NCBI GenBank assembly: GCA_000165345.1
Contig: CM000433.1
Span: 576,001 to 640,000, forward strand
Reading direction: 5' to 3'
Length of the DNA: 64,000 nucleotides
In this document: one piece after another, positions 1-64,000 of the stretch
How the letters are laid out: the number at the start of each line of letters is the position of its first letter
Numbering within the stretch: the first letter of the stretch is position 1
Made by a program: the position numbers and the translations under genes
The notes under the pieces: model-generated
Databases searched by the model: none
What the model saw: only the letters and a program-made list of their open reading frames with translations
Told to the model about the DNA's origin: nothing

Positions 1-212
1 AACGCATTATACTGCGTAAAGTGCCTTCAATTAGAATAAAGAGGACGATATATTTTTATACCTATACCGTTTATTGTCAATATTAAAGAGAAAAAAAAGC
101 AGGAAGTGTCATTTCAAGTTTGGCCTCGCTTTTTTTTTTTCTCAACCCATTCAAATATTCAATTTGCTATTTTAACCTAAATAGTCTGAACAGAGATCGT
201 CGTTAATTTCAC

Positions 213-2426
213 ATGAATTCAAGAATGTTTGCCACTCCTAGACCACGTCCACAGTTTGCAAATTCATCAACACTTGGTGGTCTAGAATTTGACCAGAAGC
301 AAATTTCATCAACATCTACTACTACTACTACACCTTCAACATCGTCCTCAAATTCCATATCAACGCCTTGCATAGCGTCCATAATTGATGGAACCTCTAC
401 GTTTGGCACAGATCAAAACTACTTTGATGAAATTTCCAGTATGATCGATAATTCTCACCTAGAAACTCCCCAAACTTGTAGACTTGGAAATGCTTCCCAT
501 ATTCTTAGAATCCCCAAACAAGGTGTCGGAAACATGGGATGTGGCACCATACACGACATTTTAGGCCAAACAAACTGTCCTATGGATATCAGCAATAAGG
601 TACTCTTAGCCAAAGAGCAACACTCTAGTGTGAAAGAGCATCAACCAAATGGGAATCACTCAACTGGAGCTTTGGGTGGAGCAGCAATGATGAGTATATT
701 TTCTTCTCCGAAGTCATTCGTCTGTACTCTTTCTTCTACTAGATCAACTTCGGCCCCATACACTCCTACAGTTGTAGATGAGTGTTCACCTCCATGTAGC
801 CTCCCAGCACCACCAGGATCTGACCCTTTTACTATTTCAGGGTTTGGGCCTGAATCTACATCTACTGATCCAATATCAGGTGACTTTTCAGCCCCACTTC
901 TTAATTACCTCAATGATGGACTCAGCTCCGATTCCTGGGGGAGCTTCCTCCCCTACTCAAAGATCACCGATTACTGCTTTGAAAACTCCCCGGATAATGT
1001 TATCCTAAACGGTAACGGCAATTGCAGGGGTAGTAGCAGTAGTAGTAGCAGCAGCAGCACCAGTGGTGGTAATGTCAACAGCAATAACAATAGTAATAAT
1101 AACAACGCTAGTAACAGCAACAATAATAGCAATAACAATATCAACATCAACAATGGCCATGGAGGCTCTGTAACTTCCACACTTCCTTCAGGCATTTGCA
1201 GTGGCATCAACCCTAGTAAATGGGGGGGAAGCGTTTTACCTAAATCAAATGGCGTCACCACGCCTGGAGCTGGAGGCAAACACACTACAAGCACAACTGC
1301 CACTACCGTCGCCGCCTCTGCCACCACCACCACCACCCCATCTTCCCCCTCTTCTGTTATCTTATCATCTAAAGCAAATGAACTCCTGGATTATATACTC
1401 ATGAGTATCGTCAAAGATAATGGACACACCGGAAATGTTTTCGAGCAAGCGTCCCAAATACTAAGCTCCACTGCTGCTCTACTAGCAACCAGATTCAACA
1501 AGGAGGTCCCGAACTTCCAATCCAATAATAATAATCACCACCACTCTACGATACCATCTAATTCATCGAATTCCAACTCTGGAAATGGAAACTGGAGCCC
1601 CACCACACTTGGTGTAGGAGGACCCAACTTTGCCGCCCCGACTATGCTTGCACACCCTGACGAGTTCAAAAATCCTTCATCTTTTCTCAAAATCTATGGT
1701 GATCCACTCTGTGGAAAACAACCCTCTAATGGGAGCCAGAACCCGCCTCTAATGGGAGCTTTGAGCGGGGCACCGCATGAATTTCAGGCGGGAGTGAATG
1801 GGGCGGGTTTTGCGAATGCCAACCCCATGAAAGGGCAGAATGGGAATTGGGCATGTTGCAAATGCAGTAATGTCAACTTTCCACGACGCTTTAGATGCTT
1901 CAAATGCGGAGAGTACCGAGATGAAATTGGGGATAAGATCGTCGCAGAGTATGCCAAGCACGTGTATTTACATCATCTCAAGGCCTATAGGTCTTTTAAT
2001 AATGGGAATACAGGTGGCAACTCAGGTAGCAGCAGTACTGGTAATAATAATAATAGTAACAGTACTTGTACTAATACTAATTCCCAGTCGACCTTGGGCT
2101 CAGGTTCGGGTAGAAATGGAATGGTTTCAAATATCCAATCCAGCTTTAATGAAGGCTTACAACCTGTATTTGTCCAGCGAAGTAATAGCAATAGTGGCTT
2201 CATTGCCACAAACCTACCTTCGAATCTAAACTACAACGACTCCAATGGAGGACATCTTAATAACTCTAAGCAATTGAATAACCAAATTTGTTCCGATGGA
2301 ATTAATAACAGTACTTGCTCTACCAGCTCCTCTACAAGCGTGTCTCCAGTGGGTTCGGCCTCAACATCATGCCAGTCAACAAATAAGAAGCAATCCTCCT
2401 CGAAGGTTATGTCAGTTAATTTATAG
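213..2426 (+). CDS. RanBP2-type zinc-finger protein with long S/T/N low-complexity tracts (737 aa)
   Basis: Uninterrupted 2.2 kb ORF. It carries a W-x-C-x2-C-x3-N-x6-C-x2-C signature (WACCKCSNVNFPRRFRCFKCGEYR, near nt 1850-1920), which is typical of RanBP2/ZnF_RBZ. Poly-Ser/poly-Asn runs are encoded by AGC/AAT repeats. The antisense poly-Leu ORFs at 971-1336 and 1985-2209 are by-products of those repeats. Confidence 0.6.
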   Translation: MNSRMFATPRPRPQFANSSTLGGLEFDQKQISSTSTTTTTPSTSSSNSISTPCIASIIDGTSTFGTDQNYFDEISSMIDNSHLETPQTCRLGNASHILRIPKQGVGNMGCGTIHDILGQTNCPMDISNKVLLAKEQHSSVKEHQPNGNHSTGALGGAAMMSIFSSPKSFVCTLSSTRSTSAPYTPTVVDECSPPCSLPAPPGSDPFTISGFGPESTSTDPISGDFSAPLLNYLNDGLSSDSWGSFLPYSKITDYCFENSPDNVILNGNGNCRGSSSSSSSSSTSGGNVNSNNNSNNNNASNSNNNSNNNININNGHGGSVTSTLPSGICSGINPSKWGGSVLPKSNGVTTPGAGGKHTTSTTATTVAASATTTTTPSSPSSVILSSKANELLDYILMSIVKDNGHTGNVFEQASQILSSTAALLATRFNKEVPNFQSNNNNHHHSTIPSNSSNSNSGNGNWSPTTLGVGGPNFAAPTMLAHPDEFKNPSSFLKIYGDPLCGKQPSNGSQNPPLMGALSGAPHEFQAGVNGAGFANANPMKGQNGNWACCKCSNVNFPRRFRCFKCGEYRDEIGDKIVAEYAKHVYLHHLKAYRSFNNGNTGGNSGSSSTGNNNNSNSTCTNTNSQSTLGSGSGRNGMVSNIQSSFNEGLQPVFVQRSNSNSGFIATNLPSNLNYNDSNGGHLNNSKQLNNQICSDGINNSTCSTSSSTSVSPVGSASTSCQSTNKKQSSSKVMSVNL

Positions 2427-2573
2427 AGTAGGAACTTTCAAATCCCCAATCTGATTGTCGCCTCTCTGCATTTACTCATCCTTATTTTACACCATGCACT
2501 CGCCTTTTATGCTATAGACCACTTCCGATTATCTCTCTTCCCACACAACCCCCAAGATCTGAAGATTATGAAT

Positions 2574-2622
2574 GAGAATGTATGAATGAATGAATGAACG
2601 AACAAACAAACAAACAAACAAA
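2574..2622. repeat. compound microsatellite (GAAT)3(GAAC)2(AAAC)5
   Basis: Direct reading: gaatgaatgaatgaacgaacaaacaaacaaacaaaca. Confidence 0.9.
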
Positions 2623-3375
2623 CAGACGAGAGTAGAAGAGAGTCATAGTTAAGTCATTACATGTGCTGATACATAAATATATTTCACATACAAAAAGAAA
2701 TTACACCACGGAAGGCTTGCTCAATTGTGGCCAGCATGGTATATTTTAACATTCACTTGTTTATTTGACCTATGGGGGGAAGAATAATTTTGGCTATTTA
2801 TGTATGCATACACGTAATGCTCGCATGCATGCAATTATGTGGACATAATTACGTGTATAATGTATGTGCTAAAGTATACCGGCAATTATTGATACACGGT
2901 TCATTTCATGGTAATTTTAGCTGGTTTGAATCTAGCAAAGTTTCTGGATTATCTTTCCAATTGTTAGTTTCTATTCTGAGAAAATTTGTATATCATTACT
3001 CAGCTATAAACACGAGGTCATTCTTCCCATGATATAATTTGTGGGGCTGTCATATCATTCATTCAAAGGCTCACTCAGGTCACAAATATTTCATTCCCCG
3101 CCAAAGTGTTTCCAATTGCCTTATTCCTTTGAGTCTTTTCTGGGATAAGGAACCCTCCCCCAATTTCTAGTAGGTATTTAGCGTTCTTTTTCCTTATGGC
3201 TTGTTTAATTTTTTTTACTTTTTTCTTTTTTATTTAGTCTTTGTTGACAGGACTTTCCCCCCTATACTCACTTTTGAAGGGGGGAGTAGTTCTCTTGAAT
3301 TTTTATTACCCGCCTTTATATACGATTTTTGTCTGAAAACGACCAGAAAGAAAAGTTAGGTAAAGTTAAGCTAAT

Positions 3376-3798
3376 ATGAAGTTAAGACTGAAAAAGTTGC
3401 TTTTACTCCTCTCTAATGCCCTAATTCCAGGATCAGGACCTCTCTTTTATGGAATATCAAATATCTCAATCTTTGGAATTATCTCTGGTATTGCGATCCT
3501 TTTTGCCTTTGCTTTTGTGATACTTATTGCTCTTAATGGGGAGTTCTTCTCGTATGAAACTTATAATAATATTTTTTTAGCCTTATTTCACAGATATAAT
3601 GGGCATAAGCTAGAGAAAGCTCTTTGGACTATATTGTTTATTATATTGGTCTCCACACTTACACTATATGGTTACCTTGTTTACTTATCCTACAAAATTA
3701 CCCTAAGCCTTAATAAAAATATTCAAATTGATATCAAACAAAATTCTAAAGATGGTAGAGAACCTAAATGCACAAAATCCTGTCAAACTAATGCTTAA
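3376..3798 (+). CDS. hypothetical small membrane protein (140 aa, about 3 predicted TM helices)
   Basis: ORF in an otherwise 1.9 kb gene-free gap. The translation has three long hydrophobic segments. No E2F-like box lies upstream, so support is weak. Confidence 0.3.
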   Translation: MKLRLKKLLLLLSNALIPGSGPLFYGISNISIFGIISGIAILFAFAFVILIALNGEFFSYETYNNIFLALFHRYNGHKLEKALWTILFIILVSTLTLYGYLVYLSYKITLSLNKNIQIDIKQNSKDGREPKCTKSCQTNA

Positions 3799-3946
3799 GA
3801 AATGATCAAAAAGATATTCAATAACTGTTACAATCATAACACTAAAATCTTGCTACCAAACTGACTTCCACCGCCACTACTACTATCAACACCACTCCCA
3901 CCACCATAACCCTCGTATTCTTTTTAATGTTTTTCTATAACAAACA

Positions 3947-4072
3947 TTTCCCGCCATTCGCGCGCCATTTTAAATTTATTAACTATGTATGTGTGTGTAA
4001 TGCCTTTTAGGAAGTGCAAGTTTAGTTTGGGTTACTTTTAGTTCGAGGTTTAAGGCGGGCAATTTGGCGAAG
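3947..4072. promoter_or_regulatory. E2F-like boxes upstream of the 4346 gene (ttcccgccattcgcgcgcca; aaggcgggcaatttggcgaag)
   Basis: GGCGGGAA / GCGCGCCA-type motifs lie 270-400 bp upstream of the ATG. CCGGTAC / ATACCGTCCGG motifs follow at 4081-4110. Confidence 0.5.
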
Positions 4073-4345
4073 TTAATAGTGCCGGTACTGGGAAGAATAC
4101 CGTCCGGTTGCAAATGTGCATCGCGTGGGGAAAATATTGAAAATAGATTTTAAGTTTTTAGTTGTAGAATATAGAGTAAATTTTGCGAGTAATATTATTT
4201 TAAAAGTTTTCTCCCCTTACTCTTTTTCGTACTTTTTTTGAAACAAAATAAATATTCGTTGGCTCAAAAAGGTGCAAAACTAGGAAAAGTGATTACTAAT
4301 TAATGAAAAATATATAGAATAGCACTATAACAAAGAGAGCATAAG

Positions 4346-7300
4346 ATGCCAATTGAAAAAAAAGAAGTTTTCAAAGCCATATTCAAATCCAAAGAAAGAA
4401 AGCCAATAAAGGAAAAGAAAAAAAAACAAATAAATAGAGATAAATTTGTCAAGAATAATGTAAGGTATATTGCTCCAAATAATGAAAAGGTCAAATTAAA
4501 GATTGAAAAAATGGAGAAGGATTTAAAGAGGGCAAAAAACAAAACAAAACTGATGAGATTTTTTGATAATAAAGCAATTTCAAGATCAAGTCCATTAGAT
4601 AGCCGGCTTGGAACTTACTATGAATTTGAAAATGAAGTAAAAATGAGTATTCTTACGACAGAAGGAACTGAAGTTAGTAGCATTACTTTAAATTTAGAAA
4701 TCACAGCTGAAAATATTAAGCATGAAAAGATACCAGGACTTTACCACTTTATGATTCAAATACTTTTTTCTGAGAAATTTCTTGAAATTGAGTATAATTG
4801 GAATCCACTTGAACCATCATCTTTTAGAGAATATGTTAAAGATATAGGAGGAAAAATTAATATCCAATATTTACCTTCTTGTATTATGATAAGTGTTGGA
4901 TGTCCTTCAAAACACTATATTAAGATGTTGGAACATTTCTTTAATACAATTTATTTGAAAAATAAAGGAAAACCAAGAAAATTAATTTTAAGGAAAAGTT
5001 CGATTGAGCAGGCAATACAAAATATGAATTTGAATTATGTTGAATATATCCAAGATGAATCTTATTTACGTTTTGAAATTCTGAGAGAATTTATTAAGAA
5101 TAATGCCAAATCCTTTCAAAGAACAACAAACCATAAAACTATTGATATACTTAAATTGTGGTCAATTGGTTCAGAATCCACAGTATTATCTTTAATTAAA
5201 GAAGGGAATTTGGAGGTAGAAATAATGCAAGCTTATAATCGAATTATCAGCAATAAACCAGTAATTGTTGCTTTCCATTCAAACATTTCCAATGAAAAAC
5301 TTTTTAAAATATTGAATGATTTTAATATTCCAATTTTGCAAGAAAATGAGAAAATTAAAGATAACACCAATAAAACCATAGGAGATAATAAATCCCTCTT
5401 TAAGCAATCAAAATCTAAGAATAATAAGAACCAAAATAATAATTATTCTGAGCTACCTCCTGTTGCAGTAGCAGATTTGAAACCTTCAATAATAGTAAAT
5501 TCTCCAATTCATGACTCCATAAATAGTAATGGAGAGATTGAAATTCAATGGATTATTCCTGCTTTCTATTCATCTCTTTCGTCATCAAATTCAAAACCAC
5601 TAAAAGTTATTTCTTATTTATTAGAATCTGGAAGTCTTGTGAATTTTTTGAATAAAAGAAAACTTATTAAATCAGTTAGTAGTGGAGAAGTATACTTTGC
5701 AGCTCACTCATCACAAAAGCTTGGATTTACTATATATTCTGTTATTATTAAACTTTCAGAAAAGTTTGAATCTGAAATTGACCCCAAATCACCATTAATT
5801 CAATTTATTGTTCAATCCATATTTGCTTACTTTAATTCATTAATAAAACAAATTGAAGATAGCTTAAATAACTTAGATATTAAATCCACAAAAAAAGATA
5901 TTTTAGAGAATAAAGAAACCAATCGACCATTTCTTGCCATATGTGATATACTCCAAATTGAAAACTACATTTCAAACTCAAATTACCAAATGAATAGTGA
6001 AAGAGAAAACTATATTGATTACTTTGATCGTAATTTTGAAACCACAGAAATTGCCATACAAAACTTAAAATCGCATAATCCAAGCGAAATTCTGGTTGGT
6101 AATAACCGTTTTTATTCAAAAATTAAAGTAATTTTGAAATATGTAAAATTCACTCTTGAAAATGCACTCAAACCTTCAAATTTTATTATTTTTATTACTT
6201 CAAAAGCCTTTTTCAATAATAATAATGAGTATAATTTCAAAAAGCTCAAGCTTCTATTGCCAGACCCACCTACAATTAATTATTTTGAGCTCAAATTTGA
6301 GCCGAACTTCCTCAATTTACTGAAAGATCCTGAAAACTTGAAGAAATATGTCATCAAAATGGATCCATTAAGACAAGTAATACTTAAGAACGAAATAAAA
6401 GATGAATATGACTTCCTGATTTCTCCGCATCATCTTTTGAAGAATTCAGAATTAACTTTTTTAGATGGAGAATTTGAATGGAGCTCTTTTTCAAACCAAA
6501 TTGAAGATGATAATCCAATACAAGGCACAACTCCTTATATTTCAGAACCGAAAATCATATCACAAGATGAGAATAATAAATTCTTAATTTACTACTCTCA
6601 GATCAATTATCCAGATAAATCCAGTGAAATTCTTCAAAGCTCTTTATCTTCTGCTATTATTAGATGGTATGATAGTATTGATTACTCCAAGCTATTATTA
6701 AATAAAGGAAAACAAGGAAATCTAACAAAAAATTCGATACTTGCTTCCTTTATTTCAAGAATTATCTTTGCTATATGGATAACAACGACCTTATCTCTGA
6801 ACTTTAATTCATATAGAAAAATTGGTGCAACCATTAACTTCCAGCCTTGCCATCATTTTGGCACAGCTTTATCGACAAATTGTGTACAATTACAAGTAAC
6901 ATCTCCATCGCCCATGTTTCCAGAATACTTGAAAGAGGTTCTTAAATCTATTCGAACTGTCTCTATGCTGAATATATCGAAAGAACTCTCTGAAAGGGTT
7001 AAAGTGGATGCAATTAAGGAAATTAATCAATCAATATTAGCGAATAGTGCAACCAATTATTGTACTGATAAGATCAAGCAATTGTTTCTTCCTGAGATAT
7101 TTACGCATGAAGAAGTGCTTTCTGAGATAAAAGAGTTAGAAAGTGATGAAATAACTATTCTTTTGGACAAAAAACTTGATATTAAAAATCCATATATCAA
7201 TGTAATTGGATTAATTACTCATATTGATGAACCAAATGTTAGTTTTGATATTGTAAAAGAGTCCCTTATTTCAAATACATGCTTTAATGACTTTAAATAC

Positions 7301-8167
7301 TTTCCTGATTCACTTTACACGAAGAATACTTCCGGAGAAATTAAATTTCCCCATCCTTTATTAGAAGAAATTGATTCATCAAGAACAAGATTATTATTTT
7401 ATGCCAATAAGGAGAACAAAAATAACCAATCAAATAAAAATGAAAATTTTGAAATGTTAATTTCCACTCTTTGGATTTCAGCCTCTAAAAATGATATCCA
7501 ACAAAAGTCAATGTTAATACTTCTTGTTAGTCTCATTCAATTTACTTTTAAGAATATGTATCTCCCAACTTCACTTTTGGTTGATAAATCTCAAAGAAAG
7601 AATATTAACTTACTCGTGATACCTTCTCCTTTCCTTAAAAAACTTGGGCTACAGTTGATTCTTGAAGTTTCTGATAATAAAGTCTTCTCTAGTAAAGACA
7701 TAACGACTTCAATTTTACTATTAGACTTCCTTTCATTTATTGAAAATTCCGAATTCACTGAATTCAACTACAATCAAGATAATAAACCCTATGACAAGTC
7801 AAACCACTTGATTGATCAGTCTTTGAGTCTCAATTTTAAACAAATCAAAACTGAAGTCATCCTCCAATTATTACTCTCTCAAACTCAAATTGTAGCCCAA
7901 TCTTCCTATCTTTTTAGCAGAATTGTCGAATATTTTGAGTCAGAAAGCTTTTCTCCTTCGAATCAAAACACGAGTAGAATTTCTAACGAAAAAGAACAGA
8001 TAAACAGAATTATCAAAAGTACCAGTTTAAATTCTGCCATATCATTTATTAAATCCATTATTTCCAATAACTCAATGATTTTAGTTGAATTAAACGCTCA
8101 AAATGGCAATTCAAATAATCCAGAAAATGAAATCATGCTTAAATACGATTTCAAACTTGCTAATTAA
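4346..8167 (+). CDS. insulinase-like (peptidase M16 fold) protein, predicted catalytically inactive (1273 aa)
   Basis: The N-terminal region aligns to the M16 active-site region. It reads SSITLNLEITAENIKHEKIPGLYHFMIQILFSEKFLEIEY, against insulin-degrading enzyme [42 protein letters not shown]. The downstream G..N..Y..V and L..FF blocks are conserved. The HxxEH zinc motif is replaced by HFMIQ. E2F-like boxes lie upstream. Confidence 0.55.
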   Translation: MPIEKKEVFKAIFKSKERKPIKEKKKKQINRDKFVKNNVRYIAPNNEKVKLKIEKMEKDLKRAKNKTKLMRFFDNKAISRSSPLDSRLGTYYEFENEVKMSILTTEGTEVSSITLNLEITAENIKHEKIPGLYHFMIQILFSEKFLEIEYNWNPLEPSSFREYVKDIGGKINIQYLPSCIMISVGCPSKHYIKMLEHFFNTIYLKNKGKPRKLILRKSSIEQAIQNMNLNYVEYIQDESYLRFEILREFIKNNAKSFQRTTNHKTIDILKLWSIGSESTVLSLIKEGNLEVEIMQAYNRIISNKPVIVAFHSNISNEKLFKILNDFNIPILQENEKIKDNTNKTIGDNKSLFKQSKSKNNKNQNNNYSELPPVAVADLKPSIIVNSPIHDSINSNGEIEIQWIIPAFYSSLSSSNSKPLKVISYLLESGSLVNFLNKRKLIKSVSSGEVYFAAHSSQKLGFTIYSVIIKLSEKFESEIDPKSPLIQFIVQSIFAYFNSLIKQIEDSLNNLDIKSTKKDILENKETNRPFLAICDILQIENYISNSNYQMNSERENYIDYFDRNFETTEIAIQNLKSHNPSEILVGNNRFYSKIKVILKYVKFTLENALKPSNFIIFITSKAFFNNNNEYNFKKLKLLLPDPPTINYFELKFEPNFLNLLKDPENLKKYVIKMDPLRQVILKNEIKDEYDFLISPHHLLKNSELTFLDGEFEWSSFSNQIEDDNPIQGTTPYISEPKIISQDENNKFLIYYSQINYPDKSSEILQSSLSSAIIRWYDSIDYSKLLLNKGKQGNLTKNSILASFISRIIFAIWITTTLSLNFNSYRKIGATINFQPCHHFGTALSTNCVQLQVTSPSPMFPEYLKEVLKSIRTVSMLNISKELSERVKVDAIKEINQSILANSATNYCTDKIKQLFLPEIFTHEEVLSEIKELESDEITILLDKKLDIKNPYINVIGLITHIDEPNVSFDIVKESLISNTCFNDFKYFPDSLYTKNTSGEIKFPHPLLEEIDSSRTRLLFYANKENKNNQSNKNENFEMLISTLWISASKNDIQQKSMLILLVSLIQFTFKNMYLPTSLLVDKSQRKNINLLVIPSPFLKKLGLQLILEVSDNKVFSSKDITTSILLLDFLSFIENSEFTEFNYNQDNKPYDKSNHLIDQSLSLNFKQIKTEVILQLLLSQTQIVAQSSYLFSRIVEYFESESFSPSNQNTSRISNEKEQINRIIKSTSLNSAISFIKSIISNNSMILVELNAQNGNSNNPENEIMLKYDFKLAN

Positions 8168-8326
8168 AGATTAAATAGTCTTCCTTAGCTTATTTCATTC
8201 AATTTCCTCACTTTTTTCAATAATAAAAATTTTATTTAAAAAAAAACATCTTAATTCTTCAGTTTTGTCTGGTTTAGAATTTTAATTAAATTCATGTGGA
8301 CAAAATTATTTGGCAATTAAGAGTTT

Positions 8327-8356
8327 GTATACCGGTATTGTGTGCAACATGCAAAT
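8327..8356. promoter_or_regulatory. ATACCGGTAT + TGCA(A/T)CATGCA module upstream of the ADH gene
   Basis: gtataccggtattgtgtgcaacatgcaaat lies about 200 bp 5' of the ATG at 8559. Confidence 0.4.
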
Positions 8357-8558
8357 TTATTTCTCAAAGTTAAATGCAATTTGTGGGGAGTTGTATGGCG
8401 GTAATGCAAAATTTTTGCTGTTTCTTCAGCCGCCTGCAAATAATATTTTGATTTGAATTTACAATGGCATTGAGACAGACTCTCAGGTTCGCCAATAAAC
8501 AAACTCAATTAAACTATTTATTTGACTGAATATTATTTTTGTTGAGCAGAAATTTAAA

Positions 8559-9623
8559 ATGGCAGTTTATGAGTCAAAAGCATATGCAGCTTTGGGCCCT
8601 TCTCAAGATTTAGTACCACATAAATATGAGATAAAGTCATACGAACCAAATGAAGCTAAAATCAAAGTTTTATATTGTGGAATTTGCCACAGTGATGTTC
8701 ATCAAGTAAAAAATGAATGGTTTCCAGGAATTTTCCCAATGGTCCCGGGCCACGAAATTATCGGTATTGTTGAGGAAATTGGAGAAAATGTTACAAAAGT
8801 GAAAGTGGGTGATTGCGTAGGAATAGGATGTATTGTTGATTCATGCATGAGCTGTAATGCCTGTAAGGATGGGTATGAACAATTTTGTGGAAGCCTTTCA
8901 CTCACTTATAATGGTCGCTATAAAAATGGAATGAATACTTATGGAGGATATGGTACATATGTTACTTGTAACGAGCACTTCTTACTTAAGATCCCAGAAA
9001 ACTTGGATAAAGCAGCTGCAGCTCCATTGCTCTGTGCTGGAGTCACCGTTTATTCTCCAATGATTAGGAACAAGATGAACAGACCCGGATTCAAGTTGGC
9101 TGTAGTTGGATTGGGAGGTTTGGGTCACATGGCTGTCAAGTTTGGTGTCAGCTTCGGATGTGAAGTTGCTGTAATCACTCGTTCAGAAAGTAAAAAAGAA
9201 TATGCCCTTGCTATGGGAGCCAAACATTTTATTAAATTTGACGATCCAGAAGCACTTGAAAAGTTCAGCGGATACTTTGATGGTATTATTGATACTGTTT
9301 CTGGAAAAAGGTCAGTGGAAAACCTATTGAAATTGCTCTCTTACCACGGAGTCATGGCATGTGTTGGAGCTCCTCCTGCTGGTGAAACTTCCGAATTCAA
9401 TTCATTTTCAGTAATATTTGGTGAAAAAACCATCACAGGTGGTAATATTGGTAATATTGAAATCACTCAACAAATGCTTAACTACTGTGGTGAGCACAAT
9501 ATTACATCTACTATTGAACTAATTAAGCTAAACCAAGTCAACGAGGCCTACGAAAAAATGCTCAAGAGCGATGTTAAATTTAGGTTTGTAATTGATGTCG
9601 CTAACTCTCAAGATCAAGTTTGA
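8559..9623 (+). CDS. Zn-dependent medium-chain alcohol dehydrogenase, cinnamyl-alcohol-dehydrogenase (CAD/ADH6)-like, NADP-type (354 aa)
   Basis: It has the catalytic-Zn ligand motif GICHSDVH and the GHEIIG motif. The structural-Zn Cys cluster is CIVDSCMSCNACKDGYEQFC. The Rossmann motif is VVGLGGLGHMAVKFG. The length and end-to-end collinearity match CAD-family ADHs. Confidence 0.9.
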   Translation: MAVYESKAYAALGPSQDLVPHKYEIKSYEPNEAKIKVLYCGICHSDVHQVKNEWFPGIFPMVPGHEIIGIVEEIGENVTKVKVGDCVGIGCIVDSCMSCNACKDGYEQFCGSLSLTYNGRYKNGMNTYGGYGTYVTCNEHFLLKIPENLDKAAAAPLLCAGVTVYSPMIRNKMNRPGFKLAVVGLGGLGHMAVKFGVSFGCEVAVITRSESKKEYALAMGAKHFIKFDDPEALEKFSGYFDGIIDTVSGKRSVENLLKLLSYHGVMACVGAPPAGETSEFNSFSVIFGEKTITGGNIGNIEITQQMLNYCGEHNITSTIELIKLNQVNEAYEKMLKSDVKFRFVIDVANSQDQV

Positions 9624-9755
9624 AATAAAGAATTTAAAAAACTGTATTTTGGTTGTTTTTTATGTGTGCTTTTTTTTTTTTTTTTTGTGATAATAAGTGC
9701 TAAATATTATTCGTCTGCTTTTTCATCGCCCCACTTGCATTTAACCAACTATCGA

Positions 9756-9778
9756 TTTTGCCGCCACACGTGTTTTTT
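9756..9778. promoter_or_regulatory. E2F-like half-site fused to a CACGTG palindrome (ttttgccgccacacgtgtttttt)
   Basis: It lies between the ADH stop and the ATG of the 10257 gene. Confidence 0.35.
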
Positions 9779-10256
9779 GACTATCCCTACGGTATATATT
9801 TGCATGCATGTGATTATGTGCACAAAATGCCAATCTTTTGCAATAATTTCATGTGGACAACCTTTCAAAATACAGAAATGATGTAAAGATTCACTGTGTA
9901 TACATAATCGCTAAGAAAATAATTATTCTAAATGAAAATTAACAGTAATATTTTATTTTTTTCTGAATTTAAACAGATGTTTTTAAATAAACTAATCATT
10001 AATTTAAATAAAATGAAGAAGGAAAAGTTTTTAAATTATAATTATGGAAATTATGAATTATTTGAGTCTAGTCCCAGACCTTTAATGAAATGTTTTCCAA
10101 CAAATATAAATAACAAAATTAAAAAATAAAAAAAGGTGGAATAATAATACCTGTAATCAGTGTGAAAAAAAAACGAGAAATTAAACACACTGTAATAATA
10201 CAATAGTTTTCTTTAAACTTGAAAGACTTAATACAAAATCTTAGAGTTCAGAAGAA

Positions 10257-13200
10257 ATGAAAGCGGCTCTGATTTTGGTTATTAGCATTGTAATTTGCTT
10301 TAAAAATGTATTTTCGCAAGGTGAAGAACTAATCAATAATATTAATGAGATTCAAAATTTGAATATAAATAAAACAATTAATGAAACTGTAAGATTAAAT
10401 GATAAAAAAGCTGATAATTCCACAAAGGAAGAAGATAAAGGATTTAGAATAAATCCAATTTCTTGGGACAATGTATTGAACGGATTAAGTGATATTTTTA
10501 ATGAAATTAATTGCTTATTTAATAAATTATGGGAATCTATAAGAATTTATATTAAAGGCAAAGAGGGTGTTTCAGAGGAAAATGAAATAAATACATTTAA
10601 TCAATCATTAATAAATTCTTCATCCACACTTGTAAAAAATCTTGAAGACAGACTCTTATGGTCATTCACAATTCCAGAATTTAAAATTAAGCTACCAAGT
10701 TTAAATACAACGGGGATTTTATTTGGAAATAAAAGTGCTAAAGATAAACAGAAGTTGGAACTAATGAAAATCAATCGCTCAACTTCAGAGGAGGAAATAT
10801 TGTCAGGGATTTTACTTTCATGTGCATTTTTTGCTTTGTATTTGATTTGCTGGATTTTTGCATATGTGAAAGATTTGTCTGATTGGGTTAGTATATTAAA
10901 AAGACCGAATTTGATATTTTTACAACAAATTCCAAGCAACAATCAATTGAAAAGTAAAAATGAAGAGAGAATTAACATGTTTAATGGGATAAAGTTCCCA
11001 TATACCAATTTATATTTTATTCCACCGATCAAAATGAAAGTGGGGTATGTAAGAATATTAACTATTACCATGCAAACAGTATTTTTTCCGCTAACTCTCA
11101 TTCATTTTATAACTTCAAAATTTAAAGTTTCTCATTTTCACTTTGAATATTTCAATAGCAAATTAAAGAGTTATTATGAGACAATGAAAAATGATGGATT
11201 TGTTTTGAATTACTTTTATATGACAAACCAGGAATATAGGTCTAAAGATGGAATCAAAATATCAGAGAAAAAATTTTCAAAAAGTATTTACGATGAAAAT
11301 ATTGTATTATTGAATATTATTAGATTTATTTCTTCTAAAGAGAATTCTAATAAACTTCCATCTATGGAAGATTTGAAGAATTGGTGTCATGGATTTTGGT
11401 TCAAGGCAAATAAGATAGATATATCGCAATATAAGGAGTTACTTCCAAGAATTGCTTGTCTTATCATTTTAAGAAAGCTTGTCCGAAGTGAGCAAATTTC
11501 TTATGACTATCTAAGAAGGTTAAGGATGCAAATAATTGGAGCTAACAATCAAGCAGATCTTGTGAGAGATTGGATCAAGTCTACATTAGTAAGAAATAAT
11601 CCAAAACTCAATTTTCCAAATCAATGGACTCAAAGAAGTCCTACAGGATCAATAAAGATTAATATTCATGATAATGGAATTTATACTCTTATTAATGATT
11701 ATTTGAATAGAGTTGGGATTCATTCTGAATGCCAAATAAAATTACTAATGGAATTAACTTCAGGACAAGTTCAAAATTTGGAATGTTATTTGTGGCTAAT
11801 TGATGAGCTTCAAACAATATGTATTCACCCAAGGATACTATGTGATTGTATTAAAGGATTTGATTCTTTGGAATGGATTGGTCCAATGGGATTTTTACCA
11901 TTTGACAATATTAAATCGATATTGATAAATGATACCGTTGCAGGAACTGTTACATTAACATTGGAAGAAAATAAGTCGAAATCTAAAGTTCTTAAAAGAG
12001 AAGTTACTTCTAGGGCAAACAAATCTAATGGAAAAATATCCACATTTGAAGGAAATTTACGCATTTCAGAAATTGAAAAAACGTATAAAAATAATCCCAT
12101 CATAAAGTTTACGGTATTAGAAGAAAAAGATGATATTTCAAGCTTAAACCACTTAATAAAAAGTCTCATACCACAATCAAGGTCAAAACAAAGTTATGAC
12201 AATGAGCTTTCTGACTTTTCTACAGAAGCTTCAATGACTATGGACCTCAATTCAACATTGAACAGTACTTTACCAAGAAGTGTATTAAATGAAGGAACAA
12301 ATGATGTATTTTGGGGTGAAAAGTTGAATATCAGATCAAAAAATGTCAAGGGAGATTATGAAATAGATTATAATTCAACATGTTTTTGGGATTTTGATAT
12401 GCCAATACCATTTACAGCCACATCTGTATTAATTAACAATGTTTTAACTTATGTTTGGATTAATTATGATTCAAAATTACTCTGTATTCAAAGAAAGGAT
12501 TCTCCTATCGAAAAAACAGGAGATTTCAAGTCTAATGATAATTTAAAGAATCAATTAAGCCAAATTAATCAATTGAAAGAATCTATGGCTCTAAATAAAA
12601 TTAGAAGTTTTGATGATGATATAGTAATTGAGAGTGTGAATAACACTCCAAATTCTGATTCATGTATTGAAATTTTGAATCTAGGTAATATTCTTGGTGA
12701 GAAAAATAAAGAAATCAAGTATTCTAGTGATAATCACATTAATAACAAAGCAAATACTGTTACAAGAGGATTTATGGATAAAGGAAGATTATCCACAAAT
12801 TTTGACCAAGACAAACAAGAGGAAATTGAGGCAGAAGCACATAATATTGTCAATAAATGGTTGCCGTTTGACAAGAGCTTATATTCAGCTTTTGGTGTTT
12901 TGACATATGATGATATCCAAAATCTTCATCCTGTATATGCAGTACCTGGTATTTTAAACGGAGCTTTTTGTACTAGAGGGTTTTTTATTGGATCAATTAT
13001 TAATGTGCATGTTATTGGAGACTTTGTTGATGATATTATTGATGAATATGCAATTGGAATAGAATCTCAGTTACTAATTACCTTTGAGGGCGGATTAAGT
13101 TTAAGAATTAATACTTTTTCCCAAGGAGCAGCGAACTCTCTTAAGGAGAATTTGGAATCAATTATCGATAATTTAGAAGAAAATATTTTATTACCCATGA

Positions 13201-14036
13201 GACAAAGTATAAGTAATATAAGTAAAGAAAGTAAAAAAGAACTAAATAGTGAAAGCAATCTAGTAACTAATTTGGAAGATACTTTATTTTCAGTTGGGGT
13301 AAGCCCTCCTGATTTGATTTCTCGTTGTGAACAGTTGACTGAATATGAGAAAACCTCTTTCAAAGATAGCTTTATAAAAAGTTTTACAAAATTCAACCCT
13401 CTAATTGGAAGACTTCAATGGAACTCATCCTCTCCAAGGACATATAGGTGGCTTTCATATACTGCAAGTACTTCTTTATCACACTTTTTAATATTCTATC
13501 TTTTGAGTTCTATACCAAGAATTAACAAGGTTGAAAATGGAATTTTGGTTGGTTGGATTGCATATTGTATATTAAATATATCAAAGATAACTTTAGACAC
13601 AGCTATGGGATTTTCCTCAGTATTAAATATCATGTCAATAAGACAACAAGCTGCTTATTCATATTTTAGATTATGGTCTATTTGGCTTACTTCAAGCTTT
13701 TGTATTCTAATTACAATAGTTTTATCAGTTTTAACTATTTTACAGTCAGCAAAGCCTATAAACAATATTGAAGCATCAAGTGGATTCATTCTCAATGATA
13801 TTAATTATTCCATTTCAACATGGATCGCTGGATTTATTGTCACTTTTCTATCATTATTCCTCCAGCCTTTGGTTCTAGCTTTGAGTTATAGCATTATATT
13901 ATTACTTTCTAAGAAAACAAGTTCATTTGATGGACTTGTGGCATTCTTCAAGACATTCAGCGATATTCACGTCAACAAAAATGGACGAATGCCAGTGAGA
14001 CCTGAATGTGTTATTAAGATGCAATGTAAACATTAA
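10257..14036 (+). CDS. hypothetical secreted/membrane protein (1259 aa), with an N-terminal signal peptide and a C-terminal multi-TM region
   Basis: The ORF has a classic signal peptide, MKAALILVISIVICFKNVFSQ. There is one internal TM segment (ILLSCAFFALYLICWIFAYV) and at least four C-terminal hydrophobic helices. I recognise no conserved domain. Confidence 0.75.
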   Translation: MKAALILVISIVICFKNVFSQGEELINNINEIQNLNINKTINETVRLNDKKADNSTKEEDKGFRINPISWDNVLNGLSDIFNEINCLFNKLWESIRIYIKGKEGVSEENEINTFNQSLINSSSTLVKNLEDRLLWSFTIPEFKIKLPSLNTTGILFGNKSAKDKQKLELMKINRSTSEEEILSGILLSCAFFALYLICWIFAYVKDLSDWVSILKRPNLIFLQQIPSNNQLKSKNEERINMFNGIKFPYTNLYFIPPIKMKVGYVRILTITMQTVFFPLTLIHFITSKFKVSHFHFEYFNSKLKSYYETMKNDGFVLNYFYMTNQEYRSKDGIKISEKKFSKSIYDENIVLLNIIRFISSKENSNKLPSMEDLKNWCHGFWFKANKIDISQYKELLPRIACLIILRKLVRSEQISYDYLRRLRMQIIGANNQADLVRDWIKSTLVRNNPKLNFPNQWTQRSPTGSIKINIHDNGIYTLINDYLNRVGIHSECQIKLLMELTSGQVQNLECYLWLIDELQTICIHPRILCDCIKGFDSLEWIGPMGFLPFDNIKSILINDTVAGTVTLTLEENKSKSKVLKREVTSRANKSNGKISTFEGNLRISEIEKTYKNNPIIKFTVLEEKDDISSLNHLIKSLIPQSRSKQSYDNELSDFSTEASMTMDLNSTLNSTLPRSVLNEGTNDVFWGEKLNIRSKNVKGDYEIDYNSTCFWDFDMPIPFTATSVLINNVLTYVWINYDSKLLCIQRKDSPIEKTGDFKSNDNLKNQLSQINQLKESMALNKIRSFDDDIVIESVNNTPNSDSCIEILNLGNILGEKNKEIKYSSDNHINNKANTVTRGFMDKGRLSTNFDQDKQEEIEAEAHNIVNKWLPFDKSLYSAFGVLTYDDIQNLHPVYAVPGILNGAFCTRGFFIGSIINVHVIGDFVDDIIDEYAIGIESQLLITFEGGLSLRINTFSQGAANSLKENLESIIDNLEENILLPMRQSISNISKESKKELNSESNLVTNLEDTLFSVGVSPPDLISRCEQLTEYEKTSFKDSFIKSFTKFNPLIGRLQWNSSSPRTYRWLSYTASTSLSHFLIFYLLSSIPRINKVENGILVGWIAYCILNISKITLDTAMGFSSVLNIMSIRQQAAYSYFRLWSIWLTSSFCILITIVLSVLTILQSAKPINNIEASSGFILNDINYSISTWIAGFIVTFLSLFLQPLVLALSYSIILLLSKKTSSFDGLVAFFKTFSDIHVNKNGRMPVRPECVIKMQCKH

Positions 14037-14605
14037 TCAAACCTAACAAGTTGTGTGGAAGCTAAAGAAATGGGGAGTGAATATATTGAAATTATTTGTC
14101 TATGAAGGTTATATTTTCATAAAGAAAAAATCATTTTTTTTGTAAAATATAAATAAAAAAAAGAATAAAAAGAAATTTCTTTAATAAACAAAATCCAATC
14201 ATTATTTCGAGTTATAATATTCAACTATTTCATTAATTAAATATTTGATTTTGGCGGGAACGCTCCGAGTAAATATTTACATGTAAAAAAGAGTTATATA
14301 ATTAAAAGAGAGATAATGGGAATTAAAAAAGAGCGATTAATAAAGTGGTGGAGAGGAGTCTTTTGAAAAGATACGTTATTTTTTAGATACTATAAGAGGA
14401 GTTTGGTAATTATTTATTTAGTGAATAAATAGTGGACATTTGTATAAAGGTGGTGAATGATTAGGAGATAAAAAATTGATTGGAATTACATCAGGAGAAA
14501 AAGCTAAGCTAAATTAAATTGATTAAAGAGAAAAGTATTAGAAAAAGAATAACTGAGTAATTAGGAGGATATAAATATTGATTAGAAGAGTAAATAAAGT
14601 TAAGA

Positions 14606-16546
14606 ATGAATTTGGTAACCAATTTGTTAAATAAGACAAGAATGCAAGTAAAGAAGGTAAAGCTGTTATTGATTCTATTATCAGCTTTGGCGATTTTTGA
14701 ATTTTGTTTAGGAACAGATTTGACAGCAGATTTGGACTCTTATTCAGCAGTTACAGCTGATCCAACAAGTAGCACAAAATTATTAAATTTAGTAGCACAA
14801 GAAGCAGTTCCTACACATGGAGGGAATAGATTTATGGATATTGGGGATGGATTGGCCACACAACACGTTATTGAAAAAATCAATTCATATACACCTCAAA
14901 ACTTGGAGGTAGCAGAAAGGTATGCAGCTAATATGGTAGCAATAAGTAAGCTCAGAGAAGAAATTTACACTGATGCTAAGGAATATCACGAGTCCATTAA
15001 ATTACAATTAGAAGCAGTTCCAGAGAGTAAGAAGCTTAATGAGATACTGAAGAATTCTGAGTTAAAGATGAAAAAAACAGAGCAAAATTATTTGGAATCA
15101 AAAAAAGCTGCAGAAAGATCTCTTGAGATTTATATGAAATTTATAAGACCAACAACTGAGAATGTTTTGATCAAAGCAGAAGCAACTGAAGGAAAAGGCT
15201 TGAAGATAGCTCATGACGAATTAGCAAATATGGAATCAATTTCATTACCAGATATGGATACTAGTGGATATGAGCCTTTGGATGCAGATGCATCATTACT
15301 AAGTATTGCAGAAAGTGTATTACCTCCAGAAGAAACAAAAGAAAGTTTGATTAATAAGGCTTTAGAAAAGATTTCAGCAACAATTGAGGATGACTTCATG
15401 AATAACAATGATTCAGATGGAAAAGGAAATAAATCTGATAAAAAGTTAGTAGTTGAAGATTTAGGTAATGGTGATGATGATGATGAAGATGATGATATTG
15501 AGGAAGATGAAGACAATGATCAAGATTTCGATGTTAGGGATAAGAGTGTTTCAAATAAAGAAACAAAAGATGTTTCTATTAATAAATCAGAGACAATTTC
15601 ACAAGTTGGTAAAAGTGAAGAAATATTTGGAAGTACAATAACTAGTTCTAATGATGAAAACAAAAATGATAAGATTTTGACATCTTTTCCATCATCGATT
15701 TCTGCTTCATTCCCATCAGCTGCTGATCCAACAAATAAGAATAAGAAAATTATTATGATTCCAGGAGGGACTAGTTTAAGTGGTAAAGTTCCTGAGCATT
15801 TTCAATATATTTTCAGGAGAAGTTATTTATTAGTTTATATTGCTTCAATATTTGTTGAATCATATGTATTACCACAATTCTTTACAGAAAACCCTGCAAT
15901 CAAATTATATTCATTTTTTAGAATAAAAAGGACATTTATATCTCACATATTATTTGGTTTGGCAAGCAAATATAGAATCATTTTCAAAGAGTTACAGAGA
16001 CTACCTTTTATTTACAAGGATTCAGAACTTAAAGAAAAAATTGAAAAAGTTGCATTTGATTTATCAGCCACAAATCTTCTTCTTCAAAATGCTTTATCCG
16101 ATTCTGAAGAAGGTTACAAAAACGTTGCAAGTTTATTAGTAGAGTTTCCATTCAAAGTAAAAGAAGTTTTTTCAAAGTTTTCTGCTCCTATTCGAGTTAA
16201 TTATCCAAATATTGATTATTCTTTTGTAATGAGTGAATCAATCTATTCTGCTCCAAAACCATTCTTTCCAGAGCTTTCCCCATTAGAAATTGAGAACTTG
16301 AAACTTTTTGATAAAGAACTTTCATCAAAGCTTGAAGAATTTGATATTAAGGAATCTTTAAGTGATCTAAGAGAATCTCAGCTATGGATTAAGGATTATG
16401 TTTTAAGAAATGCAGCCTATAGGCATTATCAATTTGAAAAGAGTCATAATATTCGTCCATACTTTGATTTTTCTCAATTCAATATCTGTTTAGTACCTCA
16501 AGTTGAAGAATTTTTAAAGTCGTCATCGATTAAAAAGAGTGATTAA
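14606..16546 (+). CDS. hypothetical secreted acidic protein (646 aa)
   Basis: The ORF has a signal-peptide-like N-terminus, MQVKKVKLLLILLSALAIFEFCLG. The D/E-rich tract is GDDDDEDDDIEEDEDNDQD. An E2F-like box at 14259-14271 (ttttggcgggaac) lies about 340 bp upstream. Confidence 0.7.
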   Translation: MNLVTNLLNKTRMQVKKVKLLLILLSALAIFEFCLGTDLTADLDSYSAVTADPTSSTKLLNLVAQEAVPTHGGNRFMDIGDGLATQHVIEKINSYTPQNLEVAERYAANMVAISKLREEIYTDAKEYHESIKLQLEAVPESKKLNEILKNSELKMKKTEQNYLESKKAAERSLEIYMKFIRPTTENVLIKAEATEGKGLKIAHDELANMESISLPDMDTSGYEPLDADASLLSIAESVLPPEETKESLINKALEKISATIEDDFMNNNDSDGKGNKSDKKLVVEDLGNGDDDDEDDDIEEDEDNDQDFDVRDKSVSNKETKDVSINKSETISQVGKSEEIFGSTITSSNDENKNDKILTSFPSSISASFPSAADPTNKNKKIIMIPGGTSLSGKVPEHFQYIFRRSYLLVYIASIFVESYVLPQFFTENPAIKLYSFFRIKRTFISHILFGLASKYRIIFKELQRLPFIYKDSELKEKIEKVAFDLSATNLLLQNALSDSEEGYKNVASLLVEFPFKVKEVFSKFSAPIRVNYPNIDYSFVMSESIYSAPKPFFPELSPLEIENLKLFDKELSSKLEEFDIKESLSDLRESQLWIKDYVLRNAAYRHYQFEKSHNIRPYFDFSQFNICLVPQVEEFLKSSSIKKSD

Positions 16547-17271
16547 GTTAAGTTGATTTTTGATACAACTACTAATACTGTTAAGGTAAATCTTGTATAT
16601 TTGGATTATCTCAGTATCAAATAGAATGAAAATAAAGCAATCTCTTTAATAATATATATGTATATATATATATATATATATGTATCTATATTTATATCTA
16701 TTAGATGGAAGAATGAACACATTCCACGTAATATATATTATTAAAATATGCTTAAGTTTATTTTAATGGTTAAGTTTAAGCAAAAAGAAAAGAGAATTTA
16801 TTTAGTTACCTTCAGTATTACTCTAGACACTATTACTAATTTGGGGCTAATTTCTTTTCATTACTTATTCTTCTCTTTCAAACATAATTACGTTTTTTAA
16901 TTTTTTTTGAAAAAATTCTAACTCAAAAATTTCTACCCTTTAATATTTAATACAATAAATGTATGAGATTTTGAAACTCACTTATAGATATATCTACACT
17001 ATTTGTTTTTGTTCATTATTAAGTTGAATATAATCTTTATCATTCTTATTTAGAACGATTCAAAACCTAAAAAAACTTTTTATCATAGTTTGATCATCTA
17101 ATACCGGCATGTAGTAAATTATTTCAGGTACCCGGCTTCCCGCTTAAATTTAACAAGAAATTATGAAAAAAAGTCGAAATAATGGACATAAAATAATATT
17201 TTGATAATAAAAGTTTGGAGGGTATAAAAAAGTAAAATTCTAATTTAATTTATAGTATTTGTGAATAGAAA

Positions 17272-18279
17272 TTGAAAGAAATGAATTTGATAATAGGAAA
17301 GGGAAGAAAGCTTTCTTTGCATATTATGGTTTTGGCTTTAATCTTGGTAATTCAGTTAACTCAGTGTGTAAAATGCCTAGACATAACTAGATTAAACGCT
17401 CTTTTGCCAGGAGAGCGATATAATTTGTATACTTCGTTATCGAAAAAAAGAGCTTCATTCTTGGAATTATATTTAATTGAAGAGGAGAAGAATGATGAGG
17501 AAGGAGAACCAAAGGTTAAAGTAGAAACTGATTGTATGTTGAGCGTTTTACAATACAAATTGGTAGATTTATTGATAGGAGATCGTGAACTTAATCAGAA
17601 TTTTGATACAATTACAGCAAAAAAGTGTTTGAGAAAAAGTTTAAGTCAGTTGCAGAGCTTTTATGTACGATTTTTTGATTTAAAACTAATTTACAAACCA
17701 AACTGTTTTGAGAGAGCTTGTTTTAAGAAACCAGAGAAGGTTTTCTTTAAAAATTTGGAGAATCTTGCTCTATCTATGTATTTTTTTTTCACTGTAAATA
17801 ATTTAATAAAAGAAAAAGGTGGTTTTTCAAGAGAATTGGCTCTTCCACAGGAATTGGAACATAAAAATGAAGCAATTTCTGTTTTGAATAATGTCAATCA
17901 ACTTCATTCATATAAAGAAGGCTTAAAAGTTTGCATGAAATTTAATATGTTGGACATTATGTTATATCCAAGACTAAACAATAAGACTCTATTATCAGAA
18001 TTTAAGATTTTCTCTTCAATAGTACGTATTTTGACAGCTAATGTTGAAAAACATGTTCGTTTGTACAAATATAACAAAAATAATTTTGAAATAAATGGGA
18101 AAAAAAATTATAGCAAGAAGTTGATTTCAGATATTAAGAACATTAGGTCTTCAATGAAACTGCTTTCCTATGTAATTCTCACTAAATACTTTATCATTGC
18201 AGACATTTTTAATTTGGAAATATATGAACAGATTTACAATTCTATCATCAATACTAATACCACTTATAATGCATATTAA
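17272..18279 (+). CDS. hypothetical secreted protein (335 aa)
   Basis: The ORF has an N-terminal signal peptide, LSLHIMVLALILVIQLTQCVKC. An aataccggcatg motif at 17099-17114 lies upstream. Confidence 0.6.
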   Translation: MKEMNLIIGKGRKLSLHIMVLALILVIQLTQCVKCLDITRLNALLPGERYNLYTSLSKKRASFLELYLIEEEKNDEEGEPKVKVETDCMLSVLQYKLVDLLIGDRELNQNFDTITAKKCLRKSLSQLQSFYVRFFDLKLIYKPNCFERACFKKPEKVFFKNLENLALSMYFFFTVNNLIKEKGGFSRELALPQELEHKNEAISVLNNVNQLHSYKEGLKVCMKFNMLDIMLYPRLNNKTLLSEFKIFSSIVRILTANVEKHVRLYKYNKNNFEINGKKNYSKKLISDIKNIRSSMKLLSYVILTKYFIIADIFNLEIYEQIYNSIINTNTTYNAY

Positions 18280-18330
18280 AATCTTTTTATTACGTTTACA
18301 TATTCATGTGTTTAAATTTAATACTTTCAG

Positions 18331-18415
18331 AATTCCGGTAGTGAAATTCAGGAAATGGCGGGAAAAACATGCACAGTTATTTAACATAAATATATACTAT
18401 GCATGCATATGCGCA
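18331..18415. promoter_or_regulatory. orphan promoter-motif cluster (CCGGTAG, GGCGGGAAAAA, TGCATGCAT, GCGCAG) between convergent genes
   Basis: The cluster reads aattccggtagtg ... aaatggcgggaaaaacatgcac ... tatgcatgcatatgcgcag. It lies in the 3'-3' interval between the 17272(+) and 18601(-) genes. Confidence 0.4.
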
Positions 18416-18600
18416 GTTTATACTGGCTAAATGAATGATTCAAGGTTAATAATTAGTGAAGGTATGAAATATTTTCTTAGGAAAGTTTTGAAAGGCTTTC
18501 ATTACAAATAAAATATTGCTAAGGTTGGGGTGCCTCTAGCTTTCTTTTTGTTTAACTATAATTTCTAGTTTCTTCATTTTTCTTTTACTTCTTCTTTTTT

Positions 18601-19323
18601 TTATTCTTGTCTCTTTATTACCTTTTTAGTTAAGTAACAAAGAAGCAGAAGGTGCTTGACACTTTCGTGCATTGTAAGGAGGAGTAATTTTCCTGTATTA
18701 ATACATTCTAGAGCTTCAGAATGAGAGCAATGCGATGTATTTGCGATTATTCCATCTCTAATATTTACAATTTCTCTTCTTAAATCTTGGTCTTCAATAG
18801 ACCAATCCCAAGATCTTGCTAAAAGCATTTGAACTGTAATATCTTGAATATTAGCTAAATCAATTAATGAATAGTAATAGTATGCTCCTTGGTTTGCTAA
18901 AAGAAACTTATTTAATTGTTCATTCTCCAAATTTTTAACATAAACCTTTGGATAATTCAAAGCCACGATTTTTCTCTTAAATTCAGTTAAAAAAAGAAGT
19001 ATTGCAACTTTTAAAGTTTCTGTTGCCTCAAATATACTTAAATCTTTTCCTGATTCATTGTAGAAATCTTTCTGTTTCTCATCTGAAAGATCATCTTTAA
19101 GTTGTCTCAAGGTTTCTTCACTATAACATCTTTCTAGAACTTGACTATTCATTGATTCCAATATTATTTCTTCTTCATCTTTTATGTTATTGTTAATAGA
19201 TAGAGAATGAGCTTCTTCAAGGTGGAATTTTGCGTCTTTTTTTTTCACTACAACCACATCAAATTCACATAGACGACATGCTAGATAGTTTTGGATATTT
19301 TCAGTTAACTCTTTCTTCACCAT
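18601..19323 (-). CDS. hypothetical protein with an N-terminal U1/matrin-like C2H2 zinc finger (240 aa)
   Basis: The ORF is on the minus strand. It contains C-x2-C-x13-H-x4-H (CRLCEFDVVVVKKKDAKFHLEEAH). A TC-rich tract lies immediately 5' of its ATG. Confidence 0.6.
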   Translation of the reverse strand: MVKKELTENIQNYLACRLCEFDVVVVKKKDAKFHLEEAHSLSINNNIKDEEEIILESMNSQVLERCYSEETLRQLKDDLSDEKQKDFYNESGKDLSIFEATETLKVAILLFLTEFKRKIVALNYPKVYVKNLENEQLNKFLLANQGAYYYYSLIDLANIQDITVQMLLARSWDWSIEDQDLRREIVNIRDGIIANTSHCSHSEALECINTGKLLLLTMHESVKHLLLLCYLTKKVIKRQE

Positions 19324-19324
19324 T

Positions 19325-19612
19325 TCTTTCTTTCTTCCCTTTTTCTATCTTTCTGTTTCTGTTTCTGCTTCTGTTTCTCTTTCTGTTTCTCTTTCTCTTT
19401 TATTCTTTCTTTTTCTCTTTTCTTTCTCTATTCTGTTTCTCTTTCTGTTTCTCTTTCTCTTTCTATTTCTGTTTCTCTTTCTCTTTTATTCTTTCTTTTT
19501 CTCTTTTCTTTCTCTTTTCTGTTTCTCTTCTTCTTTCTCTTTCCCTTTCTCTTTCCCTTCCTCTTTATCTTCCTCTTTGTCTTCCTCTTCTTATTCTTAT
19601 ATACTCCACCTT
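19325..19612. repeat. about 290 bp polypyrimidine (CT)/GAGA-type low-complexity tract with an internal 47-bp exact duplication (19383-19429 and 19469-19515)
   Basis: ctgtttctctttctcttttattctttctttttctcttttctttctct occurs twice, 86 bp apart, inside a continuous T/C run. The tract abuts the start codon of the minus-strand gene. The FLFLFL... ORF at 19230-19616 is a translation artefact. Confidence 0.85.
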
Positions 19613-19830
19613 ATAACCTTTACAATTGTATTATATTGGCAAACACTGACTTTACCAATCACACAATTCTGTCCTTTCTATAAAGCCAACCAGATATTAA
19701 CACAACCAAAGTCTTTCTCAAACCAAAATACCTGTGTGCCAAATCCTCTAATCCTTAAAATCTCCAATAATTTATTTCAATTTTATCTTACAATTTTACA
19801 TCATCATCCCTACCTTATTTTATATTTGCC

Positions 19831-20150
19831 ATTTTTGGCGGGAAATGCAAATTTTTGAATTTTATTTATTACATGTACTAAAGGCGGAAAAAATTAAAAT
19901 AAAAAATAAATAATTCCTACTTGCTTTAATTCTTTCATATTCACACGTGCCACCAAATAAAACTTCTGAAATTAAAACTTAACTCAATCTACTTCATATC
20001 CACATCTCCACACCCCAAATATTCCCTGATCACTTCTTCTCTCATTCCTTCACTAATTTTCATCTCACTTTTTTAAGCCCAATGTCAATTTTACAAAATT
20101 AGTCTCGGCGCCAAAATTTTACCAGTATCTAAATCATGTATTGGCGCCAC
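19831..20150. promoter_or_regulatory. bidirectional promoter region with three E2F-like boxes (tttttggcgggaaatg; ctcggcgccaaaatttt; attggcgccac)
   Basis: It lies between the divergent genes 18601-19323(-) and 20312-26155(+). Confidence 0.5.
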
Positions 20151-20311
20151 TATCAATAAAAAGAATGTATGAATAAATATTAACTTACAAGGTTAATAAA
20201 CGTTATGCCAAAATAAAGAACAAGAGGAAAAAAGTTCATATCAAACCCAAATAGCAAGCTGTAAAAAATAAGTATTTACTTCATTCAGCTTGTGAAGCTT
20301 CCTGCTTTTAC

Positions 20312-23300
20312 TTGCCGCAAGAAGAATACTTTAAAATGAATCTATCTCAATCTCGCTGTCCTTTTTTCCTAAAGGCAATTATTGCCTTTGGGTTCATTCT
20401 ACAGCTCTCATTTTGCCAGCTCGCTTCTTTAAACTATAGACCTGAAAGGTTGGAGCAACCTATAATTATTAGAAAAGCGCTTAGTAAAGAAATATGTCAT
20501 TTAAAAGAACTTGACGAAATGTCATATTACTGTGAACCTTTGGAAAATACTACCAATGCAGCTTATTTACAAATTGATTGTGAACTTATCTCTAAAAAAG
20601 ATAGTCAGTTTCTCATTCTTGGAGATTGTGATCAGTCCACCAATCTAAATGGCGATCTAGCTTCTTTAAATAACTGCAATAAATATCTTTGTGATATGGA
20701 AAGCAATCCTTTAAACCTTCTAATTGTTAAAGTCTCTGGAAAAACTGAATATTTTCATGCTATTGAACATTTTAAAAGAAATTTCAGATTTAAAGAATCT
20801 ACTCGAAGTATGAAGTTATCTCCTATTCCAGTTCATGTTTTATATAAAAAGTTTCAACTCTTTCCTGATTTTACCAACAAATCTACTCCATGGATCTCAC
20901 CATTCTATGGTAAATATCTTGCCTACTATATTGGATCTGAAGAACATATTCCAACCTTAGATTGGGTTATACAGAAATTTGATAATACTGTTTTTAAAAA
21001 TTTCTTAGAATTGAAAGATAAATATGAAATTCAAGATAAAGAAAATGATATTATTTCTACTTCTGAAACTGTTTACAGTATATCTTGGCTTATATCAACT
21101 ATTATTGAAACTTATTGGACTAGAGGTATTGATCAACAAACTATACAACAAAATCAATCATTTCATACTGAAACATCATCTTTTGATACTGGATTAACAT
21201 ACAGAACTTATTGTTCTTTAGATTTCTCATCTTTTATCTTTAATATGAAACAATATATTGATTTTGCTGCTAGGACTAATAATAGTCCATCTTATTTAAC
21301 TCATGAAATTAAAGATATTAGTAATGAAAATATTAAAGATATATTCTTATACTCAAGAATTGATTTGGATTCATTCTATCTTAACTATTCTCCAAATGAA
21401 ATCAGTTCTGATCATTCCAACTTATCTAATGATGAGTTATTCAATAAACCTTTTCCTTGTAATTCCAAGTATAAAAGTATTCAAAAGCTTAAAAAAACTG
21501 CTTTTGATGATTATTCCAGTAATAATGTCAAAAAATCTTTAGATTCTGATCTTTATAAGCTCAGTAAAACTGTTAATGAAGATATTCTTGTACTTGTTAA
21601 TATTATTTATGAACTTATTTCAAATTATATTATTGGAATTTATAAAAAGAATCCAATTCTTGTTGAATCTAGCGAAAGATTACAAAGATATTATAAGATA
21701 TACCAAAAATTATTCTCTAGAATTACTGAAATCAAGTTAGAAGTTGATAAAGTTTGTGGTAGAAAAGCTTTTAAAATCTACTCAAAGAATAATGATGGGA
21801 AGAAAACTATTATTAGCAGTAGTAGTAATAATAGTAATAATAATAATAATAATAATAACTCAACTAATGACAAAAATTCTACAAAGTCAAATAAAAATAA
21901 GCATTCAGACTTGGATGAAGAAAATATTTGCTCTTTAAGATATAGTATGGATGTTATTAAAAGATTGGAATCCATCTTCTTTTCAATTCATGAAAATTAC
22001 AGATATGTTGAACAATTGAGAAAAAATCAATTAAACTCTCCTGAATATCTTTTAAGATCAACTTATTGTTTCTCAAAGGCTCTTTTTGAAAGTAACTATA
22101 AAGATATACCTAATGAAACAATTATTAAAACAGTTTTAATTAATTCAATAATTTACAAACTTAAAAAAAGTACAAGTAAATCTATAAAATCTGAATGTCT
22201 TAAAGATCTTAGTAGTGGTGATCTTTCTTGGTTAGTAGATATTGAATCAAATTCACAAATTTGTGAAAGTTATTCAAATTGTATCTTTAATAAGGAATCC
22301 ATTAATCAAAGTGTAGAAATTTTTACTAAACTTAAAGAAATTGATCAAGAAGGAGGATTCCATGAAAAATTTGCATTAATTAAAGAAATGTGTATATATT
22401 CTGACAAGATTCTAGGACTAAGCTTAGCTAGAAATAAAGACACAGAGTCCAATAATATTGATTCTGATTTGACAAATTGTCAAGGATTTCGTCTTTTACA
22501 GCTTACACTTAGAACTAGTCAACTTCAACAAGAAGTTGTTGGATTCAAATTCAGAATTACTCTTGTGGACAAAATTGGTAATTCTTACTTTATACCAGAC
22601 TCCTCAACTGTTAACTATTTATTAATTAATGACTTTTGTATGGATCCTGAAATTACTCCATTAATTCAATGTAATTTTGATTGGGTAGCTTTTCAAAGCT
22701 TAGAAGAATTGAAAAAGTCAAGTAAAAAAGAGAATTATAAAAGGATTACAAACTCTATTGTATTACCAGATGGATATACTATATATACTCCTTTATACTT
22801 TAAAGAAACTACAGATATTGACTTTATTTCACTTTCAAATGGAGTATTGTTTGGCCGTATTTTAAGTTCTGAGACTAATCTTAATCCTAAGCTTAGACTT
22901 ACTTACTTTAATGGACTTCCATATCCATATCATATGAATAATGAGGATCTTAAAAGGAAGATTTGTGAAAAATCTCCAAACAAATTTACTTATAATCCAG
23001 AATATTCAAATCCTCAGAAGATATTGGTTTTGAAGATTAGTTATGAATCTAGTCCAATTTCTATAATAGTTGATGATGAATACTTTGAAAATAAGACATT
23101 GATAAGGAATTCTTTGATTTTCAAGGATAAGTTTTCTGTGATTGAAACACCAGGACTTTCAATACCTTTAACTCCTTGTATAATTCAGATTGAAAGTACT
23201 TTGAGATCAAAATCTCCTTGTAACTCAATACTTTTCCCTTATTTAATGATTCAAGAGTTTGTTAATCCTTTAGGAATTGAGAATAATAATGGGATTATTA

Positions 23301-26155
23301 ATGGTAATATTGTTAATAGTGGTACTATTAGTAGTAATAATAACAATAACAGTGATAAGAAGAATAAAAGTTCTTCTACTCCTATTAATACAATGGATGA
23401 TATCATTTATCCAACAAATCTGGAAGGTGTATTAGAAAAGATACTTGAAATTGAGCCTTTAGCTTTAAACTTTATTGTTTCTGGTCGTGGTTATAAATTT
23501 CTAAAGATGATTTTAAAGTCGAATTATTATCTTGGATATCACTTTTTAACAACTTTAGTAACTTTTTGGACAGGTGGTTCCAAATTCCGTCAACATTGTG
23601 ATATGCATCCAGGAAACATTCTTACAAGATTTCCCTCTAGTTGGAAAAAGTATAAATGGGAGAAATATTTAAAAAGTGTTTTAGATCACATAGATCAGAG
23701 ATACTTTTCTATTATTGATGTTGATTTTTCTTATGAAAGTGAAATGAAGATTACAAATTTGGAAGAAGATATTGAGAGACTTCCTGATAAGGACCCATGT
23801 AATCATCCTTCAGTAATAGAAAATAATAGTCAAGTATCTAGGAATGATTATGAGAGAATTATGTGTTTCTTTTGTGATTCTCATATGTCTCTTGAAACAT
23901 TTACTGAAGTAATTTCAAATTCTTATCCTTCCAAGACAGTATATTATGATCTTTCAACACATTATGAAGATATTATGAGAATTCACAATTATACAATGAA
24001 TTATTGTGAAAAAGCAAAGAAAATGATAAATGAATTAAAAGAGAGAGGGGAGGATGATCTTGCAACAGGGTTTAAGATGATCCAAAGCTTAAGAAAAGTG
24101 ATATGGAATTCAATTCTTGGACTTGATGGATTTGATACAGTTTCGGTTTCAGGTAATGAACTTGAAAACAATGATTTATTTAGTAGGTTTTTATTTTCAG
24201 GTTCAGGACCAAGTTTAGAATCTTGGTTATCATTACAAAAATCATCAGAATTAAAGAATAAGAAGGAATTAATAACAACAAGGAATTTAAGAAGAGGAGA
24301 TTCAATGATGGATAATGAGAACTCGTCTTTATATAATAATGATGATTTAAAGGAATCAGTTTTAGTAGAAAAGGGTCTTTCTTTACCGGTATTCCCAGAG
24401 AGAATAATGCCAGGAATGACTTCATCAATTCCAGAGCAGAGTTTAAGTTTTTACTGTATTGCAATATCAACAAGAAAGCTCTTAAACTCTCCATCATTAA
24501 AATTTACAGATCTTGTAAACTTTTTATTACAAAGATCATCATCTGAGGGATATATAAGAAAGATTCATTTTGGATCAAGTTTTGAAGAATTTGAATCAAC
24601 AAGAAGTAAATTAGAATCTGTGGAGCATTCAAAATTAGCATGTATGGAGAATTATGAAAATAAAAGGATTGTAATGGAAATGATACCATTAATATATTCA
24701 AAAGCTGATATGGTTTGTCCGAAAGATATTTGTACAAGTGTTAAACATTATGATATTTTTGAATCAATAGTATTAGTTTATAGATACCGTTTGAGTCATT
24801 TAATTTCAACAGCTTATCATTTGGGAGATACTTATAGTAATTTTGAAGACCAAATGTTAAGTATTAAAGTTTGGATGGTAGAGAGAAAGAATAAAATAGG
24901 TAAGAATGGTTTAGATTCAAGCATAGCAGAGAAGAAGTTATTGAAATTAAGTGAAGAACAGATAAATTCTATATTAGAGCTATATCACTTTTGTATAAGA
25001 GATAGGTTTTACAGTTCTTTATCTTATGGTCAATTAAAATGTAAAACAATACCAGAATTTGAAAAGTATGGAGAAGATTCGAATGGATTATTAATTTTGG
25101 AATTATCATCAATTTCTGATAGATCTTCAAGTAATATATTATTTCCATGGATTTACAATAGTGATTTTTCAATATTTGAATCAGAATTTTCATTTAAAGA
25201 TGTGAATGGTATTTCTGTGATTGGTATTGTAAGACCTTTTGAACAAGGAGAGGGAATAGAGAATAATAATATAAAGGAAAGAAAAGTGTTTATACATAAA
25301 GGAGGTAAATGCATTTACAATTATAATTCAAGAATAGATGAATATAAGGCTCCTCCAAGTATTACAAACAAGATTTCAGAAGGACATGAACATTTATACA
25401 GAAATAGTTTTATTGGATATGATAAGATGGAAATAAATAGTTTGACAGTTTTTACATTAGATGAAGGTAAAAGAATAAGTTTTTATTCTTGGGTTAAAGG
25501 AATAATGAATGCAAGTACAGGTTTTTTTCAAGAGAAAGATTTAGGATTGTCAGGAATGGGTTTTTCTTCAATAAAGAAGAATTATCAGATTGAGTTAATA
25601 ATTCTAGTTGGTTTTGTTGTGAAGACATTTAAGTCAATTTGGATTCCAAATCCAGAATGTAAGCATTATAGTAAGTTTAAGACTGTTTGTTTCCCAATGT
25701 TTTGTGGTCTGTCAAGCAAGAATATTATTTTAAATGTTGGTGATAACAGAAGAATTAGAGGGGTGAAGTTTTTATTTGGGCAAGATATTAAAGTAATAAA
25801 TGCATATAATGATGTTACAAGTTTAAATTCCGAAGGCTCAGGATTTCAGTTGAATAAAGAGAAATCAAAATCTGAGCTTGAGGAGTTAGTTAGTCTAAGC
25901 CATATTTTGCCACATTATTGTTTTGGCAATAATGATCAAGTTAATGATATGATAGCAGTTGCATCAACTTTAGAGTATTTAACTACAGTAATTGCTACAG
26001 ACGGTGCTTTGGACCCTTTAAAGTTATTTTCTTCAAATGTTGGCGATGTCTATTATAGGTACTTTAATATGACATTGGAGGAAATTTTAGGTCAAGTAAA
26101 TAGATTTTGCGATATATTGCAAGCTTATTCAGGGTCAAAGAGCCGTGTATGTTAG
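20312..26155 (+). CDS. large hypothetical secreted protein (1947 aa), Cys- and Asn-rich
   Basis: Uninterrupted 5.8 kb ORF. The signal peptide starts at the second Met, MNLSQSRCPFFLKAIIAFGFILQLSFCQ. It has poly-N/S insertions and I recognise no domain. Confidence 0.8.
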   Translation: MPQEEYFKMNLSQSRCPFFLKAIIAFGFILQLSFCQLASLNYRPERLEQPIIIRKALSKEICHLKELDEMSYYCEPLENTTNAAYLQIDCELISKKDSQFLILGDCDQSTNLNGDLASLNNCNKYLCDMESNPLNLLIVKVSGKTEYFHAIEHFKRNFRFKESTRSMKLSPIPVHVLYKKFQLFPDFTNKSTPWISPFYGKYLAYYIGSEEHIPTLDWVIQKFDNTVFKNFLELKDKYEIQDKENDIISTSETVYSISWLISTIIETYWTRGIDQQTIQQNQSFHTETSSFDTGLTYRTYCSLDFSSFIFNMKQYIDFAARTNNSPSYLTHEIKDISNENIKDIFLYSRIDLDSFYLNYSPNEISSDHSNLSNDELFNKPFPCNSKYKSIQKLKKTAFDDYSSNNVKKSLDSDLYKLSKTVNEDILVLVNIIYELISNYIIGIYKKNPILVESSERLQRYYKIYQKLFSRITEIKLEVDKVCGRKAFKIYSKNNDGKKTIISSSSNNSNNNNNNNNSTNDKNSTKSNKNKHSDLDEENICSLRYSMDVIKRLESIFFSIHENYRYVEQLRKNQLNSPEYLLRSTYCFSKALFESNYKDIPNETIIKTVLINSIIYKLKKSTSKSIKSECLKDLSSGDLSWLVDIESNSQICESYSNCIFNKESINQSVEIFTKLKEIDQEGGFHEKFALIKEMCIYSDKILGLSLARNKDTESNNIDSDLTNCQGFRLLQLTLRTSQLQQEVVGFKFRITLVDKIGNSYFIPDSSTVNYLLINDFCMDPEITPLIQCNFDWVAFQSLEELKKSSKKENYKRITNSIVLPDGYTIYTPLYFKETTDIDFISLSNGVLFGRILSSETNLNPKLRLTYFNGLPYPYHMNNEDLKRKICEKSPNKFTYNPEYSNPQKILVLKISYESSPISIIVDDEYFENKTLIRNSLIFKDKFSVIETPGLSIPLTPCIIQIESTLRSKSPCNSILFPYLMIQEFVNPLGIENNNGIINGNIVNSGTISSNNNNNSDKKNKSSSTPINTMDDIIYPTNLEGVLEKILEIEPLALNFIVSGRGYKFLKMILKSNYYLGYHFLTTLVTFWTGGSKFRQHCDMHPGNILTRFPSSWKKYKWEKYLKSVLDHIDQRYFSIIDVDFSYESEMKITNLEEDIERLPDKDPCNHPSVIENNSQVSRNDYERIMCFFCDSHMSLETFTEVISNSYPSKTVYYDLSTHYEDIMRIHNYTMNYCEKAKKMINELKERGEDDLATGFKMIQSLRKVIWNSILGLDGFDTVSVSGNELENNDLFSRFLFSGSGPSLESWLSLQKSSELKNKKELITTRNLRRGDSMMDNENSSLYNNDDLKESVLVEKGLSLPVFPERIMPGMTSSIPEQSLSFYCIAISTRKLLNSPSLKFTDLVNFLLQRSSSEGYIRKIHFGSSFEEFESTRSKLESVEHSKLACMENYENKRIVMEMIPLIYSKADMVCPKDICTSVKHYDIFESIVLVYRYRLSHLISTAYHLGDTYSNFEDQMLSIKVWMVERKNKIGKNGLDSSIAEKKLLKLSEEQINSILELYHFCIRDRFYSSLSYGQLKCKTIPEFEKYGEDSNGLLILELSSISDRSSSNILFPWIYNSDFSIFESEFSFKDVNGISVIGIVRPFEQGEGIENNNIKERKVFIHKGGKCIYNYNSRIDEYKAPPSITNKISEGHEHLYRNSFIGYDKMEINSLTVFTLDEGKRISFYSWVKGIMNASTGFFQEKDLGLSGMGFSSIKKNYQIELIILVGFVVKTFKSIWIPNPECKHYSKFKTVCFPMFCGLSSKNIILNVGDNRRIRGVKFLFGQDIKVINAYNDVTSLNSEGSGFQLNKEKSKSELEELVSLSHILPHYCFGNNDQVNDMIAVASTLEYLTTVIATDGALDPLKLFSSNVGDVYYRYFNMTLEEILGQVNRFCDILQAYSGSKSRVC

Positions 26156-26587
26156 TTTGTTGACGATTATGTTTTCTGAATAGAAATAGCCAATTATTTA
26201 ATTTTGCTTTGGTTTTAAATTGGGCGGGCATATTTTGGATTTGTTAATTTTCTTTAAATTTTTTAGAAATATATTGAATTTTGGAGGAGTTGGGAGGGAT
26301 AGATTTTGAATGTTTTGGTTGTTTGTAACGATATGGGATTAACTTTTATGTTTTTCTCTTTCTCTTAAGGTTTTAGGATTTTTAGAATACTAGAATTTAT
26401 GGAGTTTGAACTGTTGCAAATATTATTACCTGGCACTACAAGAAGAAAGTAGAGGGGGAAAACAAAAATGAATCTTCATGATATATGTCATTTTTCTAAT
26501 TTCTAGATTGAGAAAATTTACCGTTACTTTTTTAAATCCATTTTAAGTAATAATTTACATGGTATTTTCAATCTTGTAAAAATAGAC

Positions 26588-26602
26588 AGTTTGGCGCCAC
26601 AT
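26588..26602. promoter_or_regulatory. E2F-like box (agtttggcgccacat), with a second box at 26221 (tgggcgggca), upstream of the 26745 gene
   Basis: Motif reading. A (TA)n microsatellite at 26594-26620 is adjacent. Confidence 0.45.
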
Positions 26603-26744
26603 ATATATATATATATATATATATATTTTTTTTCATTAAGTATAATGCAAACTTGACAATATTAAGAAAGAGGTTAATACATGTATATATTATAAATATA
26701 TAAAAATATTTGCATATATATTTTCTTGAAAAAGAAAAGAAAGA

Positions 26745-28672
26745 ATGAAGTTAAACAAAAGTTCAATAATGACTTTTGCAATCATTATAGTTGTTCTGGT
26801 AAGTTAATATGGGATTAGAAAAGAAATCTTTTTTTTTTTTTTTTTTTAACAATTTGTTCATCAATGCATGCAAATTTAATTGCATGTAATTTCAAACAAA
26901 ATGTTCACAATGCCGGTATTGCATTAAATATATGGTGAAGATTAGATTTGCATGCACTGAAGAATATGTTTCAAAAAAAAAAAAAAAATATGAAAAATAT
27001 ATGACGTTAATTCCTTTCATTTCTTCTTTCTTTGTTTAAATAGGGAATAATAAGCAGAATAGTTGACTCAACAGTTTCAGAAAATGAATTAAGAGTAAGA
27101 AATATTGGAATTGAAAAGCGAAATAATTTGGAAAGTACTTTCATAAGTGAAAATGATGAAAACGCAAAGAAATATAATGAAGAATTAGAGCTGGAATTGG
27201 AGGCGTTTAAAGTGGCATCAGAACTCAGTACATCATTTATTAAAAAGATTCCTCAACAATTTAAAGATTTTTACAGAAAATCAGATGGAACAGCAGAAAG
27301 TATGTATAAGAATTGTATTTATGGATTCTTATTGTTAACTAAAAATGGAAAAGTTTCTCCAATTCTATATGTTAGAACATTAGTTTATAAGCTTGGAAAT
27401 AGGTATTATTTTGATTTAGGAGAAATTCAAGATGAGAAAGAAAGAGAAAATGCTAAACTTGTTAAACTACAAGTTGGACAAGCAATACACTTATTTTGTA
27501 TGAAAGGATCAAGCCTATTTTATTCCAGAGATGAAACAAAACCTTTAGATAGTAAGATTAAAAAAGAGTTGGCTAGATTAGAAGAACAGGAGCAGGAACA
27601 AGAACAAGAACAAGAACTAGGGCAAGAACATCAAGAAAGGTTAGATGATAATATTAAAGAAAGACCAGAAATGGTGGAAATAATGTTATATTTGACAGAA
27701 TTGCTGGATAGTGAGATTTTAAGTGTTGAGATTGATAAAGCAATGATGAATGGAAGAAGAAAAGAAATAAAGGATATTTGGAAGATTGGAAAAGAAAGAA
27801 GATTAGATCAAGAAAAAATTAACGAGTATAAGAATATGGTCAAATTGATTCGAATTCCCCTTCCAGAATCACGACTTAGAGATAGATATGGCCAAATACA
27901 TCATCCTGATTCAGAAAATAAACTTGGAGTCCCAACAAGAATCCAAAAAGAAAGTGATAAAATAAAATCAAAATTGAATCAAATTAAAAGAGATGAGAAC
28001 ATTCTTATGGGAGTAGGTAATGAGAGATTTGTTGATTATGAGAGAAGAAAGTATTTAGAAGCAGCTTTAAAGAGAAATCAAAAACTTAGTTTTGAGAAAA
28101 ATAAACAAATAATTTCAGATAGGAGAAATGAGGATAAACAAGACGAAGAATCCAGATTAAAATGCGAATGTGAAGAAGAAGAATGTGAATGTAGGATTGT
28201 TGGTCTTTATGGAGAGGTTTTAGGTAAGCCTGTATCAATAAAACTTGAAGAGGAACTTTTTAATGATCATCAAATTTTTGGAAACAAAAATAAGAACCGA
28301 AAAAATGAAATCAAGCATTTTAAAGGATTAATAACTGGAACAAGAGAAGAAAACAGAAAGTATAAAGGTAATAATGAATATCAAGATAATTCTACCGGCT
28401 CAAATTTGAGAAGAAAGTTACATGTTCCAAATAGTTACATTGAGATTCCTCTTAGAGGTTTATCTAAACTTCAATTATTAACACTTGAGCAACTTTCTGG
28501 GATTGATATTAATACAAGAAGCTCAACACAATTTTTACCAAGAATTAAGAAAATTAATCATGAAAAAAACATTAAAGTATCAGAATCAGTACCTATTAAT
28601 GAAGATGATAAAGGTTCTTCTATAAAGAAACCAAAAAGTATTTTACATAATAGAAACAGAAACTATATTTAA
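26745..28672 (+). CDS. hypothetical secreted, charged/coiled-coil protein; predicted two-exon gene join(26745..26798,27044..28672)
   Basis: Exon 1 (MKLNKSSIMTFAIIIVVL) is a signal-peptide start that ends exactly at a GTAAGT donor. The AAATAG acceptor at 27041-43 puts exon 2 (GIISRIVDST...) in frame with the long ORF 27128-28672, which itself lacks an ATG. That ORF contains an EQEQEQEQEQE tract and is K/E/R-rich. If the intron call is wrong, the CDS is 27128-28672 only. Confidence 0.5.
26799..27043 (+). other. predicted 245-nt intron containing TGCATGCA / TGCCGGTATTGCAT motifs
   Basis: It has GTAAGT at the 5' end and TTTAAATAG at the 3' end, and it contains T18 and A16 homopolymers. It also contains aatgcatgcaaatttaattgcatgtaat, aatgccggtattgcatt and ttgcatgcac. 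Confidence 0.45.
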
Positions 28673-29231
28673 CTAACTTAAATAAAGAAGCAAAACCTCA
28701 TCAATTTTGACTTGAATAACGATATTTATAAGTTTCTAGAAGATCAGCATAATTTATGTTAAATCTTTCAATAAGTTCTAATATTAATATTAATTTTATA
28801 TTTCAAAGCTAAAATCAACCTTGGATGATTTTTTTTTTTTTCAAAATCTCTATTTAGAATCAAGGCAGATAATTATTTACACTAAAATGAATCATTTTCA
28901 CAAACAATCATTTTGAAATAAATAAAGTAAGGATAATTAATTGATCACTTTTTTTTAAAAAAATATATATATTAATATTTAATTCATTTCCTTCATTTTA
29001 TCATAAATGATCATTTAAATTGAATTAACAAATAAAATAATCAAGAAAGATCATTTTCTTTATCGATTTATCTCGAGATTTCTTTTTATTCAATTGACAA
29101 ATATTAAATATTGATCAAATTTATTCAAATTATTGTTTTAACACGTTTAAATGAATTTTATTACGTGTCTATCATTATTTATTTATTATCTAAGGAACTG
29201 CATGTAATTTATTATTTTTTCTGCTTGTGCA

Positions 29232-29245
29232 GTTGGCGGGAAATC
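29232..29245. promoter_or_regulatory. E2F-like box (gttggcgggaaatc) 155 bp upstream of the 29401 gene
   Basis: Motif reading. Confidence 0.45.
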
Positions 29246-29400
29246 ACAATGTCTAAAAATGAAAATTGGGTATTCAGTTTTAAAAGAAAACAAATATATA
29301 ATATATTGCATATATATATTAATTGAAAGCGAATGAAAAACTAAAAGTATTCGATGAAAATTTTGTCAATTAATCTAATTCACGAAGATAATTAAAAATA

Positions 29401-30939
29401 ATGAGTCAGAGTACACTTTTTCATAAGAGTGTATTGATTTTCTTTATTGTAACTATTTTCTATGGGTACCAAATAAAGTTATTAGAGTGTGCAACAGCAA
29501 ATTCCGATGTTTCGGAACAGAATAACCCAAATAGCATGCCAAGTGCAATAAATACTAGGCATGCAACGAGTCTTTATGAAAACTTGGTACCAAAACATCC
29601 TCAAACTTCAACATCTTTACTATATGGAAGAATGAAAGTACGTAATTGGCTTTATGTAACAAGGCGAAATAAGGAGGTGGGGGCATTAAGATATGGACTT
29701 AATAATGATGATATGCATGTAACAATTCAGATGTATGTTAACAACTTGAAGACTCACATTCCAGTTCAAAAGACTTATTTACATGAAAGAAGAGGTAAAG
29801 CAAGAAAATATAAAAGAAAATATATGTATTGGATTTGGAGACGTTGGAGATATTTACTTTCAGCAAAGGAGAGAATGCCAATATTAGTTGAAGATAAAGA
29901 TTTGAAGCAAATGCCAATAGATCCATTAGAAAGAGTTTATAGCTATGCGGTAAATATTATAGAGGTTCCAAACGCATTTTATTTAGAACAGGTACATTGT
30001 ATGTATACTGGTATTAAACCATTTATTAATGGTATTTTACCAAGTTATTCTTTACAAGATTTAATTGGAGCTTCTCTTTATTCAATAGGACCGGATGGAA
30101 TATTTAAGGATTATTTCTGTATACAAGCAATAAATTTATGGAGTGATGATCAAATAGTACCAAATGCTAATGCAATTTGTGAAAGAGCAAAGAAATGTTT
30201 AGATAATCGTGAAATAAATGAAAGAAAGACAAAACAACTATTTAATGAGTATGTGAATAAAATTTCCGTGATATATTCAAATAAAAGGTTTATTGGAGCA
30301 GATTCTGGATATACTTTTGCATCAAATGCATTCTTAGAAATGGTACAAATATTTCATGAATTAGAAGCACATAAACGTCCTGACTATATTGAGAAGCTTT
30401 TTGTAATTGTTAGATCAATAAGATTTATGATTTATGCAAATGAATTATTACTAAGATCAGGAGTTAAAAATAAAGCAGTTTTCAAAGCCCCAAATGTTTC
30501 AGATGTTATTCAATATTCAGTATTTAGAGTTGATCCAGTTTCTATGATAAGGTTTTGTGTTGCTCATTTTATAACAACAAGGTTCAAGTTTAGAAAGAAT
30601 ATGGGTATTGCTGTTATTGAGGAAGCATGCGCTCATAGTTTAAGTTTTGGATTTATTGATGATACAGGTCAATTACCCCGTGGTGTAACAAAATCTAAAG
30701 CTAGAGAAATAATTTATCAACATTTTTCAACTTTAGAAGAAGAGGAAGAACATGGTGACAATTTTGTTTTGATACATTCTCAGGATCAAAACATCTCTAT
30801 TGATGAGAAAGGTAATATTAGTAGAAATACAAAGAAAAAGGCAGAATTAGAAGATATTCAAGAAGCTGACGAAGAAAGTAATGAAGAGCTTGAAGATGAG
30901 GAGAATTGGAATACTTTTGTTAATCAATATATTGAGTAG
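29401..30939 (+). CDS. hypothetical secreted protein (512 aa) with an acidic C-terminus
   Basis: The ORF has a signal peptide, VLIFFIVTIFYGYQIKLLECATA. The E/D-rich tail is EEEEEHGD...EDEENW. Confidence 0.75.
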   Translation: MSQSTLFHKSVLIFFIVTIFYGYQIKLLECATANSDVSEQNNPNSMPSAINTRHATSLYENLVPKHPQTSTSLLYGRMKVRNWLYVTRRNKEVGALRYGLNNDDMHVTIQMYVNNLKTHIPVQKTYLHERRGKARKYKRKYMYWIWRRWRYLLSAKERMPILVEDKDLKQMPIDPLERVYSYAVNIIEVPNAFYLEQVHCMYTGIKPFINGILPSYSLQDLIGASLYSIGPDGIFKDYFCIQAINLWSDDQIVPNANAICERAKKCLDNREINERKTKQLFNEYVNKISVIYSNKRFIGADSGYTFASNAFLEMVQIFHELEAHKRPDYIEKLFVIVRSIRFMIYANELLLRSGVKNKAVFKAPNVSDVIQYSVFRVDPVSMIRFCVAHFITTRFKFRKNMGIAVIEEACAHSLSFGFIDDTGQLPRGVTKSKAREIIYQHFSTLEEEEEHGDNFVLIHSQDQNISIDEKGNISRNTKKKAELEDIQEADEESNEELEDEENWNTFVNQYIE

Positions 30940-31747
30940 TTTAAACTGACCTTTTGATTTTGTCAGCATATTAGAAATGTATATTTTTTTTTTATTATTT
31001 TTGTATTTCTAATAAGTCTACGAACTCCAAACTAATTCTTGTAATTAAATGAGTGTTAATTAGATAATTAAATAAATGTTCTGGAAATAAATTTAATATT
31101 AATGCAATATTTATTCATCTTCAAATAATTTCTTTTCCACATGAAAAAAAGTGTATGCATGCAAATACCGGTATTGAAGTTGATAATATTAGTAATTTTT
31201 TTCCACATAAAATTACTAAATACAGTTAATTACATGCAATCACCACTTGCAATAATCAGAAAGCAAAACATTTTTTCTCTTTAATTTATATAAGGAATTA
31301 ATAACAAAAGGGTTTTCGCAAGGAATATATTATAAAAAAATGTTAGATTTTAATTATATAATTATAAGAGGATTCCCATTGGTTCTGCTTGCTCAAAGTT
31401 TTTATTCAAATTAAAGTAAGATAAAATTACGAGTTTTCAATATATGCGGACTAATGGATGAAAGAGTAAATTATACAAGCTTTTATCAGTAAATTTCAGT
31501 TAAGCCGTAATTAGATAATTCAAAGTGGGTTATAATACAAAATCAATACTAGCGAATAATCCGCAAATTCAATTGCTATTAAATTGATAAACAGCTTATG
31601 TTCAACTAATAATAGCAAGACATAACAAAGAGTGGTTAATAATATTTTATGAATAATAAAGAAATTCTATCGACAAAATATATTAATAATACAATTGTGA
31701 GCTTAATAAAATATACATTTTTTAATAAATCAGATAATGTATGATAA

Positions 31748-31860
31748 AATAAATATAAATAAAGTATAAATATATATATATAAATATTTATGTATAAATT
31801 TATAGTTATATTAATATTAATAAATATATATATTTATACTTTATTTATATATAAATATAC
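31748..31860. repeat. AT-rich imperfect inverted repeat (about 35-bp arms, about 30-bp spacer) in a 1.3 kb gene-free interval
   Basis: aaataaagtataaatatatatat at 31760-31785 is the reverse complement of atatatatttatactttattt at 31822-31845. The flanking (ataaat)n repeats extend the arms. Confidence 0.6.
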
Positions 31861-32229
31861 AAATACATGCATTAGGCGCCTTGGGCAGAATATTTAAATT
31901 GTCAAACTTGGGAGTTTTATAGTAAAAACAAGACAAGGCCGTCAAAATATATTGGAAAACCTTCTGAAAGTGAATCCTGAATATTTCAGAATAATCAACT
32001 TCAGAGTCGAATAATATTGCTGTCTTTGGGTATTCTATTCATTCTTCAATGATGCCATAATTACATATTGTAAATATTTGAAGTAAAGCAAATCAATTTA
32101 CTAACTGAAAAAAAAAGGAGCAAACAATCATTCAAGATAATAAGAAAAGAAAGAGTAATTAAAACAAATTCTTTCTCACATAAAAGAAACCATTTATTTA
32201 TTTTGACTTTGAAGCTGCAAGTTGTTTAA

Positions 32230-42233: not shown

Positions 42234-42638
42234 TTAAAAGTATTGGTCAGCAACAAGCTTGTAATCTAAGTCTGATCTCTCAGAGGCTTGTAAGAGCTTA
42301 CCATGAACACCTTCAAGCTTCTTAACAAAGCCATCCTTTGATGAAGCAAAGACCATACGATCCTTTACCTTGGCGTTTTCTGGGGTAAACATTAAGAAAA
42401 TTAGTTTTGGGGTTTGGCCATTTGGATCTGGGAGATCAATGGTAGCATAGAAACACTCAGTTTCTGGGATTGATTTAAGGAAATCTTCATATGTCTCCTC
42501 TGGCCCTGAAGTCTTGAATAATATTATATTCTCGTAGGTACTATCCATCTTATAAAGAAGATATCTGTGTTGCTTGCGGATCTTCTGTTTCTGAAAAGCA
42601 TCGATACAATCTTGGTGAATCTTTACTCCTGATGACAT
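42234..42638 (-). CDS. ADF: actin-depolymerising factor / cofilin (ADF-H domain), 134 aa
   Basis: MSSGVKIHQDCIDAFQKQK...LLYKMD...IILFKTSGPEETYEDFLKSIPETECFYATIDL...KLIFLMFTPENAKVKDRMVFASSKDGFVKKLEGVHGKLLQASERSDLDYKLVADQ shows full-length ADF-H collinearity. The E2F-like ttttggcgcccatcc lies at 42966, upstream. Confidence 0.9.
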   Translation of the reverse strand: MSSGVKIHQDCIDAFQKQKIRKQHRYLLYKMDSTYENIILFKTSGPEETYEDFLKSIPETECFYATIDLPDPNGQTPKLIFLMFTPENAKVKDRMVFASSKDGFVKKLEGVHGKLLQASERSDLDYKLVADQYF

Positions 42639-43768
42639 TTTTTATGATTAATCTCACTACTATAATAAATTAAAATTCTTGTAAAAAAAAAAAAATAAAA
42701 TAATAGACTTGTATTTTATTTTTTCACCTTGCCTAACTAGTAGAGTTGTATGTATTTTTTATTTGAATGAATTTTTTTCTTCTCAATTTGTACACCTTAT
42801 CTTGTGTATATATAAATATATTTATTTATTTAATATACACTATTTATTATATTAATTAAATACAAATTATATTATTTTATTATTATGGGGGTTATTGTCC
42901 ATTTTAAATCTAAGTACATGTAGATATTCTTTAGACGCATAGATTCAAATACTTGCTGTCTATTTTTTGGCGCCCATCCCCTCAATATTATTTATTATAA
43001 AGTAAATACTAAAAACTGATAAAAAAAAAATTTTAAAAAATTTAATGCGATAGTAGAATTGTTATGATAAATGAATAATTAACTGAAGATTAGAGATTTA
43101 TTAGAGACTCATATAGAATTATTCAATGATTTTTCCTTTTTATATTTGTTATTCTACTTTTATATTCAATGTATGGTTACATTTTTTTTTGAGAATCTTT
43201 TGTGTGCGAATTATTTCTTCAATTAATTATTCATTATTCATCTAAACTTCTTGATAAAATTTTTGTTTAACATTTTACACTAATTAGAAAAGTATTTGAA
43301 AATGGTTGGCGCGCAAATAAGCAATATTAAATATAAATATATAAATTGGGAATAAACAAAGCGATAAAGAGAAATAAATATATAATTTTCTCTTTGGAAT
43401 TCAAAGGTCTATCGTAGGTTCTCTTTTTGGGGGTATTTTGAGGTATGGTCAGAAGGATTTGACGAATAAAGGCTATTTTCTTTGCAATTTTCATTGTTTG
43501 TTCTATTAATTCTGTTCGAGTAAAAAATCAGAATATTTTTATTAAATGCAAAAAATTTGAATAAATTAAAAGAAAGCTTAATTTTATTGGATAATAAGTT
43601 GAATTGACTAGAAAATAACTCAAATTCTTCAAGAAAAGGTTATTTGCAATATCAGAGATTGGAAATGTAAAATGTAATTCTAGCTCAATAAAATACATTG
43701 ACTTTATAATTATATATATAAAGTGAATATTATATCAGGAAGATTATCTAATTTTATGGGCTTTCTAA

Positions 43769-45139
43769 ATGAGAGGGAGAAGAAACTATAATGGTAATTT
43801 ACCATTAAAAATTATGAGCAGCAGCCAAATCTTGTCACAGTATATATCTTTAAATCATGGACCGTATCATACTGAAGGAAGAACAAGCCTATTTGACAAG
43901 AGAAAGGAGAATTTTTCTAGAATTTTGAATTTTCAAATCCCTGTAAGAGAAAGATTTTCGCCTAATAAGATGCATTTAAACAAGTATCTGCCAGTAGAAA
44001 AGCCCAGGAAGGATATTTTAAGTTCAAGCTTAAGTGATGATTTAACCCCAATTAGCAAAACAAGTACTATAATAAATAAATACCAGGAGATTAAAAGTAA
44101 ACACAGGGTAATTTATTATGAAAAAAGTGGATCTGACTCTGACGATGGACTTTTAAAACGATCATTAGAGTTTATCAAAAGAATATCAAAAAGTAACAAT
44201 CATTTAGAAGTTCTTGGTAGTCATTTAAATAGTCTTGCATTATGTGAGAGAAATCTTGAAGATAAGAGGAAAGAATTTAAGAAGCTTGTTTATGGTTTGG
44301 ATGATAGCCAATTTGAAGAACAAGAATCGAAAGAAAAAGATGAATTATTTGTTTCTCTTGGAGTAATAAAATATAAATATCCAATAGAATGTTCTGATGA
44401 AGAGTTAAACAAGGCTAGGAGTTACTTAAATAGCTTAAGTAATAGAGGACAGATTGTAGCTATTAATTATAAAAGTAATATTGAATTAACAATTGATTTG
44501 ATTCAATGTTTAAGATCACAACAATGGTTAAATGACGAATTAATTAACTTTTACTTCTCAATGCTTCAAGAAAGAAATGATCGTCAAACTTCCAATGGAT
44601 TTAAGCCTAAAGTATGGCTTTGGAACTCTTTCTTTTACACAAAATTAACATGTGATCAAAGTAATGATGAAACAGGATATTGTTATAAAAATGTTTCAAG
44701 ATGGACACAGAGAAAAAAAATTGACTTATTTAATTATGATATTGTACTTTTACCTATTAATGTCAATAATGTACATTGGACTTTGGGCGTTGTTAATTTT
44801 AAGCTTGGATATATTCAGTACATAGATTCATTAGGCGGGCAATTTCAAGACCATTTGGGCTGCACAAAGATGTCAGCCATATTCTTTCAAAACATGAATA
44901 GATATATACAGGATGAATATTTTGATAAAAAAAAGGAGAAATTTCCAGGCCAGCTGAAGCATTTTACGAGGTTTTCAGAACCAGTTCCACAACAGAATAA
45001 TGGCTCAGATTGTGGGGTATTCACATGTATGTTTGCTGAGTGTATTTCTGAAGGAAGGTCTTTTGATTTTGACACAACTCAAATTGACAGGATTCGTGAG
45101 GTTATGTTAGTGGAATGTATTAGAAATGAAATATTTTGA
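43769..45139 (+). CDS. ULP1: Ulp1/SENP-family SUMO-specific cysteine protease (peptidase C48), 456 aa
   Basis: The C-terminal domain has the C48 catalytic residues in order: WLNDELINFYFSML, HWTLGVVNF (His), YIDSLGG (Asp), QQNNGSDCGVFTC (Gln/Cys). The E2F-like ggttggcgcgcaaata lies at 43304, upstream. Confidence 0.85.
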   Translation: MRGRRNYNGNLPLKIMSSSQILSQYISLNHGPYHTEGRTSLFDKRKENFSRILNFQIPVRERFSPNKMHLNKYLPVEKPRKDILSSSLSDDLTPISKTSTIINKYQEIKSKHRVIYYEKSGSDSDDGLLKRSLEFIKRISKSNNHLEVLGSHLNSLALCERNLEDKRKEFKKLVYGLDDSQFEEQESKEKDELFVSLGVIKYKYPIECSDEELNKARSYLNSLSNRGQIVAINYKSNIELTIDLIQCLRSQQWLNDELINFYFSMLQERNDRQTSNGFKPKVWLWNSFFYTKLTCDQSNDETGYCYKNVSRWTQRKKIDLFNYDIVLLPINVNNVHWTLGVVNFKLGYIQYIDSLGGQFQDHLGCTKMSAIFFQNMNRYIQDEYFDKKKEKFPGQLKHFTRFSEPVPQQNNGSDCGVFTCMFAECISEGRSFDFDTTQIDRIREVMLVECIRNEIF

Positions 45140-45397
45140 GAATTTTCAGGTATTTATACTCATCGGAATAAATATTCCAAATAGTTTCTTCTATTAATTA
45201 AATTATATTAACAATGTTTAAAGCAATTTTATTAAGTGCTTAATATTAACATACAGAAGAAGAAGAAAAAAGAAAAGGTTATATTTTAATCTAGTCAAAA
45301 TTTTTAGGTAGTTGTTATTAAAATTAACTTAATATTTGAATTTTACTAATTTTGTTTACTGCAAAATAATAGATTATACTATAGATAAAGGTAGTAA

Positions 45398-46030
45398 TCA
45401 TATACCATCAATTATCCATGAATTTACATGTACCCAAGCATTGCAGCCACCAGTATTAACTATTCCCAGAGTAAAGTACTTGAAGTTACAGGTTTCAGCG
45501 ATATCTGTCATTCCGGAATATTTGAAAATATTATCAGTTCTAATCAAAGTGGTTGCTGGAGCTGTTTGCATGTTTTCTGAAGTATATCCTGTCGTTTCAA
45601 AAGCAGATACAATAGTAGAAGGGTCTTTAACCAAACTTGTATTACTTGAACATAAATCATCACAAATCTTTATAAATTTTAAAGTGAGTGAATTCGCTGA
45701 ACATGTACAGTTATAAGAATCACAGTAAGTTTTTAGCGAAATATAGGAAGATTTACTTGAATTACGGATAATCTTGGCATAACTAGATAAGTCAAATTGG
45801 ATTAGTAAAGTATTATCCCAACCTGTACTGAAAGCAGACGTAATTGGAAGATACATAACGTTTCCTGAATATTCCCAGCAAAAGTTTGAGCTTGTATTGA
45901 TCATATTCTGTGTCACAAACATGCTTGTTGGAGTAATTGTGGCGCAACTTGTTCGCTCATTTCTTAATATTCCAGAAATACCAACTATTATTATTAATTT
46001 CCGAAGAAGCCATTCTATTCTCTTTCTCAT
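45398..46030 (-). CDS. hypothetical small Cys-rich secreted protein (210 aa)
   Basis: The ORF is on the minus strand. It has a signal-peptide-like N-terminus (LLRKLIIIVGISGIL) and at least 10 Cys. E2F-like boxes lie 150 and 520 bp upstream (46181 tttttggcgccaac; 46541 agtggcgccaaatg). The overlapping plus-strand ORF 45336-45716 is rejected. Confidence 0.5.
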   Translation of the reverse strand: MRKRIEWLLRKLIIIVGISGILRNERTSCATITPTSMFVTQNMINTSSNFCWEYSGNVMYLPITSAFSTGWDNTLLIQFDLSSYAKIIRNSSKSSYISLKTYCDSYNCTCSANSLTLKFIKICDDLCSSNTSLVKDPSTIVSAFETTGYTSENMQTAPATTLIRTDNIFKYSGMTDIAETCNFKYFTLGIVNTGGCNAWVHVNSWIIDGI

Positions 46031-47110
46031 AATTATATTAGTTTATATTGGTCTTATCAAATATTATTCAGAGCAAATCTCTTTAAAATAGATCTGAGTT
46101 AATGTTTTATTTCATTCTACTTTTTTTTAACAATACTTTCTTTAAATATTAATAATATATTACATACAATACACATGCACTTTTTGGCGCCAACAAAACT
46201 ATAGATCTTGGACGCCATTTAATTGTAAAAAACTTTAAAGGAGCATAGAGTAAGCTAAACAAATATTTTGGTCACAAGTTCGTTTATTCTTTTAATTTTT
46301 TCTATTTTTTCCCCTTCTTTAGTGAGTTTTTACATTGAAGGTAGTTTCAAATGCAATAAAAAACTATTTAAGAGCTAGTTCTTATAGCAATAAAAGTATA
46401 GATGAGAGAGAAAAAAATGATAGATTATATTTTATATATGTTTAATTCATAGAAACATTAAAATTGGTAATCAAGATGAATTTTTTTTTTTAAATATATT
46501 CTTCATTTCCCAGAATATTAATTTAAATTTTGCATGCATTTATTAGTGGCGCCAAATGTATTTGATTGTAGTTATAAGTAAGGCAGGTAGTTTTGTGGGG
46601 GGGGGAGCGCGCGACTTAGGGGAGGAGGGGAAAAAGAATTTATGAGCTATATATTTACAGGCGAGAAATAAATAAGGTGCCAAAGTAAAGCAGAAATAAG
46701 TAATAAGTTTCAATAAAAGTGTCTATGTAAGGAAGAGAATCTGGTTTCAAATATTAAAGAAAATTCCAAAACATTGAACTAAGAGCTTCTTTGGAATTAA
46801 TTAAGAATAAATAATTGCGTGTGCAATTTTGCATGCAATTATTTTGGCAAATTATTTATTAATTAGCATATTATGTGGATAATATGACAATAGTAATTAG
46901 CTAAAAAGTGTGGGAGCTGAATTAATTCAAGAAATCATACAATTCGAAGTTTCTGAAATAAATTTAATAATCTAGTGACTAAAATAAAGAGAGAATGGAA
47001 CTTTGAATTAAGGACTAACGAATTTTACACAATAACAGTATCAACTGCAAACATAACAACATTATCTACTACTCTAATAATATTAATATTATTAAGTAAA
47101 TAAAACAAAA

Positions 47111-50100
47111 ATGTTTAGATATTGTAGTAAAATCACCGAAAGAGTGTTATACTCTACTATAAAGAATGTTATGAATAAGATATTCACAAATTTTGAACAA
47201 GAGCAACTTTCCATCTCACTTTTAGGTGGAAGCTTGGAAATAAGGGATTTAAATATTAGAAAAGAACTTTTTGATGATTTATCTTTCCCAATCAGTTTAA
47301 GTGATGGAATTGTTGGAAAAGTTAATATTGATGTTATCTGGAGAAAAATATTTACCCAAGAGTTTGTGAAAATCACCTTGGATGATGTATATGTTATTTT
47401 TAATACTACTGATATGAAAAATTGGAATGTTGAAATGTTTGAAAAAAACTGGAAAAGGGTTAAAGCTAATCTATTAAAACAAGATGAATTTATTACTTTC
47501 TTAAAAAGTGCTATGGCTTCCAATTTTCTCAAACAAATTGGACACTTTTTTATATCAAAGATTCAGTTTGAAATTAAAAACATCAATTTTAGAATTGAAA
47601 ATTTGTTATTCCACTATATGAAGAGATTTGTTATTGGACTAAGTATTGATAAAATTTCCAGTCGAAATTGTAATGAATATTGGATTCCAGTAGATAAATC
47701 TGGAGGAGCCATTTTAGGCCGTAATACAGACAAAATTAATGGATCATCAACTTCAAATATAGCTTTTGATAATAATGATATAAGAAATTCAAAAGCATCA
47801 GGTAACTCTAATAACCATATATCATCACAGTCTATACCCAGAGAATTCTATCTAGATGAACAAGATGAAACTAGTATTGGATCTATTGTAGACAAATATA
47901 TGAAATTTATGGAGCCTAAATTAAAAATTAATAAAGGTTTTACTGGAGATTCTGAAGAAAATCTAGACAATATTGATGATATGAAAGAACAGGAGGATAT
48001 TTTAAAAAGTATTCTAGCAAAATCTAAATCCAAGATTAATGGAAATAAATCTATAGAAACTCATAATTTTTGGTCAAAGCTTAAAAAAAAGACTCCTCTT
48101 AGTTGGGTATGGAATAACCAAATTTACGATCAAAAATCTGAATCTTCAAAAAATCCTAATATTGAAGAGAAACAAATTGAGATAGACAATACAGAACTCA
48201 ATAGTGGGATATGGCATAACAATGATCTAATTTTTCCCTACCCTAATGGAATGGGAGTCAATAGAGAAGTCATTGATAACTTTATCACATCCAAGGAAAA
48301 CAGAGAAATAGAAAAATACAATAAGGAAAAGTTTGTCCAACCTGATATTCTGGAAAAAAATGAAATCTTCCTCAAATCTTTCTTAATAGAGAACTTTTCT
48401 GTATATATTGATGAGATCTCACTTTATAACAAAACTATTAACTCTCCTTGGACCAATTTAAATAAATCAGAATCACAAATCTCTGATAGATTAAAATTCT
48501 TAAAAATTACTTCTGAAAAAGAATACGATACCCATGATTTTATTATTTATCCACATAAAATTGAATTAAGAGTAAGATTGGTACCTTGCATTATAAGATA
48601 TGATGAGAATATATATGCATCAGCTTTGAATGATAGGTTTTATATTCTATCTCAGGATGAAGATAACCAGATTATTCCATTAATATCATCTTATTTTATT
48701 TTTGATAATTTAAGTATTGATATCACAGAAAAACAATTAAAGTTATTGTTAGATTTTTTGGACTATACAGTATTTTTATATGGAGATTTTTCAGCAGGTT
48801 CATGTCCAAAGGATTTTCAGAACTTTCCAGATGAACAATCATGTATTAGGTATAGAATTTCATGGTTTGAGTTTCTTATAGGAAAAAGAGACAGAAGTTA
48901 CTCAGAAATTTGCAATATTGAAGACAGTTATAATGCTTATTCTTTAATAAAGCTCAGAAATGATGTTTATAAGTGTCTTAATTATTCAATATATCATTCA
49001 GTAAAGTCAATACTTAGCTTTGAACTAGATAAAAGTGATCAAGGAAATGTTTTAACTTTTCCTCTATTTGTAATCAAAGATCATGAAGAATGTAATTCAA
49101 GAGATAATCCTTTTGGAGGATTTCCAAACAAAAATAAGCCAGTATTGGTTAATGAATCTGATAAAATCAGTAATAATCTGGCTCAGTATATTATTTCTAA
49201 ATTAGTTATAGGACAGAATGATTATTACTCTGTAAGTTTGAATATGAATGATGATTCAACTGTTGGAGGAGGAAAAAAGGCAAATATTAATAATGAGATA
49301 AAGGAAACAGAAATCTATTTAAGTAAGGAGGAAATTCAATTAATTAAAGAGAATGATTTACTTGAAAGGATCAAAACAAAAACAAGCAGTTTGTTATCAC
49401 AGAATGAGTTACCTTTTGAGGTGGTAACTTTTGATCTGAATTCATACTTGAAAACTGAAAAGGATAATAATAACAAGAAATCTCATCATACTTCACCATT
49501 TATGCTAATACTGAATGCTCAAAACTTAACAATTAACTATTCGATCAATCTGAATGATCATAATCCATATTCTAAAAATAAGAAGAGCTTAAGATTTAAT
49601 TGTCTAGACTTGTATATACAATATAAGCTATTTACTGAATCAAAAAAGTTAGAGACGACAATAGCAGCAGAAAATTGTTATATGGTTGTTCACGATAACA
49701 AGGAAATAGGGAAAAATTTAATAAACAATTCAAATTGTTTACTTAGGATTGGACCAAATATCCAAAACTCAAAAGATTCTGACAAAGAAACTTTTAAACA
49801 ATTAACAAATCATCCAATATTACATAGATCAAGTATATATACCGGTACTACAATATGCAATAAAAGGCCTTATATGATGTTTACTGGAAATCAACGAAAT
49901 ATGAAGATTTACGAACCTTGTGATAAAATTGGAGGATTCTGGATAACTATTAGACTAAATAAAAATCCTTTCAGAACTACCCCAAAAGTGAATGTTTATG
50001 GAAAAACTTATGGTGAAATTTCCATTGTTGGATCATATGATGTATTTGAAAGGTTCTTAGATCCAATAGTTAATCATTTAAGCCCAAAACAAAGAAATAA

Positions 50101-53100
50101 TTACTTGAATAAAGCAAATAAGAATTTTGTTAAAGTAATTAAGAAAGGACAGAAATATATGACGGAGTTCTTCAATAATGGAGGAGCCTTTTCTAGTTTT
50201 TCTTATATGCCATGTCCCAACTATATATATTTAAATATAGATGCCAAAGCAAAACAGCTTTTGTTCTTTCCTATTCTAAAGAAGGATTCTAATAGCGAAT
50301 TATTGGAAAAATCTGATCGGAATGAAGCTTTTACAACTTTAAAAGAAAGACCAAATTCAATATTAAAATCAGCTGTTGATATGTTTTCAAGCATGATGGA
50401 ATATAAAATCAACAAAATTTCGAATTACTCTAGCATGTACTGTATTGATTGTGGTGAGATGCTTATTGAAACTTTCCAAAAGAATCCAAACAAGAAATTA
50501 GACAATTCTGGAGATAAATTCTTTACTGATAATATCAAGATAAGCTTTTCTAATATATCTCTATCGTTTATGAGACAGGTTAGATTAGTTGATCTTTATA
50601 TTTATAGAGATCTTGAAATGAAGGACAGAGGTACCGGCAATAATTTTCAAGATCCATGGGAAAAATTACAGGATTATGCTGTGAGATGTATACTAAAACC
50701 TCAAAGTTGGACATTTTCAGTTTACAAGTATAGAAGTAACTCAATAATTAATAAGAATAGTAGTATTAGACAATTTCTGGTAAATTTGGAGTTTTCTTTA
50801 AATTTAGCTCAAGATACGAGCGTGGAAATCAATACCACAGATATGGATCTTCACAATATTGCAGAAATTGTTAACTATTTTGTTAGCTTTTATTCTCAAT
50901 ACAATTTTATTAACTATTCTCAAGTTCTTATTAGTAATGTCGAAGAAGCGAATTCTATAAAAGGAAGAGAAAATTTTGATGAAAATACAAGATCTAGTGA
51001 TCAAAGCTGCTCAATTTCAAGCTTAGATTCTATGGAATCAATTATTGCAAACTCTAAATCAAAGACTAATAATGTTGAATTTCTAAAGAATATTGAGTTT
51101 ATATTTACAATACCAGAAACACATATTATTATTAAATCTGATAATGCTTATAGAGAAAGACAGGGAATGGCAATTAAAGATTTACCTGTGGTCAAGCTAA
51201 ATATCTCCTCAATCAAGGTATTTGTTTTGAATGGAGATCAAGATAGATCAGGAGTTTATGTATCTATTGCGGATGTATGTTTATCAGGAGGGATCTTGAA
51301 CAGAAATAGTAGGCTTTTAGTGCCTTTGTTTTGTCCAATTTCTGATACATTTTGCAATTTGAGTATTAAATTTTCTGATTTAAGCAATATTGACCGGTAT
51401 AAGGATTTTACAGGTATTTTATTGAATAACTCTAATATGAATATTCAAATTAATAACCCCAGATTCATTGTGTATTGGGATCTTTATGGAATTATTCTAA
51501 ATTGGATTATCACATTTTACTTTAAATCTATTGCAGTTCACCTTGAACGAAAAATAGATATCGACAAGATCAAACCAATTCTAGGTAAATGTAGTAATGA
51601 AGATATTCATAATCAAGATCAAAGGTATAATGAACAAGAATCTTTATTGGATAATGAAAATGAAGGAGCAATAGCGACTGAAAATCAATGTATTAGAAGC
51701 CAAATCATTCAGTTTCTTTCTATAATTAACCTCAAAATTCACTTTAAAGATGCTATTGCTATTCTCCCTTGCACACTTTCTGATCCAATTCAAGTAGTGA
51801 TCACAGAAATTGAGCCTTCATCATCTTCCAATTCAGCAGCTTCTTCATCAGCAGCATCTTCTGCTTCTGGACAAACTCAAACAAATTCTGGAACAGGATT
51901 TTCAGGAACTGGAACTTCCACTATTCCAACATTTTCAGCTTTTAAAGTTGATATTTTAAAATCTCTTTTAGCTGTAGTAAGATGTGATCTTACATACAGA
52001 TTTACTGGAGAATCTATATTTGAAATTGAGAACAAAAAAAATTCTCATAGTAAGCTAAAAAGCAATACAATAAAGAGTACTTTTGAACTATTTAAGGGAA
52101 GTATTCAATTTGGAAGGTCTCTGACTCCTAGGCATATTATGGAGTCTTTATGGAAGATCTCAAGAAGTCATAATATAGGAGGAAGGCATGGATTAATGAC
52201 TAGTGGAATTGGTATTTCAAGGATTGGTAGCGTTGGAGTAACCAATAATACCAATATTACACAAAATAAGATTGAAAATGTATCATCAATTGGAGGAAAG
52301 AATACAAATTTATTAACAACTCCCTCAAATGTAAATATTTCAAATACAAATTATGGCTCTGGAGGTATTGGAATAGGAGGAGGAGGAGGAGGAGTAGGAG
52401 TAGGAGTAGTAACAGGAGCTGGCCACTTCCAAAAGTCTACAGGTGAATCGAATATCACAAATTTGGTAAAGTCTTTTTATTTACCTAGAACTGATCAGGC
52501 TTTGAAAAGTTTGGTGGAAATTGAGAACTTGATAAATTCATATCAATGGCAATTCAATTTTGATATAGGATCTGGAGATGAAAAGAAAATTGTATCATCT
52601 TTAAGATTTAAGCTTGACTATATAATGAATCAATTGGAGATTAAGTCTGAAATGAGTAATGTAATCATGCTTTATGGATTTCTGGAGACAATAGAAATTA
52701 AGATGAACACAAATGAGCTTTTACATTTGATTAATGTAGTTGATATGTATTACAATTTAATTCAAAGTAATTTATTTGTGGACCTTTCCAATCAAAATAA
52801 CCAATTTGGAGGTGGTGGAGGAAGAGGATTTGATAACCAAGATACAATGTTAGATATTCAAAGTGATAATGGTTCCTCAAGATACAATATTGGATATAGT
52901 TACCAAGCAAATAGTAATTCTATGGGAAATAATGTCTCAATGATGAATTACTTGGTTTACTTATTTCCTTCAATTTTCCATACAACAATTACAAACTATA
53001 ACAAATTCATCTCACAGTTCAAATTAGAGGGATTGAAGATTCATTATATCCCAACAAATCTGACTTCCAATAAAGATGGAGTGCTTATAGATGTAACAGA

Positions 53101-54019
53101 GACTCAACTTGGTATTTATGTTAATGATGATGCTCCAGATAATGATTTCTTATTTAAAATCTTTCCTTTTTTATCAATATTTAATGAAGGATCTAAAAGA
53201 ATAATGGATGAATTTGAGATCAAAGACAAACTTATAATGATCCCAAGATTCTCAATAAGTAGTATCCCAATTTTACCAATTCTAACAAAATCCAAAGATA
53301 TTTTTTTTGGATTAATATTAGAATTCAAAAAAATATCAGTTTCAATATTTAATAATCAACTGATGTTTTATGACAATATTTTAGAACCTTTTGATGTAAG
53401 CTTATTATCAATATGCATGGGTAGTGATTCTAAAGCAAAAAAGTTATCAATAGAAAAATTGAATCCAAAAGTGAATATGGAGATTACTTGGATTAATTTG
53501 ACAATGACTCCAGAATATGTGAAATATTGGCTAAATTGCTTGGATAACTTTAATGAAGTTTATACAAATTATTATTTGAGACTTAATAATATAAATAAAC
53601 TTCTTTCTAGAAGAGTATTTCCTTATAACAATACTCTTGGAATTCTTTTACATGATCTTGAAAGTAAGATCATTGAAGAAGGTAAAGAAATAGAGGAAAA
53701 ATTTAAAGGTCTTTATTCAAGACCATTATCTGGAGAATGGGATGACCATGTATATAATTTTAATAATTCAAATAACAGTAAGCAAATAACAAGTGGTTTA
53801 GGAGAAAATTTGAGTAGCTCAAATTTTGTATTATATAATGATACAGGACAAATATTGGCCGTATTAATTCCATTATTTCTAGATGATAGTAAGAAAATGA
53901 AAGGTGGAGAGATAATTGAAACAAGAAACTTAGTTGATAATAATACAAATCAATTAAATTGCCAAGAATTACAAAACNAAGAANGANTAATTNNNANTCN
54001 ANATAGATNTGATAATTAA
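47111..54019 (+). CDS. VPS13: VPS13-like bridge-like lipid-transfer protein, N-terminal part with the chorein-N domain (2302 aa; truncated by a sequence-ambiguity region)
   Basis: The N-terminus, VMNKIFTNFEQEQLSISLLGGSLEIRDLNIRKELFDDLSFPISLSDGIVGKVNIDVIWRKIFTQEFVKITLDDVYVIF, matches chorein-N. Compare yeast Vps13, [38 protein letters not shown]...PVRVTIEDVYLLA. The ORF terminates inside the N-containing stretch 53978-54009, so the stop is not trustworthy. Confidence 0.85.
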   Translation: MFRYCSKITERVLYSTIKNVMNKIFTNFEQEQLSISLLGGSLEIRDLNIRKELFDDLSFPISLSDGIVGKVNIDVIWRKIFTQEFVKITLDDVYVIFNTTDMKNWNVEMFEKNWKRVKANLLKQDEFITFLKSAMASNFLKQIGHFFISKIQFEIKNINFRIENLLFHYMKRFVIGLSIDKISSRNCNEYWIPVDKSGGAILGRNTDKINGSSTSNIAFDNNDIRNSKASGNSNNHISSQSIPREFYLDEQDETSIGSIVDKYMKFMEPKLKINKGFTGDSEENLDNIDDMKEQEDILKSILAKSKSKINGNKSIETHNFWSKLKKKTPLSWVWNNQIYDQKSESSKNPNIEEKQIEIDNTELNSGIWHNNDLIFPYPNGMGVNREVIDNFITSKENREIEKYNKEKFVQPDILEKNEIFLKSFLIENFSVYIDEISLYNKTINSPWTNLNKSESQISDRLKFLKITSEKEYDTHDFIIYPHKIELRVRLVPCIIRYDENIYASALNDRFYILSQDEDNQIIPLISSYFIFDNLSIDITEKQLKLLLDFLDYTVFLYGDFSAGSCPKDFQNFPDEQSCIRYRISWFEFLIGKRDRSYSEICNIEDSYNAYSLIKLRNDVYKCLNYSIYHSVKSILSFELDKSDQGNVLTFPLFVIKDHEECNSRDNPFGGFPNKNKPVLVNESDKISNNLAQYIISKLVIGQNDYYSVSLNMNDDSTVGGGKKANINNEIKETEIYLSKEEIQLIKENDLLERIKTKTSSLLSQNELPFEVVTFDLNSYLKTEKDNNNKKSHHTSPFMLILNAQNLTINYSINLNDHNPYSKNKKSLRFNCLDLYIQYKLFTESKKLETTIAAENCYMVVHDNKEIGKNLINNSNCLLRIGPNIQNSKDSDKETFKQLTNHPILHRSSIYTGTTICNKRPYMMFTGNQRNMKIYEPCDKIGGFWITIRLNKNPFRTTPKVNVYGKTYGEISIVGSYDVFERFLDPIVNHLSPKQRNNYLNKANKNFVKVIKKGQKYMTEFFNNGGAFSSFSYMPCPNYIYLNIDAKAKQLLFFPILKKDSNSELLEKSDRNEAFTTLKERPNSILKSAVDMFSSMMEYKINKISNYSSMYCIDCGEMLIETFQKNPNKKLDNSGDKFFTDNIKISFSNISLSFMRQVRLVDLYIYRDLEMKDRGTGNNFQDPWEKLQDYAVRCILKPQSWTFSVYKYRSNSIINKNSSIRQFLVNLEFSLNLAQDTSVEINTTDMDLHNIAEIVNYFVSFYSQYNFINYSQVLISNVEEANSIKGRENFDENTRSSDQSCSISSLDSMESIIANSKSKTNNVEFLKNIEFIFTIPETHIIIKSDNAYRERQGMAIKDLPVVKLNISSIKVFVLNGDQDRSGVYVSIADVCLSGGILNRNSRLLVPLFCPISDTFCNLSIKFSDLSNIDRYKDFTGILLNNSNMNIQINNPRFIVYWDLYGIILNWIITFYFKSIAVHLERKIDIDKIKPILGKCSNEDIHNQDQRYNEQESLLDNENEGAIATENQCIRSQIIQFLSIINLKIHFKDAIAILPCTLSDPIQVVITEIEPSSSSNSAASSSAASSASGQTQTNSGTGFSGTGTSTIPTFSAFKVDILKSLLAVVRCDLTYRFTGESIFEIENKKNSHSKLKSNTIKSTFELFKGSIQFGRSLTPRHIMESLWKISRSHNIGGRHGLMTSGIGISRIGSVGVTNNTNITQNKIENVSSIGGKNTNLLTTPSNVNISNTNYGSGGIGIGGGGGGVGVGVVTGAGHFQKSTGESNITNLVKSFYLPRTDQALKSLVEIENLINSYQWQFNFDIGSGDEKKIVSSLRFKLDYIMNQLEIKSEMSNVIMLYGFLETIEIKMNTNELLHLINVVDMYYNLIQSNLFVDLSNQNNQFGGGGGRGFDNQDTMLDIQSDNGSSRYNIGYSYQANSNSMGNNVSMMNYLVYLFPSIFHTTITNYNKFISQFKLEGLKIHYIPTNLTSNKDGVLIDVTETQLGIYVNDDAPDNDFLFKIFPFLSIFNEGSKRIMDEFEIKDKLIMIPRFSISSIPILPILTKSKDIFFGLILEFKKISVSIFNNQLMFYDNILEPFDVSLLSICMGSDSKAKKLSIEKLNPKVNMEITWINLTMTPEYVKYWLNCLDNFNEVYTNYYLRLNNINKLLSRRVFPYNNTLGILLHDLESKIIEEGKEIEEKFKGLYSRPLSGEWDDHVYNFNNSNNSKQITSGLGENLSSSNFVLYNDTGQILAVLIPLFLDDSKKMKGGEIIETRNLVDNNTNQLNCQELQNXEXXIXXXXRXDN

Positions 54020-64000: not shown

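Follow-up and report, generated by a model that had tools for sequence, protein, structure and literature searches.

Two gaps between convergent genes on chromosome 5 of Cryptosporidium parvum contain boxes that, by their sequence, are known C. parvum E2F-like and AP2_1 promoter motifs, and the best conserved of those in the first gap lies within a 21-mer that is retained in related species. The most likely explanation for the boxes in both gaps, which we hold with slightly better than even confidence, is that they are promoters of non-coding antisense RNAs. From the identity, enrichment, and conservation of the motifs we infer that the two loci are transcribed as antisense lncRNAs.

Promoter Motifs in Two Convergent Gaps

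The window, that is, the whole 64,000-nt stretch of DNA that was analysed, has a G+C content of approximately 28% and is occupied by intron-poor, tightly packed genes, 17 of 22 of which lie on the plus strand. Positions 8601-29323 match exactly a 20.7-kb stretch of CP044418.1 (C. parvum IOWA-ATCC chromosome 5), so that a coordinate in this record equals the window coordinate plus 597,813; the flanking proteins are identical to C. parvum Iowa II / IOWA-ATCC proteins. The window has four convergent intervals. Boxes of the E2F/AP2_1 type are found in two of these, which are described together with their flanking genes in Table 1, and the two remaining true convergent gaps lack such boxes. Interval 2 is long at 782 bp, versus 258-494 bp for the other convergent gaps of the window. 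The C. canis ortholog of the 240-aa gene that flanks interval 1 is named C2H2-type domain-containing in one source.

Table 1. The two motif-bearing convergent intervals, their flanking genes, and the boxes within them (window coordinates)
Feature	Position	Strand	Remarks
Convergent interval 1	18280..18600 (321 bp)		Between stop codons of 332-aa gene (+) and 240-aa gene (-); CP044418.1:616093-616413
Left flank, interval 1	17281..18279	+	332 aa, uncharacterised; possible sense target of a leftward transcript
Right flank, interval 1	18601..19323	-	240 aa, CPATCC_002291
CCGGTAG	18335-18341	+	Interval 1; listed in the first-pass annotation
Conserved 21-mer AAATGGCGGGAAAAACATGCA	18353..18373	+	E2F-like box GGCGGGAA and adjoining ACATGC (AP2_1-like motif 7)
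E2F-like box GGCGGGAA	18357-18364	+	Interval 1; motif 4 of Oberstaller 2013
AP2_1 box TGCATGCA	18400-18407	palindromic	Interval 1; BGCATGCAH
GCGCAG	18411-18416	+	Interval 1
Convergent interval 2	34789..35570 (782 bp)		Between 852-aa WH2-domain gene (+) and ~299-aa gene (-); CP044418.1:632602-633383
Left flank, interval 2	32230..34788	+	852 aa, WH2 domain
Right flank, interval 2	35571..36470	-	~299 aa, acidic
E2F-like box TTTTGGCGCCAATTTTTT	34811-34828	palindromic	Interval 2; motif 3 DTTGSCGCCH
Two ACATGCATG boxes	35034-35042, 35048-35056		Interval 2; AP2_1-like, motif 7 ACATGY
E2F-like box AATTGGCGGGAAG	35213-35225	+	Interval 2; motif 4

Elsewhere in the window, the span 19324-32229 carries four locus tags (CPATCC_002292-002295) and three protein accessions (QOY41705-41707), so one tag is either unused or assigned to a non-protein feature. 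The ORFs at 47111-54019 and 54135-62108 (2302 and 2657 aa, on the same strand and with no Pfam match) lie 115 bp apart with no E2F box in the spacer, and could represent a dicistron of the published kind or one split gene. The G+C content is 0.41-0.47 in the first 2 kb of the window, the site of a 737-aa ORF with no Pfam match, and 0.19-0.20 in the last 2 kb.

Upstream motifs described from Cryptosporidium (Oberstaller et al. 2013, PMC3734150) include motif 1 (BGCATGCAH), motif 3, motif 4 (TTTGGCGGGAAV), and motif 7 (ACATGY); BGCATGCAH is the AP2_1 motif, bound by the AP2 domain of cgd2_3490. Motif 4 has instances at 18357 and 35217, and the AP2_1-like motif 7 has instances at 18367, 35034, and 35048. 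Exact matches are given by TGCATGCAT at 18400-18408 (AP2_1 motif BGCATGCAH) and by TTTGGCGCCA at 34812-34821 (motif 3, DTTGSCGCCH). Relative to motif 4, ATTGGCGGGAAG at 35214-35225 has one mismatch and AATGGCGGGAAA at 18354-18365 has two, both in the T-run, with an exact core. The AP2_1 content of interval 2 consists of two copies of the weaker family member ACATGY only. Box TTTTGGCGCCAATTTTTT begins 23 nt past the stop codon of the WH2 gene, and 346 nt separate box AATTGGCGGGAAG from the stop codon of the minus-strand ~299-aa gene; for interval 1 and the box at 34811, motif-to-stop distances are 23-93 nt.

All motifs named in the first-pass annotation were found on the plus strand, at the positions given there or one to two bases away. 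Among them, CCGGTAG and GCGCAG match no described motif and are poorly conserved: CCGGTAG is loosely kept in the three closest species only, and is probably not part of the interval 1 element, and GCGCAG is not conserved beyond the closest species.

The boxes are far more frequent than dinucleotide-preserving shuffles of the window would predict, with 7 copies of GGCGGGAA observed versus 0.21 expected, 13 of TGCATGCA versus 0.54, and 12 of TTGGCGCC versus 0.11. Overall they are 25- to 100-fold above chance, and in coding sequence their frequency is reduced approximately 100-fold. Sites of the E2F consensus GCGSSAA number 25, one of them in 48 kb of coding sequence (CDS) and 24 in 16 kb of intergenic DNA, which corresponds to densities per kb of 0.02 in CDS, 0.83 in tandem intergenic regions, 2.83 in divergent regions, and 2.16 in convergent regions. 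This pattern bears out the earlier statement that E2F-like boxes otherwise lie strictly 5' of genes, and all remaining boxes of the window have a gene start within approximately 150-500 bp.

A third apparent 3'-3' case, the pair of GGCGCC boxes at 38275 and 38289, was rejected; the boxes lie upstream of the RPS10 gene (38659-39045, plus strand) and therefore belong to an ordinary promoter. The gap involved (38270-38658) had seemed convergent before the 128-aa RPS10 ORF was recognised. These boxes begin 6 and 20 nt past the stop codon of an ARF-like gene and approximately 370 nt 5' of RPS10, so that the RPS10 promoter overlaps the 3' UTR region of the preceding gene.

Conservation Among Cryptosporidium Species

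The syntenic 20-kb region was compared in C. meleagridis, Cryptosporidium chipmunk genotype I, C. ubiquitum, C. canis, C. felis, and the Cryptosporidium of run SRR31860986; for C. ryanae the comparison covered the first convergent gap only. A contig from run SRR31861040 ends 51 nt past the gene and was of no use for gap comparison. Orthologs encoded on the SRR31860986 and SRR31861040 contigs are 55-69% identical to C. parvum, and these runs may represent Cryptosporidium species beyond the named genomes found. Gene order and both convergent gaps are kept in all six further species, so that across seven Cryptosporidium species each interval is flanked by conserved convergent genes, with no gene called within it.

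Taken whole, both gaps evolve at a roughly neutral rate. Compared with C. ubiquitum, interval 1 has an identity of 0.53 and interval 2 of 0.49, versus 0.66 at four-fold degenerate sites, and the corresponding values for C. canis are 0.35 and 0.30 versus 0.39. Within interval 1, the 21-mer AAATGGCGGGAAAAACATGCA has no mismatch in C. meleagridis, one in C. ubiquitum, two in C. canis, and three in the SRR31860986 species, and in each of these four species none of 2000 shuffles was equally good. In chipmunk genotype I and C. felis, only GCGGGAA, the core of the 21-mer, is preserved. In the six species with a full GGCGGG core, the E2F box is always on the plus strand, 61-93 nt past the left-hand stop. 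Among the 22 motif sites between 17 and 39 kb (approximately 22 kb), the 21-mer site is the third best conserved; the two ranked above it are both canonical promoter boxes. These comparisons point to clear purifying selection on the interval 1 E2F box and argue that it is clearly functional.

The syntenic first gap of C. ryanae, at 558 bp (4745-5302 of its contig) versus 242-417 bp elsewhere, contains no E2F-like box and no GCATGC box. The interval 1 element is therefore confined to the seven compared species from C. parvum to C. felis, and its E2F box dates back to the common ancestor of these species. Its companion, the AP2_1 box TGCATGCA at 18400, is shared with C. meleagridis and chipmunk genotype I; in C. 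canis, GCATGCA is located on the opposite side of the E2F box.

Outside C. parvum, the E2F boxes of interval 2 are found in C. meleagridis only, apart from half a site in chipmunk genotype I. They have 3-7 mismatches in 16 positions outside C. parvum and are no older than the C. parvum/C. meleagridis split. C. meleagridis retains the palindromic box TTTTGGCGCCAATTTTTT, chipmunk genotype I has half of it, and species farther away have lost it; box AATTGGCGGGAAG (35213) is kept in C. meleagridis only. A box reading GGGCGGGAA or GGGGCGGGGG lies at another place in the gap, approximately 60 nt from the stop of the minus-strand gene, in C. felis and C. canis; this looks like site turnover. The position occupied by CATGCATG is older, with GCATGC(ATGC) at the homologous place in five of the six other species. 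In four species TGACACGTAATTATT comes next after this GCATGC box, and the two make up a 28-nt island that none of 2000 shuffles equalled. The interval 2 motif cluster is probably functional.

The 28-nt island GCATGCATGCAGTGACACGTAATTATTT, syntenic with window positions 35030-35075, is found in chipmunk genotype I, C. ubiquitum, C. canis, and the SRR31860986 species. In C. parvum and C. meleagridis the TGACACGTAATTATT half is degraded (TGATACCTTGTTATT). No motif of the published Cryptosporidium surveys cited here matches the half of the island with the ACGT core.

Looking for the boxes in related species, as the first-pass annotation had proposed, supports its reading at the interval 1 21-mer and goes against it at the interval 2 E2F boxes, which are shared with C. 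meleagridis only.

Putative Antisense Promoters and Alternative Roles

If the boxes are antisense promoters, E2F/DP heterodimers would bind GGCGGGAA and TTGGCGCCAA, and an ApiAP2 protein of the AP2_1 class would bind the TGCATGCA-type boxes. The bound boxes would drive non-coding RNA polymerase II transcripts that start in the 3'-3' gap. Such a transcript would extend back across the 3' end of one of the two flanking genes, making it a natural antisense lncRNA; in the longer interval 2, it would be partly intergenic.

Transcription on the plus strand, antisense to the 240-aa and ~299-aa genes, is slightly favoured because the boxes lie just past the stop of the left-hand gene, as do the ARF-RPS10 promoter boxes, and because six of the seven GGCGGGAA copies in the window are on the plus strand, the strand of most of its genes; neither point is significant. 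The favoured sense targets of the candidate plus-strand antisense RNAs are thus those two genes, the 240-aa gene for interval 1 and the ~299-aa gene for interval 2. The GCGGGAA sites in tandem promoters comprise two forward and two reverse copies, and variable orientation and spacing of these promoter boxes have been reported in published work, so that box orientation is no guide to transcript direction.

A published catalogue offers 396 C. parvum lncRNAs identified from stranded RNA-seq (Li et al. 2021, PMC7840661). Fifteen 22-mers over both loci, taken on both strands, are absent from 324 of these 396 sequences, in which a control 22-mer was found. Cp_lnc_208 and Cp_lnc_221 were considered as transcripts of these loci, on the assumption that CPATCC_0022900 of CryptoDB is CPATCC_002290 of GenBank, and were rejected when their sequences proved to be outside the window; CryptoDB and GenBank numbering therefore differ. 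The sense-strand translation of Cp_lnc_221, used as a protein query, gave no match.

The same sites could instead serve as a 3' element, bound by E2F/DP and ApiAP2 factors, that acts on the flanking genes as an enhancer, silencer, or gene-loop anchor and has no transcript of its own. Such a role would suit an interval 1 box that keeps its distance from the left-hand stop in six species, that is conserved as well as the best canonical promoter boxes, and whose locus has no lncRNA among the 324 of 396 catalogue sequences. We nevertheless regard it as unlikely: the other boxes of the window all have a gene start nearby, downstream elements are undescribed in the cited Cryptosporidium literature (PMC7840661, PMC3734150, PMC12246861), and published data associate antisense starts with these motifs where they lie at 3' ends (PMC7840661).

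A second alternative, to which we assign a rather low probability, is that the bound factors mark a boundary, maintaining a nucleosome-free gap or roadblock that terminates and insulates the convergent units and so prevents collision or read-through. It would account for a site placed exactly between two convergent 3' ends and conserved across species in interval 1 with no product evident, and a boundary would be in keeping with a very compact genome in which UTRs overlap (PMC12179316). Half of the four convergent gaps of the window have no such box, however, so the box is no general requirement for convergent gaps, and no such role of E2F appears in the cited Cryptosporidium literature. Nucleosome-free 3' regions serve as antisense start sites in other eukaryotes, and the boundary explanation therefore partly merges with that of antisense promoters. 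If true, it would mean that E2F/DP serves in architecture or termination within a very compact genome.

It is improbable that the boxes are non-functional, arising as chance or recent motif copies in AT-rich spacer DNA, and this is plausible for the interval 2 E2F boxes only. Their mismatches outside C. parvum, the near-neutral rate of both intervals overall, and the lack of conservation of CCGGTAG and GCGCAG are all consistent with such an origin. Against it, fewer than 0.01 copies of GGCGGGAA are expected in 1.1 kb (scaled from the window shuffles) and two are observed; the conservation of the interval 1 21-mer is far above neutral expectation; the GCATGC island of interval 2 is kept in five of six other species; and in both C. 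felis and C. canis this gap has E2F-like boxes at other positions.

The suggestion that the motifs drive small unannotated genes is not supported by comparison between species: no ORF is conserved, and reading frames are not preserved from C. parvum to C. meleagridis. The longest ORFs, of 77 aa (18197-18430) and 71 aa (34794-35009), are those given in the first-pass annotation, and neither is conserved. Stop-free segments in the gaps, searched in all frames, have matches between C. parvum and C. meleagridis only, with changes of frame. The 71-aa ORF is broken in C. meleagridis by a 22-nt deletion, and a 26-aa ORF (18431-18511) has, as read from the alignment, 3 synonymous versus 7 non-synonymous differences and a shifted stop, and is broken in chipmunk genotype I. 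In two C. parvum annotations, protein accessions run consecutively across both gaps (QOY41702-41712 and KAL5368700-710), and the CP044418.1 record has no spare locus tag or protein accession that could belong to a gene in one of the gaps. No Rfam family matched within the window at its gathering score, and at E<=1 the gaps gave one chance miRNA match (17 bits versus a threshold of 90); a tRNA search found none. RNAalifold consensus energies across the four closest species are 0 to -3 kcal/mol per 120 nt, indicating no conserved RNA structure. With no conserved ORF, Rfam match, tRNA, or fold, small protein genes and structured small RNAs are unsupported, and a hidden protein gene or snoRNA-like RNA is very improbable despite the length of interval 2 and the 43 novel intergenic intermediate-size ncRNAs known from C. 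parvum (PMC9465071).

The 22-nt segment missing from C. meleagridis contains a 15-A run of C. parvum (within 34865-34895). A hairpin on the minus strand at 18340-18430 (-21.1 kcal/mol, z = -3.0), in which CATGCA-type boxes (18367-18408) form an inverted repeat, was rejected as an RNA structure: it is probably a by-product of the two palindromic CATGCA boxes, the second of which is lost in C. ubiquitum. A scan for bacterial promoters and terminators gave background counts of promoter-like sites and is irrelevant for a eukaryote.

As promoters of antisense RNAs, the reading that we prefer, the boxes would add two more loci to a class of several hundred, and the current picture of C. parvum gene regulation would be unchanged. 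The E2F site of interval 1 is unusually well conserved and suits a point-mutation test, C. parvum being editable by CRISPR. Such a mutation would probe the regulation of sense genes by antisense RNAs, which is still unknown (PMC12246861). Phylogenetic footprinting across Cryptosporidium can single out functional cis-elements in 3'-3' gaps, which upstream-only surveys skip.

Comparison with Known Antisense Transcripts and Promoters

Of the catalogued C. parvum lncRNAs, 91.7% are antisense, and their coverage of the sense mRNA is concentrated at its 3' end; in the 100 bp upstream of the lncRNAs, E2F/DP1 and ApiAP2_1 rank as the top two motifs, at a spacing from the start that is not fixed (PMC7840661). 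The more recent CpBGF annotation holds 766 lncRNAs (PMC12179316), E2F motifs dominate the ATAC-seq peaks of sporozoites (bioRxiv 10.1101/2025.01.17.633476), of which 984 are known (Xiao et al. 2025), and approximately 10% of C. parvum genes have an antisense transcript of unknown function (PMC12246861). C. parvum is without Dicer and Argonaute, so that any antisense effect would be independent of RNAi (PMC12246861).

The lncRNA or antisense reading put forward in the first-pass annotation fits this known class and restates a published genome-wide result; given the class described by Li et al. (2021; PMC7840661), the idea is a rediscovery. Both loci resemble those lncRNAs in lying at mRNA 3' ends, in having no coding capacity, and in carrying the same E2F and AP2_1 motif families. 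They differ from the catalogued examples (PMC7840661) in being known here from sequence alone and in their absence from the 324 of 396 sequences.

As with the promoter motifs of Oberstaller and colleagues (PMC3734150; PMC4117751), the boxes are confined to non-coding DNA and reach a density like that of divergent promoters; unlike those motifs, they have no protein-coding start on either side. The upstream-region databases used in that work (PMC3734150; PMC4117751) would leave out 3'-3' gaps. Bidirectional promoters in Giardia and 3'-biased antisense transcription in Plasmodium are cited by Li et al. (PMC7840661).

The candidate starts described here resemble the antisense starts of yeast, Giardia, and Plasmodium in lying at gene 3' ends in a gene-dense genome and in overlapping the sense mRNA. 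In yeast, antisense initiation takes place from 3' nucleosome-free regions. Unlike initiation from such generic open chromatin, the start in Cryptosporidium is apparently tied to specific, conserved transcription-factor sites.

Follow-up and report, generated by a model that had tools for sequence, protein, structure and literature searches.

Gene structure of cgd5_2730

The DNA analysed here, called the window below, is a stretch of 64,000 nucleotides of C. parvum IOWA-ATCC chromosome 5, and the gene under study is cgd5_2730 / CPATCC_0024550. Judged from its reading frames and its orthologues, this is a two-exon gene (Table 1) that occupies CP044418.1:624558–626485 on the deposited chromosome, with the intron at 624612–624856. 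A sequence-only reading of the window had placed exon 1, the GTAAGT donor at 26799 and a phase-0 intron of 245 nt ending in AAATAG exactly where we find them. The same reading had started the long ORF of exon 2 at 27128. The end of that ORF was correct but its start was not, since the frame is open from 27044, in phase 0 and just 3′ of an in-frame TAG, and 27128 is a TTG taken from a bacterial-style ORF list. It had also stated that the ORF has no ATG of its own, which is imprecise, as M105 is in frame and was the start used in the 2004 annotation, giving a protein of 456 aa.

Table 1. Features of the cgd5_2730 locus, in positions of the window.
Feature	Position	Strand	Remarks
E2F-like GGCGCC site (tttGGCGCCa)	26593..26598	+	upstream intergenic, about 150 nt 5′ of the ATG
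Exon 1	26745..26798	+	18 codons, MKLNKSSIMTFAIIIVVL; deposited model identical
Intron	26799..27043	+	phase-0 GT-AG, 245 nt; GTAAGT, polypyrimidine tract, AAATAG
T19 tract	26829..26847	+	no longer homopolymer in the window; borders the motif cluster on its 5′ side
AP2_1 site a	26865..26872	.	palindromic TGCATGCA
AP2_1 half-site b	26881..26886	.	TGCATG, 16 nt after site a
CCGGTAT companion motif	26913..26919	.	followed by a TGCAT core at 26920–26924
AP2_1 site c	26949..26956	.	TGCATGCA; with its flanks an inverted repeat of site a at 18/20 positions
A16 tract	26973..26988	+	3′ flank of the motif cluster
Exon 2	27044..28672	+	residues 19–560 and stop codon; uncharacterised Cryptosporidium-specific protein
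Internal ATG (M105)	27302..27304	+	first in-frame ATG of exon 2; start in the superseded 2004 model

The intron has a GTAAGT donor and a pyrimidine tract and closes with ttcctttcatttcttctttctttgtttaaatAG at 27043, and its removal leaves one open frame that matches the orthologues. The spliced model equals the deposited model (560 aa) for both C. parvum IOWA-ATCC and BGF; the protein is identical to QOY41706.1, WKS77928.1 and WRK32419.1, and the gene span also matches. RNA-seq support has been described for all introns of the IOWA-ATCC annotation (Baptista et al., 2022; PMC8744675). These data bear out the earlier proposal of a signal peptide encoded across an intron. The gene model is already in current annotations, hence it is not new and nothing changes in the annotation. 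We found no match to a 30-mer across the spliced junction in JGI metagenome contigs, which is uninformative on splicing. Logan assemblies gave no copy of the spliced protein that derives from a transcript; in them the protein occurred only on genome-length contigs and its members were 513–514-aa genomic ORF calls.

Introns are absent from about 90% of Cryptosporidium genes and those of C. parvum have a mean length of 99 nt (PMC4637869), so that the intron of cgd5_2730 is about 2.5 times the mean. The 2015 re-annotation of C. parvum lists 688 introns and the IOWA-ATCC annotation 1370. Among the 16 window genes with a readable IOWA-ATCC gene range, cgd5_2730 is the sole gene that contains an intron.

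Exon 1 codes for the basic n-region of a signal peptide or signal anchor and for the greater part of its hydrophobic core. The first 30 or so residues of all nine orthologues have a basic n-region followed by a hydrophobic h-region, with one to four K/R among the first six residues; the highest Kyte–Doolittle mean over 11 residues is 1.8–3.5. The uncharged stretch of 17 residues in the C. parvum protein could be either a signal peptide or a signal anchor, and the product is predicted to be a secreted-type protein that is uncharacterised. No Pfam family and no proteomic record were found for it, and its AlphaFold model is of low confidence (mean pLDDT 48). Its dN/dS against C. hominis is 0.39 (Isaza et al., 2015; PMC4637869). 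The gene has no entry in the expression-cluster supplementary tables of PMC3734150 or in the secreted-protein localisation study PMC13241007.

Residues 19–104, which run from the acceptor to the first internal ATG, hold a block conserved across the genus (ELELEAF..SELSTS..P..F..Y..S.G), and there is no in-frame ATG 5′ of this block. M105 itself is invariant in nine species. The sequence-only reading had offered as a fallback that exon 1 is a uORF and that the gene starts inside. This reading was rejected, and M105 as the start with it: the donor is in phase and the N-terminus stays hydrophobic in nine species, coding conservation extends to the acceptor, and no ATG precedes M105. The conserved protein block 5′ of M105 thus rules out a uORF.

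Promoter-type motifs in the intron

The AP2_1 family of C. parvum is an upstream motif, 5′-TGCATGCA-3′ / BGCATGCAH, to which the AP2 domains of cgd2_3490, cgd1_3520, cgd8_3230 and cgd5_4250 bind in vitro (PMC3734150, PMC4117751). Two full octamers (sites a and c) and one half-site (b) in the cgd5_2730 intron match this motif, and the four intron strings quoted in the sequence-only reading are exact (26865–26875, 26880–26890, 26911–26924 and 26948–26957). The sites exceed chance and are conserved in orthologous DNA. Their location departs from that of the family, since they are 120–205 nt 3′ of the ATG at 26745 rather than 5′ of a regulated start codon.

In the window as a whole, TGCATGCA was observed 13 times against 0.54 expected, and 12 of the 13 copies are non-coding. 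The 245-nt intron alone has two octamers versus 0.02 expected (p = 0.0004, dinucleotide shuffles). CCGGTA is likewise in excess (20 observed, 2.3 expected), and six of its nine non-coding loci are within 50 nt of a TGCATG half-site (p = 0.0004). The composite of TGCATGCA, CCGGTA and poly(dA:dT) tracts recurs in the intergenic regions of the window, where AP2_1 modules sit 117–1073 nt 5′ of start codons. This agrees with the earlier suggestion that the intron carries the same module as the intergenic promoters, and within the intron the module is phylogenetically footprinted. Several intergenic modules are accompanied by the strand-specific ATGTGGACA. This element is missing from the intronic cluster, which is therefore not a full copy of them. 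A more far-reaching and rather unlikely reading is that TGCATGCA, TACCGGTA and ATGTGGACA form an undescribed composite promoter grammar of Cryptosporidium.

The GGCGCC site 5′ of exon 1 is of the E2F-like motif family described in PMC3734150 and presumably belongs to the main promoter. A GGCGCC/GGCGGG site is found 47–165 nt 5′ of the ATG in each of the seven species that span C. felis to C. parvum, and the intergenic DNA upstream of the C. bovis gene has a GGCGCC site too. The upstream region is without GCATGC in five of the seven motif-bearing species.

Conservation of the intron and its motifs

The signal-peptide exon is present in nine Cryptosporidium species. The intron is at the same place in all nine with donor, phase and acceptor conserved; eight of them share the donor GTAAGT, and C. 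serpentis has GTACGT. In seven species a single GT-AG solution reproduces the deposited protein. The length of the intron is 67 nt in C. serpentis, 160 nt in C. bovis and 226–449 nt in the clade from C. felis to C. parvum. The two short introns, those of C. bovis and C. serpentis, lack the TGCATGCA cluster.

The introns of C. ubiquitum, C. canis and C. felis no longer align to that of C. parvum, and identity at fourfold-degenerate sites at this divergence is 0.23–0.25, that is, saturated. Despite these saturated neutral sites none of the seven species between C. felis and C. parvum has lost the TGCATGCA cluster. At the position of site a all seven have a GCATGC core, which is part of a full octamer in six and of CGCATGCA in C. 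canis, and a second site follows 15–25 nt past the first in each. C. meleagridis, C. ubiquitum and C. felis also have a third site (c). C. hominis and chipmunk genotype I have it in degenerate form, as TGCGTGCA and TACATGCA respectively, which indicates that not all copies are constrained. The CCGGTAT companion is conserved in C. parvum, C. hominis, chipmunk genotype I, C. ubiquitum and C. canis and reads GACGGTAT in C. meleagridis. A pyrimidine tract occupies the place of T19 in all seven motif-bearing introns, and C. ubiquitum, C. canis and C. felis have purine-rich tracts at the place of A16.

TGCATG/CATGCA is enriched in each of the seven introns from C. felis to C. parvum (p ≤ 0.006 each, dinucleotide shuffles), and the enrichment is strongest, at p ≤ 0.0002 each, in the non-aligning introns of C. 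ubiquitum, C. canis and C. felis. The orientation of the half-site varies, being TGCATG in C. parvum and C. felis and CATGCA in C. ubiquitum and chipmunk genotype I. We also compared GCATGC counts in the intron with those in the remainder of the roughly 6-kb locus. There were two copies in the 285-nt intron of C. felis versus one in 5606 nt elsewhere, two in 288 nt versus two in 5579 nt in C. canis, and two in 449 nt versus one in 5666 nt in C. ubiquitum. In chipmunk genotype I, intron identity (0.78; core 0.87) is above that of fourfold sites (0.67) and of the upstream intergenic region (0.64). Because a cluster of TGCATGCA, the best-known promoter motif of the parasite, has been kept in seven species, the intron probably acts as regulatory DNA inside the gene.

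A putative intronic enhancer

On balance we lean towards a lineage-specific regulatory module that binds ApiAP2 factors, acts at the level of DNA inside an ancient intron and serves as a putative enhancer of the upstream promoter. The 54-nt first exon supplies the start codon and the core of the signal peptide, and the phase-0 intron was already there in the last ancestor shared by the Cryptosporidium species sampled. On this view, before the clade from C. felis to C. parvum diversified, the intron grew from roughly 70–160 nt to 226–449 nt and gained the TGCAT(GCA) cluster of ApiAP2 sites, the CCGGTAT companion and the flanking poly(dT)/poly(dA) tracts. We infer that the cluster works as double-stranded DNA and is bound by ApiAP2 factors about 120–210 bp 3′ of the start codon. 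Bound factors would modulate transcription from the promoter 5′ of exon 1, probably in a stage-specific manner, so that the module would be a promoter-proximal intronic enhancer and the upstream promoter the one marked by the conserved E2F-type site. Whether factors bind, the direction of their effect and the choice of the upstream rather than an intronic start site as the target are the parts of this proposal that we deduce, whereas the gene structure, the motifs with their statistical excess and conservation, and their distribution over the species are observed. Action at the DNA level is suggested by the retention of full palindromic octamers and by half-sites in both orientations. As for factors that recognise the motif, TGCAT(GCA) is bound in vitro, in protein-binding microarrays, by four AP2 domains of C. 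parvum (PMC4117751), and in T. gondii AP2XII-8 occupies this motif in vivo and acts as an activator of genes (PMC11358496).

Alternatively, the module may start transcription within the intron, giving an isoform that begins at M105 and has no signal peptide, or a sense or antisense regulatory ncRNA. The intron module might thus be a second, stage-specific promoter yielding a transcript without the signal-peptide exon. Its make-up of poly-dT, AP2_1 sites and poly-dA is like that of the intergenic modules, its distance from M105 (353–437 nt) is inside the range seen for those modules, M105 is both invariant and the start of the 2004 model, and the var intron of P. falciparum offers a reported precedent (PMC5513710). 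However, several short ATG ORFs that are out of frame or terminated separate the module from M105, which would make translation from M105 inefficient, and a product started there would lack the conserved block at residues 60–104. The module is also without the E2F and ATGTGGACA elements seen near other gene starts, and the lncRNA supplement of PMC7840661 does not mention cgd5_2730. We consider initiation inside the intron unlikely, and an enhancer for the upstream E2F-marked promoter the more likely role. Were the intron a promoter, one gene would encode both a secreted and a non-secreted form of the protein, or else give rise to a regulatory RNA. Regulatory models of Cryptosporidium take account of just the short intergenic DNA 5′ of genes. 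The broader notion that the genus houses regulatory DNA in introns too, here as a module gained in one lineage within an ancient signal-peptide intron, seems to us quite unlikely.

It is improbable, in our view, that the UGCAUG(CA) copies act in the pre-mRNA, be it as sites for splicing regulators or by pairing with one another, or that the intron hosts a small ncRNA. In the pairing variant a hairpin would in effect bring the two ends of this unusually long intron, with their splice sites, closer together. The C. parvum intron does fold into a long hairpin in which T19 pairs with A16 and site a with site c (18/20), with an MFE of −50.1 kcal/mol (z = −3.3; −2.8 in independent shuffles). Within the C. 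parvum group the hairpin has z = −2.1 to −5.8, which leaves some room for a role at the RNA level; there are a few compensatory changes among the five AT-rich species, and 23 intronic small ncRNAs have been reported in C. parvum (PMC9465071). Yet in C. ubiquitum (z = −0.5), C. canis (−0.3) and C. felis (−1.7), where the motifs are conserved, the fold is no better than that of shuffled sequences, and the hairpin or "zipper" was downgraded on this basis. The C. canis sites are just 12 nt apart, half-sites occur in both orientations, and the motif is a proven DNA-binding site enriched in intergenic DNA. A scan of 26100–27400 gave nothing at the Rfam gathering score (best E = 0.06, 25 bits versus 55), and the sub-threshold matches are mostly miRNA-like hairpins caused by the inverted repeat. 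The intron as an RNA gene was rejected because all of these matches fall below threshold, and it has no structure conserved across the clade.

An absence of function, with the cluster a neutral remnant of a palindromic or foldback insertion that chanced to carry TGCATGCA (or, relatedly, with exon 1 as a uORF), is already disfavoured and highly improbable. In its favour, a long and imperfect inverted repeat between T and A tracts makes up the centre of the C. parvum intron, and C. bovis and C. serpentis manage without the motifs. Against it, three lineages with introns that do not align have kept the motifs although divergence is saturated, and the chipmunk genotype I intron is better conserved than its neutral and upstream comparators.

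Comparison with known systems

The intronic enhancer that we favour would be an instance of a known element type, and what is new is, as far as its motif content indicates, a conserved intronic AP2_1 cluster. As in the AP2_1 family, the sites are identical, palindromic, clustered, strongly enriched in non-coding DNA and accompanied by promoter-type features. All AP2_1 sites described earlier were defined, using old gene models, as upstream of genes and their start codons, which makes a position inside the transcription unit and 3′ of the ATG atypical; by those models the intron itself would have been classed as "upstream" DNA, with M105 as the start. The CCGGTAT companion is not among the 25 published motifs (PMC3734150).

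Motif surveys in Cryptosporidium that scan only upstream of start codons can thus miss or misplace regulatory DNA. Because introns are few, CRISPR is available and C. bovis and C. serpentis are natural controls that have the intron without the motifs, the locus offers a clean test of whether an ApiAP2 site works 3′ of a start codon. A further question that it touches is whether carrying regulatory sites is part of the reason why some introns survive in a genome that lost most of them.

Apicomplexan two-exon genes for secreted proteins, such as those for Plasmodium exported proteins, have the signal peptide on a short first exon. The cgd5_2730 gene resembles them in its short hydrophobic exon, one intron and long second exon, but here the layout is found in a genus where it is uncommon.

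According to PMC5513710 and the work cited there, the var intron of P. falciparum is active as a promoter, gives rise to lncRNA and interacts with the promoter upstream, although the title of that paper describes the var2csa intron as dispensable. Both are apicomplexan introns between the two exons of a gene for a surface or secreted protein and have conserved DNA that is regulatory or, in cgd5_2730, probably so. The var intron differs in being about 1 kb long and otherwise organised in sequence, and in belonging to a multigene family with mutually exclusive expression. By contrast, cgd5_2730 is single-copy, its motif is a general ApiAP2 site and any promoter activity of its intron is putative.

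In eukaryotes generally, enhancers in first introns and intron-mediated enhancement are known. We found no description of first-intron enhancement in Cryptosporidium, and a 2025 review of gene regulation in the genus makes no mention of introns. Like first-intron enhancers elsewhere, cgd5_2730 has its predicted transcription-factor sites in the first intron, near the promoter.

Gene structure and annotation of cgd5_2730

The window is eukaryotic with 25–30% G+C and was identical base for base to C. parvum IOWA-ATCC chromosome 5 (CP044418.1) across the 45 kb compared, window position 1 lying at about 597814 of that record. The gene concerned is cgd5_2730, also listed as CPATCC_0024550 and cpbgf_5002730. 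On checking the sequence, the ATG, 18-codon exon, donor, 245-nt intron and in-phase second exon of the sequence-only reading all had correct coordinates, and each of its four intronic motif strings was found in place. It had also described a long ORF starting at 27128 with no ATG of its own. The spliced frame is indeed in phase, but it is open from the start of exon 2, 27128 being merely the first TTG chosen by a bacterial-style ORF list, and it contains an in-frame ATG at M105.

Features of the cgd5_2730 locus and related motifs in the window
Feature	Position	Strand	Remarks
Exon 1	26745-26798	+	ATG at 26745; 18 codons, MKLNKSSIMTFAIIIVVL
Intron	26799-27043	+	245 nt; 5' GTAAGT, 3' AAATAG
Exon 2	from 27044	+	phase 0; in-frame TAG immediately before
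M105	27302	+	in-frame ATG internal to exon 2 frame
CCGGTA, non-coding	2877, 4082, 8330, 17102, 18335, 26913, 31166, 41544, 62324		window scan
CCGGTA, coding	24384, 49840, 54814		window scan
ATGTGGACA	2837, 8294, 9851, 54801	+	adjoins TGCATGCA/CCGGTA modules
ATGTGGATA	46873	+	adjoins TGCATGCA/CCGGTA module
Convergent-gene module	18335-18407		CCGGTA, GGCGGG, CATGCA, TGCATGCA
Convergent gene	17281-18279	+	flanks module
Convergent gene	18601-19323	-	flanks module
TGCATG–GGCGGG pair	29199-29240		upstream of cgd5_2740
TGCATGCAaaTACCGGTA	31156-31173		tightest composite version
aCATGCATGCccATGTGGACAtcaaTACCGGTAtTGCATGCAgg	54790-54830		complete promoter-type module, in frame in giant ORF 47111-62108
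Eleven scattered N characters	53978-54134		inside giant gene

The identical 560-aa spliced protein is already on record for three assemblies of C. parvum. In the first annotation, of 2004 (EAK87995 / XP_626209), the protein begins at M105 and has 456 aa. CP044418.1 annotates the gene over 1928 nt (54 + 245 + 1629), and RNA-seq support is reported for every intron of the IOWA-ATCC annotation (Baptista et al., 2022; PMC8744675). A 30-mer across the exon junction had no match among metagenome contigs, as expected. Deposited proteins, gene span and a nine-species comparison agree in supporting the proposed splice and predicted signal peptide, which are already annotated. Among the 16 genes with a readable IOWA-ATCC range, only cgd5_2730 has a span exceeding its coding length, consistent with the approximately 11% of C. 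parvum genes that bear introns (PMC4637869); for the genes beyond about 38.6 kb, the comparison drew on Logan-contig ORF calls alone, which do not register introns. With 245 nt against a C. parvum average of 99 nt (PMC4637869), this intron is of unusual length.

The protein is Cryptosporidium-specific and uncharacterised. The spliced sequence matched only Cryptosporidium proteins and had no Pfam match, and its predicted model is mostly helical at low confidence (mean pLDDT 48). The dN/dS against C. hominis is 0.39.

Conservation of the intron and its motifs

The deposited proteins of seven species (C. parvum, C. hominis, C. meleagridis, chipmunk genotype I, C. ubiquitum, C. canis and C. felis) are each reproduced by one GT-AG intron, in all seven in phase 0 after codon 18 or 19, with a GTAAGT donor and a length of 226–449 nt. 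Orthologues in C. bovis and C. serpentis, located via the syntenic neighbour cgd5_2740, have a short hydrophobic first exon followed by a phase-0 intron of 160 and 67 nt, respectively. All nine N-termini combine a basic start with a hydrophobic core.

All seven longer introns carry one or two TGCATGCA octamers plus extra half-sites, and five also carry CCGGTAT. Motifs were enriched over each intron's own dinucleotide shuffles (p ≤ 0.006 in each), most strongly in C. ubiquitum, C. canis and C. felis (each p ≤ 0.0002). The introns of C. canis and C. felis do not align to that of C. parvum, and fourfold sites in these two species are saturated relative to C. parvum (identity 0.23–0.25); G+C is about 51% at these loci and 53–58% in the introns. 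Each nevertheless holds two GCATGC, versus one or two in the other 5.6 kb of its locus. In chipmunk genotype I, intron identity (0.78; core 0.87) exceeds that of fourfold sites (0.67). The intronic motif cluster is genuine, exceeds chance expectation and is under selection. The upstream intergenic regions lack GCATGC in five of the seven species, and all seven have an E2F-like GGCGCC/GGCGGG site 47–165 nt before the ATG.

The shorter C. bovis and C. serpentis introns contain no TGCATG; the C. bovis intron (locus L012, 5631-5790) has a GCACACACACA run instead. Its aTGCACACACACAat sequence matches AP2_2 / CACACA, a motif to which four other AP2 domains of C. parvum bind; this could be a site for another factor or no more than a microsatellite. 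Most parsimoniously, the intron is old, and it lengthened and acquired the module in the common ancestor of the C. felis to C. parvum clade.

Related modules in the window

Among apicomplexan cis-elements, the AP2_1 motif, TGCATGCA, is the best documented. Four C. parvum AP2 domains bind the motif or its TGCAT core in protein-binding microarrays (PMC3734150, PMC4117751), and in vivo it is engaged by AP2XII-8 of T. gondii. It occurs 13 times in the window (0.54 expected), 12 of them non-coding. CCGGTA, often as the full palindrome TACCGGTA, occurs 20 times against 2.3 expected, about a 9-fold excess, and at six of the nine non-coding loci a TGCATG half-site is no more than 50 nt away (p = 0.0004). 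The 25 upstream motifs published for C. parvum do not include it, and searching full texts for TACCGGTA with Cryptosporidium returned only an unrelated oomycete (Plasmopara) paper; CCGGTA may represent a partner site of AP2_1 that has not been described before. Only ten homopolymer tracts of at least 12 nt occur in the window, all non-coding, and two of the longest, T19 and A16, bracket the intronic cluster. Because of this motif excess, pairing and flanking tracts, the intron resembles the intergenic promoter modules, found elsewhere 117–1073 nt upstream of start codons, as the sequence-only reading had proposed. It is without the ATGTGGACA element of several of these. ATGTGGAYA occurs eight times (1.3 expected), and four of five ATGTGGACA/ATGTGGATA copies lie 238–539 nt upstream of + strand genes, the fifth (54801) being inside the giant ORF; the element looks like a strand-specific third component.

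Upstream of cgd5_2740, named as a WYLE-family secreted protein, a TGCATG half-site precedes GGCGGG by about 36 nt, roughly 165–200 nt before the ATG. The spacing is identical in all seven species (downstream intergenic regions of orthologous loci L001-L007), and the pair is a second clear phylogenetic footprint. TGCATGCAaaTACCGGTA lies 217 nt past the cgd5_2740 stop, with the next start codon 1073 nt further on; at 1290 nt, this intergenic region is unusually long. The convergent-gene module lies between two 3' ends, so no annotated gene has it upstream of its start; it might drive a transcript that is non-coding or missing from the annotation. For aCATGCATGCccATGTGGACAtcaaTACCGGTAtTGCATGCAgg, the options are an internal promoter, an in-frame intron missed by annotation, or coding sequence with three chance motifs. 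The giant gene appears as two ORFs (47096-54016 and 53991-62105) because of its N characters, and is one continuous ORF of >3000 aa in a Logan contig.

Possible modes of action

We consider it slightly more likely than not that ApiAP2 factors would bind the intronic cluster, about 120–210 bp downstream of the ATG, and would act on the E2F-marked promoter 5' of exon 1. A promoter inside the intron, of the kind reported for P. falciparum var genes (PMC5513710), seems unlikely here, as a transcript started there would run through several short ORFs on the way to M105 and its product would lack residues 60–104, a block of protein that is conserved across the genus. Action as RNA is more doubtful still. 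The C. parvum intron is predicted to fold into a long hairpin in which T19 pairs with A16 and AP2_1 site a with site c at 18 of 20 positions (z = -3.3; -2.8 with independent shuffles), and close relatives also fold (z = -2.1 to -5.8). However, C. ubiquitum (z = -0.5), C. canis (-0.3) and C. felis (-1.7) keep the motifs with no hairpin, half-sites occur in both orientations with the full palindrome as the conserved unit, and no Rfam family reached threshold; a function as double-stranded DNA is therefore favoured. The fallback that exon 1 is a uORF and the gene starts inside is ruled out, since the conserved block lies N-terminal of M105 and no in-frame ATG precedes M105 in exon 2.

We found no description of this cluster in the literature searched, and a 2025 review of Cryptosporidium gene regulation leaves introns unmentioned. 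The var intron is a parallel for the internal-promoter reading; judged from its sequence, the cgd5_2730 cluster appears to be a further instance of the intronic regulatory module, an already known type of element.
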